Of a stretch of 64,000 nt of DNA, positions 1 to 64,000 are shown piece after piece. Source of the stretch: Micromonospora sp. NPDC093277 (GTDB lineage: Bacteria > Actinomycetota > Actinomycetes > Mycobacteriales > Micromonosporaceae); contig NZ_JBIWJO010000006.1 of assembly GCF_044765245.1 (NCBI RefSeq), positions 382,697 to 446,696 of the forward strand, in the 5' to 3' direction. Both the position numbers and the translations under genes were made by a program. Numbering within the stretch: the first letter of the stretch is position 1; each line of letters begins with the position of its first letter. The notes beneath the pieces were generated by a model, which made no database searches, had not been told where the DNA came from, and worked only from the letters and a program-made list of their open reading frames with translations.

Positions 1-52
1 CCGGTCGGTGCCGGGTGCGGGCGGGCCTGATCGCCACGCTTGACGATCAAGC

Positions 53-776
53 TCACCCGGGGCCGCCCCGACGCACGTCCCATTCGACGGCGTTGATGGT
101 GCAGTGCAGCGGCCGCGACTGGGATCCGGGAAAGTAGAGCCGCCCCGTCGCATCGGTGATCTTGAAGTACGCCGTGCAGGCCGCCTCGACCCGCGGCGCG
201 CGTAGCCGGATCCGGATCACCTCGTCGGCACCCGGTTCCACCTCGCCGAGCTGCACCCGGATCGGCGACTGGAGCCAACCGGCCACCCCCGGCGTGCCCT
301 GCCGGGTCAGCCACCGGCCGCGCCAGGGCACCGGACCGGCGTTACGCACCGTCCAGGTCTTGTCGAACGCCTGGCCGCACGGCACCAGCGTGCCGTCCGG
401 TGGATCCTCGTCCATCAGCAGACAACAGTCGGCCGGATCGTGGTCGACCGGCACCGTACCGCCGGCCGCCACCGGAAACCGGGCGGCTCCGGTCGTCCGG
501 TGCAGCCGGGCGTCCCGCAACGACATCTCCCGGCCGACCCGGACCGCCGCCTCCAGGTCCAGGAACTGCCCGAGCAGGGCCTGCCCCGCCCCGAACGCCG
601 TGTCGTACCACTCCACCAGACCGCGGCTGGGCTTGGTCAGCCCTCGCTCCACTCGGGACAGGTGCCCCTTCCCCCACCCGGACAGGGCCGCGGCCCGGGT
701 CAGCGAGGTCTCCGCCGCCTCACGTACCTCGCGCATCCGCGACCCGATCACTTCACGCGCCTGTGCCGCCCGCATG
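53..776 (-). CDS. XRE-family HTH regulator with C-terminal NBR1-like Ig domain
   Basis: Minus-strand ATG at 776 preceded by GGAGG. N-terminal HTH (LSGWGKGHLSRVERG). C-terminal Ig-like region (EVIRIRLRAPRVEAACTAYFKITDATGRLYFP). Forms the C-terminal part of the artefactual 1515-aa ORF. Confidence 0.6.
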
Positions 777-880
777 TGAGTGCCTCCCCGCACGTTGCCT
801 ACCTCGCCAACCGGCCACCCGTCCCCGATTCTCGGCGGGACAGGCGCGTCATATCGGAATCTATAGATCGGAGATTGGAC

Positions 881-1582
881 ATGACACTGCTCGAGAGGCG
901 GACGGGGACCAGGCGTTGGCTCGCCCGCACCGCGCTGGCGCTGCTCGTCACCACCGCCACCACGTTGGGCCTGGCGGCACCGGCTCTCGCCGCCACCGGC
1001 ACCGTCCAGGCGGCCGGCGGGCTCAACGTCCGCTCCGGTCCGGGCACCGGCTACTCGGTGGTGGGCAGCGTCGCCAACGGCGCCTCGGTCAACATCGCCT
1101 GCCAGACGACCGGCGACTGGGTCAACGGCAACTGGGGCGCCACGAACATCTGGGACCGCCTGGCCAGCGGAGGCTACGTCTCCGACGGCTTCGTCTACAC
1201 CGGCAGCAACGGCCAGGTCGCGCCGAACTGCTCCAACACCCGTGCCGACAGCGCGGTCGCCTGGTACGAGGCTCGGCTCGGCTCCACCGCGTACGAGGGC
1301 TACTGCGAGATGGCGGCCGAGAACGCGTACGGCCGGACCGGGGTCTACGCCTCCGCGATGGCGGACTGGAACGACGCGGTCGCCCGGGGCACCGCCCACC
1401 GCGGTGACCTGAACGCGCCCCGCGGCGCCCTGGTCTTCTGGAACATCAGCGCCCCCTACGGGCACGTGGGCATCTCCCGTGGCGACGGCACCTTCGTGGC
1501 GACCAGCGTGAACGGGCGGATCGGTTCGGCGCGGCTGCCCTACTACGCCAACTACCTCGGCTGGAGCTGGCCGAACTTCTGA
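881..1582 (+). CDS. secreted SH3b + CHAP/NlpC-P60-like peptidoglycan hydrolase
   Basis: ATG at 881 after GGAG. Signal peptide (LLVTTATTLGLAAPALAA). SH3_3-like region (LNVRSGPGTGYSVVG...). Cys/His amidase-like region (GYCEMAAENAYG ... YGHVGISRGDG). Confidence 0.75.
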   Translation: MTLLERRTGTRRWLARTALALLVTTATTLGLAAPALAATGTVQAAGGLNVRSGPGTGYSVVGSVANGASVNIACQTTGDWVNGNWGATNIWDRLASGGYVSDGFVYTGSNGQVAPNCSNTRADSAVAWYEARLGSTAYEGYCEMAAENAYGRTGVYASAMADWNDAVARGTAHRGDLNAPRGALVFWNISAPYGHVGISRGDGTFVATSVNGRIGSARLPYYANYLGWSWPNF

Positions 1583-1611
1583 CCCCACATCGGACCGGGA
1601 ACCGGACGCGC

Positions 1612-1645
1612 CGACGCCCTGACCGCCAGGGTCAGGGCGTCGGCG
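1612..1645 (+). terminator. GC-rich hairpin (cgacgccctgacc / ggtcagggcgtcg) downstream of the SH3b-CHAP gene
   Basis: Near-perfect inverted repeat with a 6-nt loop immediately after the stop codon. No U-tract, which is common in actinomycetes. Confidence 0.4.
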
Positions 1646-1699
1646 TCGCTGCGATCGGAGGGCCGACGAGCGCGGGCGGCCGCTGGCTACCATGCGGGT

Positions 1700-3520
1700 G
1701 TGCCCGATGACACCAGGCAGGGGTCCGATCCGGAGCCGCTGGGACAACGGTTCGTGGTCTGCGGGAACGGCGCTCTGGCCCGCCGGTTGGTCACCGAGTT
1801 GATGGACCGCTACGGCGGCGCCGTCACGGTGGTCCTGCCGTCGTTGACCGACAACCACGCGCCGGACATCGCCGAGTTCGGGCCGGAGACGGGCGCGACG
1901 GGACCGCGTCCGACCCTCGTCGTCGCCCGCCGCCTGACCGCCGAGGTGCTGGAGCGCGCCAGGGTCCGTGACGCCGCCGCCGTGGCGCTGGTCGGTGACG
2001 ACGACGTGACCAACGTGGACAACGCGATGATCGTGCGGGAGGCGGCCCCGGATGTCCGGCTCGTCGTCCGGCTCTTCAACCCGGTGCTCGGCGAGGGCGT
2101 GGCCAGCATGCTCGGGGACTGCGCGGTGCTGTCCGGGTCGGAGATCGCCGCGCCGGCGTTCGTCGCCGCCACCCTCGGCGAGGACGCCCCGACCTACCTG
2201 CGGCTGCGCGACGACGAGCTGGTGCGTACCGCGAACCGGGCCACCCTCGACCCGGCCGCCGACGTCGTGTGCGGCCTGGCCGACACGACCGGTCCGGAGC
2301 CGGTCACTCTCCCGGCCGACCAGCAGGCCGCCGACCTGGTCCTGGTCCGCATGTACGGCCGGCACCGGCCGGAACCGCCACGCCGGCGCCCGCGCCTGCT
2401 GCGGACCGCCGCGCTGGTCTTCGGCCGCAACCTGCGGCTGGCGCTGGCCGCGGTGTTCGCGCTCTTCGTCGCCGGCAGCGTCCTTCTCGCGCATGCCCGC
2501 AAGCTGAACCTGGCCGAGGCCGGCTACCTGACTGTGCTCACCGCGATGGGCAGCGCCGACGCCGACCCGGCCGCGGGACCGATCGAGAAGGCGACCGTGG
2601 TGGTGCTGGCGATCGCCGGTGTCGCCCTGCTGCCCACGATCACCGCCCTGCTGGTCGACTCGTTGGCGCACGCCCGGCAGGCGGTGGCGTCCGGCGGGCT
2701 CACCGACCCGGTCGACGACCACGTGGTCGTGGTGGGCCTGGGCAACATCGGCACCCGGGTGATCGAGGAGTTGCACTCGCTCGGCATCGAGGTGGTCGCG
2801 GTCGACCGGGCGGAGTCGGCCCGGGGCGTGGCGGTCGCCCGCGGGCTGGGCCTGCCCGTGATCATCGGGGACGCGACCCGCCCCGAGACGCTGCGGGCCG
2901 CCTCGGTGCAGACCTGCCGGGCGTTGGTGGTGCTCACCTCCGACGACGTCACGAACCTGGAGACCGCCCTGACCGGGCGCTCGGCGCACCGGGCGCACCC
3001 CACCGCGTCCGGCACGGCGGTCGAGCCCCTGCGGGTGGTGCTCCGGCTCTTCGACCACGGCTTCGCCGAGCGGGTTCAGCGAACCTTCGGCATGCATCAG
3101 TCGCGCAGCGTGTCCTACCTCGCCGCGCCCGCGTTCGCGGCCGCGATGTTGGGCCGCCAGGTCATCGACACCGTCTCGGTCGGCCGCCGGGTGCTGCTGG
3201 TGGCCGACCTCCCGGTGGGCGCCGGATCGGACATCGAGGGCAGATACTGCCGCGACCTGTCCAGGCCGGGCGCGGTACAGGTCATCGCGATGCGCACCGG
3301 GCGCGCCGGTCAGACGATCTGGTCCCTGCCGGAGCGCCGGCCGCTGGTCCGCACCGACCGGCTGATCGTGGTGGCCACCCGCGCCGGGCTCGCCGCGCTG
3401 CTGCCCCGTACCGTGCCCAGCGCCGATCCGCCACCGCTGGCCGAGCCGGCGCCGATGCGCCTGCTGGGTCCTCCGGCGGCCCGCCCGTCCGCGCACTCGG
3501 CGGAGGCGGAACCGGCGTGA
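1700..3520 (+). CDS. RCK/TrkA-domain potassium channel family protein (two NAD-binding RCK domains flanking TM helices)
   Basis: GTG start. RCK motifs VVCGNGALARRL and VVVVGLGNIGTRVIEELHSLGIEVVAVD. Hydrophobic segments with a degenerate pore-like motif LTVLTAMGSAD. Confidence 0.75.
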   Translation: MPDDTRQGSDPEPLGQRFVVCGNGALARRLVTELMDRYGGAVTVVLPSLTDNHAPDIAEFGPETGATGPRPTLVVARRLTAEVLERARVRDAAAVALVGDDDVTNVDNAMIVREAAPDVRLVVRLFNPVLGEGVASMLGDCAVLSGSEIAAPAFVAATLGEDAPTYLRLRDDELVRTANRATLDPAADVVCGLADTTGPEPVTLPADQQAADLVLVRMYGRHRPEPPRRRPRLLRTAALVFGRNLRLALAAVFALFVAGSVLLAHARKLNLAEAGYLTVLTAMGSADADPAAGPIEKATVVVLAIAGVALLPTITALLVDSLAHARQAVASGGLTDPVDDHVVVVGLGNIGTRVIEELHSLGIEVVAVDRAESARGVAVARGLGLPVIIGDATRPETLRAASVQTCRALVVLTSDDVTNLETALTGRSAHRAHPTASGTAVEPLRVVLRLFDHGFAERVQRTFGMHQSRSVSYLAAPAFAAAMLGRQVIDTVSVGRRVLLVADLPVGAGSDIEGRYCRDLSRPGAVQVIAMRTGRAGQTIWSLPERRPLVRTDRLIVVATRAGLAALLPRTVPSADPPPLAEPAPMRLLGPPAARPSAHSAEAEPA

Positions 3521-4701
3521 CCTGCGCGCTCCGCGGTGTCGGGGTATCCGCCACCAGCGACCGGCAGGCCGATGAGCAGGCCGAGGGCGATCAGCACGTA
3601 GAGGTTTCCGCCGACCAGCGCGACCGCGTCGCCGCCGCCGTTGGCCCACACCCAGACCACGCCGCTGACCAGCACGAGGTAGCCGGCCACACCCAGGCCC
3701 AGCCGACGGCGGAGGTGGAGGTCGGACGGTGGCCACGGCAGGGTCGAGTCGGCGAGCACCACCAGCGCCGGAGCCAGCCAGACCAGGTGGTGCACCCAGG
3801 TGACCGGGCTGACCAGGCAGCCGACGATGCCGGTCAGCGCGAAACCGGCCCGGTCGTCGCCGACCCGGCCGGCCTGCCGGACCCGGACCAGCCACACCAC
3901 CAGCACCCCGGCGACCAGGACGAGCCAGAGCAGGCGGTCCGGATGGGCCGGGTGGAGCCGGGCGACCAGCCCCATCAGCGACTGGTTGGAGACGTACGCC
4001 AGCTTGCCGACCCGGTCGGTGTCGAGCAGGGCCTCGAAGAAATACCGGCGGGAGGCGTCCGGGGCGAGCAGCGCGGTGCCGGCGGTCGCGGCGGCGGCCG
4101 TACCGGCGGCCACCCCGGCCGCCCGCCAGCGCCTGGTGATCAGCAGATAGCCGATGAAGACGGCCGGGGTGAGCTTGATCGCGGCAGCCAGGCCGGTGCC
4201 GATGCCGGCCAGCGGGTGCCCGCGCTCCAGCAGCCACAGGTCGACGTAGACCAGAGCGAGCAGCAGCAGGTTGACCTGGCCGAAGCTGACCGTGTCCCGC
4301 ACCGGGTTGAGCGCGGCGAACAGGCAGGCGGCCAGCGCGAAGGCGAACCAGCGGCTCCAGCCGGCCCGCCGGGCCAGCGGATCCACCAGCAGGTGCAGCA
4401 CGAACCCGGACGCCACCACCGTCATCGCGAGGCTGACCGCGATCGTCGGGTACCAGGCCAACAGGGTCATCGGCAGCATGCAGACCGCGGCGAACGGCGG
4501 ATAGGTGAACCCGTATCCGTTGGTGGTGGTCCACTCGTAGAGGTCGCCGCCGCCCACCCAGTGGTTCACCGCGCCGTGGTAGACGCCCACGTCGAACCAT
4601 CCGCGATGCCCGGGAACCACGGCGATGACCACGCCGATCAGCACGGCGAGCGCGGTGACGCCCAGGGCGCGACGCTGGTTCCGGGTGAGCTGTTCTGTCA
4701 T
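3310..4701 (-). CDS. GT87/DUF2029-type membrane glycosyltransferase (alpha-1,2-mannosyltransferase-like)
   Basis: Start MTEQLTRNQRR at 4701, with the ATGA-type overlap to the upstream gene. Polytopic membrane protein with GYGFTYPPFAA motif. The ORF-track N-terminal extension was rejected. Confidence 0.7.
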   Translation of the reverse strand: MTEQLTRNQRRALGVTALAVLIGVVIAVVPGHRGWFDVGVYHGAVNHWVGGGDLYEWTTTNGYGFTYPPFAAVCMLPMTLLAWYPTIAVSLAMTVVASGFVLHLLVDPLARRAGWSRWFAFALAACLFAALNPVRDTVSFGQVNLLLLALVYVDLWLLERGHPLAGIGTGLAAAIKLTPAVFIGYLLITRRWRAAGVAAGTAAAATAGTALLAPDASRRYFFEALLDTDRVGKLAYVSNQSLMGLVARLHPAHPDRLLWLVLVAGVLVVWLVRVRQAGRVGDDRAGFALTGIVGCLVSPVTWVHHLVWLAPALVVLADSTLPWPPSDLHLRRRLGLGVAGYLVLVSGVVWVWANGGGDAVALVGGNLYVLIALGLLIGLPVAGGGYPDTAERAGHAGSASAECADGRAAGGPSRRIGAGSASGGGSALGTVRGSSAASPARVATTISRSVRTSGRRSGRDQIV

Positions 4702-6107
4702 CGTGGATCCATTTCCAGGGGGCGGTGGGGAATCAGCAGCAGGCGCAGGTAGCCGGCGGTGATCAGTCCGAACAGGACGCCGAGGGCCGCGAGCACGAAC
4801 TGTCGCGGCTGGGGGCCGAAGCCGCTCGGCAGCGTGACGAAGGCCAGGACCACCGCCCCGATCGCGGCCACCAGGCGTACGGTGCGTCCGGGCGCGCCGG
4901 CGGCGATGGGCACCAGCCCCCACAGCCCGTACCAGGGCCGGGTGGCCGGACCGAGCAGGGCCGCCGCGGCGAGCACCAGGCCCAGGGCGTACGCGAGGCC
5001 GAGCGCGCGGCGCTGAAACCAGGCGTACGCGGTGGTGGCGACCGCGCCGAGCAGGCCGGCCCAGACCCAGAACCGCATCGGGCCGTCACCGGGATCCAGG
5101 CCGCCGGCCTGCATGACGTGCACCGTCGCCCGGCCCAGGGCGCTGGAGATCGACCAACTGTGCTTGTACAGCGGCGTGCCCAGCGCGGTCAGCCAGCCGT
5201 ACCCGGTGCCGGTAGCCCAGGTGACGGCGATCATGGTGGCGGCCGCGGCCGCCGTGGTGCGCCAGATGGCAGACCAGCGGCCCTGCTGGCGCGCAGCGAG
5301 CACCGCCACCACCACCAGGCCGACCGCGGCCGGCGCCTTCACCAGCGCGGCGAGCGTCACCAGCACGACGGCTAGCAGGTACGACCGCTCGAAGGCCAGG
5401 CACACTCCGGCGACGAGCAGGCCGAGCATCAGCGCCTCGTTGTGCGCCCCGGCGATCAGGTGCAGCGGCACGAGCGGGTTGAGCACGCCCAGCCACAGCG
5501 CGGCGGCCGGGTCGACGCCGCAGTGCCGGGCCAGGCGCGGGACGAACAGCACCAGCAGCGCGACCCCGAGCAGCGCCACCAGCCGGAGCCCGAACAGGCC
5601 GAGCCCGAGCCCGGTGCCGGCGACGGCGGCCACCGCCGCGGACGTGCCGAGGAAGACCGGACCGTACGGCGCGGGCGTCTGCTGCCACATCTCCGGCACC
5701 TCGGCGGCCAGCCGCCCGCCGAGATGGGCGACGCCGAACCGGTAGACGTCGAGGTCGGCCAGCACCATCGCGCCCTGGGCGAGGTAGCTGTACGCGTCCC
5801 GGCTGAACAGCGGCGGGGTGAGCAGCAGAGGAGCCGACCAGCAGGTGAGCGTCACGACGGTGCCGCGCCGGGACGCCGACGGACCGCCGAGGTCGCGGCC
5901 GGCCCACCACCAGGCCACGACCAGCAGCGTCAGGCCGACGAAGCCGGCAAGCAGGGCCGGTCCGGCGTACCGGTACAGGCCGGTCAGCCAGGGCGAATCG
6001 GCGTCGTCGACGGGCAGCGCGCCGACCGCCAGTCCGGCGACGGCGAGGAGGGCCGCACCGCAGGCGCCGACGATCCGGTACGCCGGCACGGTGGGCGGGA
6101 GCAACAC
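4698..6107 (-). CDS. GT-C fold polyprenol-phosphate-mannose dependent membrane mannosyltransferase (MptB/PimE-like)
   Basis: 469-aa polytopic membrane protein. SRDAYSYLAQG motif. Translationally coupled to the downstream GT87 gene. Confidence 0.7.
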   Translation of the reverse strand: MLLPPTVPAYRIVGACGAALLAVAGLAVGALPVDDADSPWLTGLYRYAGPALLAGFVGLTLLVVAWWWAGRDLGGPSASRRGTVVTLTCWSAPLLLTPPLFSRDAYSYLAQGAMVLADLDVYRFGVAHLGGRLAAEVPEMWQQTPAPYGPVFLGTSAAVAAVAGTGLGLGLFGLRLVALLGVALLVLFVPRLARHCGVDPAAALWLGVLNPLVPLHLIAGAHNEALMLGLLVAGVCLAFERSYLLAVVLVTLAALVKAPAAVGLVVVAVLAARQQGRWSAIWRTTAAAAATMIAVTWATGTGYGWLTALGTPLYKHSWSISSALGRATVHVMQAGGLDPGDGPMRFWVWAGLLGAVATTAYAWFQRRALGLAYALGLVLAAAALLGPATRPWYGLWGLVPIAAGAPGRTVRLVAAIGAVVLAFVTLPSGFGPQPRQFVLAALGVLFGLITAGYLRLLLIPHRPLEMDPR

Positions 6108-6233
6108 CCCCGCAGAATGCCGGCACTATCTGACCGGGAGGCGAGCGTTGGTTGATCGCCTCGCGGCTCCCAGGCGTCCTACAGCAAGACAGCCGGCCGT
6201 CCGGCCTGGTCGACGCCTCCCCGACGGCCGGTG

Positions 6234-6899
6234 TCAGCGCTGCTCGCGGCGCAGGACCAGCACGACGTGGTCGACGAGGGTGCCCGTCTCGCCGTCCGGG
6301 CCGGTGCCCGTCCGGTGCGCGGCCCCGAGCCGGTCGGTGTGCCAGCCGTCAGGGTCGAGGTCGAGTGCGGTCAGGATCTCCTCCGGGCTGGCGAAACGGG
6401 CGTGCGGGTGGCTCTCGCGGGCCCACGGCGGAGGTGCCCCGTGCTCGACGACCAGGAGCCGGCCGCCGGGCGCGACCGCCCGAGCCGCCGCGCGCAGCAC
6501 CGACTCCCGGGGCAGTTCCAGCGGGGACTGGAGGAACTGCGCCGAGACCAGGTCGTACTGGCCGGCCGGGAAGGTCCGGGTCAGGTCGTGGCGCGCGGCG
6601 GTGATCCGGGATTCCACGCCGGCCCGGGTCGCGGCGGCGCTGAGCCGGCCCAGAGCGGTGGCCGAGACGTCGACGGCGGTGACCCGCCAGCCCCGCCCGG
6701 CCAGCCAGATCGCGTCGCCGCCCTCACCGCAGCCCAGGTCGAGCGCGGTGCCGGGCGGCAGCGGATCCACCACCTCGGCCAGGACGCTGTTCACCCGACC
6801 GCTCCACACCTGGTCGCGCTGTTGGTACAGCTCGTCCCAGAATCCGGCGGTCTCCGCGTCCACCGCCGGTTCGACCGGATCCGCACCGTGCTCGATCAT
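6234..6899 (-). CDS. class I SAM-dependent methyltransferase
   Basis: ATG at 6899 after GGAGGG. Motif I (LDLGCGEGGDAIWLA). The spurious 5' extension of the ORF was trimmed. Confidence 0.7.
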   Translation of the reverse strand: MIEHGADPVEPAVDAETAGFWDELYQQRDQVWSGRVNSVLAEVVDPLPPGTALDLGCGEGGDAIWLAGRGWRVTAVDVSATALGRLSAAATRAGVESRITAARHDLTRTFPAGQYDLVSAQFLQSPLELPRESVLRAAARAVAPGGRLLVVEHGAPPPWARESHPHARFASPEEILTALDLDPDGWHTDRLGAAHRTGTGPDGETGTLVDHVVLVLRREQR

Positions 6900-7312
6900 G
6901 GTTCCCTCCTCGCCGGCGGACGGCCGCCGCCCCGGCCCGGTGATCGTGCGTCCTCGAAGCCCGGACGGCAAGGAACCTTGCCAGTTCGGCAAATTCCGGG
7001 TCCGCGCCTCGGCTCCCCTCTTCCTGCCCAGCCTGGCCTTGATCGAGTCCATGTGCGGTATGTGGTGGTCTCGGCGATGCTGGATTGCCCGCCCTGTGCG
7101 GCACATGGAGTGCTCGTTAGACGAGGCCGTTTCGGAGTGCGTAGGCGACGGCGTGGCAGCACGCTTGGCGGTGATCTCGCCCGGTGTTGTAGCCATCGGC
7201 GATCAGGCTGAGCACTTCGAATTCGCGGTCGCGCCACGGCACGCGCGGCCGGGGTAACCGAGGGTGGCAAGATGGTGCACACACCGTCTGTGAGATGCGG
7301 AGGGAGGCGTAG

Positions 7313-8644
7313 ATGCCGCGTCATCCCGACACCCTCGTGGCCCCCAACGCACTGCTCACCAAGGCCCGTCAACGACTGCCGTCGCCGCAACGGCCTGGGC
7401 AATGCATGTCCCGCGCCGAACTCGCCGACAACGTCAACGCCGCGCTCCACCGGCTCTACCCACACAGGAACCTCACCGCGCACTATGTCGACCATCGCTG
7501 GATAGGCAAACTCGAACGCGGAGAACACCGCTGGCCCAATGAAGAACGCCGGGCCGGCCTACGGCATGTCCTCGGCGTCGCCAACGACGCCGCGATCGGC
7601 CTCTACAGCCCCCGGCGTACCAGCACAGCCACATCTGCCGACCACGACCGCGCCGCCCCGGATACCGCTTCCCTGACCGACCTGCTTCCGGTAGGCGACC
7701 TCCTCCAGGCCGTGATGCCCACCACCGGGCGGCGCATCGGCCACACTGCCGTCAGTGATCTCGCCGCCCGGGTCCACCGACTTCGACTAGCGGACGACGT
7801 CCTCGCCGGCGGCGATCTGGTCGTTCCCGCCTTCCGTGAGCTGAGGGCAGCACTGACGCTGTACCGGGAAACGTCCCACACCGAGTTGGTCGGGCACGGG
7901 CTGCTGGTCCAGGTAGGCGAGCTGGCGCAGATCGCGGGCTGGATAGCCTCCGACGCAGGGTTCACCGTCCTTGCTGAGCGCGCGTACCGGCTGGGCGCAT
8001 CGGCCGCTCGGCAGGCCGGCGACCGATCACTGGCCGCGAACCTGGTCGGGTCGCTGGCTTACCAGCACGCGAATACAGGACGCGAACGAGAGGCCGTCGA
8101 TCTCACCCAAGCAGCTCTGGATGAAGCCGGGCCGGAGGCACCCGCCGAAGTCCGAGCGCTGTTTCTGGATCGCGTGGCATGGGCCAACGCGCGTGTCGAT
8201 GACCCACAGCCCGCCTTGCGTGCGCTCGGAGAGGCACACGAGGCTCTCCTTCGCCAGCGCGAGGGCGAGGCACCTAGGTGGGCATACTGGGTCAGCGATG
8301 ACGAGCTGGACATCATGGACGCCCGCGTGTTCACGGAACTCCATCGGCCCCTCAAGGCCCTACCACTACTGTCGATGGCGCTGGAAGGGTACGACGCTAC
8401 CCACGCCCGGGAGATGGCGCTCTATCTATCGTGGCTCGTCGTCGCCTATGCGGATGCCAACGAGCCAGAAGCAGCCGCCCGCGCGGCAGCGCGCATGCTT
8501 GATCTCACCGAAGATCTGCCGAGCGCGCGAACTGGCGATCGAGCACGCCTCGTGATGCAGAGAATGATCCCCTTCCAAGATGTTCCGGAAGTGCGTGCGC
8601 TGCTTGCGGAGCGCCACTGCGGTCACGATGCGCCTAGACCATAG
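7313..8644 (+). CDS. XRE-family HTH regulator with C-terminal helical/TPR-like domain (Streptomyces-type)
   Basis: N-terminal HTH (MSRAELADNVNAAL...YVDHRWIGKLERGEHRWP). 443-aa alpha-helical remainder. Confidence 0.65.
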   Translation: MPRHPDTLVAPNALLTKARQRLPSPQRPGQCMSRAELADNVNAALHRLYPHRNLTAHYVDHRWIGKLERGEHRWPNEERRAGLRHVLGVANDAAIGLYSPRRTSTATSADHDRAAPDTASLTDLLPVGDLLQAVMPTTGRRIGHTAVSDLAARVHRLRLADDVLAGGDLVVPAFRELRAALTLYRETSHTELVGHGLLVQVGELAQIAGWIASDAGFTVLAERAYRLGASAARQAGDRSLAANLVGSLAYQHANTGREREAVDLTQAALDEAGPEAPAEVRALFLDRVAWANARVDDPQPALRALGEAHEALLRQREGEAPRWAYWVSDDELDIMDARVFTELHRPLKALPLLSMALEGYDATHAREMALYLSWLVVAYADANEPEAAARAAARMLDLTEDLPSARTGDRARLVMQRMIPFQDVPEVRALLAERHCGHDAPRP

Positions 8645-8924
8645 CTGCCGCCTGTGACCTTCCGGCTCACCCGAAGCCCCGAATGTCGGAGGCTTACGAC
8701 GCCTACGGCCGGTAGTGGCAGCGGCAGATGGGCAGGCCACCGACGTTGTCAGCCGGTGCGAGCTGTGGAACCAGACGCCGAGGCAGACCGGACCATGACG
8801 ATGTCAAAGATTTGTCGGAGCTGATGTCGGCATCTGTCCCCACTGGCGACGGGCGTGGTCGCCCTTACCCGCATCGTGGCAAGCCGCAGACCACCCTCGG
8901 CGGCCCTGTTGCATTGGGTGCAAC

Positions 8925-9204
8925 CATGTTCGACTACCACTTGGCCGGTGTGGCCTGCGGTTCACGCCCTTGCTGGCCGACGCCGCTCGCTGCCTGCGCC
9001 TGCCACTCACCGGGTGACCGCTGGTTCGTAGACGAGACCTACGTCAAAGATGGCGCCTACCGGGCGGTCGACCAGTACAACCTACCCGACGACGTGTTCC
9101 TAGACGGGGTGCGGAGGTTCCTTCCGCAATTTGTGGCGCGCGGGAGAGAATTTCTCGCCGACTTGGACGCCGCATACCCAGGACCTCGGTCGGAGCAGCT
9201 GTGA
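8925..9204 (+). pseudogene. degenerate IS6-like transposase remnant
   Basis: Short motif DRWFVDETYVK resembles the DDE core of IS6-family transposases. No intact ORF or inverted repeats recognised. Confidence 0.25.
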
Positions 9205-9405
9205 CCGCTGCGGTGTGAACGAATGATCGCTTTCGGCTGAGCTGGACCATCAAGCGGGCTGAGCTGCTGGAACACTCCGTGGGTGTCCGTCTCCGTCCGC
9301 TGGCGTCCACATCCGTTGCCACTCAGTTCGTCACACCCATCGGGCAGGCTGGCAGCTCTGACTCAGGCCGGTGCAGCATCGGCCTCGCAAGCCTGGAGGG
9401 AAACC

Positions 9406-9999
9406 GTGGCGGTCACCGCCGATGATCTCGATGCAGCGATGTCCAGCGTTGTTGCCAGCCTACGACCAGCGGCCGGCCTGGACTGGTCCGCGCGGGCAGG
9501 CAGCCTGGAGTGGGACTGCTGGCACACCGCCGAGCACATCGGTGACTGCCTGATGTCGTTCGCGGGCCAACTCGTGGCGCGGCCGTTGAAGCGGTTTGTG
9601 CGCTTCATGGCGAACGCCGACAAGGATGCTTCCCCGGACGAGGTACTGGAGTTCGCCGATGCGGGTGGTCGAATTTTGGCAGCTACGGTACGCACGTCCG
9701 GACCGGATGTTCGGGCCTACCATCCCACTGGTCAAGCCGACCCGGAGGGCTTCGCCGCGATGGGGTGCGTGGAGACGTTGCTGCACGGCGATGACATCGC
9801 GCAGGGCCTCGGCCTCGCCGTCGATCCACCACGTGACGTCTGCACCCGGGTACTTGCTCGGCTGTTTCCCGAAGCGGCGCAAGAACTGACCGGGGTGGAC
9901 CCGTGGGCGGCACTGCGGTGGTCCACCGGCCGGATCGAGTTGCCAGGACGTCCCCAGCTGAAGGAATGGCGCTGGCACGGTGCTCCGCTGGGCGAATGA
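9406..9999 (+). CDS. DinB/MDMPI_N-like (mycothiol-dependent isomerase family) protein
   Basis: Weak family-level resemblance (WSARAGSLEWDCWHTAEHIGD). Start choice (GTG about 9406 or ATG 9439) uncertain. Confidence 0.4.
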   Translation: MAVTADDLDAAMSSVVASLRPAAGLDWSARAGSLEWDCWHTAEHIGDCLMSFAGQLVARPLKRFVRFMANADKDASPDEVLEFADAGGRILAATVRTSGPDVRAYHPTGQADPEGFAAMGCVETLLHGDDIAQGLGLAVDPPRDVCTRVLARLFPEAAQELTGVDPWAALRWSTGRIELPGRPQLKEWRWHGAPLGE

Positions 10000-10346
10000 C
10001 CAATGAGACGCGATTAAGTCGGGGAGTCGCCCACGGGCCGTACATGCCGATCGAGGAGCAGTGGGCGGGTACTCGGCCGGGACAGACTCGTCGGATCCCA
10101 CGGCACGCTGCATGCTGTCGGTGATGGCTCTCTGTGCGGTCATCCACGAGACCGGGGGACGGCGTACCGGCACCACTTTCGGGCCAGCCCCGCCGAATGC
10201 ATGTACCGCCTGTCGTTGCCGCCCAAGAGGTCGACGCCCGCTGGCCGGTTGTGAAGCGCAGACCAGCAGGCGGGGTTGATCGACCTCTGCACGACGGGGA
10301 AGTTGACCGCGCTCGGGACAGGCTGCATGCACTGGCTGAGCCGGCG

Positions 10347-11252
10347 TCAGCTCGTCGTCGGCTCCGGTTTCCTCGCGGAGGATTCCGCGGTGACCACTAC
10401 CTGCGAGACGTCGATGTGCATGGACTCGGCGACCCGTGCACGCCACAGGTCGAAGGTGGCGCGGTCGATGGCCGGTCCGGCATACGTGGCGCGTACCCAG
10501 TTAACCGGACGATTCTGTGCGTCACGTTTCTGCCCGCTGGCGTAGCCGCTGATGCCTGTCCCCTCGACGTTGATGACCGGTGGGCCGGAGGCGGCGGGGG
10601 CGGTGGCCGACACGGTGAACCAAAGGCCGGACACCTCGACGACCCGCGCGTCTTGCACGCCGTCGAGCTTTCGCAGGTTCGCGGCGGCGTGCTCCAACTC
10701 GGGTCTCGTGACCGACTGATCGATGGCGATGGCCGGGCCACCGACCGGAGCGTCGGGAAGGACCTGCCGCAAATCCTTGAGGTAGGAGAAGTCGTGATCC
10801 CCCGGGCCAAGCGCGGAGAACACCGCCGTACGGAACTCATTCGTGGAAGAAACGTCCGACGCCTCGCGTGCCACGTCCGGCGTCCAGCTCAGGATAGGGA
10901 TTTCTGTCCAGTACTCGCGCAACGACGGGTCCAGGGAGGCGGTGGCCGACGCGGCCGGCCGCGGGCGGTTCTCGCCCCGGTCAGGCCCGACACCGCTGAC
11001 GACCGCCACCCCGATCGCCAGGAAAAGGACGACCCCGAACGCGCCGGCCGTCGCGACTCTCGCGGTTCGGCGACGCCGTGCCAGACCCTGGACCAGGTCG
11101 TACGGCGGCACGAGCGCCCGGCGGGTCGCATCGTCGGCCGCGTCCTGCAGCATTGTCCCCAGGCCGGGCAGCGGGCTCTCCGGGGCAGGCTTGCCGACCA
11201 CGGGGCTGTCGAGTTCGCGGTTCTCTCGGTCAGGATGTTGGCGTTCAGGCAT
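10347..11252 (-). CDS. anti-sigma factor, single-pass membrane protein with long extracytoplasmic domain
   Basis: Starts at ATG 11252, overlapping the stop of the upstream ECF sigma gene. TM helix (AGAFGVVLFLAIGVAVV). Cytoplasmic N-terminal region followed by about 200 aa outside. Confidence 0.6.
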   Translation of the reverse strand: MPERQHPDRENRELDSPVVGKPAPESPLPGLGTMLQDAADDATRRALVPPYDLVQGLARRRRTARVATAGAFGVVLFLAIGVAVVSGVGPDRGENRPRPAASATASLDPSLREYWTEIPILSWTPDVAREASDVSSTNEFRTAVFSALGPGDHDFSYLKDLRQVLPDAPVGGPAIAIDQSVTRPELEHAAANLRKLDGVQDARVVEVSGLWFTVSATAPAASGPPVINVEGTGISGYASGQKRDAQNRPVNWVRATYAGPAIDRATFDLWRARVAESMHIDVSQVVVTAESSARKPEPTTS

Positions 11253-11844
11253 GACGACGCTCCAAGGTTGTGATCTCGTCCGGTCGGCCGGACCGGCGCG
11301 GCTTGCCGGACCGCGGCTCGCCCGCGAGGGGCGTGGAGCCGGACTCCGGCCGGCTCCACGGATGCGAAGCGTCCGCATCTTGGAGGATCTGTCGCAGTGC
11401 GGTCCGCCCGCGCGACAGCCGGGCCTTGACCGTTCCGGACGGCACCCCGGTCTCGATGGCGACCTGATCGACGGACCGATCGCACAGGTGGTGCAGCACG
11501 ATCGCGCGTCGCTGCTCCTCGGGTAGACGTTGCAGGGCCGCCACGATCAGCGGAGTCTCCACGCCGGGCGCAGGCACGTGTGTAGCCGGCCCGTGACGCC
11601 GCCACGCCGCCAACCCGGACCGCACGGAGCGCCAACGACTGACCGCGACCCGGCGGGCGACGGTTCTGATCCACGCCTCCGGCTCGTCCCCGTCGGCGAA
11701 CCGGCGACGCCTGCTCCAGGCTCGAACAAACGCCTCTTGAACGGCGTCCTGCGCCTCCGCAAAGTCGCCGGTCAGCAGATACACCTGACCGACCAACCGC
11801 GCGAACGCCGATGCGTAGAACGCCCGGTAGTCGTCCTCTGTCAC
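11245..11844 (-). CDS. ECF (sigma-70 family group IV) RNA polymerase sigma factor
   Basis: GTG at 11844 with GAGGAGAGGG RBS. Region 2 (FARLVGQVYLLTGDFAEAQDAVQEAF). Region 4 (LPEEQRRAIVLHHLCDRSVDQVAIETGVPSGTVKARLSRGR). Confidence 0.75.
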   Translation of the reverse strand: MTEDDYRAFYASAFARLVGQVYLLTGDFAEAQDAVQEAFVRAWSRRRRFADGDEPEAWIRTVARRVAVSRWRSVRSGLAAWRRHGPATHVPAPGVETPLIVAALQRLPEEQRRAIVLHHLCDRSVDQVAIETGVPSGTVKARLSRGRTALRQILQDADASHPWSRPESGSTPLAGEPRSGKPRRSGRPDEITTLERRHA

Positions 11845-12257
11845 GCCGACACCCTCTCCTCGGTGGCTGCTCCTCCCACCCACGCAGCAGAGCGACGCCA
11901 CGGTTGCATTGGATCGAGGAAAATCCGCGGACTACTTCACCCCGGGTTGACGAGGCCGCCGCCCACGGCAGGGCGAGATCCTGCCGCCGGGCGTCACAGC
12001 CGCAGAGCAACAGCGGCAACGGCCGGCGCGGCGCCCCAGTCGACGGCACGTGCGGCCCGTCAAGGGCTGCCTTGAAGGCGCGGGGAGGGTGTTTGTGCGG
12101 GGTCCGGCTCTCTGGTTCCCGGTACGCCATGGAGCGGCCCAGCTACGTGCTCACGGTTGGTTCGTCGGGCCGGTTTGAGGGCGGCGAGCCGAGATCGTGA
12201 TAACTAAAGGGTGACTGCTTGGCGCCCGCATCACGGTCATGAGAGCAAGAGAGTGAG

Positions 12258-12278
12258 GTGGGCCACCGAGAGCCCACA
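12258..12278 (-). terminator. hairpin gtgggc..gcccac downstream of the lipoprotein gene
   Basis: Inverted repeat located in a lower-GC stretch just past the minus-strand stop at 12306. Confidence 0.25.
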
Positions 12279-12305
12279 TTGCTCCCGGCGCCACGACGGC
12301 CCGCG

Positions 12306-12911
12306 CTATGCCTGCCGGGTCAGCGTGATCATGAGATCCTTGCCGTAGCCGTCGTTCGCATTGATGAGAAACGCGTCGCCATTCCAGTACACCGAGCAAA
12401 TCTGGTGCTTGGCCCCGAAACTCCAGGACACCTGATACGTCTGAGCGTCCCTACCAACCTGCGCCGGCAGATCGCCACCGGTGTAGGTCTCGTCCACCAC
12501 GTCGGGGTATTGCTTCCGCTCCTCGTCGTTGTACCGTCGAACGATACTCACCGATGCTCCCGACAACGTGTAATCGCCATGGGCTGCCAGTTCGATGCTC
12601 AGAATCCCAGGACTGATCGTCCATTTCCCGTCGCCGAGAGTCAGGGTCCCCGTCGGGCTCGTGCCGTTTTGCTTCGGGTCGGAAACCGCGATCGCCCACG
12701 TTCCCTTGGCGAACGCCTCCAAGGTCCGCGCGGCCACCGTCGGCTTCTTGCCGCCACCGGACTTCTCGGCTTGCCCAGTCCGGTCTGCGTTGCCGCTTGG
12801 TCCGGTCCGACTGCACGCGCTGGCCACGGCAGCGAGCGCACCCAAGCCGACGTACTTCAAGGCGGTGCGCCGCCCGACGATCGATGAGAACACCCGGAAC
12901 TCGCGCCGCAT
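12306..12911 (-). CDS. hypothetical lipoprotein
   Basis: ATG at 12911. Lipobox-type signal (GLGALAAVASAC). No family recognised. Confidence 0.5.
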   Translation of the reverse strand: MRREFRVFSSIVGRRTALKYVGLGALAAVASACSRTGPSGNADRTGQAEKSGGGKKPTVAARTLEAFAKGTWAIAVSDPKQNGTSPTGTLTLGDGKWTISPGILSIELAAHGDYTLSGASVSIVRRYNDEERKQYPDVVDETYTGGDLPAQVGRDAQTYQVSWSFGAKHQICSVYWNGDAFLINANDGYGKDLMITLTRQA

Positions 12912-13728
12912 CGAAGCCTCCCCGTCGACCGTGTACCGCGAGACTAGCTTCCATCGATTGATCGCGCTGTCCACCGTGCGGCCGTCGACATCGCCGCCTT
13001 CGAGATTCCAACATTGATGACGACGGCAACTCACTCGTCTCGGCCGAAGCAGATACGCCACACGATCGATGCTGGCCCGCTGGTAACGGAACGTCACGGT
13101 GGCCGCCAGCCCATTCATGTCGTTCTCGCTGGCAGGCGGCTGTCCGGTCTCGGGGGATCAACGGCGCGATTACCGCGCGAACGGAGATGCCGGCAGGTCG
13201 GGTAGCTGCGGGGCAGGGCCGCAGCCCTCGTGCCGGCCGAAACGCCCGAGTGAAACCCCCAGGTAGGTGCGCGCGCCCTCCTTCGTGGACGCGGTCCTGA
13301 CCGGGCAGTAGTTCGAGCGCATGCCCGGCCCGTGCTGCTCCCCGGTCTGGAGGGCACCGTGCGCGGGAACGAGGAGGTCGAACCGACCGGATGAGCGGGC
13401 ACACCGCAGGAGGTGCTGGCGGGTCCATCGCCGCATTCCGCCAACCCTGCCACCCGCCGACGGCCGCGGCGAGCAGGACGCAGACGGCCAGGGCGGCAAC
13501 GCGAACCCAACTCCCCCGCTTCACACCGCCGGTGTCACCGGGCGTAGCAAATGGACCGTTGGCCGACCGGCGGCATTCCGAGCGCCTCGATGGGCCGTAC
13601 CAGGGGTTTTCGGATCACGGGAGCTGTCGGGAATGCGACCCGACGGTTGGTTGCGCAACGCGTCAACGGGTCAACTCGTCTCTACAAGAGACGGTCAAAG
13701 CGGATCGTCCGAGTGAACGGGGAGGCGT

Positions 13729-16700
13729 ATGCGTTCCAGCAGAACCAGAAGAGCGTTGCTGGCCGGGGGAATCGCCGTCGCACTGCTGACGGCCGCGCCC
13801 GGCACCGCGGGCGCCCGTCAGGCCGCCGCGCCACAGGCGGTCGAACCGGGGCCCGCCACGGCCCAGGCCCAGACGGTGACCCTGATCACCGGTGACCGGG
13901 TGACCGTGTTCGGCAACGACCGCCTCAGCGTCACACCGCGCAAGGGCGTCACGTTCCACAGCTACCGCACCGACGGGCACCAGTACGTCATCCCGTCCGA
14001 CGCGATGCCGCTGCTGCGGGCGGACCGGCTCGACCGGCGGCTGTTCGACCTCACCGAACTGCTCGCGGCGCAGGCCACCCGCCCATCGTCGCTGGGGCTG
14101 ATCGTCTCCGGCGCCACCACCGCGCCCGGTCTCTCCCCACAACGACGACTGCCTGCGGTGCGCGGCTTCGCCACCGAGACGGCCACCGACTCGCTCGCCT
14201 CCCGCTGGCAGGCGACCCGCAGCGGCCTGAAGGCGGGCAAGGTCTGGCTCGATGGCGTACGCCGGCCGGCGCTGGACCAGAGCATTCCGCTGATCGGCGC
14301 ACCCGAGGCCTGGTCCGCCGGCTTCGACGGCGCGGGGGTCCGCGTCGCGGTGCTCGACACGGGCATCGACGTCACGCACCCTGACCTGGCCGGGAAGGTA
14401 TCGGCCCGGCAGAACTTCACCGAGGGCGAGGAGGACGACCGCGACCACGTCGGCCACGGCACCCACGTCGCGTCCACCATCGCCGGCAGCGGTGCCGCCT
14501 CCGGCGGGAAGTACCGGGGCGCCGCGCCCGGCGCGTCCCTGCTCGACGGCAAGGTCTGTGTCGAGTTCGGGTGCCTGGAGTCCTGGATCGTGGCCGGCAT
14601 GCAGTGGGCCGCCGAGTCCGGGGCGGACGTCGTCAACATGAGCCTCGGCGGGCCGAACACCCCCGAGGTCGACCCGCTGGAGGAGGCCGTCAACGCCCTG
14701 ACCGCGCAGCACGGCACGCTGTTCGTCATCGCGGCGGGCAACGAGGGCGACGACGAGACCGTCGGGTCCCCGGCGACCGCCGAGGCGGCGCTGGCCGTCG
14801 CGGCGTTCACCAAGTCCGACGAGTTGGCCGACTTCTCCAGCCGGGGCCCCAGCGCCGACGGCTGGGCGGTCAAGCCCGAGATCGCCGCACCCGGCGTCGA
14901 CATCGTCGCGGCGCGCAGCAAGGACGGGTTCCTCGGCGAACCGGGGCAGCTCTACATGCCGCTGGACGGCACGTCGATGGCGACCCCGCACGTCGCGGGC
15001 GCGGCGGCGCTGCTGAGCCAGGCGCACCCCCAGTGGACCCCGGCGCAGCTCAAGGCGGCGCTCATGGCCTCTGCCAAGCCGTCGAGCGGCGTCGGCGTGT
15101 TCGCGCAGGGCGCGGGCCGGGTGGACGTGGCCCGAGCGATCAACCAGCAGGTCACGACCACGCCGACGTCGGTGACGTTCGGGTTGCAGGACTGGCCGCA
15201 CCACCAGGACGAGGTGCGCAGCAACGTCGTCACGTACCACAACGGCGGCAGCGCGGCCGTGACCCTGCGGCTCGCGCTGACCACCGACGCGCCGGACGGG
15301 ATCTTCTCGCTCAGCGCCGACACGGTCACCGTGCCGGCCGGCGGGCAGGCGTCGGTTACGCTCACCGCCGACACCCGCGCGGGCGGAGACGTGACCGGTG
15401 GCCTCGGCGGTCAGGTCACCGCGACCGCGGCCGGCGTCTCCGTGCAGACGCCCTTCGGCGTGGTCCGCGACGAGCTCAAGCACACGGTGAAGTTCACCGC
15501 GACCGAGCGCGACGGCGACCCGGCCGAGGATGCCTTCACGGTGATCACGAACAAGGACCGGAACCGGGACTACGTGCTCTTCGGCGGGAGCGGCGAGCTG
15601 CGCCTGCCCCCGGGTGAGTATTTCGCGTTCAGCTGGATCAACGAGCAGGACGGGGACAACTACAGCACCTCCCAGCTGGTGTATCCGAAGCTGTCCGTCA
15701 GCGGGCCGCAGACCGTGTCGATGGACGCCCGTGGCGGGAAGGGCTTCGACGTCACGGTGCCCGCCCCGAACGCGGTGCCGCTGCTGGTGTCGTACGACGC
15801 GATCTACGCCGAGGGCGAGAACTTCGGTTACGACGTCGGGGTCCTGGCCATGGACTTCGGCTCGATCTTCACCAAGCTGGTCGGGCCCAGGCCGACCAAG
15901 GGCCTGGGTGGCCAGCTCACCGGCACCCTGGCCGAGGTTGACGACAACGACAATCCGACCGCCACCCCGTACGTCTACAACGTCGGCTGGCACAGCAAGA
16001 ACGACCTGCTCGGCGGGCTGGTCAAGCACCTGCGGCCGAAGGACTTCGCCACGGTGACGGCCGCACACGCGGCGGCCGTGCCGGGCAGCAACGGCGTGAA
16101 ACTGGCCTTCCTCGCACCATCCGACATCGCCAGCTCCGGCTGGGCGGTCGGCTGGCCCACCCCGCTGCCGTTCACCCGGACCGAGTTCTACGCGGGTGAC
16201 GCGCCGTGGCAAAACGAGTTCAGGGCGGAACTGGCGGCCGAGGGCGACGAGTGGGCGGAGGCGCTCACCGAGCACGGCGCGCAGGCCACCTACCAGGCCG
16301 GCAAGATATACCAGGAGCAGTGGAACAAGGGTGTGTTCGGGCCGAGCGTGGCGTCGTTCTTCCCGGGCAGCGTGCCCGCGGCGCGCCAGGGCGACAGCAT
16401 GTACGTCTCGCCCGCGCTGCTCGGTGACAGCCAGGGCCGGTCCGGTTTCGGTCAGATCACCTCGGGGCGCGGGGCGCTCTACCGCGACGGCAAGCTGATC
16501 GCCGAGTCCACCGAGGGCCCGGGGGTGTACACCGACGACGTCGACCCGGCCGGGGCGACGTTCCGTTTCGACGCCAGCCTGGAGCGCGACGCACGCCTGA
16601 CCACCAGGATGTCGGTGAGCTGGACGTTCCGCTCGGCGCACACCGCCAAGCCCAAGGCGCTGCCGCTGACCGCGGTCAGTTTCGCGCCGCCGCTGGACGA

Positions 16701-16974
16701 CCACAACGTCGGCCGGGCCGGCGGCGTGGGCGTCTATCCGGTGACGATCACCCAGACCGAGGGCTCGGGACCGGTGGCCAAGCTGACCGTGCGGGCGTCG
16801 TACGACGACGGGAAGACCTGGAAGCAGGTGCCGGTGCTGAAGCGCGGCGGGTCGTGGCAGGTGCAGGTGCCGCACCCGGCGGCGGGCGGCTTCGTGTCGC
16901 TCAGGGCGTCGGGCACGGACGCGAAGGGCAGCACCTTCGACCAGACCGTCATCCGGGCGTACGAACTGCGCTGA
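13729..16974 (+). CDS. secreted S8 subtilisin-like serine peptidase with large C-terminal extension
   Basis: Signal peptide. Catalytic D (AVLDTGID), H (HGTHVASTIAG) and S (GTSMATPHVAGAAALL) in subtilase order. 1081 aa. Confidence 0.85.
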   Translation: MRSSRTRRALLAGGIAVALLTAAPGTAGARQAAAPQAVEPGPATAQAQTVTLITGDRVTVFGNDRLSVTPRKGVTFHSYRTDGHQYVIPSDAMPLLRADRLDRRLFDLTELLAAQATRPSSLGLIVSGATTAPGLSPQRRLPAVRGFATETATDSLASRWQATRSGLKAGKVWLDGVRRPALDQSIPLIGAPEAWSAGFDGAGVRVAVLDTGIDVTHPDLAGKVSARQNFTEGEEDDRDHVGHGTHVASTIAGSGAASGGKYRGAAPGASLLDGKVCVEFGCLESWIVAGMQWAAESGADVVNMSLGGPNTPEVDPLEEAVNALTAQHGTLFVIAAGNEGDDETVGSPATAEAALAVAAFTKSDELADFSSRGPSADGWAVKPEIAAPGVDIVAARSKDGFLGEPGQLYMPLDGTSMATPHVAGAAALLSQAHPQWTPAQLKAALMASAKPSSGVGVFAQGAGRVDVARAINQQVTTTPTSVTFGLQDWPHHQDEVRSNVVTYHNGGSAAVTLRLALTTDAPDGIFSLSADTVTVPAGGQASVTLTADTRAGGDVTGGLGGQVTATAAGVSVQTPFGVVRDELKHTVKFTATERDGDPAEDAFTVITNKDRNRDYVLFGGSGELRLPPGEYFAFSWINEQDGDNYSTSQLVYPKLSVSGPQTVSMDARGGKGFDVTVPAPNAVPLLVSYDAIYAEGENFGYDVGVLAMDFGSIFTKLVGPRPTKGLGGQLTGTLAEVDDNDNPTATPYVYNVGWHSKNDLLGGLVKHLRPKDFATVTAAHAAAVPGSNGVKLAFLAPSDIASSGWAVGWPTPLPFTRTEFYAGDAPWQNEFRAELAAEGDEWAEALTEHGAQATYQAGKIYQEQWNKGVFGPSVASFFPGSVPAARQGDSMYVSPALLGDSQGRSGFGQITSGRGALYRDGKLIAESTEGPGVYTDDVDPAGATFRFDASLERDARLTTRMSVSWTFRSAHTAKPKALPLTAVSFAPPLDDHNVGRAGGVGVYPVTITQTEGSGPVAKLTVRASYDDGKTWKQVPVLKRGGSWQVQVPHPAAGGFVSLRASGTDAKGSTFDQTVIRAYELR

Positions 16975-16985
16975 TCACCGCACGA

Positions 16986-17019
16986 AGGGGGCCCTGGCGG
17001 GCGTGCCGCCGGGGCCCCT
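16986..17019. terminator. bidirectional GC hairpin (agggggccc ... gggcccct) between convergent genes
   Basis: Strong inverted repeat between the subtilase stop (16974) and the oxidoreductase stop (17028). Confidence 0.4.
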
Positions 17020-17027
17020 GGCCCCGG

Positions 17028-18404
17028 TCAGCGTGCTCGCCGGTTGGCACGCAGGGCGCCGAGCACCACGCCGGGAGTGGCCAGCGACCCGGGGTGCGCG
17101 CGCATCGAGACGACCTCGTTGAACCGCCGCGCGATCCGCACGTCCGTGGTGGTCGCTTTGACGATCTGCCGGCTGACCCAGCTGGAGAACCGGTACCCGC
17201 GCGGATAGGGCCCGTCGACGTGCGGCAGCGCCAGGTCGGCGGAGGTGGACATCGACCAGGCGGCGTCGATCACCACTTTCTGCAGGGCGAAGAACCGGCG
17301 TGCCGGCTCGCCCAGATCCGGGCCGGACCGCAGATATTCCGACAGGCAGGCCGCGTGCAGGGCCGCCGCGGTCATCCCCTGACCGTAGACCGGGTTGAAC
17401 GACGCGACCGCGTCACCGACGCTGACGAGCCCGGCCGGGAGCCGCTTCGCCGCGTGGAACTCCCGCCGCCGGCTGTCGGCGTGGCGGTAGGTCTGCACGT
17501 CGCCGAGCATCTCGTTCCCGGCGACCTCGCCGAACTCCGGTGGGAACTGCTCCCGCAGCCGCCGGACGAAATCCTCCGGGGTACGCCCCGGGCGGTTCGC
17601 CCCGTACCCGGCCATCATGGCCATCCAGCGCCCGTCCTCGACGGCGAAGAACGCGGCACCGGCCACGTCCGACGACATCCTCGGACTGTGCAGCGCCAGG
17701 ACGAGCGCGAGATCCGGATTCGTCTCCGGGCGTCGGAACAGCGCCGTCGCGTAGTTCAGGTCCACGGTCATCCGGCGCGTGACGGGACGATCCCAGCCGC
17801 CGTGCTCCAGCCACTCGGACAGCCGGCTCGAACGCCCCATGGCGTCCACCACGAGATCGGCGGACTCGACACCCGGCATCCCACCCACGTCGTAACGGGC
17901 CCCGCTGGTCACGGCGCCGTCGAACACGAGACCCGTGGCGCGGGCGGCGACCGCCTTGACGTTGGGCAGCCCGAGCACGTACCGGCGGATCAGGCCTTCC
18001 AGGAGCGGCCGGCTACCCGTCAGGCTGTCGGCGTCGTCGGGTACGACCACCTTCAGGCGGCCGTCGAGATAGTTCCGTCGGGCCGGGGGCGGGGCCTCCA
18101 TCGCCCCCCGGGCCAGCGCCTGCTCGCGGAATCCGGGAAAGAGGCGTTCGAGTTGGAGGAAGCCGCCGGGCAGCAGCGCGTGCAGTTGCGTCCCCTGCGG
18201 CACGCCGGGCCGCTCGCCGCCTACCTGCAGGTCGTCCCGGTCGATGATCACGATGCTCTCCGCATGGTCGGACAGCACCCGGGCGGCCAGCAACCCGGCG
18301 ACGCTGCCGCCGAGCACGACCGCCTTGCCGAGGACCGGGTACGCCTGTTCGGGTGGTCGCACCGCGTTCAGCGCGGCGAACACCCGGGCCGGGGAGCGGA
18401 ACAT
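17028..18404 (-). CDS. FAD-dependent oxidoreductase/monooxygenase
   Basis: ATG at 18404 after GGAGAG. Dinucleotide-binding motif (VVLGGSVAGLLAARVL). GD motif (GDAVASFNPVYGQG). Confidence 0.7.
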   Translation of the reverse strand: MFRSPARVFAALNAVRPPEQAYPVLGKAVVLGGSVAGLLAARVLSDHAESIVIIDRDDLQVGGERPGVPQGTQLHALLPGGFLQLERLFPGFREQALARGAMEAPPPARRNYLDGRLKVVVPDDADSLTGSRPLLEGLIRRYVLGLPNVKAVAARATGLVFDGAVTSGARYDVGGMPGVESADLVVDAMGRSSRLSEWLEHGGWDRPVTRRMTVDLNYATALFRRPETNPDLALVLALHSPRMSSDVAGAAFFAVEDGRWMAMMAGYGANRPGRTPEDFVRRLREQFPPEFGEVAGNEMLGDVQTYRHADSRRREFHAAKRLPAGLVSVGDAVASFNPVYGQGMTAAALHAACLSEYLRSGPDLGEPARRFFALQKVVIDAAWSMSTSADLALPHVDGPYPRGYRFSSWVSRQIVKATTTDVRIARRFNEVVSMRAHPGSLATPGVVLGALRANRRAR

Positions 18405-18559
18405 CGTGCTCTCCAAGGGGTGGGAGGTTGTCCTGTCCACGCGAACCTGTCGGAGTCCACGCGATCATGTCGTGTGATTTGTCGGCGTCCGGACTTAGAG
18501 CGACCGGCAATAGGTAGGGCGCCTGAGCGGACGGACCCCGAGGTAGCAAGCAGGCACGG

Positions 18560-19480
18560 GTCCATTGATCATCGGAGTTCTCTACGCTTCGTGACCGATG
18601 GAGTCCCGTGCCCGCGCTGCCATCTTCGTTGTTCGAACCTGTCTGGGTCCAGTTCGCCGCGCTGTGGCCTGAGCAACCCGGGTTTGATCCGGCGCATCCG
18701 CTGGGCTGTCACCGGCGTCGGATCCCTGACCGGGTCGTGTTCGAGCACGTCATCGCCGCTTTGGTGCATGGTTCCGGCTATGAACGCGTCGCGTCGGATG
18801 CCTGCTCGGACCGGACGATTCGCCGCCGGCTGCGGTCGTGGGCCGAGGCCGGTCTCGGCGAGCAACTCCACGAGCTGGCCTTGGACGCCTACGACCGCAT
18901 GATTGGCCTGGACCTGACCGACGTCAGCGCCGACGGCGCGATCACCAAGGCCCCGTGCGGTGGTGACCGGGCCGGCCGGTCTCCGGTCGACCGCGGCAAG
19001 GGCGGCATGAAACGCTCGACCGGCGTCGATGGCTACGGCATCCCGCTCGGGATCATCGGCGCCCCGGCCAACCGGCACGACTCCCCACTGCTGCGTGACA
19101 CCTTCGCCGCGTGCAGCATCCAGTTGCGGCATCACTGGCCCGAACGGGTCACCGCACACCTGGACCGCGGCTACGACAGCAATCGAACCCGTGACCTGCT
19201 CAAAGAGATCGGCTTCGACGCCGAGATCGCCCGCAAGGGAGTGCCAGCCCCCGTCCAGATCGGCAAACGCTAGGTGGTGGAAAGGACCAACGCATGGATG
19301 AACGGCTTCGGCAAGATCCGCCGCTGCACCGACCGCAACGCCACAATCATCGACTTCTACCTGTACCTGGCAGCCGCGATCGTCACGATCCGTCAACTCA
19401 TCCAACGCGCCCGCACGCTCTACCGCTGGGACACCCGACCCACCACCCGCAGGCTCAGGTAACACAGCAACGCCGTAGCA
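18560..19480 (+). mobile_element. IS5-family insertion sequence (boundaries approximate)
   Basis: Contains a DDE_Tnp_1-type transposase reading frame. Local GC drop 3' of it. Inverted repeats could not be defined by eye. Confidence 0.5.
18608..19462 (+). pseudogene. IS5-family transposase interrupted by in-frame TAG (19271-19273)
   Basis: ORFs 18608..19273 and 19274..19462 are in the same frame, separated only by TAG. The conserved motif RWVVERTNAWMNGFGKIRR spans the stop. Confidence 0.65.
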
Positions 19481-19724
19481 CCAGACGCATCGTCGGAGAA
19501 TGTGTCGACGCAAAGCCCAACGTCCGGTAGAGCGGCTCGCCATCTCGGGAAGCCCGTAAATCCACTCTCGTAACCCCCCCGCTGTTGATACCAGCCGAGG
19601 AGCGCCAGCATGCAAGCCCGCGAATAGCCACGTCTACGGCAGTCACGATCCGTGGCCACATTGAAGACGTACCCCACGTCGCCGCTGGGGTTGTCCGGAC
19701 CACCCAGACGGTGCTGACGGGCTG

Positions 19725-20291
19725 TTGGACGGATTCGAGGTCGGTTACGTCGCCGAGGACGGTACGCAGCACCGGCTGCCGTTGACGGCCGTCTGGACCG
19801 TGCGGTTCGAGGCGACGGCCCCGGTGCGGCGGTTCACCGCGCGGAAGGAACAGCGGCACCTGCCGGGCCGGTGGTGGTCGGCCACCGATGGCGCCCACGT
19901 GGGCTACGAGTCGTGGCTGGAACGCAATCATGTGATGGCGTTGGACTTCGAACCGGCGGTGGTCGGGATCGCCTCGCAGCCGTTCTGGCTGTCCTGGCGC
20001 ACGCCGGAGGGCCCGGTTCGGTCGCACGCGCCGGACTACTTCGCCCGCCGATCGGACGGTTCCGCGATGGTGGTCGACTGCCGGCCAGCGGAGCGGCGCC
20101 CGGCCAGGGACCTGGCCGCATTCGAGGCGACGCGGCGGGCGTGTGAGCTGCTGGATTGGGAGTACCGGCTGGTGGGCGCACCGGATGCGATCGTGACGGC
20201 GAACCTACGCTGGCTGGCCGGGTACCGGCATCCCCGCGAGGACGCGGCGAAGCGTTGGGGACTCCGCGCACTGGCAGAGGCGCCGGTCTAG
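19725..20291 (+). CDS. TnsA-like endonuclease N-terminal domain protein (solitary)
   Basis: Motifs YESWLERNHVMALDFEPAVVGIASQPFWLSW...HAPDYFARRSDGSAMVVDCRP are typical of actinobacterial TnsA-like proteins. No TnsB/TnsC nearby. Confidence 0.55.
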   Translation: MDGFEVGYVAEDGTQHRLPLTAVWTVRFEATAPVRRFTARKEQRHLPGRWWSATDGAHVGYESWLERNHVMALDFEPAVVGIASQPFWLSWRTPEGPVRSHAPDYFARRSDGSAMVVDCRPAERRPARDLAAFEATRRACELLDWEYRLVGAPDAIVTANLRWLAGYRHPREDAAKRWGLRALAEAPV

Positions 20292-20586
20292 CGCTGAGCA
20301 GTCCGACCGTGTCCATCGGGACGTCCCGGTCGAGAGTTCAGATGCCATCGGTACGCAGCCGGGTAACGGGTAGGCCGCGCCCTGCACCTGTCTGATCTTC
20401 GACGCGGGGCCAAGTTCCGCGATCAGCGCACCCAGGTCGGTCTGCGCACCGCTTCACAGCGGACAAGCCTGACGCCGAGACCCGCTTTCCGTGTCTACAA
20501 CCAGAGCCGTGCTGCGCGACCGGGGCTGGCACGGCGGGTTGTATATCCAGTATAGTACCGGACATGATATCGAGTGTGGTGACGTC

Positions 20587-21171
20587 ATGAGTGTCCGGCA
20601 CGCCCTGCTCGCGCTGCTCAACGAGGGCCCCAAATACGGGCTACAGCTCCGCGAGGAGTTCGAGGCGCGGACCGGTGAGGTGTGGCCGCTGAACGTCGGC
20701 CAGGTGTACACGACCCTGCAGCGGCTGGAGCGGGATGGCCTCATCGAGTCGGACGACGACGCGGAACCGGGGCCGCAGAAGGGTTTCCGGATCACCGCCG
20801 CCGGTGCGGACGAGCTGGCCGGCTGGCTGCGCACGCCGCCCGACCTCGCGTCCCCGCCACGCGACGAGCTGGTGATCAAGATCCTTATTGCGGTACGGCT
20901 GCCGGGGGTCGACGTGCACGAGGTCATCCAGGCCCATCGCCGCTACCTCGTGGAGCTCATGCAGCAGTGGACCAGGCTCAAGGACGAGGAGGGCGACCTC
21001 GACCTCAGCCTGGGCCTGGTCGTCGACGCCGAGCTGTACCGGCTGGACTCCGTCGTGCGATGGCTCGACACCGCGGACGGTCGGCTCAAGCGCGCCGCCC
21101 TGGAACCACCGGTACCGGCGAAGACGCCGACCGGGCCGCAGCTTCGACGCAGGGTGGGGATCCGTCGATGA
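20587..21171 (+). CDS. PadR-family transcriptional regulator
   Basis: ATG 20587. ALLALLNEGPKYGLQLREEF...VYTTLQRLERDGLI winged-helix motif. Stop overlaps the downstream ABC gene start. Confidence 0.75.
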   Translation: MSVRHALLALLNEGPKYGLQLREEFEARTGEVWPLNVGQVYTTLQRLERDGLIESDDDAEPGPQKGFRITAAGADELAGWLRTPPDLASPPRDELVIKILIAVRLPGVDVHEVIQAHRRYLVELMQQWTRLKDEEGDLDLSLGLVVDAELYRLDSVVRWLDTADGRLKRAALEPPVPAKTPTGPQLRRRVGIRR

Positions 21172-21893
21172 GCGGGGTGCTGGAGATGCGCGTGGTGTCC
21201 AAGACGTACGTGGACGGCTCCGCCGAGGTGCACGCGCTGCGCGAGGTCGACTTCACCGTCGAGCCGGGCAAGATGGTCGCGGTGATGGGACCCAGCGGCT
21301 CGGGCAAGAGCACGCTGCTCACCATCGCGGGGGCGCTGGAGCTGCCGACCAGCGGTGAGGTGCTCGTCGCCGGCCAGCCGCTGGCGAAGCTGTCCCGTGA
21401 CGAGCGGAGCCGGCTGCGGCGGCGGGCCATCGGGTACGTCTTCCAGGACTTCAACCTGCTGCCCGGGCTCACCGCCGCCGAGAACGTGGCGCTGCCGCTG
21501 GAGCTCGACGGGATGTCGGCCGGCAAGGCGCGCGTGGCCGGCCTGCGTGCCCTGGAGGAGTTGGGTCTCGCCGACCGCGCGTCCCGGTTCCCGGACCAAC
21601 TGTCCGGCGGTGAGCGGCAACGGGTGGCGATCGCCCGGGCGGTGGTGGGAGACCGGCGGCTGCTGCTGGCCGACGAGCCGACCGGCGCGCTCGACTCGGC
21701 CAACGGCGAGGCCGTGATGCGGCTGATCCTGAACGCCTGCAAGCAGGGGGTGAGCGCGGTGGTGGTGACCCACGACGCGCAGTTGGCGTCGTGGGCCGAC
21801 CGGGTCGTGTTCATCCGCGACGGGCGCATCGTCGACCGCACCGCGCCCCGGCTCGGGCCTGATTCCGTGCTGACCGAGGGGGCGAGCCGATGA
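21168..21893 (+). CDS. ABC transporter ATP-binding protein (MacB/LolD-like)
   Basis: Walker A GPSGSGKST. Signature LSGGERQRVAIARA. Walker B LLLADEPTGALD. ATGA overlap with padR. Confidence 0.85.
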   Translation: MSGVLEMRVVSKTYVDGSAEVHALREVDFTVEPGKMVAVMGPSGSGKSTLLTIAGALELPTSGEVLVAGQPLAKLSRDERSRLRRRAIGYVFQDFNLLPGLTAAENVALPLELDGMSAGKARVAGLRALEELGLADRASRFPDQLSGGERQRVAIARAVVGDRRLLLADEPTGALDSANGEAVMRLILNACKQGVSAVVVTHDAQLASWADRVVFIRDGRIVDRTAPRLGPDSVLTEGASR

Positions 21894-24355
21894 GCGTCGC
21901 GGTCGAGGAGCCGCCGTTGGTGCTCGGCACCGGCCGTGGTGGCATGCCGGCTCGGCGGGCCGTGGCGCGCTGGGCCTGGCGGCTGTTCCGGCGGGAGTGG
22001 CGCCAGCAGGTGATCGTGCTGATCCTGCTGGTCCTCGCGGTGGCGGCCACCACGGTGGGGCTGGCCATCGGCGCGGCCGCACCGTCGGATGCTTGGCTGT
22101 TCGGCACCGCCGACAACCGGACGACGCTGGGCAGCGCCGGCCCGCAGATCGACGCCGATCTTGCGACGCTGCGCAGCTCGTTCGGCATCATCGACGTGAT
22201 CGAGCATTCAAAGCGGATCCGGGTGCCAGGCTCCGCGAACGGTCTCGACCTGCGCGCACAGGACCCCAACGGCCCGTACGGCAAGCCGATCCTGCGCCTG
22301 GACAAGGGTCGGTGGCCGCAGGGTCCGGCCGAGGTCGCGATCACCCAGCGCGCCATGAAGACCTTCAACCTGCACCTGGGCGGGACCTGGGACGCGGGTG
22401 GCACCACCCGGACCGTGGTTGGCCTGGTCGAGAACCCGCTCAACCTCAACGATGCGTTCGCCCTCGTCGCGCCGGGTCAGATCGCCGACCCGCAGCAGGT
22501 CGAAGTGCTGCTCAAGGCGTCCCGGTCGGAGTACGTCTCGAAGCCGCGCCCCGACGGCATGACGAACCAGCGCCGCGCCGACGATCAGAACACGGCCGCG
22601 GTGATGGTGCTCGTCCTGGCCACGATCGGGTTGGTGTTCGTCGGCCTGATGGCGGTGGCTGGCTTTACCGTGATGGCCCAGCGGCGGCTGCGGGCGCTCG
22701 GCATGCTCGGTGCGATCGGTGCGAGTCACCGCCACATCCGGCTCGTCATGCTGGCCAACGGTCTGGTCATCGGCGGAGTCGGCGCCCTCACCGGCGCCGT
22801 GACGGGGGTCGCCGGATGGGCCGCCCTGGGTCCCCTGCTGGAGCCGGTGCTGGGCCACCGCATCGACCGGTTCAAGCTGCCCTGGACACCGCTGGGCCTG
22901 GCCGTCCTGCTGGCCGTGATCACCGCGGTCCTCGCCGCCTGGTGGCCGGCTCGGGCAGCCGCGCGCATCCCGGTCGTCGCCGCGCTGTCCGCCCGACCGG
23001 CGCCGCCGCGTCCGGCGCACCGGTTCGCCTTGCTGGGCACGCTGCTACTGGCGGGTGGCCTGACCTCGCTCTACCTGTCCAAGGGCACGAAACCGCCGTA
23101 CATCGTGGGTGGCGTGCTGGCCACCGCGGTCGCCCTGCTGCTCCTGGCCCCGGTCGGCATCGCCGCCATCGGCCTGCTCGCCCGGCACGCGCCACTGGCG
23201 CCCCGGCTGGCGATGCGCGACCTGGCCCGCTACCGGGCGCGGTCCGGCTCGGCGCTTGCCGCGATCGCGTTGGCCGTCGGGATCGCCGCCACGGTCGTGC
23301 TGACCGCCGCTGTCTCGGCGGCGAAGGCGGCGGCCCCGACCGGCGGCAGTCTGCCCGCGGACCAGGTCATCGTCTGGCTTGACCCGGGGCGGACGTTCGG
23401 AACGGTACCGGTCCTCACCGCCCAGCAGGAGGCCGACGCCCGCAAGCAGGTCGACGCGATCGCGGCCCGGCTGGGTGCCACCTCGGTGCTGCCACTGGCC
23501 GGCGCGGTCGACCCGAACGGCCCGATCGACCGGGAGAACAACGGCCGACCACTCGTCAACCTGGGCATTCCTCGCCAGGACGGCGACCACACCGTGGACA
23601 ACGGCGGGGGCTCGATCTCACTGTTCGTGGCCACGCCGGAACTGCTGGCCTACTACGGGATCGACCCGGCGAGCGTCAACGCCGACACCGACCTGCTCAC
23701 CTCGCGGTCGAATCTCGACGGGTACAAGCCGTTCCCCGTCGCCCGGAACACCGCCTGGGCGCCGAAACTGCAGCACGTCACGCTGCCCGACTACGGGTCC
23801 CTGCCCAACGTGCTGATCACCACGCACGCCATGACGGCGTTGCACGTGTCGACGGTACCCGTCGGGTGGCTGGTCAAGGCGCCGAAGGCGATCACCGCGG
23901 CGCAACTCGACACGGCCCAGCAGACCGCGGTGGGCGCCGATCTGAGCATCGAGTCCCGGCCGACCGGTACCGATGCGCAACGAGTCGCGGACGACTTCAC
24001 CGCCGCCGGCATCGCCGTCGCCCTCGGCGTGCTAGCGATGACCGTCGGGCTCATCCGCAGCGAGACGAGCCGGGACCTGCGCACGCTGACCGCGGCCGGG
24101 GCTCCGCGGCGCACCAGGCGGGCGCTCACGGCGTCCACCGCGGGCGCGCTGTCGCTCACCGGCGCGGTCATCGGTACCGGCTGCGCGTACATCGCGCTGC
24201 TGGTCTGGTACCACCGGGAGTTGCACTGGCTGGCCCACCCGCCGCTGGTGAACCTGGCCGCGATCCTGGTCGGGCTGCCGATCGTCGCGTACCTCGGCGG
24301 CTGGCTGCTCGCCGGCAAAGAAATGCCGGCAATCGCCCGCCAGGCGCTCGACTGA
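21890..24355 (+). CDS. ABC transporter permease with two FtsX-like domains (MacB-type)
   Basis: 821-aa polytopic protein. Start overlaps the ATPase stop. Duplicated 4-TM FtsX architecture. Confidence 0.8.
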   Translation: MSVAVEEPPLVLGTGRGGMPARRAVARWAWRLFRREWRQQVIVLILLVLAVAATTVGLAIGAAAPSDAWLFGTADNRTTLGSAGPQIDADLATLRSSFGIIDVIEHSKRIRVPGSANGLDLRAQDPNGPYGKPILRLDKGRWPQGPAEVAITQRAMKTFNLHLGGTWDAGGTTRTVVGLVENPLNLNDAFALVAPGQIADPQQVEVLLKASRSEYVSKPRPDGMTNQRRADDQNTAAVMVLVLATIGLVFVGLMAVAGFTVMAQRRLRALGMLGAIGASHRHIRLVMLANGLVIGGVGALTGAVTGVAGWAALGPLLEPVLGHRIDRFKLPWTPLGLAVLLAVITAVLAAWWPARAAARIPVVAALSARPAPPRPAHRFALLGTLLLAGGLTSLYLSKGTKPPYIVGGVLATAVALLLLAPVGIAAIGLLARHAPLAPRLAMRDLARYRARSGSALAAIALAVGIAATVVLTAAVSAAKAAAPTGGSLPADQVIVWLDPGRTFGTVPVLTAQQEADARKQVDAIAARLGATSVLPLAGAVDPNGPIDRENNGRPLVNLGIPRQDGDHTVDNGGGSISLFVATPELLAYYGIDPASVNADTDLLTSRSNLDGYKPFPVARNTAWAPKLQHVTLPDYGSLPNVLITTHAMTALHVSTVPVGWLVKAPKAITAAQLDTAQQTAVGADLSIESRPTGTDAQRVADDFTAAGIAVALGVLAMTVGLIRSETSRDLRTLTAAGAPRRTRRALTASTAGALSLTGAVIGTGCAYIALLVWYHRELHWLAHPPLVNLAAILVGLPIVAYLGGWLLAGKEMPAIARQALD

Positions 24356-24361
24356 CACACC

Positions 24362-24393
24362 GCCGCTGCGTCACCCACGCGGGTGGCGCAGCG
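24362..24393 (+). terminator. hairpin ccgctgcgtcaccc..gggtggcgcagcgg after the permease gene
   Basis: Inverted repeat with one mismatch directly after the stop. Confidence 0.35.
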
Positions 24394-25035
24394 GCACGCT
24401 GAGCCGTTCTCCGATCGTCGGGTCGCGTCCGAGCGGCGGCGGAGCAGCAATGCGCCGTCGCGACCCGGCATGAATACGCGCCGATCCGGCGGAGAGGAGC
24501 CGACCGGGAGCGGCTTCATCCGCAAGTATCAACGCTGACCTGACCTGGGCCGCAACGGTGGAGCGACGGCCCGGATGCCGATTGCCGGCATCAGCCTCGT
24601 GCGGCCCTTCCAAGGCCCAGGAACCACGGGCAGTACCGTCCCGAGTGGCACCCGCAGGACTGAACGGGCGCCCCCGCGGCAGCTGTCCTGATCCTCCGAT
24701 CAGGAAGATCCATCGATTCCGCCAACTCAACCTGGACGATCCACGCCCCAACCGTCCAAGGCAACATGGCGAGCAGCAGGTCGTTGAGAAGAAGCCGCGC
24801 CATCTCCATCCGGACGGGACAGAGGTGTGCTGGCTGTTCCCATGCCGTCGAACGGCCGGCGCGCGCACCGGCCGGATGGACCGGCCGGGCACTGTGACAC
24901 CAGACGATCGTTGCACATGCGCCGAGCAGCGACCCAGCCCAATGTGGAGTTTCCGTCAGCAATCCGGCCGTCACCGCACCCGTCCGGTGGTTCAAACCTT
25001 TCGGAGAGCGTGCCGACGAGGCAGGATGATCCGGC

Positions 25036-25881
25036 ATGAGAGCACTGCGTCGTACCCTGGCCGCGATCGTCGCGACGACGTTCGCGCTGCTGGCGACATC
25101 CGCCCCCGCGGCCGCCATCACCGGCGGCGAACCCGACGGCAACCGCCACCCCAACGTGGGCCTGATCCTGTTCTACGACGAGACCGGCCGCTACCGTTGC
25201 TCGGCCACGCTCGTCTCGCCGACCATCGTCCTCACCGCCGCGCACTGCACCCAGGGGACCCTCGGCAAGACCCTGGTCACCTTCGACTCGGTCATCGCCG
25301 AGGCGCCGCCGAGCCCGTTCCCGGTGGCGACGAACCCCGGCGCCGGCTACACGGCGCAGGAACTCGCCGCGGCGGGTTACCTGTCCGGCACGGCGTACAC
25401 CCACCCGCAGTACTCGGACTTCACCGACCTGAAGAACTGGAACGACGTCGGCGTGGTCGTGCTGGACAAGCCGGTGACGGGCATCGCGCCCGCGACCGTG
25501 GCGCCCAGCGGCTACCTCGACCAATTCGCGCAGCCGAAGCTCAACAAGACCATCTTCGAGGTGGTCGGGTACGGCACCGAGGTCCGCAAGCCGGATTCGG
25601 GCCCGCAGAAGCCGGAGCCCATGAGCTACCCGCTGCTGCGCCGCTACACCACCTCCCCGGGGCAGAAGCTCACCCCGCAGATCCTGCAGATGAACGGCAA
25701 CCCGAACGACGTCCACGGCGGCGGTGGCACCTGCTTCGGTGACTCGGGCGGCCCGTCCTTCCTCAACGGCTACCTGGTCACGGTCACCAGCTACGGCTAC
25801 ACGGACAACTGCCGCTACCTCGGCGGCTACCAGCGGGTCGACATCCCGGTGGTCCAGAACTGGCTCGCCACCGTCCGGTAA
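25036..25881 (+). CDS. secreted trypsin-like (S1 family) serine protease
   Basis: Signal peptide. TAAHC (His). GDSGGP (Ser). Confidence 0.8.
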   Translation: MRALRRTLAAIVATTFALLATSAPAAAITGGEPDGNRHPNVGLILFYDETGRYRCSATLVSPTIVLTAAHCTQGTLGKTLVTFDSVIAEAPPSPFPVATNPGAGYTAQELAAAGYLSGTAYTHPQYSDFTDLKNWNDVGVVVLDKPVTGIAPATVAPSGYLDQFAQPKLNKTIFEVVGYGTEVRKPDSGPQKPEPMSYPLLRRYTTSPGQKLTPQILQMNGNPNDVHGGGGTCFGDSGGPSFLNGYLVTVTSYGYTDNCRYLGGYQRVDIPVVQNWLATVR

Positions 25882-25890
25882 TCCGCCGTC

Positions 25891-25924
25891 CCGGCGGGTG
25901 CCTCGCTCCGGAGGCACCCGCCGG
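25891..25924. terminator. bidirectional hairpin ccggcgggtgcctc/gaggcacccgccgg
   Basis: Perfect 14-bp stem with a 6-nt loop between the convergent S1 protease and giant ATPase genes. Confidence 0.45.
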
Positions 25925-25927
25925 CGG

Positions 25928-28900
25928 TCAGTCCCGGCCGGCCGCGCGGCCGATCGCCGCCTCCACCCCGCCGATCCGATCGGCGAGCAGACCCAGCGCG
26001 CCCACCGCGCGATCCAGCGGGTCGTCCGAGGTGCCACCGAGCGCCCGGGCCCGTTGGAAACCCGACTTCACCTCGGCCCAGCGACGGGCCTGCTCCGGCG
26101 TCAGCCGGCCCCGCAGCTCGGCGAGCTTGAGCAGGTTGGCCTCCGCACCGGCGGCCAGGGTCTGCGCCTCGCCCAGGTAGTGGTCGTCGACGACCGCCTC
26201 CAGTTCCTCGTCGGTGAGCACCGGGACGATCCGCTCGGCCAGCTTGTTCATGTTCCGGTACGAGCCCTGGAGCTGGAACGGCGGCTCGGTGCGGGAGTCG
26301 TCCGACTGGCCCGCCGAGGCGATGTACGCCTGGTTGTTGGCGAGCACCACCTGCTGCACCCGCAGCAGCTTGCGCAGCACCGCGACGATCTGCTCCAGTT
26401 CCACCGGCGCGTACGGGTGGGCGAGCTGATCCGCCCGGACCGTGTCGTCGCCCCGTGCCATCCGGACCAGCAGCTCGACGTCGCCGCGCTCCCGCCCGGC
26501 CAGCGGCGCCAGCACCGGATTCGAGGTGAGCGCGTTCTCGAGGTAGCTGAGCGCGAACACCTCCTCCCGCCCGGAGAGCACGTCGCCAAGGTTCCACACG
26601 TCGGCCCGGTTGGCCAGCATGTCGGGCACCCGGAACCGCCGCCCCGACTCGGTGTAGGGGTTGCCGGCCATGCACACCGCGAACCGCTTCCCGCGCAGGT
26701 CGTACGTGCGGGTCCGGCCCGCCCAGACTCCCTCCATCCGGCGCTGCCCGTCGCAGAGCGGGATGAACTTCTGCAGCAGCTCCGGGGAGGTGTGCTGGAT
26801 GTCGTCGAGGTAGAGCAGGACGTTGTTGCCCAGCTCCAGCGCGAAGGAGATCTTCTCCACCTCCTGGCGGGCGGTCGCGTCGGGAGCCTGCGCCGGGTCG
26901 AGTGAGGTGACCGCCGCGCCCAGGGCGGGCCCGTCGACCTTGACGAAGACCAGGCCGAGCCGGCTGGCCACGTACTCCATCAGGGTGGTCTTGCCGTAGC
27001 CGGGCGGGGAGATCAGCAGCAGCAGGCCGGACTGGTCCACCCGCTTGGCGTCGCCCGTCGCGCCGAGCTGCCGGGCCAGGCTGTCGCCGATCAGTGGCAG
27101 GTAGACCTCGTCGAGCAGGCGGTTGCGGACGAAGCTGCTCATCACCGTCGGCCGGTACTCCGCCAACCGCAGCCGCTCCCGCTCGGCGGCCACCAGCGCG
27201 TTGCGCCGGCGCTGGTAGTCCCGGTACGCCGGCACCCGCTCGGTGCGGAACCGGCGGGTGCGGGCCAGCGTCTCGTCCACCCGAAGCGTGATCGCCGACT
27301 GGTCGATCCGCGGGTGCGCGCCGAGCAGCCCGCCGACCGTCTCCGACACGACTGCAGTCGCCTCGTGCCGCGGCAGTTCCGCGCCGCACAGCTCGACGGC
27401 GACCGCCTCCGGCAGGTCGTACCCGGAGAGCGAGCCGTCGTCGGTGGCGAGGAACGCGGTCAGCCACGCCTCGACGAGCTGGTGCCGGCTCGCCAGGTCG
27501 CCGTCGAGCGCCCGCAGGTCGTCGTCGAACTCCCGCGCCGAGGGCGACCCGGGGCCGCCGAGGGCGCGCCGGAACCGGTCGAGCAGGGCAGCCGCGCCGG
27601 CCCCGGTGCCGAAGGCGACGGGCCGCCGTGACAGCTCCTCGAAGAGGTACTCCCCCGCCAGGTCGGCCTCCCCGGCCGGCCCGGTCAGCCCGGCGTCGCG
27701 CAGGAACCGGCCGATCTCGGCGGCCAGTTCGGCGCGCAGCCGGTCGATCGCGTCATCGGCCCGCTGCGGTCCCGCCCCGGCGACCTCGCCGGCCTCGGTG
27801 TCGACGTCGGGCGGCGACGGCGGGTGGGCCGGGCGGCCGAACCGTTGCCTCGACCGGGCCAGCGAGGCGGCCCGGGCCGTCCACGAGCGTCGGGCCGGCT
27901 CGGTGGCGCCGAACCGCCAGAAGAGCTGCGCCGTGGCGCGGGCAGCCGGTGGGTAACGCAGGAGCCCCGCTCCGGCGTGCAGGCGCAGCAGCGCCAGCAG
28001 GATCTCGGCCGCGTCGTGATCGTGTACGCCGCCCTCGTAGCCCTCGTCGTAGCGGGCCTCGGCGTGCCGGCGGACCAACTTCCGCAGCTCGTCCACTTCG
28101 GCCGCCGCCGCGTGCAGCCCGTCCAGGGTGAGCCCGTCGCGGCCCGCCTCGGCGTCGGCCAGGATCGAGGTGGCCAGGTATTCCCCGCGGTAGACCTGCG
28201 GTGACTCCGAGACCAGCAGCTGGTCCCAGAACCGGTGGGTGCGCTGGAACTCCTCGTCCCGGATCGGGGCACGGTAGTCGGTGCCCGTCACCGCCACCGC
28301 CAACCGCCCGTCCTGCGGGACCACGGTCACGTCGATCGGCTGGGTGTTGACCGCGAACCGGTGCCGGCCCAACCGGATCGTCTCGCCGCCGTCGGCGTAC
28401 AGGTCGAGTCGGTCGCGCAGCCCGCGGGCGGCCTCCTGCCGGGTGGCGCGGATCCGCCCGTCCAGCTCCTCGGCCCGGACCTGTTCGCCGAGCGTACGCA
28501 GCTCGTCGACGACCGCACGCAGCTTGCCCACCATCGGGTCGGCGGCGAAGTACGTGTTGATCTCGTCGAGCGATCCCAGGGTGGCGGTCCGGCTCCGCAC
28601 GCTGACCAGGATGCGGTCCGCCGACGAGGCCAACCGGTCGGCGCGGCGGGCCCGCTCGTCGAGCAGCGCCTGCTTGCGTGACGAGAACGCCTCGTAGATC
28701 TCGGCCCGGCGGGTGGTCAGCTCGGCGAGGAAGTCGTCGAACTCGCCGAACCGGGATTCCAGGTCCTCCACCCGCAGCAGCAGCCGGCCCAACTGCTCGT
28801 CGCAGCGCTCGGCGGTGTCCGCCGCCGCCAGCGACCCGGTCACCGCCTGGCCGAGCAGCGCGAACTCGGCGGCGAAGCCCGCCCTGCCCTCGGCCTGCAG

Positions 28901-30997
28901 CAGCTCGCGGCGGCGGTTGTCCAGCACGGCCCGGGCCCGGTTCACCCCGCCGAGCACCTCACCGACGCGGGCCAGGATGCCGGTACGCACGGTCGCGTCG
29001 GCGATGTCCAGCCCGCCCACCACCTCGGTGATGGTCTGCAGGCCCTCGGCGCGTCCGGTGAGCGCGTCCCGGACCGTCTCGGACTCGGCCACCGTGCCGA
29101 TCGCGGCGGCCTGCCCGGCGAGCCGGTCCACCTCGTGCTGGTAGCCGGCGAACGCGTCGTCCCGGCGCAGGAACTCCACCGCCCGGCGCCCGGCGGCGGC
29201 CAGTTCCTCGTCGAGCCGCGCGGCCAGCTCGTCGACCCGCTCATGGTCGACGTACCGCATCTCCCGCAGGGTCTCCAGGCGACCACGCGCCTGCCGCAAC
29301 CCGCCCAACTGCGTCACCCAGTCGTCCGCGGTCAGCGGTGCCTCGCCGCGGGCACGACGGGCCAGCGAGGCGATCCGGGCGGCGCTGTCGTCCAGCGCGT
29401 CGCGCGCCTGTTCGGTCAGCGCCCGGACCTTCTCGTACTCGTCGAGGACCGTGGCCGCGGTGCGGCGCAGCTCGGCCAGCGGGGCCAGCAGGTCGCCGAG
29501 GTCGGCGTCGTCGAGCCAGTGGTAGTGGTCCACCGCCCGGGCGCAGGCGGCGATCAGCGCCTCGTACACCCCGGCCGACGGGGCGGTGCCGTCGACCATC
29601 CGGGCCACCGAGAGGCAGTCGGAGATGCCCCGGACGAGATCGGCGTTGCCGACCCGTTCCAGCGGCCCGGTCCCGGCCGGCTGCGCGGCGGCGTACGCGT
29701 CGGAGACGTACGGGGTCTGCCAGACCTGCATCGGGTGGACCCGGGTCGGCTCCTCGGAGGTGCCCCGGAACACCACCAGCGTGCCGTCGTCGAACAGCGA
29801 GAAGCCGTGGCACGGGATCGGTGCGGCCACCTCCTTGCGGATGGCGTTGTACGGCAACAGCAGGGAGCGTCCCTCGGCCCGGGCGTGGAAGACGTAGAGG
29901 ACGTCCTCCCCGTTGGGCGAGCGGATGACCCGCTCGAACTCCAGTCCGGAGACGGCGGTGTCGAAGGTACGGGTGACCCCGGTGGCCAGGTGGTAGCCGC
30001 CGGCGAAGATGATCCCGTGGTCCTCGGGCAGCCGCTGGCAGGCCGGCCCGATCCCGTCGAGCCGGACCACCGTGCGGGTCAGCGTGTTGAAGACCAGGTG
30101 TCGCCACTCGGTTTCCTTGTACGGCCGCATCCGGAGCAGGATCAGCGGGCCGACCCGCGCCCAGTCGATGTCGGCGTCGGCGAGGCTCTGCAACGGCTCG
30201 TCCACCGGCTCGCTGTAGATGCCCTCGCCGGTCTCGGTGTTGTTCTCCACCTTGACCGTCAGGGTGCCGCCGATCGTCTCGACGAAGATCTCGTTCTGGA
30301 TGGAGATGTGCGGGTACCGGCCCGGGACGTGGTCGTCCCGGGTGGTCTCGACCCACTCGAAGTCGTGCGTCGGCGGGAAGACGTGCTCCCGCTCGCCCCG
30401 GTTGTCGAGGTACTCGACGCCGCCGTCCGTGTCGACCCGCCAGCGCAGCACCCGGATGTCGTCGGTCTGCGGGCCGGTCTGGAAGACCGCCAGCAGCCGC
30501 CCGTCGAGGCGGCGCAGCTGCAACAGGCGGGTCTGCCGGTAGTAGCGGTACAACTCGCCGAAGTCGCGCAGGAACCCTGGATCGCGCAGCAGCCCGGGCC
30601 GCTCGTCCGGGCCGGCGGCGTCGAACCGGAACACAGCTCCGTCGGTGCCGGATTCCCTCGTGAAGCGGTGCAGCGAGAAGACGTCGTCGACCGTCGTCTC
30701 CGGCTTGAGACCGATGAAAACGTTGTAGCCGAGGAGCATCAGCCCGCCGACCGAGACGACGTCCCGCGACACACAGTTGTGCTCGGTCCGGATCCGCTCG
30801 GTGCTGAGCAGGCGCAGCTCGGCACTGCCGAAGACCTCCAGCCGCCGGGCGTTCAACGCCTCCGCCCGCCGGATCAGCTCGGCGGCCTGCCCGCTCAGCC
30901 GGTTCCGCAGCACCTCGTAGCTGCCGGCGTCCAGCCCCACCCCCGCCACCCCGGCCCCGGCGCGGGCGGCGCCGGGGCCGGTCACCGGCTCACTCAC
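25928..30997 (-). CDS. giant (1689 aa) flotillin-associated P-loop ATPase, function unknown
   Basis: GTG start at 30997 overlaps the flotillin stop by 8 nt. N-terminal about 450 aa beta-rich with no recognised motif. Long helical middle. C-terminal AAA-like module with Walker A LLISPPGYGKTTL (aa about 1327-1339) and Walker B LLYLDDIQH. Confidence 0.75.
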   Translation of the reverse strand: MSEPVTGPGAARAGAGVAGVGLDAGSYEVLRNRLSGQAAELIRRAEALNARRLEVFGSAELRLLSTERIRTEHNCVSRDVVSVGGLMLLGYNVFIGLKPETTVDDVFSLHRFTRESGTDGAVFRFDAAGPDERPGLLRDPGFLRDFGELYRYYRQTRLLQLRRLDGRLLAVFQTGPQTDDIRVLRWRVDTDGGVEYLDNRGEREHVFPPTHDFEWVETTRDDHVPGRYPHISIQNEIFVETIGGTLTVKVENNTETGEGIYSEPVDEPLQSLADADIDWARVGPLILLRMRPYKETEWRHLVFNTLTRTVVRLDGIGPACQRLPEDHGIIFAGGYHLATGVTRTFDTAVSGLEFERVIRSPNGEDVLYVFHARAEGRSLLLPYNAIRKEVAAPIPCHGFSLFDDGTLVVFRGTSEEPTRVHPMQVWQTPYVSDAYAAAQPAGTGPLERVGNADLVRGISDCLSVARMVDGTAPSAGVYEALIAACARAVDHYHWLDDADLGDLLAPLAELRRTAATVLDEYEKVRALTEQARDALDDSAARIASLARRARGEAPLTADDWVTQLGGLRQARGRLETLREMRYVDHERVDELAARLDEELAAAGRRAVEFLRRDDAFAGYQHEVDRLAGQAAAIGTVAESETVRDALTGRAEGLQTITEVVGGLDIADATVRTGILARVGEVLGGVNRARAVLDNRRRELLQAEGRAGFAAEFALLGQAVTGSLAAADTAERCDEQLGRLLLRVEDLESRFGEFDDFLAELTTRRAEIYEAFSSRKQALLDERARRADRLASSADRILVSVRSRTATLGSLDEINTYFAADPMVGKLRAVVDELRTLGEQVRAEELDGRIRATRQEAARGLRDRLDLYADGGETIRLGRHRFAVNTQPIDVTVVPQDGRLAVAVTGTDYRAPIRDEEFQRTHRFWDQLLVSESPQVYRGEYLATSILADAEAGRDGLTLDGLHAAAAEVDELRKLVRRHAEARYDEGYEGGVHDHDAAEILLALLRLHAGAGLLRYPPAARATAQLFWRFGATEPARRSWTARAASLARSRQRFGRPAHPPSPPDVDTEAGEVAGAGPQRADDAIDRLRAELAAEIGRFLRDAGLTGPAGEADLAGEYLFEELSRRPVAFGTGAGAAALLDRFRRALGGPGSPSAREFDDDLRALDGDLASRHQLVEAWLTAFLATDDGSLSGYDLPEAVAVELCGAELPRHEATAVVSETVGGLLGAHPRIDQSAITLRVDETLARTRRFRTERVPAYRDYQRRRNALVAAERERLRLAEYRPTVMSSFVRNRLLDEVYLPLIGDSLARQLGATGDAKRVDQSGLLLLISPPGYGKTTLMEYVASRLGLVFVKVDGPALGAAVTSLDPAQAPDATARQEVEKISFALELGNNVLLYLDDIQHTSPELLQKFIPLCDGQRRMEGVWAGRTRTYDLRGKRFAVCMAGNPYTESGRRFRVPDMLANRADVWNLGDVLSGREEVFALSYLENALTSNPVLAPLAGRERGDVELLVRMARGDDTVRADQLAHPYAPVELEQIVAVLRKLLRVQQVVLANNQAYIASAGQSDDSRTEPPFQLQGSYRNMNKLAERIVPVLTDEELEAVVDDHYLGEAQTLAAGAEANLLKLAELRGRLTPEQARRWAEVKSGFQRARALGGTSDDPLDRAVGALGLLADRIGGVEAAIGRAAGRD

Positions 30998-33011
30998 CGG
31001 CGCGCTGCCGCGGGCCGGCCAGGGCGGCCACCGGCGTGTCCGCCACGCCGAGGCGCTGCGCGGCCTTCAAGAGCTCCTGCAGCTTGCCCTGGTCGGTGCC
31101 GCCGGCACGCATCTGTTGCAGGAGGAACGCCGAGAGGGTGAGGTTCTGCACGTCGCCGGTGTTCAGCGAGCTGAGCATCCGGGTCAGGTCGTCGGTGAAG
31201 CTGGCGCTGCCGTCCCGCCACGGCCGCGTGAGGTCCTGTGCCACGTCGGAATGATTGACGAAGCCGTCCACGCTCTTGCCGAACGAGATCGAGTTGAGCA
31301 GCCGGTCGAAGAAGACGCTGTCCCCACCGACGATGTCGATGTTCGCCTGCTCCAGGCCGGTCGAGACCAGCTTCGCCTGTGCCTCGGCGACCTGCCGCTG
31401 GGCGTCCAGCCCGGCGAGGCGTACCTCCTTCTCCAGTTCGAGCCGGAGCCGGTACTCCTCGTGCCCGCGCGTGGCGTCGTCCAGCGCGGCCATCGCGGCG
31501 GCCTTGTCGGTGAGCCCCTCGGCCTCGCCCTTCAGCTTCTCGCGTACCGCGTCGGCGGCGGTCAGCGCCTTCTCGCGCTCGACGGCGGCCTCCGCGCGGC
31601 CGACCTTCTCGATCGCCTCGGCGCTGCGTTCGCGGACCTGCACCTCGGCCAGCCCGGCGGCAGCGGCCTCGGCCTGGTGTCCTTCGGCCAGGCGGATCTT
31701 CGCGCGGGCATCCAGCTCGGCGGCCTGCTGCCGCGCCTCGGCGAGCACCAGCTCCTCGCGGGCCTTGAACTTGGCGGCCGCCTCACCGGCCTCCGCCGCC
31801 TTGATGTCCTTGACCAGGTTCTCCTGGGCCTCGGCCTCGGCCTGGATCACCACCGCCTGGCGGGTGCGCTCGGCCTCCTCGACCACCCGCAGGCGCTTGA
31901 TGTTCTCCTCCTGCTCGGCGACGGTCTTCTCCACCGCGATCCGCTCGCGGATCACCTCGGCCATCGTCCGCTTCTCCGCCTCGACCTCTTTGTCCTTGGA
32001 GATCGTGCTCAGCTCCGTCTCCCGCTGCCGGCTGATCACCTCCAGCATGCGGTCCTTCTCGATCCGCTCGGTCTCGATCGCGATGACCCGCTCCCGGTTC
32101 TTCTCCGCGACCGCGACCTCCCGGGCCCGGTTCTCCTGCTGGACGCCCAACTGCTCGTCGGTACGGATGTTCGCCGTCTCGGCCCGCAGCCGCTCCTCCG
32201 CCCGGACCCGGGTGACCTCCGCCTCCTCGCGGGCCCGCACCGTCTCGATCTCCCGGCGCTGCTTCGCCTCGGCGTCCGCCTGGCGCCGCTCCAGCTCCAG
32301 GATCGCCTCCCGCGCCTCGACGTTCTGGCGGGTTATCTCCTTCTCCTCGCCGCGCCGGAACTCGTTGGTCCGGACGTGCTCGATCGCGGTCAGCTCAGTG
32401 ATCTTGCGAATGCCCTGGGCGTCGAGGATGTTCGCCGCGTCCAACTGGGACATCGGCGTCTGCTCCAGGAAATCGATCGCCGCGTCCTCCAGGCTGTAGC
32501 CGTTGAGGTCGGTGCCGATCACCCGGATGATCTGGTCCCGGAACTCGTCGCGCTTGGTGTACAGGTCGACGAAGTCGAGTTGCTTGCCCACCGTCTTCAG
32601 CGCCTCGGAGAACTTGGCGTTGAACAACTCCTGCAGCGTCTCCCGGTCGCTGGCCCGGGCGGTCCCGATCGCCTGGGCCACCTTGACCACGTCCTCGATG
32701 GTCTTGTTGACCCGCACGAAGAAGGTGATCCGGATGTCGGCCCGGATGTTGTCGCGGCAGATCAGACCCTCGTGGCCGGTCCGTTCGATCTCGATCGTCT
32801 TGACCGAGATATCCATGATCTCGGCCTTGTGCAGGACGGGAAGCACGACCGCGCCGGTGAACGTGACGTCGACCCGGCGGACCTTCGACACGATCAGCGC
32901 CTTGCCCTGATCGACCTTCCGGAACAACCGGCTGATCAGGAAGACCACGCCCAGGGCGACGAGGAGGAGGACGGCGAGCAGCACGCCGATCCCGGTGGCG
33001 ATGACATCCAT
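30990..33011 (-). CDS. flotillin family protein (SPFH/band 7, YqiK/FloT-like)
   Basis: N-terminal TM. SPFH domain (LIVSKVRRVDV...). Long EA-rich coiled coil. 673 aa. Confidence 0.8.
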   Translation of the reverse strand: MDVIATGIGVLLAVLLLVALGVVFLISRLFRKVDQGKALIVSKVRRVDVTFTGAVVLPVLHKAEIMDISVKTIEIERTGHEGLICRDNIRADIRITFFVRVNKTIEDVVKVAQAIGTARASDRETLQELFNAKFSEALKTVGKQLDFVDLYTKRDEFRDQIIRVIGTDLNGYSLEDAAIDFLEQTPMSQLDAANILDAQGIRKITELTAIEHVRTNEFRRGEEKEITRQNVEAREAILELERRQADAEAKQRREIETVRAREEAEVTRVRAEERLRAETANIRTDEQLGVQQENRAREVAVAEKNRERVIAIETERIEKDRMLEVISRQRETELSTISKDKEVEAEKRTMAEVIRERIAVEKTVAEQEENIKRLRVVEEAERTRQAVVIQAEAEAQENLVKDIKAAEAGEAAAKFKAREELVLAEARQQAAELDARAKIRLAEGHQAEAAAAGLAEVQVRERSAEAIEKVGRAEAAVEREKALTAADAVREKLKGEAEGLTDKAAAMAALDDATRGHEEYRLRLELEKEVRLAGLDAQRQVAEAQAKLVSTGLEQANIDIVGGDSVFFDRLLNSISFGKSVDGFVNHSDVAQDLTRPWRDGSASFTDDLTRMLSSLNTGDVQNLTLSAFLLQQMRAGGTDQGKLQELLKAAQRLGVADTPVAALAGPRQRAGE

Positions 33012-33172
33012 GGTTGAGCGCGCGGGGTTGATCCGCCCGGTACGAGCGGACCGATACCGCGCATCCTCCTTTCAACAGGGCGGGGCAGGGTGGGACGAGC
33101 TGGGTGGCCGAGGGGTGTCCGTCCGGTCCGGACCGGAGTGATCCGGATCGGACGGACGGTCACCGGCGGCGG

Positions 33173-33856
33173 TTACCTCGGTGCGTGCCGGGAATGGTCG
33201 GGGTCGAGGGCGAAGTCGCCGGGCGTCACCCAGAAGAACTCGCCCTCGACGTCGTAGTCGTAGATGAGCGCCGGACTGCCGGCGTGCAGCGGCTCGGCAC
33301 CGGTCTGGCGCACCTGCACGGTCGCGGCGGATCCGTCGGCCGCGGCCACCTCCGCCTGGCCGAAGTCGGCGGTCACCCGGCCGGTACGAATGGTGCAGAG
33401 GCTGCCGACGAAGGCGTGCCGGCTGGACTCCGTACCGGCCTGGAAGAGGCGACCCAGGGGCACCGCGGCCAGGCGGGTCACCAGCCAGGCTGCGAGCGCG
33501 GCCACCAGCAACACCCCGACCGACACCGCGATCCGGGCCGCCGCGCCGAAGCCGAGCCCGTCGAGCAGCGCGCTGCCCGCCAGGCTGACGAACCAGGCCA
33601 CCGCGACGAGCAGCGAGAACCCGATGGCGCTGGGCAGGCCGCCGAGCCCGAGACCGGCGAGGATGCCACCGGGCACCCCGTCGACGTCGAGGTCGTCCCC
33701 GAGATCCAGCACGCCGGTCAACACCAGGAGCCAGTAACCGACCACGACCAGCAGCAGGAAGCTGAAGAGCACGGTGGGGAAGCTGAGCGCCGCACCGAGA
33801 AAGCTGACCACCGCGCCCCCTCCGTATCCGGCGGATCGCACGCCCGCCGGCATCAT
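33173..33856 (-). CDS. YqiJ/NfeD-like membrane protein (DUF1449-type) with C-terminal OB-fold
   Basis: Tandem ATG at 33856/33853. Several TM helices. C-terminal region (TIRTGRVTADFGQAEVAAADGSAATVQVRQ) resembles the NfeD beta-barrel. Sits upstream of the flotillin gene as in yqiJK. Confidence 0.6.
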   Translation of the reverse strand: MMPAGVRSAGYGGGAVVSFLGAALSFPTVLFSFLLLVVVGYWLLVLTGVLDLGDDLDVDGVPGGILAGLGLGGLPSAIGFSLLVAVAWFVSLAGSALLDGLGFGAAARIAVSVGVLLVAALAAWLVTRLAAVPLGRLFQAGTESSRHAFVGSLCTIRTGRVTADFGQAEVAAADGSAATVQVRQTGAEPLHAGSPALIYDYDVEGEFFWVTPGDFALDPDHSRHAPR

Positions 33857-33893
33857 GATCGTGACACGAGGTGTCAACGAGGGGGTGCCGCCG

Positions 33894-35303
33894 TTACGAC
33901 GGCGCTGTCTCCTGGCCACGGGCCGCCGAGGCACCGCCGGCCAGCTCCAGGACGAGGTCGGCGGCCCGGCCTGCCCCACCCGCCTGCCGGAGCCGTTCGC
34001 CCCAGTGGCGGCTGCGCCGGGCGAAGGTGTCGTCGGAGAGCAGGCGGCGCAGCTTGGCGGTGATCTCGTCCGCTGCGAAATGCGGCGGCCGGTCGACGGC
34101 GAGCCCGACGCCGGCGTCCACGCCCCGTGCGGCAAGGTCGTAACAGTCCAACCACAACGGCATCGCGAACAGCGGCTTGCCGAAGTAGATGCCCTCGTGG
34201 AAGCCGTTCGCGCCGCCGTGGGTGACGAAGACCCGCACGTGCGGGTGTGCCAGCACCTCGGACTGGGACGGCAGCCAATCCTCCAGCCGGATGTGCGCGG
34301 GTAGCGGGCCGGGCAGCAGCGCCCGCTGCGCCGCCGGCAGCTTCCACAGCACGTGGTGTCGCGGGCCGAGATCCGCCAGCGCGGTGGCGAGCGCGGCCAC
34401 CTGGTCGCGGGAGAGGACCGCGAGGGTGCCCAGGCCGACGTAGACCACCGAGGGGTGCTCGTCGAGCCACCTCGACAGGTCGCTGCCGGTGGTCGCGGCC
34501 GGCGCCTCGCGCTCGACCGCCGTCCCCAGCATGTGCAGATGCTTCGGCGCGGGGAACGGGTACTCGATGCCGAAGACCGAGTATCCGAAGACGGCCGCCG
34601 CCGCGGCGCTGTACCGCTCCAGGTCACCGAACGGGTTGGCGATGCCCAGCGACCGGCGGTACCACGCCGAGCCGAGCAGGTTGGTGCGGGTGAGCAGGGC
34701 GAGGTGGAGCCGGATCCGGAACGCCACGTTCGCCGCCAGCCGCGCCGGGCCCATCCGCCGCGGCAGGCCGGAGGTGGGCGTGGGGTAGCTCCACGGCAGG
34801 CGGCGCAGGTACAGCATGCTGACCGGGAACGGGACGCTGAGCACGAACGGCACCCGCCGGGTCATCGCCGCGTCGAGGGCTGGCAGGTGCAGCGCGTCGA
34901 TCACCATCAGCCCCGGATCGAGCTTGTCGATCAGGTCAAGCAGCCACGGGTACTGCTCGCCGGTGACGGACGGGTGTTGGAGCAGCCGGGTCGCCGCGAC
35001 GAAGCCGTCCGTGGTCCGCGGCCCCCTCGTCATCGCCGCGTAGACGGACTCGTCCGGGGTGTAGTAGGTGGGACCGGAAGAGACGAAGCCGACCGGGCTC
35101 GGCCCGGGAATCCGTTCCACCCGCCCCCTGGCCGCCTCCTCGGACGCGAACCACAGATCCGGTACGCCCCGATGGGACAGCTCCCCGGCGATGGCCAGCA
35201 GCGGGCTCATTTGGCCCGGCTGGGCAGGACTGGCGAAAAGGATGGATTTTTCGGATCCCAACGTGTTCTCCCCGTGACGTCTGGCTTTCACGATCGCAGA
35301 CAT
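33894..35303 (-). CDS. GT1 family glycosyltransferase (MGT/UDP-glycosyltransferase-like)
   Basis: C-terminal donor-binding region (HVRVFVTHGGANGFHEGIYFGKPLFAMPLWLDCYDLA). Confidence 0.7.
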   Translation of the reverse strand: MSAIVKARRHGENTLGSEKSILFASPAQPGQMSPLLAIAGELSHRGVPDLWFASEEAARGRVERIPGPSPVGFVSSGPTYYTPDESVYAAMTRGPRTTDGFVAATRLLQHPSVTGEQYPWLLDLIDKLDPGLMVIDALHLPALDAAMTRRVPFVLSVPFPVSMLYLRRLPWSYPTPTSGLPRRMGPARLAANVAFRIRLHLALLTRTNLLGSAWYRRSLGIANPFGDLERYSAAAAAVFGYSVFGIEYPFPAPKHLHMLGTAVEREAPAATTGSDLSRWLDEHPSVVYVGLGTLAVLSRDQVAALATALADLGPRHHVLWKLPAAQRALLPGPLPAHIRLEDWLPSQSEVLAHPHVRVFVTHGGANGFHEGIYFGKPLFAMPLWLDCYDLAARGVDAGVGLAVDRPPHFAADEITAKLRRLLSDDTFARRSRHWGERLRQAGGAGRAADLVLELAGGASAARGQETAPS

Positions 35304-35447
35304 CAGCTGGAGAGACTCTGGACAGCCTCCATGTGACCGGCGCCACGGTCGGTGGTCCTACCCGGTCGTCGCCGGCCCCAGGCGCCATCCGGACCAACGA
35401 ACGGGCCGCCTGCCCACCATGAACGGTGGGCAGGCGGCCCGGCAGCG

Positions 35448-38400
35448 TCACGCGACCCCGAGGCCCCGCTCGATGGCCGCGATGATCTGCGGGCGCAGTT
35501 CCTCGGGCCGGATGATGGCGTCCACGGAGCCGACCTCGACCGCGCGCTGGATGCTGTGCACACCGTCGAACTCGGCGGCCACCTCACCCAGCTTCTCCGC
35601 CCGGACGGTGGACCGGACGTCCATGAGCTGCGTGACCAGTGCCGCCCGCTCCCCACCGGTCGCCGCGGCGACGCGCGACTCCAGTTCGGCCACCCGCGGA
35701 TCCTTCGCCGTACGCGCGTTGACGTCGCCGGCGAACACGACGGCCGCCGCGGGCGCCCCGCCGATGACGGACGCGAACGAACCGTCCACGGCGAGCACCG
35801 TCATGCTCGGGTTGAGCGCCTTGGAGAACACCACGAATGCGCCGCCGTGGTACCGCGAGATGACGCAGAACACGATCGGTCCCTCGAAGTTCACGATCGC
35901 CCGGCCGATCTCCGCGCCGTACTCCAGCTGCAACTGCCGCATCGACTCCGGCGAGCCGTCGAACCCGGACAGGTTCGCCAGCACGACCAACGGCCGGTTG
36001 CCGCTGGCCGCGTTGATCGCCCGCGCGGTCTTCTTCGACGAGCGCGGGAACAGGGTGCCCGCGGTGTAGGTGTCCGGGCCGTCGGTGGGCGGGAAGCCGC
36101 GTCGCGGCACCGACCGGGACTCGATGCCCAGCAGGCACACCGGGATGCCGCCGAGGTGGACGTCCTGCACGACCGCGGTCTCGGCGTCGGCCATGCCCGC
36201 CCAACGCTCCAGGATCGCGTGGTCCTGGTCGGCCAGGGCCCGCATCAACGTACGGATGTCGAAGGCCTTCTTGCGATCGGGGTTGTGCTCCCGCGAGAAG
36301 ATCTGACCGACGGTGATGAAGTCGCTGTCCGGCACCGAGTGCGGGTAGCCGGAGATGTCACGGTCGACCGGGTCGGACGTGACCGCCCGGCGCGGCCGGG
36401 TCTCGCCGGGCGCGATGTAGGTGTGGTCGTAGTGCGCCATCAGCACGTTACGGGCCGCCCGCAGGTCCGGCGCCCAGTACTGGGCCTGGCCGTTGGGGCC
36501 CATCACCCGGTCGTAGCCGCCGATGCCGAAGTTGTCCTCGGCCGACACCCCACCGGAGAAGTCCAGCGACTGCTTACCGGTCAGCACCATCGCCGAGTCC
36601 GGGGTCATCACCAGGATGCCCTTGGTGTGCATGAGCATCGTGGCCTCGGCGTTCCAGTACGGCTGGGCGCCCACGGTGATCCCGGCGACCACGATGTTGA
36701 TCTCGCCGCCCTGCTGGGTGAACTCCACGATCCGCTTGAGCGCGGCGGCCACCCAGTCCATGTTCTCGGTGCCCGAGCTCATGGAGATCCGCGCGCCCGC
36801 CGACAGGGCGAACCAGTCCAGCGGCACGCGCATCCGCTCGGCCAGGTCGAGCGCGGCGATCACCCGCGCGCACTCCGGCTCGGCCAGCGCGCCCAGCGCC
36901 CTGGTCGGGTCGCCGAGCAGCACCACCCGCGTGACGCCCTCGGGGTACCGCTCCGTCGGCGTGGTCACCACGCCGGCGACGATGCCCGCCTTGTTCTGCC
37001 CCTTCGGCCGTTCGACCGGGGCCAGCTCACCGGAGTCGTCCAGGTCGTACTCGGTGAAGGTGCCACGCTGGCCGGCCAGCATGTCGGTCAGCTCGTACGG
37101 GTACGTCGTGCCGCGCCGCCGCGCCGCGAGCACCTTCTGCCGGTAGTCGTCGAGCGGCTGGATCGGCTCGTCGGTCGGCCCGGTGACCGACAGCTGCATG
37201 CCGGCGTCGTAGGAGACCCGCACCGCGATGTCGGTCAGCTCACCGGTGGCCTCGTCGCGCTGGCGGGCGAGGAAGAGGACCTCCTCCAGGCCGGCGCCGG
37301 CCGTCATCGGCAGCATGCGCTGGGCGACGGTGTTCAGCTCGTCGATGCTCAGGTCGTTCGGCGGCCAGACGTAGATGGTGATCCGGTTGGTGTCGAACCG
37401 CTTCCTCGCCGGCCGCTGCGCCTGAACCTTGCGAATCGCGTCGAGGCACGCGTCCAGCGCGCCCTCGAGGGCGGGCAGCGCGAGGATCCGGCCGTCGGCG
37501 TCGCGCAGCGGCGTCAGGTCGCGGACCTGGGCCATCGCGGTCAGCCGCTCGTCGGCCGGATTGTTCGGGGCGACGCAGTGGAAGAGGTAGACCTCCTCGT
37601 CCACCGACGGCAGCCGGGTCAGGTCGAAGTTGCGCAGCCTCGGCAGTTGCAGTCGCTCGGCAATCAGCGGGTGCAGCCCGCGGATGATCCGGTCCTCGCC
37701 GATGCCGGGCCGGAACGTGAACTGGTGGTGCATCGCCGTTCCGGTCGGCCCGGCCACCGACATCGTCACCCGCTGGAGCACGTCCAGCAGACCCGCACGG
37801 TCGACGATCTCCCGCAGGGCGGCGGCCATCGCGTCCGTGTCGGGCTGACCGGCCCAGGTCAGGTACACGTCGGCGACCGGCTGCTCCGAGTCCCGACGCG
37901 CCGAGCCGTCGGTGGAGTCCGGCTTCACCAGTCCGGCGACCAACTCCAGGGCCGCGGGCAGCTCGCCGAAGTCCGTGGCCGCCGCGATCAGCCGGAACCG
38001 CTCACCGTCGCGGTCGTACTCCGCGGTGAAGAACGAGTGGCCCCCCACCTCGATGGTTCGCGCGTCGCTCGCACCGCGATTGCCGTAGTAGCGGCGGCTG
38101 AGCACCTCCAGCATCGGGCCGTGGTCGGCGTCCGGCTTGCCGATACGCTGACCGAGCAGCCGGACCAGCGGCTCGGGCGAGGCGACCATGTTCGCGATCC
38201 GCTCGGCGCGGTCGGGCGCAGCGGGGTTCTTGTCGAGGTGGCGAAGGTGGCCGCGGACGCCCGCGTACACCTCGGCCCGCTTGCGGCGAAGCATCGGCTG
38301 GGCGACCCACCGGAAGACGATGCTGCGGGCCAGGTCGCCGACGACCGGGAACCGGAGCTGGGTGGCGAAGATCAGGTGCTCCAGCGCCTGCCCGACCAGG

Positions 38401-40934
38401 TCGCGCAGCCCGTCGCCGGGCAGCGGCTCGGTCAGCCACTGCTGTAGGAAGGTGACGATCACCGAGACGTCGGCCGACGCCCGTCGCTGCGCGAGGAAGA
38501 TCCGGAACACGGCCTCTTCCAGCGCGGGCGTGCGCTCGAAGTCGTTGACGCCGTAGTGGGAGAGCACCCGGGCGAGGCGGTTACGGAAAGTGTCCGGCAG
38601 CGCGGCCCGATCAACGTCGAGGCACTGCAGGTACGCGTGGAAGTACTCACGCGGGCTGTGCACCCGGGTGTCGACCCGGGTCTCCTCGCCGACCGGCCGG
38701 TTGCGGCTGAGCTCGGACAGGTCGGCGAACACCTGCAGCAGCTCGACTTCTTCTTCGAGCGGGCGGTGGCTGAGCTCGGCCCGCGCGGCCAGGTAGGTGG
38801 AGAGCGCCCGGCGCTCGTCGCGGGGATCGAGGTCGTAGCCGAGCAGCAGGCTGCGCAGGTCGGCGATGCCGCGCGCGACCCGGGCCTCGGCGGAGAGGCC
38901 GGCCGGCTCGGGCGGCAGTTCCAGGTCGACGGCCTCGGCTTCCGCGGCCTCGCCGGCGTCGTCGTCGCCGACCGGTTCCAGGCGCATCAGCGGCGCACCG
39001 GTCTCCACCTGGCTGCCGACGGTGACCAGGCATTCGCGCAGCTTCGCCTTGAACGGCGCGCGCAGCACGGTCTCCATCTTCATGCTCTCCAGGACGAGCA
39101 CGGGCGCGCCCGCCTCGACCTCGTCGCCGACCTCGAGCGGGGTCGCGACGACCAGCGCGGGCGCCGGGGAGCGCAGCACGCCGCCCTCGTCGCGGCTGAC
39201 CCGGTGGGTGATCCCGTCCACCTCAACCAGGTGGATGGGTCCGTGCGTGTCGGTGACGAGCCGGAAACGCCGGCCGTTGACCAGGATCCGACCGGTGTGC
39301 TCGTCGAACCGCTCGAGTTCGACGTCCACGGTGGACACGTCCCCGATGCCGACACGGAACCGGCGCGGCCCGGTCTGCGCGACGCTCACCCGGTAGCTCG
39401 CGCCACGGAGCTTGAGGTCGATCGGTCGGCCGCTCTCGTGCTGGACCTGCGGGCGGCCGCCGTGCGCGGTGGAGAGCAGCCGCTGCCGCTCGACGAGCGT
39501 CTCGTCCTCGTACGCCTCGATCGCGGCCGCGGCCAGCGCGATGCCGGAGTGCTTGGTGGAGACCAGCCGGCCCTGCGTGCGGACCCGGTCGATCCAGCCG
39601 GTGTCCGCGCTGCCGTCGATCACCTCCGGCTGGTCGAGCAGGTCGAGCAGGAAGCTCTTGTTAGTGGCGCCGCCCTCGATGATCACCGTCGTCTCGGCGA
39701 CCGCGCGCCGCAGCCGGCCGAGCGCCTCGTCCCGGGTGCGACCGTAGGCGATGATCTTGGCGATCATCGAGTCGAAGTCGGCCGGGATCACGTCGCCCTC
39801 GCTGACCCCGGTGTCCACCCGGACGCCGGGGCCGCTGGGCAGCGCCAGCCGGACGATCCGGCCGGGCGACGGCGCGAAGTCGCGGTCGGGGTCCTCGGCG
39901 TTGAGCCGGGCCTCGACGGCGTGCCCGACCTCGCTCGGGATCCGCTCGCCGAGCCGGCCGCCGGCCGCCACGTGGAGCTGGGCCTTGACCAGGTCGAAGT
40001 CGGTGGTGGCCTCGGTGATCGGGTGCTCGACCTGCAGCCGGGTGTTGACCTCGAGGAAGGCGAACAGCTTCTCACCGGGGTGGTAGAGGAACTCGACGGT
40101 GCCCGCGCCACGGTAGTTCACGGCCAGCGCGAGCCGCTCGGCCGCCGTCTTCAGCTCGCGCGCCTGCTCCGGGGCAAGTACGGGCGAGGCGGACTCCTCG
40201 ATGACCTTCTGGTTGCGCCGCTGCACCGAGCAGTCCCGGACACCCAACGCCCACGCGGTGCCCTGCCCGTCGGCGATCACCTGCACCTCGACGTGCCGCG
40301 CGCCGGTGACCAGGCGTTCCAGGAACACCACGCCGCTGCCGAACGCGCGCTGGGCCTCCAGGCTCGTGCGCTCGTACGCCTCGGTGAGCTCCTCGTCGCT
40401 GCGGACCACCCGGATGCCCCGCCCGCCGCCACCCGCGGTCGCCTTGAGCATCAGCGGATAGCCGATCTCGGCCGCGGCACGCTTCGCCGCGTCCAGGCTC
40501 TCCACCGCGCCACGACTCCACGGCGCCACCGGAACGCCGACCTCCTCGGCGATCAACTTCGCGCCGATCTTGTCACCGAGCTCGCGCATCGCCTCGGCGC
40601 TCGGGCCGATGAAGGTGACACCGATCTTCTCGCACAGCTCGGCGAAGGCCGGATCCTCGGCGACGAACCCCCAGCCCACCCATGCCGCGTCCGCACGCGT
40701 CCCGACCAGCGCCCGCTCGAGAACGGCGTGGTCCAGGTACGGACGCGCCGACGCGGGCCCGAGGCAGTAGCTGTCGTCCGCCTCGCGAACGAAGGTGGCG
40801 CTGCGCTCGGCTTCGGTGTAGAGCGCGATTGTCTCGATCGGCGGGGCCCCGGACTCGGCATTGAGCTCGCGAACGGCGTGGATCAGCCGCATGGCGGCCT
40901 CTCCCCGGTTGACGATGGCGATGCGGCTGAACAC
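35448..40934 (-). CDS. multidomain biotin-dependent acyl-CoA carboxylase (BC + BCCP + carboxyltransferase in one polypeptide)
   Basis: GTG at 40934 after GGGAGGG. BC domain (IAIVNRGEAAMR, ATP-grasp). Biotinyl motif (LESMKMETVL). C-terminal carboxyltransferase halves. About 1828 aa. Confidence 0.85.
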   Translation of the reverse strand: MFSRIAIVNRGEAAMRLIHAVRELNAESGAPPIETIALYTEAERSATFVREADDSYCLGPASARPYLDHAVLERALVGTRADAAWVGWGFVAEDPAFAELCEKIGVTFIGPSAEAMRELGDKIGAKLIAEEVGVPVAPWSRGAVESLDAAKRAAAEIGYPLMLKATAGGGGRGIRVVRSDEELTEAYERTSLEAQRAFGSGVVFLERLVTGARHVEVQVIADGQGTAWALGVRDCSVQRRNQKVIEESASPVLAPEQARELKTAAERLALAVNYRGAGTVEFLYHPGEKLFAFLEVNTRLQVEHPITEATTDFDLVKAQLHVAAGGRLGERIPSEVGHAVEARLNAEDPDRDFAPSPGRIVRLALPSGPGVRVDTGVSEGDVIPADFDSMIAKIIAYGRTRDEALGRLRRAVAETTVIIEGGATNKSFLLDLLDQPEVIDGSADTGWIDRVRTQGRLVSTKHSGIALAAAAIEAYEDETLVERQRLLSTAHGGRPQVQHESGRPIDLKLRGASYRVSVAQTGPRRFRVGIGDVSTVDVELERFDEHTGRILVNGRRFRLVTDTHGPIHLVEVDGITHRVSRDEGGVLRSPAPALVVATPLEVGDEVEAGAPVLVLESMKMETVLRAPFKAKLRECLVTVGSQVETGAPLMRLEPVGDDDAGEAAEAEAVDLELPPEPAGLSAEARVARGIADLRSLLLGYDLDPRDERRALSTYLAARAELSHRPLEEEVELLQVFADLSELSRNRPVGEETRVDTRVHSPREYFHAYLQCLDVDRAALPDTFRNRLARVLSHYGVNDFERTPALEEAVFRIFLAQRRASADVSVIVTFLQQWLTEPLPGDGLRDLVGQALEHLIFATQLRFPVVGDLARSIVFRWVAQPMLRRKRAEVYAGVRGHLRHLDKNPAAPDRAERIANMVASPEPLVRLLGQRIGKPDADHGPMLEVLSRRYYGNRGASDARTIEVGGHSFFTAEYDRDGERFRLIAAATDFGELPAALELVAGLVKPDSTDGSARRDSEQPVADVYLTWAGQPDTDAMAAALREIVDRAGLLDVLQRVTMSVAGPTGTAMHHQFTFRPGIGEDRIIRGLHPLIAERLQLPRLRNFDLTRLPSVDEEVYLFHCVAPNNPADERLTAMAQVRDLTPLRDADGRILALPALEGALDACLDAIRKVQAQRPARKRFDTNRITIYVWPPNDLSIDELNTVAQRMLPMTAGAGLEEVLFLARQRDEATGELTDIAVRVSYDAGMQLSVTGPTDEPIQPLDDYRQKVLAARRRGTTYPYELTDMLAGQRGTFTEYDLDDSGELAPVERPKGQNKAGIVAGVVTTPTERYPEGVTRVVLLGDPTRALGALAEPECARVIAALDLAERMRVPLDWFALSAGARISMSSGTENMDWVAAALKRIVEFTQQGGEINIVVAGITVGAQPYWNAEATMLMHTKGILVMTPDSAMVLTGKQSLDFSGGVSAEDNFGIGGYDRVMGPNGQAQYWAPDLRAARNVLMAHYDHTYIAPGETRPRRAVTSDPVDRDISGYPHSVPDSDFITVGQIFSREHNPDRKKAFDIRTLMRALADQDHAILERWAGMADAETAVVQDVHLGGIPVCLLGIESRSVPRRGFPPTDGPDTYTAGTLFPRSSKKTARAINAASGNRPLVVLANLSGFDGSPESMRQLQLEYGAEIGRAIVNFEGPIVFCVISRYHGGAFVVFSKALNPSMTVLAVDGSFASVIGGAPAAAVVFAGDVNARTAKDPRVAELESRVAAATGGERAALVTQLMDVRSTVRAEKLGEVAAEFDGVHSIQRAVEVGSVDAIIRPEELRPQIIAAIERGLGVA

Positions 40935-41227
40935 CGAGTAACCCTCCCAAAGGTTCGATCCAACACAACGAGGACTCCCTCGGGCGGCGGTCCCCGTCAC
41001 AACCTTCGCCGCTACCGGCCGGTATGTAACGGTCGAACCCACCAGCCAGGGAGGGCGAAGTTTTGTGGACACCCGCCAACTCGCCTTGTAGGCCATGCGC
41101 CGTCGAATCTACGGCAGTAACTGTCGGTGCCGAGACGGATACTACGGGCCATGCGGGCGCGCCGGTCGACAGCCGCCGGCCACCCCTGGCCAGCCAGCGA
41201 GTCCGTCCGTCCTCGGGAGGTACACCC

Positions 41228-43210
41228 ATGGCAGAGACCGCGACCACGACCGGGCGGCGGACACCGGCCGAGCCGCCAGGCCGGCAACGAGCGGATTCGG
41301 TGCTGCCGGAGCTGCGCGCGATGTCGTGGGAGACCGGGGTTCGCGCCCGGGCGGAGACCGGCCTGTTCGCCGTGTTCGCCGACCTGCCCCGGCTGGTCCT
41401 GGCCGCCCTCGCGGTCAGTTGGCGCGCCGATCGCGTCCGGACGCTGGTGGTGGCGGCGACCACGGTCGGGGCAGGGGTGATGGCGGCGTTCGGGCTCCTC
41501 GCCACCCAGCGGGTGCTGGTGGAGCTCTTCGCGGGCGGACCGACCGCGGACAAGGTGGTCGCGGCACTCCCGGCGCTGGCCGCGCTGGCCGCGGTGACGG
41601 CCGTGCGGGCCGGCATGGCCACCACGATGGGGTATGCGCAGAACGGGCTCACTCCGAAGGTGGACCGGGAGGTCGAGCGCGGCCTGTTCGAGGTGACCAC
41701 CGCGGTGCGGCTGGAGGCGTTCGACGCCGACGCGTTCGCCGACGACATGGAACGCGCCTCCCGCGGCGCGGACTCCACCACCTCGCTGGTGCAGGCGTCG
41801 GTGAACCTGCTCGCCGGGCTGGCCGGGCTGCTCGCCGTGGCCGTCGCCGTCGTGGTCGTCCACCCGTTGCTGCTCGCGGCGCTGCTGGTGGCCACCGTGC
41901 CGAACGCCTGGGCGTCCCTGCGGGCCGGGCACCTGCGTTACCAGACGTATGCGGCCGGCTCGGTACGCCGACGCCGGTTGTGGCTGCTGCACCGGCTGAT
42001 GGCCGAACGGGAATCCGCGCCCGAGTTGCGCTCCTACGGGCTGCGCCGATTCCTGCTCGACCAGCACGACCGGGTGATGGGCGTGGAGACCGGTATCCAG
42101 CTCGCCCTGGCCCGGCGGGTCACCACGACCACCACCGTGGGATCGATGATCGCTGGGGTGGCCACCGCCGTGGTCTACGTACTGCTCGGGCTGCTGCTCG
42201 TCGACGGGCAGATTCCCCTCGCCGCCGCCGCGACCTGTGTCGTCGCGGTGCAGTCCGCCCAACGTTCGCTCTCCGTGGTCACCTTCCAGGTCGACCGCGT
42301 CTACACCGAGGGCCAGCACTTCCGCGACTACACCGGGTTCATAGCCCGCGCCGTCGCCTACCTGCCCGACGAGGCCACCGCCGCGACGGGCGACGCGCCG
42401 GACCAACTGCGTGAACTGGGCGTCGACGCCGTCAGCCTGCGCTACCCCGACCGCGACACCCCGGCCGTCGACCAGGTGACACTGACGATCCAGGCCGGTC
42501 AGACCGTGGCGTTCGTCGGCGAGAACGGCTCCGGCAAGTCGACCCTGGCCGCGATGATCGCCACCCTGCGAACCCCCACCGGGGGAAACATCCGCTGGAA
42601 CGGCCGGCCGCTCTCCGAGTGGGACGTCGACGCGCTACGCGGCCGCATCGCGGTCGTCACGCAGGAATACCACAAGTGGCCTTTCACCGCCGCGACGAAC
42701 ATCGCCGTCGGCGACGTCGGGGCCGACCCGTGTCAGGACCGCATCGAGGCCGCCGCCGCCCGCGCCGTCGCCCACGACATGATCCGCGAGCTGCCGCACG
42801 GGTACGAGACGCTCCTCGACCGCACCTTCGCCAACGGCCAGGACCTCTCCGGCGGACAGTGGCAGCGGATCACCGCTGCCCGTGGCTTCCTCCGCGACGC
42901 CGAACTGCTGATCATGGACGAACCGTCCTCGGCCCTCGATCCCCGCACCGAGGACGCGCTCTTCCAGGCCATCCGTGACCGGCAGGGCCGCGCCACGACC
43001 ATCCTCATCACCCACCGGCTCGCCAACGTCCGCCACGCCGACCGGATCTACGTCCTGCACCACGGCACCCTGGTCGAGTCCGGCACCCACGACGAACTCA
43101 CGGCCGCCCGCGGACGGTACGCCGAGCTGTTCGCGCTCCAGGCGGCCGGCTACGACACGGCCCGGAGCGCGGCCACCCCGCCGGTGCCGCACCAGTCCAC
43201 CGCCGCCTGA
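41228..43210 (+). CDS. ABC exporter, fused permease/ATP-binding protein
   Basis: Six-TM region. Walker A GENGSGKST. Signature LSGGQWQRI. Walker B LLIMDEPSSALD. Confidence 0.8.
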   Translation: MAETATTTGRRTPAEPPGRQRADSVLPELRAMSWETGVRARAETGLFAVFADLPRLVLAALAVSWRADRVRTLVVAATTVGAGVMAAFGLLATQRVLVELFAGGPTADKVVAALPALAALAAVTAVRAGMATTMGYAQNGLTPKVDREVERGLFEVTTAVRLEAFDADAFADDMERASRGADSTTSLVQASVNLLAGLAGLLAVAVAVVVVHPLLLAALLVATVPNAWASLRAGHLRYQTYAAGSVRRRRLWLLHRLMAERESAPELRSYGLRRFLLDQHDRVMGVETGIQLALARRVTTTTTVGSMIAGVATAVVYVLLGLLLVDGQIPLAAAATCVVAVQSAQRSLSVVTFQVDRVYTEGQHFRDYTGFIARAVAYLPDEATAATGDAPDQLRELGVDAVSLRYPDRDTPAVDQVTLTIQAGQTVAFVGENGSGKSTLAAMIATLRTPTGGNIRWNGRPLSEWDVDALRGRIAVVTQEYHKWPFTAATNIAVGDVGADPCQDRIEAAAARAVAHDMIRELPHGYETLLDRTFANGQDLSGGQWQRITAARGFLRDAELLIMDEPSSALDPRTEDALFQAIRDRQGRATTILITHRLANVRHADRIYVLHHGTLVESGTHDELTAARGRYAELFALQAAGYDTARSAATPPVPHQSTAA

Positions 43211-43236
43211 CGGACACCCACGCCGATCCACATCAG

Positions 43237-44622
43237 ATGGTCGACCCACCCGATCATGTCGGTGGGTCGGCCTACCTTGCCGGCGTGACCGCGACTCAGA
43301 CCTACCGGTATCTCGCCTCCTCCGCCCTGGGGGACGGCTCCCTCGCACTGCAGACCAGCGGCGGCCCCGCCCCGAACCCCCGCTTCTTCCGTGGCTTCCT
43401 CACCACTCCCCAGGCGGCGGCCGTCGGCCTGCTGGCCGTCGCCGAGGTCGCCCGCACCCGGTACCACCGGCCGGTCAGCCCGGCCAGCCTCGACCCGGTC
43501 GTCACCGGCAGTCGGGACCGGCTCCGCTTCGAGTCGTTCTCCGGCTGCTGCGGGGTGTACGCGCGCCTCGACGCCCTGCCCGACGGCCTCGACGGCGACG
43601 TGGTGGAGCACGGCACCACCAACGTCGACGTCAACAACCCGCTGCGTGAGGCGCTGTCCCGGGTCGCCGGGCTGGACCCGCTGCACCTGTCGGTCGGCCC
43701 GGACGACCTGACCGTGTCCACCCTGGACGGCGCCGTGGTGGAGAAGAAGGTGCCGCTGCCGACGCGCTGGCTGCGCGGTTTCGCCGAGGTGCAGGTGCTG
43801 GCCGCCCGGTTCGAGCCCCGGGCGGAGATCCCGGCGGCCGAGGCGGCGGCGTTCCTGCGCCGACTGCCCACCACCGCGGACCGGTCGGTGCTCTGGGTGG
43901 TGCCGGCGGGACGCACGCTGCGACTGACCTCCCGGCCCGTGCCCGGGGCGGTCTGCCTGGCCGGGGCGAGCCGGCTGGTCGCCCTGCGCCCGATGCTGCG
44001 GTTCGCCCGGACCCTGCGGGTCTACGGGCCGACCGTGACGGCCGGCTCGGCGCCGCTGCCCAGCACGTGGGAGCTGGACACCGGGGCGTTGCGGCTGTCG
44101 CTCACCCTCTCCCCCGAGCCGTACCGGGGGTTCTCCGGCGAGGGTGCGGCGCTGACCGCGCTGGCCGGCGACGACGTGGTCGACGACGCCGACCTGATCT
44201 CCGCCCTGCTCTCCTGGGACCCGACGGTCGACGTGGACCGGCTGGCGGAGCAGGCCGGCATCGACGGCGACCGGGTCCGGGGCGCCCTGGCGCAGCTCGG
44301 CACCGCCGGCCGGGTCGGCTACGACGTCGCCGAGGCGGCGTACTTCCACCGGGTGATGCCGTACGACGCGGGCCGGGCCGAGCGGGACAATCCGCGCCTG
44401 GTCGGCGCGCGGGCGCTGCTCGACGCCGGGGCGGTGGAGGCGGACGGGACGGCCGCCACCGTCCGCAGCGGCGACCACGTCTACCGGGTTCGGCAGCTCC
44501 CGGACGGTGGCCTCACCTGCACCTGCCCCTGGTGGGCGAAGCACCGGGGGCAACGGGGGCCGTGCCGGCACGCCCTCGCCACCCGGATGCTGCTCACCGA
44601 CCGGGTCGAGGTGTCGGCGTGA
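43237..44622 (+). CDS. SWIM zinc-finger family protein
   Basis: C-terminal CxC...CxH (CTCPWWAKHRGQRGPCRHALA). Start uncertain (alternative GTG about 43285) because a hairpin at 43240-43270 may be the upstream terminator. Confidence 0.65.
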   Translation: MVDPPDHVGGSAYLAGVTATQTYRYLASSALGDGSLALQTSGGPAPNPRFFRGFLTTPQAAAVGLLAVAEVARTRYHRPVSPASLDPVVTGSRDRLRFESFSGCCGVYARLDALPDGLDGDVVEHGTTNVDVNNPLREALSRVAGLDPLHLSVGPDDLTVSTLDGAVVEKKVPLPTRWLRGFAEVQVLAARFEPRAEIPAAEAAAFLRRLPTTADRSVLWVVPAGRTLRLTSRPVPGAVCLAGASRLVALRPMLRFARTLRVYGPTVTAGSAPLPSTWELDTGALRLSLTLSPEPYRGFSGEGAALTALAGDDVVDDADLISALLSWDPTVDVDRLAEQAGIDGDRVRGALAQLGTAGRVGYDVAEAAYFHRVMPYDAGRAERDNPRLVGARALLDAGAVEADGTAATVRSGDHVYRVRQLPDGGLTCTCPWWAKHRGQRGPCRHALATRMLLTDRVEVSA

Positions 44623-47273
44623 GGCGCGTGGATCAGCAACTGTTCGTCAAGAGCACCGAGCGCCGGCGGCGGGAGCTGGCGGCGGGCGGCACCAGCGACC
44701 TGTTCGAACTGGTGAAGGCGGGCTCGGCCGGGCTTGTCGCGGCGGCGCTGGAGGGGCTGCCCGAGCCGCGCCGCCGGGAGATCGGCGTAGCGTTGACCGA
44801 CTGGTTCCGGCAGCAGGACCGGACCAGCTGGTGGACGACGGGCGAGAGCACGGCCCTGGCGGTCGCCGTGGTCGGCTGCCTGCCGACCGCCGCCCAGGCC
44901 GCCGCGATCCTCGGCCGTGCCTCGGTCAACCCGGACGGCAAGCGGGCGGCGATGCTGGTGTCGGACGTCGCCGCGGAGCGCGGCGTCACCTGGCTCGGCG
45001 ACCTGGGCCACCGGCTGGGCGCGAGGCTCGGCCGGCAGGCGTCGATCGAGCGCTGGCGCTTCGTCGCCGCGCTGCTGCGCACCGCCGGGGCGCAACCGCC
45101 GGCCGACGACGCGTTCGTACAGCTCTGGCTCTCCTCGGTGGCGTTCCCGGACCACCGCAACTCGCGGCCCGTGCCGCTGGTCGACCGGCTGCGGGCGGAC
45201 CCGTTCCGGGCGGTCATGCTGCCCCGGCTGTTCGAGGTGGACGGCCTCGGCACGACCATGATGTTCGACGAGGTCGTCACCACCTGGGAGGAACGGCGGC
45301 GGCACGCCCTGCCGGCCGCGCTGGCGCAGCTGTCCACCGAGGGCGTGCTCGACCGGGCGACGCTGATCGACCGGTCGATCGGCCGGCTGCTGCGGGGCGA
45401 CCGGCCCGCCGCGCTCCGCGCCTTCACCGTCCTGCTCGACCTGCTCCGACCCACCACCGGCGAGGTCGGCGCGCGCACCACCGACTACCTGCGCCTGCTC
45501 ACCGACGCGCCGGCGCCGGTCGCCACGATGGCCCAGAAGGCGCTGCGGGAGCTGCCCGACCTGGCCCTGGAGTCGATCCTCGACGCCTCCCGCGAGGTGC
45601 TGTACCGGCCGGACAAGGCCCTGGTGAAGGCGCAACTCACCTGGCTGGACCGGCTGGCCCGGCAGCACCGGGACCGGGCGGCGGAGATCGCCGAGGTGAT
45701 CGCGGTCGCCGGCACGCACCCCGCCGTCGAGCTGCGGGACCGCGCGGCTGCCGTGGCCGCCCGGCACGGCCTCGATCTGTCGGCGGCGGATCCCGGCCCG
45801 GCGGTGGCCGCGCCACGCGGTGACGACCTCCCGGTGCCCGCGCCGGCCGCGCCGGCACCGGCTCCGATCACCGACGTGGACGAGCTGGCGGAGGAGGTCG
45901 CGGCCCTGCTGGGTACGCCGTCGCAGGGCACGCCGCTGGACCGCGTCCTCGACGGGTTGGTCCGGCTCACCGCGGCCGACGCCGTCCGGGTGCGCGCCGC
46001 CCTGGCACCGGTCATCGAGCGCCGACACTGGTCGTGGGGCGACGAACACCACTGGGAACCGCTGTGCCTCTGCGGCGTGGTGATGGACGTGCTCAAGACG
46101 GCCGGCACCGACCACCATCCCCGGCGGCGCCGCCGGTGGGAGTCGCTGCTCGCCGCCCTCCGTCGCAGCGACCGGACCGAGTCGACCCTGGTCACCACCG
46201 ATCCCCGGGTGCCTCCGGTGCACCGGCTGCTGCGGGCCCGGCTCGCCGAGATCGGCGTGCACATCGGTGAGCCCGGCAGTCCCGGCCTGCTCGCCACCCC
46301 GACGTCGGCCAACGGCCTGCTCGACCCGTTGGCGCTGCTGGAACGGCTGGCCGCCCTGGGCGACCGGACGCCCTGGTCCTGGGACCTCACCCAGGCCCTG
46401 CTGCGGCTGCCCGCCGAGCCCGACGACGCGGTCGCCGACAAGGCTGCCGCGCTGGGCACGCCGGCCGGGGACCGGCTCGCCGGGTGGCTGCGCGGTGGCG
46501 GGCTGCCGCAGCCGGTGGCGCGGGCCACCACGGTCACCCGGCGGGCTCGCAAATCGGGATACGACTGGGAGTACGAGCTGCTCGCGGAGCGGCGACTGCT
46601 GGTCGAGCTGCGCCCGCCCGACGGGTACGACGACGCGATCGGGCTGCTCACCGGAGACCCGGCACCGATCGGCGTCGAGCACGGCGGCTGGCTCAACCTG
46701 TGGCCGTCGGCGCTGCCCGGGCACCGCGGTGTCGTGGCCGCGTCCGTCCTGCCGGCGGTGGCCGCGAGCGCGGACATGGACGAGAAGGGTGGCGCAGCCG
46801 TGCTGCCGCTGCTGGCCGAGTGCGCCGGGCCGGGCGGGGTGGCGCTGGACCTGGCCGTGGCGTACGGGCTCGGCGCCCGGCACGGCGCGGACCGGGTGGC
46901 CGCCGTGGACGCCCTGCTCACGCTGGCCGGGGCCGGGCAGTTCGACCCGACCGGCACGGGCCGGCGGCTCGGGGAGCTGGTCACCGGGGGGACGGTGAAG
47001 CCGACCCGGTTGGGCGAGCCGTTGCGCGACGCCGCCCTGGCCGGGGCGCCGCTGACCGTGTGGCGGCTGCTGGCCGCCGCGCTGCCCGCGCTGCTCGCCG
47101 CGCCCGGCCCGGTGCGCGGCCTGCCCGACCTGCTGACCCTGGCCAGCGAGACGGCGACCGCCACCGGCGTGCGGATCGAGGTGCCCGGCCTGGCCGACGT
47201 CGCCGAGCGCGGTGGGTCGGGCCGGCTGGTCACCGAGGCCCGCCGGCTGCACCGTGCGCTCGCCGCGGCCTGA
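44619..47273 (+). CDS. large helical hypothetical protein genetically coupled to the SWIM protein
   Basis: GTG start overlaps the SWIM stop (GTGA). About 884 aa, Ala/Leu-rich and alpha-helical. No catalytic motif recognised. Confidence 0.6.
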   Translation: MRRVDQQLFVKSTERRRRELAAGGTSDLFELVKAGSAGLVAAALEGLPEPRRREIGVALTDWFRQQDRTSWWTTGESTALAVAVVGCLPTAAQAAAILGRASVNPDGKRAAMLVSDVAAERGVTWLGDLGHRLGARLGRQASIERWRFVAALLRTAGAQPPADDAFVQLWLSSVAFPDHRNSRPVPLVDRLRADPFRAVMLPRLFEVDGLGTTMMFDEVVTTWEERRRHALPAALAQLSTEGVLDRATLIDRSIGRLLRGDRPAALRAFTVLLDLLRPTTGEVGARTTDYLRLLTDAPAPVATMAQKALRELPDLALESILDASREVLYRPDKALVKAQLTWLDRLARQHRDRAAEIAEVIAVAGTHPAVELRDRAAAVAARHGLDLSAADPGPAVAAPRGDDLPVPAPAAPAPAPITDVDELAEEVAALLGTPSQGTPLDRVLDGLVRLTAADAVRVRAALAPVIERRHWSWGDEHHWEPLCLCGVVMDVLKTAGTDHHPRRRRRWESLLAALRRSDRTESTLVTTDPRVPPVHRLLRARLAEIGVHIGEPGSPGLLATPTSANGLLDPLALLERLAALGDRTPWSWDLTQALLRLPAEPDDAVADKAAALGTPAGDRLAGWLRGGGLPQPVARATTVTRRARKSGYDWEYELLAERRLLVELRPPDGYDDAIGLLTGDPAPIGVEHGGWLNLWPSALPGHRGVVAASVLPAVAASADMDEKGGAAVLPLLAECAGPGGVALDLAVAYGLGARHGADRVAAVDALLTLAGAGQFDPTGTGRRLGELVTGGTVKPTRLGEPLRDAALAGAPLTVWRLLAAALPALLAAPGPVRGLPDLLTLASETATATGVRIEVPGLADVAERGGSGRLVTEARRLHRALAAA

Positions 47274-47344
47274 GCCGGCCGGACGCGGCACGGGCGGGGT
47301 GCGGGAGTTGTTGCTCGCCGCACCCCGCCCGGTCGCCTGCCGGC

Positions 47345-48436
47345 TCAGCGGTTCAACACATACGCCAGCACTATCGCCGCGACCAGTGCCAGCGCGGCCA
47401 GCACCGCGGCCGTGATCTTGGCGGCGCTGTACGGGCGTTCGCCGATGACCTCGCCGGTCCGAGCGTTGACCAGGATCTGGTACGAGCGGCCGGCGTGCAG
47501 GTACGCGGCGATCCACACCGGCAGCAGGAGCAGTTTGTAGGTCACGTCCGAGTAGCTGGTGTCCACGGAGTTGACCCGCTGCTCGTCGCCGCCGATGTCC
47601 GACCGGCAGTCCCGCTCGATGACCGGCGCCATCCGCGCCTTCGCCTCGGCCAGCCCCGCCTCGGGCTCGGTGTCGTACCGCAGCGCGTGATACCCCGCCA
47701 GGTAGTCCCCGTGGTAGGCGATCGCCTCGGCCAGCGGCCACGGGGTCAGCTGGTCCAGCTTCTTCTCCGGCACGCGGGTCGTCGCGGGCACCAGCACGTC
47801 GTCGAATTCCCGGCGGACGGTGCCGCTCGCCGGGTACCACCGGGTGTGCCGCACCTGCCGGGTACGCGTCTCCTGCTTGCCGTCCACCGTCACCGTGTAC
47901 GTCTCGGTGGTGTAGTAGTACTCGCCGCGCTGGCCCCGGTAGTCCGAGACGGTCCGCGCGTCGAACGTCCAGTGCGGCAGGTAGGTGCCCTTGAGCGTCT
48001 CCGCCTCGCTGACCTTCTTCAGGCTGTTCGGCGCGAACCAGCGGCTGCGGCACCACCCGCCCAGGGCGGTGCGCACGCCCGCCTGGTCCACCGCGAACGG
48101 CAGCACCGCCTCCGGCGCGATCAGCTCGACCGCCGCGGCGTCCGACACCAGCGGCGTGGCGCAGAACTGGCAGCGCTGGGCGAGCGCGTCGCTCTCGGTC
48201 CGGGCGCCGCAGCCCGGGCAGACGAACGTGTACGCGCCGACGCTGGCCGCCGGCTTGTGCGGCAGCGTGGCCAGCTCGGCGTACGGGTGCTCGCGCACCT
48301 CCCGGCCGGCGCCGGCGATCTCCTGCCGGTGCCCGCAGTACGGGCAGCGCAGCACCGCCGTGCCCGGTGCGTACTCCACCCGGGCACCGCAGCCCCCGCA
48401 CTGGTACGACGGCGGGGAGACGGCTGTGTCGCTCAT
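47345..48436 (-). CDS. double zinc-ribbon protein with C-terminal TM anchor
   Basis: ATG 48436 after GGGAGGG. Two CxxC...CxxC pairs (CGGCGARVEY..CPYCGH, CPGCGAR..CQFC). C-terminal TM (ITAAVLAALALVAAIVLAYVL). Confidence 0.6.
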   Translation of the reverse strand: MSDTAVSPPSYQCGGCGARVEYAPGTAVLRCPYCGHRQEIAGAGREVREHPYAELATLPHKPAASVGAYTFVCPGCGARTESDALAQRCQFCATPLVSDAAAVELIAPEAVLPFAVDQAGVRTALGGWCRSRWFAPNSLKKVSEAETLKGTYLPHWTFDARTVSDYRGQRGEYYYTTETYTVTVDGKQETRTRQVRHTRWYPASGTVRREFDDVLVPATTRVPEKKLDQLTPWPLAEAIAYHGDYLAGYHALRYDTEPEAGLAEAKARMAPVIERDCRSDIGGDEQRVNSVDTSYSDVTYKLLLLPVWIAAYLHAGRSYQILVNARTGEVIGERPYSAAKITAAVLAALALVAAIVLAYVLNR

Positions 48437-48467
48437 CGGGGCACCCTCCCGCTCCCGTGCTGAGCGC

Positions 48468-49577
48468 TCATTGCGGCGGCAGCGGCGGTGGGACGCTGGC
48501 CAGCACCGACGCCAGCTCCGGCACCTGCGAAGCCGGCTGCCACTGCGTCATGCCGGACCGCCAGACCAGCGTTTCCGGGCCCAGGGTGCCCGCGCCCACC
48601 TGCTCGGCCAGCCCACCGAGGTCGAACGGGCCCTGTCGCTGCCCGCCGACACCCACGTACCACTGCGTCTGGTTCGGCAGCGGCGGCGGCTCGGCGGCGC
48701 CCGGCGGCACGGGGGCGGGCTGGGTCCCCGCACCCGCCATGGCCCTGGCCACCTGCTGGCCCGCGGCCATGCCCATGCCCAGCCCGATGCCGGTGCCCGC
48801 GCCGCCGCCGGGGTTCTTCGCCGCCTCCTCCAGTGCGGTGGCCGCCTGGTAGCGGGTGAACCGGTCCAGGTCGCCGACCGCGCCCATGCTGGTCCGCTTG
48901 TCCAGCGCCTGCTCCACCTCCGGCGGCACGGAGACGTTCTCGATCACGAACTTGGGGATCGCGATGCCGACCTCGGCCAGTTCCTCGGTCAGCACGGCGG
49001 CCAGCCGCCGGCCGATCGCGTCCTGGTGCGCGGCCAGGTCCAGCAGCGGCACCCCCGCGGTGGCCAGCGCCCCGCCGAGTCGCCCCACGATGAGCTGGCG
49101 CAGGTATTCCTGCACCTCCTCGGTGCGGAACTGCGGATCCGTGCCGACCAGCTCCCGCAGGAGCTTCTGCGCGTCGACCACCCGCGCCGCGTACGCGCCG
49201 AACGCCCGGACCCGGACCACGCCGAACTCGGCGTCCCGCAGGATCACCGGGTTCTGGGTGCCCCACTTCATGTCGGTGAACTGCCGGGTGTTGACGAAGT
49301 ACACCTCGGCCTTGAACGGCGAGTTGAAGCCGTACTTCCAGCCCTTGAGGGTGGAGAGGACCGGCAGGTTCCGGGTCTCCAGCGTGTAGGTGCCGGGGGC
49401 GAACGCGTCGGCGATCTGCCCCTCGTTGACGAACACCGCCGTCTGGGACTCGCGGACGACCAGCTGGGCGCCCATCTTGATCTCGTTCTGGTACCGGGGG
49501 AAGCGCCAGACGATCGTGTCCCGGCTGTCGTCCAGCCACTCCACGATGTCGACGAACTCGCCCCGGAGCTTGTCCAT
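48468..49577 (-). CDS. SPFH/band-7 domain protein with C-terminal DUF4339 (GYF-like) domain
   Basis: ATG 49577. SPFH core. C-terminal motif WYVGVGGQRQGPFDLGGL...WRSGMTQWQPASQVPEL. Confidence 0.7.
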   Translation of the reverse strand: MDKLRGEFVDIVEWLDDSRDTIVWRFPRYQNEIKMGAQLVVRESQTAVFVNEGQIADAFAPGTYTLETRNLPVLSTLKGWKYGFNSPFKAEVYFVNTRQFTDMKWGTQNPVILRDAEFGVVRVRAFGAYAARVVDAQKLLRELVGTDPQFRTEEVQEYLRQLIVGRLGGALATAGVPLLDLAAHQDAIGRRLAAVLTEELAEVGIAIPKFVIENVSVPPEVEQALDKRTSMGAVGDLDRFTRYQAATALEEAAKNPGGGAGTGIGLGMGMAAGQQVARAMAGAGTQPAPVPPGAAEPPPLPNQTQWYVGVGGQRQGPFDLGGLAEQVGAGTLGPETLVWRSGMTQWQPASQVPELASVLASVPPPLPPQ

Positions 49578-49732
49578 CAGCCCCACCGCGTCCCCCTCCC
49601 CTTCGCCGCCGAGCTCATCGGCGTCGGGGCGACGATAACAAGGCCTCACAAGCCCCGGCGGCATCGGTGACGCGGCCCCGCCGGGACGCGGGTACGCGGA
49701 CTGCGGCCCGCGTACCCGCAGGTCACGGCCGG

Positions 49733-50189
49733 TCAGCCGCAGTTGCCCCAGCTGGTCCTGCCATTGGCCTGCCACATCGTGAAGTTCATGACCTCGCCCT
49801 CGTACATGACGCAGGCGCCCCGCGCGGGCCGCTGGATCGCGGCGTAGTACTTGTAGTTGTCCGAGTCGGTGACCCAGGAACTACCCTGGACCCGCAGCCT
49901 GGCGGAGACTCCGGTCGCCGATCCGACGGCCACCGCCTTGAGGGTGGTGACGCAGTTGTAGCCGGTCGCGCTGTTGTACATCAGGTAGACGTCGCCCACC
50001 TTGCTGCCACTGTCGGTGATCGTCCGGTGACCGTCGGAGACCTGGCTCCACGAGCCTCCGAAGTCGTTGCTGCAGGCTTGCGCCGCGGTGTACGGGTTTG
50101 TCGCGGCGTGGGCCGGCGACGCGAACGTCACCACCGCGACAGCTACCGCGAGAACCGAGGTCGACAGTCGTCGCGCCAGGGTATGCACA
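49733..50189 (-). CDS. small secreted Cys-containing hypothetical protein
   Basis: GTG at 50189 after GGAGG. Signal peptide (LSTSVLAVAVAVVTFASPAHA). Four Cys. Confidence 0.5.
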
Positions 50190-50307
50190 GAATCCTCCAA
50201 AGCTCCGGCACGGACATGGTGTCCCGCGCCTTGATCCACATCGGATGATCAACAGTACACAGTGGGGCAACTCGGCCATCGACAGCAGCCGGCGGATCGC
50301 CGGGGAC

Positions 50308-51132
50308 TCAGTCGGTGGGGGTGACGTCGGTGGCCGTGAGCAGCAGACGCAGCCCGGTGAGCGTGGCCAGCAGCGGATCCGCGGGCACCGTGACGGACCG
50401 GCCGGTCAACGCGGCCAGGCGCGCGGCGGTTCCGGGCGACGCCGCGCCGCCACCGGTGATCAGGAGACGTCGCCGCCGCGCACTGGCGTCGTGGACACTC
50501 ATGCGCCGCACGCAACGGGCGATCGCCGGGATCTGGTCGACGGGATCCGCCCCTTCGACACGTTCGGCGGCGGCGACGCTCCGGTCGACTATGCGGGCGA
50601 CCTCGGTGCGGCCGAAGCCGATGTCGACCGTGACCAGATCGTCGTGTCCCGGATCGGGCCGGCAGGCCAGCGCGGCGGCCAACGGCTCCTCCACCGCGCT
50701 GACGCGTCCGCCCGTGGCCCGACGGACTGCGGCGACCAGCACGTTCTTCTGCCGCATCGTCGCCGTCGCGGGCACACCGACGAGCACCGGACAACCGGTG
50801 TCGTACGGGTGCCCGATGTCGGTCAGCAGGATCCGCAACAGCTGCACGCAGGCGACGAGGTCGCGCACCACTCCGTCACGTACCGGCCAGATCAGCGTCA
50901 CGCCCTCGGTGGCCTGCGCGTCGAGCGCGGCCCGCCCCACGGCATGCCGGCCGCCGGGGCGTCGGGCGATGACGGCGGGCTCGCTGACCACCGCGCCGGT
51001 CACCGACGTCCACAGCCGGACCGTCGAGGTGCCCAGGTCCAGGGCGAGGCAGTGCCCCATGCCGGGACGGGCGTACGCGCCGGCAGCCAGCACGCTCACC
51101 ACCCCCGCTCCGGCACGGACCGGGTGCGACAT
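50308..51132 (-). CDS. compact MreB-like actin-family ATPase
   Basis: Phosphate-1 (LALDLGTSTVRLW). Connect and adenosine motifs (LVTVDIGFGRTEVA, LLITGGGAASPG). About 250-274 aa, shorter than canonical MreB. Start (51132 vs 51060) uncertain. Confidence 0.6.
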   Translation of the reverse strand: MSHPVRAGAGVVSVLAAGAYARPGMGHCLALDLGTSTVRLWTSVTGAVVSEPAVIARRPGGRHAVGRAALDAQATEGVTLIWPVRDGVVRDLVACVQLLRILLTDIGHPYDTGCPVLVGVPATATMRQKNVLVAAVRRATGGRVSAVEEPLAAALACRPDPGHDDLVTVDIGFGRTEVARIVDRSVAAAERVEGADPVDQIPAIARCVRRMSVHDASARRRRLLITGGGAASPGTAARLAALTGRSVTVPADPLLATLTGLRLLLTATDVTPTD

Positions 51133-51279
51133 GTCATCGGCGCCAGCATCGGCAGCGGGCCTCGCTCGACGAGGTTGTGGATGCTGTGCCCGTCACGCAT
51201 GCCGGACACCATAGCCCGACCCCGATCGGGACGGCTCCGTGGTCACTTGTCGCGGTGAGCATACCGATCGCGACGACGA

Positions 51280-53595
<2,316 letters not shown>

Positions 53596-53602
53596 CGCCG
53601 AA

Positions 53603-53632
53603 GGCCCCGGTCAGCGCGAACTGACCGGGGCC
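53603..53632 (+). terminator. perfect hairpin ggccccggtcag/ctgaccggggcc after katG
   Basis: 12-bp perfect stem with a 6-nt loop, 8 nt after the stop. Confidence 0.5.
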
Positions 53633-53657
53633 CGAGGCACCTCCGTACGCTGTAGCG

Positions 53658-54302
53658 ATGCTGCCGAACGCGATCAGGTCGGATGTCGAGAAGCTGTGGG
53701 CTTACCACAACATGGGTCACAGCTTGCGACCGTGCGATGCGGGCATCGGGCTCGGCAGCCATGATCTTGGTGTAGCGATCATCGCTGCCGAACTGTTCCA
53801 CCGGGACATGTACCCGTGGTTAGTATTCAGCGGCGCGAACGCGCCGACCACCATCGAGCGGTTTCCGCAGGGCGAGGCGGTCGCCTACCGGGACTACGCG
53901 GTAGAACACGGCGTGCCCGCCGATGCCATCCTGATCGACCCGACCGCGACGAACACCGAGCAGAACATCAAGTTCTCCCGGACGCTGCTGGAGGAGCAAG
54001 GGCTTGCTGTGTCCTCGGTGCTGCTGATGTCGCGGCCCTATCAGCAGCGCCGGGCGTACGCGACGTGCAAGAAGCTGTGGCCCGAGGTGGATGTGATCTG
54101 CTACTCGCGTCCGCTGACGCTGGACGACTACGTGACCAGCATCGGCGACACGAAGAAGGTCGTGGACATGCTGGTGGGCGATACACAGCGCATCGAGGTC
54201 TACGCCGAGCGGGGCTTTGCCATTCCGCAGCCGATGCCCGACGAGGTCAAGGAGGCGTTCACGCGTCTGGTGGCCGCAGGGTACGTGAGCCGCCTGGTGT
54301 AG
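53658..54302 (+). CDS. DUF218 (YdcF/SanA-like) domain protein
   Basis: Family-level similarity to YdcF-like proteins (LVFSGANAPTTIERFPQGEAVAYRDYAVEHGVPADAILID). Confidence 0.7.
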   Translation: MLPNAIRSDVEKLWAYHNMGHSLRPCDAGIGLGSHDLGVAIIAAELFHRDMYPWLVFSGANAPTTIERFPQGEAVAYRDYAVEHGVPADAILIDPTATNTEQNIKFSRTLLEEQGLAVSSVLLMSRPYQQRRAYATCKKLWPEVDVICYSRPLTLDDYVTSIGDTKKVVDMLVGDTQRIEVYAERGFAIPQPMPDEVKEAFTRLVAAGYVSRLV

Positions 54303-54303
54303 G

Positions 54304-54723
54304 TCACCATTGCGGCGGCGAGGGCCGCACCCCCATCCGGTAGGCGAGGTCAAGGGCAAGCCTGGGCGGGCGCGGGCGGCTGAGGATGTCGCGAACCGCC
54401 ATGCGAGACAGGCGGTGGTATCTGACTTGCTCGGGTGCGATCTGCTCGGCGTTAAGCAGCTCCGTCAACGCGTCGTTGATTCGGTTGTAGCGAACGTACG
54501 CACGAGCGACCTCAATCGCGTGGCGGACGCGTCGCTCGACGGGCAGCCGACTGGTGTCGGCGCGGGAGCGGTCCACCTCGAACCCAGCACTGTCGTGCGT
54601 GGATCCTGATCGGTGCGCCTGCTCGATCGTGGTTGCCCGCTGGCCCGGGCGGGAAACCTGGGCCCTGCGCGGAGCGCTGCGCCTGGACCTTACCGGGTTC
54701 GCACAGGTGCTCAACCTCGCCAC
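54304..54723 (-). pseudogene. possible 3' fragment of an XRE/TPR-type regulator
   Basis: C-terminal style motif LNAEQIAPEQVRYHRLSRMAVRDIL. No N-terminal domain upstream. Overlaps a plus-strand HTH-like ORF. Confidence 0.2.
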
Positions 54724-54880
54724 CGCAACGGTGCTGGCCTGGGAGAGCCCGCCGTCACGTCTGCCACGCCTGACCGACCAGACCGCGCTGGACCGGGTGC
54801 TGGCGCGGGCGACCCCGGATGCCCGCGCGAGATTCCAGCTGTTGCTGCACGGCGAACAGCGCCAATCGGTCGGGACGTGA
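54640..54880 (+). CDS. short XRE-like HTH protein (possible remnant)
   Basis: HTH-like segment WALRGALRLDLTGFAQVLNLATATVLAWES. Start unclear. Confidence 0.25.
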
Positions 54881-55096
54881 CGCAGACGGATCCGGGGGCG
54901 TCAGCGACGCGGCCCGTACGCCGAGAGGAGCCGGGTCTCGACCGGTGTGCCGGCCTGCCGGCCGGCACGGATCCGCCACAGGCCGCAGTGGCAGGACTGG
55001 TAGTGCAGGGTCCCCTCGCTCGTCCGGTGCCGGGACCGGGTTCGCCAGACGTGCCCGTCGCTGTCGCTCATGTGCCCAGCCTGCTGTAATGGCATT

Positions 55097-55618
55097 ATGC
55101 ATCTCAACCCTTACGGGGCCGAGCCGGTGCGGCTGGCCGCCGACCTGGCGAACGACCCGCCGCGGTCGGTCGCGGAACTGGCCCGCCGATGCCGGGCAGC
55201 CGGGGTGGTGATGGACATGCCGGTACGCGACGACGATCTCCCGGTCGCCCTCCGGCTGGTCGAGGAGTGGTCTGAAATCGTCGACGCCGGTTCGGCGGAC
55301 GAGCGCGCGGAGCTGCTCAACCGGATGCTCGCCAGCGCGTCGACGTACCCCCGGCTCACCGACCACGGCGACGGACGCTGGCACCTGCACTACCGGGACG
55401 ACGGGGTGCCGCTGTCGGTGGTGCTCCGCGCCCTGATCAGCGTCGGCACCGCTCTGCACCTGACCGTCCGGGGCATGGACCGGCTGGGCCGGTGCGCCCT
55501 CGACGGCTGCCGGACGATCTACGCCGACCTGTCCCGGAACGGCCGGCAGCGCTACTGCTCGCCCCGCTGCGCCAACCGCGACGCGGTACGCCGGCACCGG
55601 GCCCGGATCGGCCCGTAG
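55097..55618 (+). CDS. CGNR zinc-finger (ABATE) domain protein
   Basis: C-terminal CxxC...YCSPRCANR motif (CALDGCRTIYADLSRNGRQRYCSPRCANR). Confidence 0.7.
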   Translation: MHLNPYGAEPVRLAADLANDPPRSVAELARRCRAAGVVMDMPVRDDDLPVALRLVEEWSEIVDAGSADERAELLNRMLASASTYPRLTDHGDGRWHLHYRDDGVPLSVVLRALISVGTALHLTVRGMDRLGRCALDGCRTIYADLSRNGRQRYCSPRCANRDAVRRHRARIGP

Positions 55619-55763
55619 GGTCGAGCCCCACGCGTGCCGGTCGACCGCAGCCGGATCCACAATGGATGATACAGGCGATGCACGCACTCCGTTACCTTGG
55701 AACCGGCAGCACTCACTCCTGACGTACCCGTGGCCCAGCCCACCGGACCCGACAAGGAGACCC

Positions 55764-55997
55764 ATGACCTTGGCACCTCCACCGCACCCGCCGCCGGCCA
55801 CCGGTCTCCGGCGAGCCGCCGCGCCCACCGGCCTGATCCTGGGCCTGGGTGCCCCCACCTCCGACAACGGCTGGCTCGCCCTCGGCGGGATCGTGCTCGC
55901 GGTGATCGCTGCGGCGCTGGCCGTCGCCGAATGGCGACGAAGCCACCCGGACGAACAGGAACCGACCGAGGAGCAACCCGACGAGGGTTCCGCATGA
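55764..55997 (+). CDS. small membrane protein (hypothetical)
   Basis: 77 aa. Pro-rich N-terminus, one TM (GLILGLG...IVLAVIAAALAV), acidic tail. Confidence 0.3.
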   Translation: MTLAPPPHPPPATGLRRAAAPTGLILGLGAPTSDNGWLALGGIVLAVIAAALAVAEWRRSHPDEQEPTEEQPDEGSA

Positions 55998-56065
55998 GCG
56001 CCGCGGCCGGCCTGCTCGGCGGATAAGCAGTCGCGCCGGGCCCCGATCTTCGGCACGCTGGCCGG

Positions 56066-56467
56066 ATGGTTTCCTTCATCTCGCACACCAGCGTCGACTG
56101 TGCCGATGCCTACGCCCTGTCGTCCTGGTGGCGGCTCGTGCTGGACTACACCGAGGATCCGGCGGATCCCAACGAGCCCGGCCACGAGGAGTGCATGATC
56201 CAGTCGCCGGACGGGCGGCATCGCCTGCTCTTCATCGAGGTGCCGGAGCCGAAGCAGATCAAGAACCGGATTCATTTTGACCTGCGCCCGCGGGAAGGCC
56301 TGCGCGACGAGGAACTGGCGCGGCTGGTCGCCCTCGGCGCGACCAAGGTCGACGACCGGCGGAACCCCGACGGGACCGGATGGGTGGTGCTGGCCGACCC
56401 GGAGGGCAACGAGTTCTGCATCCTGCGCAGCGAGGCCGAGGTGGCCGCCACCCGCGCTGTCAGCTGA
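56066..56467 (+). CDS. VOC/glyoxalase-like domain protein
   Basis: 133 aa with VOC-type pattern (RIHFDLRP...GWVVLADPEGNEFCIL). Confidence 0.7.
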   Translation: MVSFISHTSVDCADAYALSSWWRLVLDYTEDPADPNEPGHEECMIQSPDGRHRLLFIEVPEPKQIKNRIHFDLRPREGLRDEELARLVALGATKVDDRRNPDGTGWVVLADPEGNEFCILRSEAEVAATRAVS

Positions 56468-57053
56468 AGGTCGACGCGGGGGTGAGCCGCCGCAGACGTC
56501 GGTTCCACCACCGGGGACGGGTGTGGGCCAGCCGCACCAGCCGCCGGTGCTCCCAGTGCTGGTAGGCGATGAGCAGCGGCACGAGTCCGAGCATGGCCGC
56601 CGACAGGCGTACGCGGGCGCCGCGGTTCTCGCGTGCGACGGCCAGCAGGCCGGCCACGCCGGAGCAGTAGAGGATCGGGTTGTAGTAGGGCATCAGCTCG
56701 GGTCCCAGCCCCTCGCAGTCCTCCAACCATGGGAGACCTGCTCTGGTGGGACGGGTCGGCCAACCGAGCAGGTGGGCCGAGACAGCGGCGAGGCCGAAGC
56801 CGTTGGCCGCGGCCAGCAGTTTGTCGGCGGAGGCGTCCCGAGTGCTCGCCACGAGGACGCCTCCGGTGACGGCGGTCCAGAACCCCGCGGCGGCGTACGG
56901 CCCGACGACCGAGGCGAGCGGCAAGCCCACGCCGGCGCCCAGCTCGAAGGCCACGTGCGCCGCCAGGCTGACCACGGTCAGTTGCGTCAGGGGCCGCCGA
57001 GTTCCGGTCACTGTCGGCCGAACGCGAGGTGTACGTTTCGCAAGCCCCGCCAT
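56460..57053 (-). CDS. hypothetical integral membrane protein
   Basis: 197 aa with four predicted TM helices. No family recognised. Confidence 0.45.
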   Translation of the reverse strand: MAGLAKRTPRVRPTVTGTRRPLTQLTVVSLAAHVAFELGAGVGLPLASVVGPYAAAGFWTAVTGGVLVASTRDASADKLLAAANGFGLAAVSAHLLGWPTRPTRAGLPWLEDCEGLGPELMPYYNPILYCSGVAGLLAVARENRGARVRLSAAMLGLVPLLIAYQHWEHRRLVRLAHTRPRWWNRRLRRLTPASTFS

Positions 57054-57258
57054 TCCGCCTCACCCCTTCGTGGCAGCCCCGCCCCCGAATGTCCGACTTT
57101 GGGCCTATACCCCATTCACAGCGAGGCATTCGTCAGGCCGGCGGCCGACCGGACAGGGCTGGTGAGACTCTTCCCCGGCGTCTCGCCCGGGTCCTGGCCG
57201 GGAAACGACCACGCCGGCCGGGACCGTGTGGTCCCGGCCGGCGCGCTGGTCGTACCCG

Positions 57259-60200
57259 TCAGCTGATCAGCTTCCAGGGACCGTTCGGGTCACCCGGCGT
57301 CTGGTTGCGGGTGTACCACTTCGCCTCGTACACGTGCTTCTGGTACGTCACCCGGTCGCCGGTGTTGTACACCGTCGTCGGGGTCCACGCCGCCGGGCCG
57401 TTGTCCGGCGCCGGCGGGGCGATCTCCTCCCAGGGACCGTTCGGGTTGCCGGGCTGCTCGTTGCGGGCGTACCAGCGGGCCCGGAACTTCTTGTCCTGGT
57501 AGGTCACGACGTCGCCGGCGTTGAAGATCCGGGACGCGGTCCAGACCGTGACGCCGTCCTCGGTCATGGCCAGTTCCTGCCACGCACCGTTCGGGTCGCC
57601 CGGCTTCTGGTTCTTGCTCGCCCAGGCGGCCAGGTACGGCTTGCCCTGGTAGCTGACCTTGGCATCGGCCTTGTACTGCGTCGACGCGCTCCACTCCGGA
57701 GGCAGCTTCACCGTCACGGTGACGGTGGCCTGGGCCGGGTCGAGCTGGTCACTGCCCGAGTACGACGCGGTCAGCTTGTGCTCGCCGGCGGCCAGACCGG
57801 CCGGCAGCGGGAAGGTCGCCGTGTTGCCCGACAGCGTGACCGAGCCGCGCACCGTGGCACCCTCGCGCAGTTCGACGGTGCCGGTCACCGGCGCACTGCC
57901 CGCGGTGACCTTGACCGTCACCGTCGCCGCGGTGCCCCAGTCGGGCGACGTGGCCGTCGCCGTCACGGTCGGCTCGCCCTTGCGGGTACGGAACACGGCG
58001 GGCTGGGCCACCGCCACGCCGCCGTCGGCGCTCTTCGCCTCGACGATCCAGCCGTACGACGTGGCCGGCGCCAGCTTCGACCAGGTCACCGTGGCCGTCC
58101 CGTTCGCCGTCACCTCGTCCGTGCCGATGACGCCGGACGGCACGTACGCCGCCAGCGAGTCGGTGGCGAAGGACGTCTTGCGGGTGGTGAGGTCGACCGG
58201 CAGGGTCAGGTTGTCCTCCGCGCCGTTGTAGCGCGGCTTGGTCTGGCTGCCGTCCTGGCGGATGTCGTACTCGGTCGCCCCGTAGTTGTCGAGGAACGGC
58301 GAGTACGTGTCGATGTGCATCACGGAGCGGTCGACGTCGAACTGCAGCAGGCGCAGGAAGCTGGCGCCGAACTGGAGCCGGTCGCCCGCCTTGTGGTCCG
58401 GGGTGCCGTCGCCGTTGAGGTCGATGTTGCCGCTTCCGTCGACCAGGTTGGGCCAGAGCTCACCGGCCGACACCGTGTAGAACTGGTAGTCCGCCAGCAG
58501 CTCGACCACGTCGTGGGCGACGGTCACGCCGACCTTCGACTTCACGTTGGTGCCGACGCCGTGCTCGTGGCCGGCGAGGACCAGGAAGACGTTCGGGTTG
58601 TTCTCCACCACCTGCTTGTAGAGCGGCGAGCCGTCGGGCGCGGAGAACTCCGCTCCCCGGCCGTCAGGGTTGGTCGACGGCTTGAGGTAGTCGTGCGACA
58701 GCAGGATCCCGTTGCGGTCCTTGTACCGCTTGAAGATCGAGTCGGCCCACTTGGCCTCCGGCGCGGTGACGCCGTACGACAAGCCGACCGCGACGAAGTC
58801 CAGGCCGCCGGCCGAGAACAGGACGTAGTTGTTCTGGTTGTCCTTGCCGGGCGTCACGGTGCCGTCGGCGTTGGTCTTCTCGTCCCACGCGTGGTACTCG
58901 GTGCCCGCCGGCCACGACTCGGCCACCCCGTAGTACCGGTCGGCGCTGAACGTCTTGCTGAACCGGGAGTCGGGTCCGGTCTCGGCGCCGAGCTGGTCGT
59001 CGTGGTTACCCGCGATGACCTGGTTCACCACGCCGCTGTCGTCGAGGATCTTCTGGTAGCTGGAGGCGGCCGCCAGTTCCTTGTCGACCTGCTCGTTCAG
59101 GCCGGGCCGCTGCAGCGAGCCGTCCGGGTTCTTCGCCAGCGGGTCGTAGTAGTCGTTCTCGATGATGTCGCCGGTGTGCGCGGTGTACGCGATCTTGCGG
59201 CCGTCCTGGTTGTCGGCGATCCACTGGGTCGTGTCGCGGTACGCCGCCGCCCAGATCGCCTGCTCCTCGGCCGTCTCGATGTCCGACGGCTCCTGCTTGC
59301 CGTTCCAGTTGTCGTACGTGCCGCCGGCCGCGCCCTCCGTGAGGTACTGCGTGTCGGTGAAGTGCGCGAGCGCGAAGTCGTACGAGTCGGGGTCCTCGAA
59401 GTGGTCCTTGTCGTTCTGCGCGGACGAGTCGCGCGGCGACAGGTCGTCGGCGAACGGGTCCTCGCCGGTGACCAGGACATGCACGGCGCCGCCGTCGCGG
59501 TAGTCGTCGCCGAGCGGCGCGGCCAGCACGGTGTTCTGCTCGGCCGCACCGCGGGAACTGGTGAGCACGACCCACTTCTTGTGGGCCGGGTCCCACACGC
59601 GCAGCGCCACGACCCGCTCGGGATCGATGGTGCCCTCCCAGCGCAGGGTCGGCGTGGCGGCCTTGCCCACGTTCAGGTCGTACCGTTGGAACACCACGTC
59701 CCGGCCGGACGGGGTGTCGACGGTCTGACCGTCGAGCGGGCGCAGCGAGTCGACCTTGACCGTCGCGTCGTGCGCCACGTCGAGGGTGGTCGGCACCGCC
59801 GTCGCCTCGCCCTGGTAGCCGGCGGAGGGCAGGACGATGTCCGCCTTGGTGAACGTGGCGGTGAGCGGCACACCGTCCACGGCGGGAATGGCCGCCGAGA
59901 GCACGGCGGAGGGTTCGTTGCTGTCGGTCACGTTCGCGCTGAGCGCGGTCGGGACGTCCGGGATGTTCGCGCTGGTGAAGTGGATCTCCCGGGTGGCCGT
60001 GTTGCCGAGGGCGTCGGTCGCGGTGACGGCGATCGTGTGCGCCCCGGCGGGCAGGCCGTGGCCGATCTGGTCGCCCTGGGCGACCGGGTTGCCGTCCAGC
60101 GTGATCGCCGGCGTGCCGGCGACACCCGAGGCGTCCTTGATCTCGACGATCAGCGCCACGGTCGAGGTCAGCTTCTGGCCCTCGGCGGGAACGCTGCTCG

Positions 60201-62235
60201 CGACCACGGGCGCGTTGTTGTCGGTGGTGAAGCGCCGGGTCGAGGTCTTGTCACCGACGACGGCCTTGATGGTGTGCTCGCCGTCCGAGAGCTCGGTGGT
60301 GTCGACGTCCGCGCGCCGGCCGAGGGCGGGCAGCGGGTCACCGTTCGTGGCGGCGATGTCGAACAGGATGGTCTTGGTCAGCGTGGGGTTGTGGCTGCTG
60401 CCGCAGGTGCCGTCACCGATGTACACGGTCACGGGCTGGCCCGCGGGGTAGCTCGCCGAACCGATCGTGACGGTGCTCTCGGCGATCTCCCGGGTCAGCT
60501 GCGTCGCCTTGCCGTCCACCGGAGCGATTTCGAAGTCCCGCAGCGTGTAGTCGTCGTAGTTGTCGCAGCCGCCCGGCTTGGTGCTGCCGTGGTCGCTGCC
60601 GGCGACGAACTCGAGGACGTTGACGCCCGGGGAGAGCCACTCGTTGGGGAAGGTGAGCTCGGCGACCTCCTTCTCCCAGATGCCGAGGTCCAGCGGGATG
60701 CCGTTGATCAGCACCTTGTTGTCGTAGCCGTTGTCGCTGCCGTTACCGCCGACGAACACCCGCAGGTGCGCGTCGCCGCCGGCGCGAAGGGTCTCGATGG
60801 TGCGCGTCGTCGGCGCCCCGGCGACGTCGAAGTGGAACTCGGCCTCCTTGTTGGCGCCGCAGGTGCCGTCGCCCAACCCGAGCGAGGCGGCCGTGGTCAC
60901 CGCCTTCGTCACCGAGGTGCCGTCGGTGGTGACGAGGTACGTCGTACCCGTGGTCACCGTCCCCGCCGTGCTGAGCGCGAGGTTGACCGTGCCACGGGTG
61001 ATCTTGAAGTCGTCGTGGTTCGCGCAGGTCTGCCCGTTCAGGGTGCCGTTGTAGTCCCCGGTCTTGACCTGGACGACGTTGTCCCCGAGGTGCAGGTACC
61101 GGTGGGGGAACTCGATCGTCACGTTTTCCGCGCCGCTGACGCCGTAGTCGCCGCCGAGGTCGACGCGGTTGCCGTTGACCAGCAGGTAGTTGTGGTACTT
61201 CGCCTCGAGCGAGTTGCCCGCCTCGATCGTGAGGCCGAGGGTCGCGGTGCCCGCGGCGAGCGTCTCGGCGTTCTCCGCCGGGTCGTCGTCGACGGCCAGC
61301 GACTCGACGGTGCCGGCGTCGGCGTCACGCACGGCGGCGATCACCGGCTGCGTGCCGCGGACGAGCGCGCCGTCGGCCGGGGTCACCTTCGGCGCGCCGG
61401 CGGGCGCGTTGTTGACCCGGACGGTGACCTGGGTCGTGGCACCCGACTTGGTGGTCGCGGCGACGGTGTGGGTGCCGTTGGACAGCTTGGTGGTGTCCAG
61501 GTCGGCGCTGAGCCCGGCGGTGTTGCCGGGCTCGCCGGAGACGACGAAGGTCAGGTCCTGCGACAGCAGCCGGGACGAGCTGCCGCAGGTGCCGTCGCCG
61601 AAGGTGTAGCTGAAGTTGTTCTGCTCACCGTCGGCCACGACACCGAGCAGGCTCAGGCTGATGCTGCTCAGCGCGAAGTCGTCGTAGTTGGGGCAGCGCA
61701 GGCCTTCTCCGTTGGGCAACTGGTTCACGCCAACGGCATTGGCGTTGGTGGTGTCCACCCAGTTCCATCCGGCCCGCACGGTGATCTTGTTGACCCCGGA
61801 GTGCAGCCACGCGCCGGGGAAGTCGAGGGTGCCGCTGCGCCCGCCGGCAATGTTGGGGAAGAAGATCTGGTCGGCCTCGGCCGTGTGGTCGTTGACCGTG
61901 ATGTAGTTGTGGTAGCGGGCCTCGGTGCCGTTGCCGCCCATGTCGAACCCGAAGTGCGCGGTACCCGCGGTCCGGTCGGCGTCCACGGTGTGGCCGTCGA
62001 CCGACAGCGAGACGACCGAGTCGTCGTCGACGGTCGGTTCGGCGTTGACCTTGACGGTGCCTTCCAGCGTCTGTCCGTCACTCAGGTCGAGCACCGGCGC
62101 GCTGCCGGTGGCCGGCGCCGCGTCCGCCACGGTGGGGGCGAACGCGGCGGTCGAGCCGCCGACGAGCGCGACGGCCAGCATGGACGTGAGCAGACGCGCC
62201 CAGGTGCCGTCCCTGCGTTGCGGTAAAGGTGTCAT
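57259..62235 (-). CDS. giant secreted multidomain protein: three LamG/jelly-roll-like repeats, Ig-like domains, calcineurin-like metallophosphoesterase, Ig-like domains, three C-terminal CBM5/12 modules
   Basis: ATG 62235 after AAGGAG. Signal peptide. Metallophosphoesterase motifs (GDIIENDYYD, AGNHDD, LAGHEHG). Three repeats of the W..G(D/N)P NGPW..(I/L) CBM5/12 type. The ORF-track 5' extension was rejected. Confidence 0.8.
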   Translation of the reverse strand: MTPLPQRRDGTWARLLTSMLAVALVGGSTAAFAPTVADAAPATGSAPVLDLSDGQTLEGTVKVNAEPTVDDDSVVSLSVDGHTVDADRTAGTAHFGFDMGGNGTEARYHNYITVNDHTAEADQIFFPNIAGGRSGTLDFPGAWLHSGVNKITVRAGWNWVDTTNANAVGVNQLPNGEGLRCPNYDDFALSSISLSLLGVVADGEQNNFSYTFGDGTCGSSSRLLSQDLTFVVSGEPGNTAGLSADLDTTKLSNGTHTVAATTKSGATTQVTVRVNNAPAGAPKVTPADGALVRGTQPVIAAVRDADAGTVESLAVDDDPAENAETLAAGTATLGLTIEAGNSLEAKYHNYLLVNGNRVDLGGDYGVSGAENVTIEFPHRYLHLGDNVVQVKTGDYNGTLNGQTCANHDDFKITRGTVNLALSTAGTVTTGTTYLVTTDGTSVTKAVTTAASLGLGDGTCGANKEAEFHFDVAGAPTTRTIETLRAGGDAHLRVFVGGNGSDNGYDNKVLINGIPLDLGIWEKEVAELTFPNEWLSPGVNVLEFVAGSDHGSTKPGGCDNYDDYTLRDFEIAPVDGKATQLTREIAESTVTIGSASYPAGQPVTVYIGDGTCGSSHNPTLTKTILFDIAATNGDPLPALGRRADVDTTELSDGEHTIKAVVGDKTSTRRFTTDNNAPVVASSVPAEGQKLTSTVALIVEIKDASGVAGTPAITLDGNPVAQGDQIGHGLPAGAHTIAVTATDALGNTATREIHFTSANIPDVPTALSANVTDSNEPSAVLSAAIPAVDGVPLTATFTKADIVLPSAGYQGEATAVPTTLDVAHDATVKVDSLRPLDGQTVDTPSGRDVVFQRYDLNVGKAATPTLRWEGTIDPERVVALRVWDPAHKKWVVLTSSRGAAEQNTVLAAPLGDDYRDGGAVHVLVTGEDPFADDLSPRDSSAQNDKDHFEDPDSYDFALAHFTDTQYLTEGAAGGTYDNWNGKQEPSDIETAEEQAIWAAAYRDTTQWIADNQDGRKIAYTAHTGDIIENDYYDPLAKNPDGSLQRPGLNEQVDKELAAASSYQKILDDSGVVNQVIAGNHDDQLGAETGPDSRFSKTFSADRYYGVAESWPAGTEYHAWDEKTNADGTVTPGKDNQNNYVLFSAGGLDFVAVGLSYGVTAPEAKWADSIFKRYKDRNGILLSHDYLKPSTNPDGRGAEFSAPDGSPLYKQVVENNPNVFLVLAGHEHGVGTNVKSKVGVTVAHDVVELLADYQFYTVSAGELWPNLVDGSGNIDLNGDGTPDHKAGDRLQFGASFLRLLQFDVDRSVMHIDTYSPFLDNYGATEYDIRQDGSQTKPRYNGAEDNLTLPVDLTTRKTSFATDSLAAYVPSGVIGTDEVTANGTATVTWSKLAPATSYGWIVEAKSADGGVAVAQPAVFRTRKGEPTVTATATSPDWGTAATVTVKVTAGSAPVTGTVELREGATVRGSVTLSGNTATFPLPAGLAAGEHKLTASYSGSDQLDPAQATVTVTVKLPPEWSASTQYKADAKVSYQGKPYLAAWASKNQKPGDPNGAWQELAMTEDGVTVWTASRIFNAGDVVTYQDKKFRARWYARNEQPGNPNGPWEEIAPPAPDNGPAAWTPTTVYNTGDRVTYQKHVYEAKWYTRNQTPGDPNGPWKLIS

Positions 62236-62249
62236 GCTGCGGTATCTCC

Positions 62250-63026
62250 TTAACTGGCGGCGAAGAGGCGTATCGCGGCGACCGCGACCAGGCCGACGCC
62301 GAACAACGTGATGCCGGCGGCGGCGAGTACCGGGGCCACCCGGGTGGCCAGTCGTAGGACATTGCGCGACCGGGCGCCGCGGACGACCACCGAGCTGCCG
62401 GCGACCGCGAGCAGCCCGACACCGAACAACACGACGGCCATGCCGACGCCGAACGTCAGGACCAGCAGCAGCGCGAATCCGGCGCGCCCGATGAACAACC
62501 CGCTCGCCAGCACGAGGAAGGCGGCCGGCGACGGGGTGAGGCCCCCGGAGATGCCGAGCAGGAGCAGGCCGGGCCGGTTGCCGCTGGCGTGGTCGTGACT
62601 GTGCGGGTGGTGGTGATCGTGGGTGTGGGTGTGACCGCCGGAGTTGCCGCGAAGGTGCCGGCGTGCCAGCCAGAGGCCGGTGGCCAGCACGAGCAGGCCG
62701 GCGCCCAGTTGCAGCCAGCTCGTGAGCTGCTCCATCCGGATGACGTCCGAGAGGGACAGGAACGCCCACGCCACGCCGATCAACAGCACGGAGAGCGTGT
62801 GCATCACCGCCACCGAGCCGCCCAACCAGGCGGCGTCGCGGATCCTGCCCCGCGACCCGACGAGGTAGGCCGCGGCCAGGCTCTTGCCGTGCCCCGGCGC
62901 CACCGCATGGCCGGCACCGGCGACGAACGCGAGCAGGAACGCCAGCGGCGGCACGCCCGGTGAGTGGATCAGGTCCTGCAGCCGGTCCGAGACGGACGCG
63001 GCATCCACGACGAGGGCCGTTGTCAT
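62250..63026 (-). CDS. NicO/RcnA-family nickel/cobalt efflux permease
   Basis: ATG 63026. HAVAPGHGKSLAAAYLVG signature. His-rich loop GGHTHTHDHHHPHSHDH. Six TM. Confidence 0.7.
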   Translation of the reverse strand: MTTALVVDAASVSDRLQDLIHSPGVPPLAFLLAFVAGAGHAVAPGHGKSLAAAYLVGSRGRIRDAAWLGGSVAVMHTLSVLLIGVAWAFLSLSDVIRMEQLTSWLQLGAGLLVLATGLWLARRHLRGNSGGHTHTHDHHHPHSHDHASGNRPGLLLLGISGGLTPSPAAFLVLASGLFIGRAGFALLLVLTFGVGMAVVLFGVGLLAVAGSSVVVRGARSRNVLRLATRVAPVLAAAGITLFGVGLVAVAAIRLFAAS

Positions 63027-63739
63027 GCCACGGCCCGCCGCCGCCTCAGCCGCCGGGACAGCAGCAGCGCGGCGATCGCGACGAGCAGCCCGCCGCCGAC
63101 CACGGCGGCGATCTGGACGGCGGCGCTGCGGCCGAGGTTCGTGCCGCCCGTCGCCGGCGCGTCGCCGAGGGTCCAGTCGTGGGAGAAATCCCCCGACCCG
63201 TACACCGCGCGCTCGCCGCCGGGGCCGGTGGCCATCGTCTGGTACGCCGGGTTGAGGTCGGTCAACATCCGTACCCCGACGGTGACCGTGCCGACCGGCG
63301 CGGGGCAGGTGTAGTCGATGCTCGCCCCCGTCCTGGCGAGGTCGACGGGCGGCTCGACGGAACCCGCGCACGGCCGTCCGCCACTGGCCACCGTGATCTG
63401 CTTCAGCAGGTACTCGGCGAACCGGGCGGACGGACCGACCGTCGTCGCGTCCGAGTCCTGGAAGAAGACCGCGCCGTCGAGCATGACCCGGTCCTGCGGC
63501 AGCAGGCCGAGCGCGACACCGAGCAGGGTCAGGTCGTCGAGGCCGCCGACCTTCCACCGCACGTGTACGACCTCGGGCCGGCCCTGGTCGGGTGCGATGG
63601 CCACGGTCTGTGGCGCACCGAACGGGTGCGCTCCCGCCGGGGTGGGCGCGGCGAAGAACGCCGCGACGAACGCCACCACCACCGCGAGGGCGCTCGCCGG
63701 ACCGCGCCGGGGACGACGTCCGTATGGGGGCAAGAACAA
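63023..63739 (-). CDS. secreted protein with C-terminal membrane anchor, co-operonic with the Ni/Co permease
   Basis: Signal peptide (AVVVAFVAAFFAAPTPAGAHP). C-terminal TM plus RRLRRRR stop-transfer. Stop overlaps the permease start. Confidence 0.5.
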   Translation of the reverse strand: MFLPPYGRRPRRGPASALAVVVAFVAAFFAAPTPAGAHPFGAPQTVAIAPDQGRPEVVHVRWKVGGLDDLTLLGVALGLLPQDRVMLDGAVFFQDSDATTVGPSARFAEYLLKQITVASGGRPCAGSVEPPVDLARTGASIDYTCPAPVGTVTVGVRMLTDLNPAYQTMATGPGGERAVYGSGDFSHDWTLGDAPATGGTNLGRSAAVQIAAVVGGGLLVAIAALLLSRRLRRRRAVA

Positions 63740-63840
63740 CGCTCCGGTGTGTCGGTACCTGTGCCACGCGGCAGACGCGACCGGAGCTGAGCCTGCCGAG
63801 CGTTCGAGAACACCACGGCGTTTCCCAACCAGCAGCAGTG

Positions 63841-63856
63841 AACGTTAACGTTAACA
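63841..63856. promoter_or_regulatory. AACGTTAACGTTAAC overlapping palindromes upstream of the Ni/Co operon
   Basis: The perfect 12-bp palindromes AACGTTAACGTT and GTTAACGTTAAC overlap, about 100 bp upstream of the 63739 start. A further GTTAACG half-site lies at 63925-63931. AT-rich island in a GC-rich context. Confidence 0.3.
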
Positions 63857-64000
63857 GTTAGTTGATCAGGCGAAGTCGAGCTTCTGCTGCTCACCGGACC
63901 GATCCACAGTCGACCGCCGCCGGTGTTAACGTCTCCGACGTGATGTCCGGGTGGATCCTGGGTTCGTGCGCGGCGGTGCCGCGTACCCGCCGGGCCGGCC

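Follow-up and report, generated by a model that had tools for sequence, protein, structure and literature searches.

The 64-kb stretch of DNA from Micromonospora sp. NPDC093277 analysed here (64,000 nucleotides, hereafter the window) carries three co-directional genes on its minus strand, encoding a YqiJ/NfeD-like protein, a flotillin-like SPFH protein and a giant protein of 1689 residues (Table 1). This trio had been proposed in an earlier note on the same DNA, and the open reading frames lie where that note placed them. A stem-loop overlaps the stop codon of the giant gene, and none of 200 shuffled sequences folded as stably; the structure probably marks the 3' end of the operon and serves as a terminator in common with the convergent downstream ORF (25036..25881), which by eye resembles a trypsin-type protease. 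Upstream of the trio lies a glycosyltransferase gene (33894..35303). Both flanking genes were rejected as parts of the system, since no related locus shares either of them. Across the window, neither Rfam families nor tRNA genes turned up, and a promoter and terminator scan told little at the high GC content of this genome.

Table 1. Features of the three-gene locus (positions are those of the window)
Feature	Positions	Strand	Basis or remark
YqiJ/YuaF (NfeD2)-like multi-pass membrane protein	33173..33856 or ..33811	-	ORF, sequence, homologues
Spacer between YqiJ-like and flotillin-like genes	33012..33172	-	161 nt
Flotillin-like SPFH protein, 673 aa	30990..33011	-	Translation, homologues
GTGAGTGA junction, flotillin stop and annotated GTG of the giant	30990..30997	-	8-nt overlap
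Giant AAA+ protein, 1689 aa, cytoplasmic	25928..30997	-	Pfam, AlphaFold models
Divergent beta-propeller-like domain of the giant, aa 62-427	29717..30814	-	~26 strands in model; Foldseek
Helical rod of the giant, three-helix-bundle-like repeats, aa 433-1280	27158..29701	-	
AAA+ module of the giant, aa ~1293-1515	26453..27121	-	
Stem-loop overlapping the stop codon of the giant	25883..25931	-	-39.7 kcal/mol, z -5.3

Two starts are available for the YqiJ-like gene, ATG 33856 and GTG 33811; judged from the sequence, the latter, which has GGAGGGGG just upstream, is perhaps more likely. Pfam, NCBIfam and PADLOC scans gave no direct match to either the YqiJ-like or the flotillin-like protein of the window, and so their family identity was drawn from close homologues and from tblastn. 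The Pfam family YqiJ_N matched 3 of 19 positional homologues of the YqiJ-like protein (~5e-6), as well as locus L081, and residues 138-197 gave a weak profile alignment (E 0.34) to the solved soluble domain of YuaF (2k14), C-terminal as expected. An HMM seeded from the window protein found a same-position ORF in 123 of the fetched ORFs; positional homologues of the gene are present in most surveyed loci, and the counterpart on plasmid pQBR103 is 29% identical (E 2e-20). The YqiJ/NfeD-like label of the earlier note is thereby supported indirectly, by the YqiJ_N matches among homologues and the weak match to the YuaF profile.

The label flotillin/YqiK-like, given to the second protein in the same note, is supported by its homologues. 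Band_7 was matched by 5 of 15 close homologues (~80% identical to the window protein; best E 1.5e-10). In tblastn, annotated flotillin genes were matched at E 5e-17 to 5e-20, with residues 24-206 aligning to those on E. coli plasmids at 28% identity (E 5e-17). Database names of the homologues are flotillin family, SPFH or YqiK, and the SPFH protein of pQBR103 is 43% identical to that of the window (E 9e-140); PDB sequence and profile searches found no relatives. The protein begins with a hydrophobic N-terminal anchor (aa 1-27) that leads into the SPFH region (aa ~24-206, nt 32394-32942), followed by a long predicted coiled coil rich in Glu, Ala and Arg, with a conserved domain at the C-terminus. 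It shows several features of the flotillin/SPFH2 type (YqiK, FloT): an SPFH domain, an N-terminal membrane anchor, a coiled coil and, upstream, a partner gene of the NfeD2 type. Its ATG has no Shine-Dalgarno sequence; about 45 nt upstream, the spacer contains the motif GAAAGGAGGATGCGCGG (33057-33073), which is conserved in an alignment of Micromonospora and Plantactinospora loci.

At the boundary between the flotillin and giant genes, the flotillin frame ends with ...GCC GGT GAG TGA, and the annotated frame of the giant opens with GTG AGT GAG CCG GTG. The 8-nt overlap claimed earlier can be read off directly, with the GTG at 30997 and the flotillin stop at 30990-30992, and the NCBI protein record is the exact 1689-residue product (100% identity and coverage). 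Further in-frame GTGs occur at 30985, 4 nt past the flotillin stop, and at 30949. The first ~23 residues of the giant are unconserved and modelled with low confidence, and for this reason the sequence does not fix its start among the three; from their positions, either GTG 30997 or GTG 30985 would permit translational coupling. The GTGAGTGA junction is common to the window and two other Micromonospora loci (L002, L003). Start/stop overlaps occur in 14 surveyed actinomycete loci, of 4 nt (GTGA) in 12 and of 8 nt in two, and the gap in Streptomyces and other phyla is about 40-260 nt. As overlaps are limited to some actinomycete lineages, coupling, as predicted from the sequence, is a local feature and not one that defines the operon type.

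The giant matched DUF3686 (E 8e-219) and DUF7902 (E 6e-30) in Pfam, together with AAA and AAA_5, and has more than 6000 homologues, which fall into 901 clusters at 50% identity. AlphaFold models (pLDDT 88) show a long N-terminal helix (aa 26-56) ahead of the propeller-like domain, for which Foldseek returned essentially only beta-propeller proteins (E 7e-6 to 1e-3), at low TM-scores of 0.1-0.3. The rod that follows contains DUF7902 (aa 614-698), two small beta insertions (aa ~873-911 and ~1210-1239) and a disordered loop (aa ~1062-1078). The C-terminal AAA-type P-loop, which the earlier note had pointed out, was located as Walker A SPPGYGKTT (26984-27010) and Walker B LLYLDDIQH (26792-26818), where the Pfam AAA and AAA_5 matches also fall. 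A beta-hairpin (aa ~1420-1433) lies between Walker B and sensor 1; MAGNPYTESG holds the sensor-1 Asn, and PDMLANRAD a candidate Arg finger. These ATPase motifs are invariant among homologues down to about 27% identity, which speaks for a working enzyme under strong selection. Walker B has D-D in place of the usual D-E, and from this substitution hydrolysis could be slow, or the protein could have a switch-like rather than a motor role.

By model comparison, the closest folds to the AAA+ module are the MoxR-type CbbQ and NorQ, dynein and midasin. Members of the MoxR family (CbbQ, NorQ, RavA) are stand-alone proteins of ~300 residues with a VWA/MIDAS partner, and the known ones act with that VWA-domain partner. 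In the giant, by contrast, a single AAA+ module ends a propeller-plus-rod extension of ~1300 residues and the constant partner is flotillin; Pfam found no VWA domain in it, and the surveyed loci hold no conserved neighbour besides flotillin and YqiJ. PDB sequence and profile searches with the giant gave P-loop-level matches only. The absence of a characterised family, on which the earlier note's case for novelty depended, was borne out across Pfam, NCBIfam, PADLOC and PDB searches, which yielded DUF3686, DUF7902 and a generic AAA+ module. A dynamin-like reading of the protein was rejected.

As the note had suspected, the giant is vaguely annotated, being widely labelled 'DNA repair ATPase'. 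Taken at face value, this name would make it a repair enzyme whose proximity to flotillin is incidental, and a weak similarity to RuvB_N/RuvB (E 1e-3 to 5e-3), confined to the Walker A region, points the same way. We give this reading next to no credence. The similarity is at the level of the P-loop, and the Pfam scan of the giant found no DNA-binding, nuclease or protease domain and no transmembrane segment; the survey described below found no repair-gene neighbours and a near-universal linkage to membrane proteins. Nor does the protein have the split head of SMC/SbcC proteins, as Walker A and B stand together in the C-terminal AAA+ module and the N-terminus is beta-rich. An SMC/SbcC/Rad50-type reading was rejected on these grounds (contiguous C-terminal Walker motifs, beta-rich N-terminus, no repair genes nearby). 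We infer that the name probably goes back to a coiled-coil resemblance to SbcC-type proteins. The label 'DNA repair ATPase', carried by thousands of entries, probably misleads.

Gene neighbourhoods tie the giant to flotillin with few exceptions. In all 77 testable genome loci, the gene immediately upstream, in the same orientation, is flotillin-like. Of 71 testable metagenome loci, which come from distant clades, 69 have such a gene nearby (adjacent in 65, at 700-880 nt upstream in four). The link also holds in each of five other contexts, namely Flammeovirga, Pirellulaceae, Acidobacteriota contigs, pQBR103 and a Deinococcus plasmid. The exceptions are the metagenome loci L118 and L140, which have a giant and no flotillin gene nearby. 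Among the 163 loci of the survey, no further neighbour was conserved in more than 25. The trio spans at least seven bacterial phyla, and the survey places its arrangement far beyond chance. These data confirm the proposed linkage, with the giant almost always directly downstream of flotillin and on the same strand.

Copies of the giant also reside on megaplasmids (pQBR103, Deinococcus, Streptomyces linear plasmids). Giant NTPases are a frequent component of conflict systems, and these copies could be taken to indicate an anti-phage or conflict system in which the giant senses invasion at the membrane. However, PADLOC gave only marginal Walker A matches of the giant to IetA (E 0.003-0.004) and none for the flotillin-like and YqiJ-like proteins, and Pfam found no effector domain in the giant. 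Its identity to homologues is 82-91% within Micromonospora, about 70% in other actinomycete families and orders, about 60% in Streptomyces and 33-54% in other phyla; this very high conservation broadly tracks taxonomy, unlike that of fast-evolving, patchy defence genes. A role in conflict is therefore, in our view, highly improbable.

The first two genes resemble the E. coli yqiJ-yqiK, B. subtilis yuaF-floT (yuaG) and Shewanella SO1376-SO1377 pairs, in which an NfeD2/YqiJ-like gene likewise precedes that of an anchored coiled-coil SPFH flotillin. In contrast to the window, these two-gene operons stop after the flotillin gene and lack a giant ATPase. In Shewanella a terminator follows SO1377, and the giant is absent at SO1376/SO1377, in keeping with the claim that it is not part of yqiJK-type operons; SO1377 was accordingly rejected as a member with a giant partner. 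The flotillin of the window, at 673 residues, is also longer than that of the two-gene operons, and only its SPFH region aligns to the E. coli plasmid flotillins. The Streptomyces stomatin-like protein StlP was rejected as the same protein, being SCO2834 of the cslA cluster and of different architecture.

The three-gene association itself has been described before. Ravi et al. (2024, mSystems, PMC11237479; preprint 2020) reported in silico an operon of YqiJ/YuaF, Band-7/flotillin and a beta-propeller/coiled-coil/AAA+ protein, with or without PspA, with the Dokdonia donghaensis IS97_2772 neighbourhood as an example. They tied it to membrane dynamics, without a specific mechanism, and named operons lacking PspA abbreviated, proposing that these act with PspA homologues encoded elsewhere. 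That operon and the one in the window share gene order, the architecture of the giant and a similarly wide bacterial distribution; the full-length form of PMC11237479 has a CesT/Tir-PspA dyad upstream, whereas the window does not. The assignment to this family is based on architecture, gene order and the PspA and DUF2170 (CesT/Tir-like) genes that lie directly upstream of the trio, with its DUF3686 protein, in 15 metagenome loci. By architecture and gene order, the Micromonospora locus belongs to this operon type and, as no PspA or DUF2170 homologue was found in the 64-kb window, it represents the abbreviated form of PMC11237479. The earlier note had called the system uncharacterised. For experiment this stands: literature searches by family (DUF3686, PF12458, DUF7902) and on flotillin together with 'DNA repair ATPase' brought up no experimental study and no experimental data on any member. 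It does not stand for the association, which Ravi et al. had already described.

The connection with PspA bears on how the giant may act. Flotillin and YqiJ might merely recruit or corral it, much as HflK/C enclose FtsH, while its substrates lie elsewhere, either PspA/ESCRT-III-like polymers handled in the manner of Vps4 or damaged membrane proteins. MoxR-type AAA+ proteins, to which the module of the giant is matched by fold, are established to act on heterologous clients, and this, the 15 metagenome loci with joined PspA and CesT/Tir-like genes, and pQBR103, where PspA and a polyamine gene set precede the trio, all favour recruitment, as does the proposal of action with distant PspA homologues. 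Against it, most loci have no adjacent pspA, including all 80 actinomycete-dominated genome loci and the window, and the sole invariant partner is flotillin. We regard recruitment as unlikely, though well ahead of a role in conflict or repair.

On balance we favour, with moderate confidence, a membrane module in which the giant remodels the flotillin scaffold or its clients, within a PspA-type envelope maintenance and stress network. Gene order, near-universal linkage, domain architecture and conservation of the ATPase motifs are the observations behind it, and the PspA genes next to the trio in the 15 metagenome loci and on pQBR103 tie it to that network. It is weakened by the two metagenome loci with no flotillin gene near the giant, by the lack of the VWA-domain partner of known MoxR ATPases and by the D-D of Walker B. 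In the proposed mechanism, the YqiJ/NfeD-like and flotillin-like SPFH proteins would build an oligomeric scaffold at the cytoplasmic side of the membrane, and the soluble giant, as its dedicated ATP-driven remodeller, would dock on it, probably through its beta-propeller-like head or its helical rod. A MoxR/dynein-type AAA+ ring could then assemble, reshape or dismantle the scaffold, or the clients it holds, and the module would function within the PspA-type network. Physical contact between the proteins, the formation of a hexamer, the nature of the substrate and whether the giant works towards assembly or disassembly are inferences in this model. A narrower version of this model, which is possible but which we hold only tentatively and think doubtful in its specifics, has the giant as an ATP-driven machine for disassembly or remodelling of flotillin cages, its propeller head gripping the dome and its rod passing on the force of the MoxR/dynein-like ring.

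Such a pairing has parallels, as SPFH cages are known to pair with AAA+ machines in HflK/C-FtsH and in prohibitin with the m-AAA protease. Like these, the trio would couple an SPFH scaffold, genetically or physically, to an AAA+ enzyme at the membrane. FtsH differs in being a membrane-anchored protease of the classic AAA clade, whereas the giant is soluble, lacks a protease domain and appears to have a different type of AAA+ module. Vps4 with ESCRT-III, and the PspA-associated AAA+ ATPases, offer a functional analogy, that of an ATPase recycling a membrane-bound polymer, and a PspA gene is linked in a minority of our loci.

SPFH/flotillin scaffolds organise membranes in all domains of life, and recent structures reveal them as very stable closed cages. 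To the question of how cells open, resize or recycle these cages, the locus described here offers a candidate answer, a large and strongly conserved AAA+ machine tied genetically to one subfamily of flotillins. If the narrower version were true, the giant would serve SPFH scaffolds as Vps4 serves ESCRT-III and, as we know of no earlier energy-dependent regulator of flotillin microdomains, the first of its kind. The trio occurs in tractable hosts, among them Streptomyces, Myxococcus, Proteus and Vibrio, and on the Pseudomonas fluorescens plasmid pQBR103, and would provide an accessible test bed for whether scaffold dynamics are driven by energy and for how flotillins are linked to PspA-type membrane repair.

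The three co-directional minus-strand genes proposed in the earlier note, in the order YqiJ/NfeD-like gene, flotillin-like SPFH gene and a giant ATPase gene, were borne out by the ORF coordinates (see table) in a window of ~72% G+C. The giant ORF is 100% identical, over its full length, to an NCBI protein of Micromonospora sp. NPDC093277. At the flotillin/giant junction, GGTGAGTGA, the flotillin TGA overlaps the annotated GTG start of the giant by 8 nt, as had been claimed. Alternative in-frame GTG starts lie at 30985 and 30949, and the exact start cannot be fixed from sequence because the N-terminal ~23 residues lack conservation and are modelled poorly. A hairpin over the stop codon of the giant (-39.7 kcal/mol, z = -5.3), together with the convergent ORF that comes next (trypsin-type protease-like by eye), marks the 3′ end of the operon. 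At the other end, a macrolide-type glycosyltransferase gene stops 38 nt before the YqiJ-like ATG. Neither this gene nor the convergent ORF occurs in any of the 80 related genome loci, so the three genes form the conserved unit, and the glycosyltransferase, considered as a part of the system, was set aside as a local neighbour.

Features of the window and of the giant protein
Feature	Position	Strand	Remark
YqiJ/NfeD-like membrane protein	33173..33856 (ATG) or 33173..33811 (GTG)	minus	GTG 33811 preceded by GGAGGGGG
Flotillin-like protein, 673 aa	30990..33011	minus	
Giant protein, 1689 aa	25928..30997	minus	
DUF3686	giant aa 40-493		Pfam, E 8e-219
DUF7902	giant aa 614-698		Pfam, E 6e-30
AAA/AAA_5	giant aa 1326-1449		Pfam
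Long helix	giant aa 26-56		AlphaFold
~26-strand domain	giant aa 62-427		AlphaFold
Helical rod with two small beta insertions and one disordered loop	giant ~aa 433-1280		AlphaFold
AAA+ module, then helical C-terminal extension	giant from ~aa 1293		AlphaFold
MGT-family glycosyltransferase (MGT/UDPGT)	33894-35303	minus	
Shine-Dalgarno-like motif GAAAGGAGGATGCGCGG	33057-33073	minus	perfect; in spacer 33012-33172
1882-aa ORF upstream of glycosyltransferase gene	35448-41096	minus	fused acyl-CoA carboxylase-like, by eye
Low-G+C region	18608-20291		G+C down to 0.675
IS5-type transposase-like ORF (putative)	18608-19273	plus	
TnsA-like endonuclease ORF	19725-20291	plus	by eye
PadR-like regulator, ABC ATPase, large FtsX/MacB-type permease (821 aa)	20491-24355	plus	by eye

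Several other features were seen in the window. The motif GAAAGGAGGATGCGCGG, retained in Micromonospora and Plantactinospora loci, precedes the flotillin ATG by ~45 nt; the ATG has no Shine-Dalgarno sequence of its own and no usable start codon directly follows the motif, which could serve as a standby site or 5′-UTR element. By eye, the 1882-aa ORF seems to unite biotin carboxylase, biotinyl carrier and carboxyltransferase in a single chain. The low-G+C region may be a mobile-element remnant, and the PadR/ABC/permease genes, a few kb away from the flotillin genes, resemble an independent transporter module related to the envelope.

The window's flotillin-like protein has no direct match in Pfam, NCBIfam, PADLOC or the PDB, and its assignment therefore rests on its relatives. 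Homologues carry the NCBI/JGI names flotillin family, SPFH domain or YqiK, Pfam Band_7 is found in 5 of 15 homologues of ~80% identity (best E 1.5e-10), and residues 24-206 match annotated flotillin genes on E. coli, Agrobacterium and Paracoccus plasmids (E 5e-17 to 5e-20). The upstream membrane protein is assigned less directly, as probably of the YqiJ/YuaF (NfeD2) type: Pfam YqiJ_N was detected in 3 of 19 positional homologues (about 5e-6), and the family profile aligned weakly with the solved YuaF soluble domain (E 0.34), at the expected C-terminal position.

The giant belongs to no well-characterised family, its Pfam matches being DUF3686, DUF7902 and a generic AAA domain that holds the C-terminal P-loop recognised earlier; no solved structure matches it outside the Walker A region. 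Two AlphaFold models (aa 1-720 and 700-1689; mean pLDDT 88 each) span the whole protein. In Foldseek the beta domain matches only beta-propeller proteins (WD40 proteins, paraoxonase, prolyl oligopeptidase, clathrin terminal domain; E 7e-6 to 1e-3, TM-scores only 0.1-0.3), and we describe it as propeller-like but divergent. The AAA+ module is predicted, by a modest margin, to be MoxR/dynein-like in fold, given a modelled beta-hairpin between the Walker B and sensor-1 strands (aa ~1420-1433) and the stretch MAGNPYTESG...PDMLANRAD, which we take to resemble the MoxR/AAA_5 signature. In alignments reaching down to 27% identity, Walker A (SPPGYGKTT), Walker B (LLYLDDIQH, with D-D instead of D-E), the sensor-1 Asn, R1464 and the QGSYRNM motif are invariant, which indicates a functional nucleotide site.

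Against NCBIfam and PADLOC the giant shows only a marginal resemblance, in the P-loop, to RuvB and IetA, and it contains no DNA-related, protease or effector domain. That it is a true DNA-repair ATPase, as its database label states, is very improbable: P-loop similarity is the sole support for the label, which probably derives from coiled-coil resemblance to SbcC-type proteins. A role in conflict or defence is also unlikely, if a little less so.

The gene-neighbourhood survey proposed in the earlier note bears out the linkage to flotillin. An N-terminal query yielded 901 representative clusters at 50% identity, and lengths of 1600-1900 aa are frequent among the best 150 listed. Among 80 species-representative genomes, 3 had the gene at a contig edge and all 77 testable ones carry a flotillin-like gene directly upstream on the same strand; this set is chiefly Actinomycetota, with one Myxococcus genome and MAGs labelled Deltaproteobacteria, Clostridia and proteobacterium. 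In the most distant clades (71 testable metagenome loci, 31-43% identity to the seed), 69 have such a gene, within 600 nt in 65 and at 700-880 nt in 4. Rare exceptions are L118 and L140, with no flotillin-like gene in the available 4-8 kb upstream flank. The same gene order was found in all three Flammeovirga, Pirellulaceae and Acidobacteriota contigs and on both plasmids, pQBR103 and one from Deinococcus. Sequence matches alone (tblastn) place the giant in Proteus, Vibrio, Photobacterium, Halomonas and Hymenobacter records.

The presence of the YqiJ-like gene varies a little more: about a dozen Streptomyces loci gave no HMM match for it, and at least one such locus has a diverged copy; in L039, L047, L051, L059, L064 and other Streptomyces loci the gene is truncated or escapes detection. 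Conservation is stricter for the flotillin-giant pair than for the three-gene unit, and every further gene family is limited to at most 25 of 163 loci, the core being this pair, usually with the YqiJ-like gene. The suggested translational coupling holds in part: overlaps of 4 or 8 nt are common in Micromonosporaceae, Pseudonocardiales and Streptosporangiales, whereas Streptomyces and other phyla have gaps of about 40-260 nt, making coupling lineage-specific. Together these data tie a specific long flotillin subfamily obligatorily, at the genetic level, to a soluble AAA+ protein that is strongly conserved and keeps its catalytic motifs intact.

The operon is occasionally fused to PspA systems. 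Immediately upstream of the trio, 15 metagenome loci encode a PspA/IM30 protein (Pfam E 3e-32), mostly with a DUF2170 protein (E 3e-23). On pQBR103, a Pseudomonas fluorescens SBW25 megaplasmid (L164, NC_009444.1 85112-97641), the trio closes a nine-gene run of PspA, rhomboid protease, DUF2491, DUF350, DUF1190, a glutathionylspermidine-synthase family protein, YqiJ-like, SPFH protein and giant. This arrangement agrees with the in silico description of CesT/Tir-PspA operons with three further genes, one a YqiJ/YuaF-type 3TM protein, and of more widely distributed abbreviated operons without PspA (Ravi et al. 2024, PMC11237479; preprint 2020). Table S3 of that paper lists a Dokdonia donghaensis example with the gene order seen here. 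The L164 run merges their two PspA operon classes in a tractable host. No PspA or DUF2170 homologue is encoded in the 64-kb window, which therefore holds the abbreviated form. Streptomyces StlP, an SPFH protein considered as the same gene, was rejected as a different one, and in Shewanella the flotillin operon SO1376/SO1377 has two genes, with a terminator at its end.

SPFH cages work with AAA+ enzymes, and MoxR-type ATPases act as remodellers. Given these precedents, the linkage, the intact motifs, the absent domains and the PspA fusions, we lean towards a model where the giant docks on a flotillin/YqiJ scaffold and would spend ATP to assemble, reshape or dismantle the scaffold, or clients of it, in the service of envelope maintenance. 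Distinctly less probable is that the scaffold merely recruits the ATPase, which would act mainly on PspA, encoded beside the trio in those 15 loci and absent from the window, or on other clients. The proposal of an uncharacterised system stands insofar as literature searches found no experimental work on any family member; its novelty must be lowered, the operon type having already been described computationally. The real interest lies in what this conserved, flotillin-linked ATPase of megadalton scale does.
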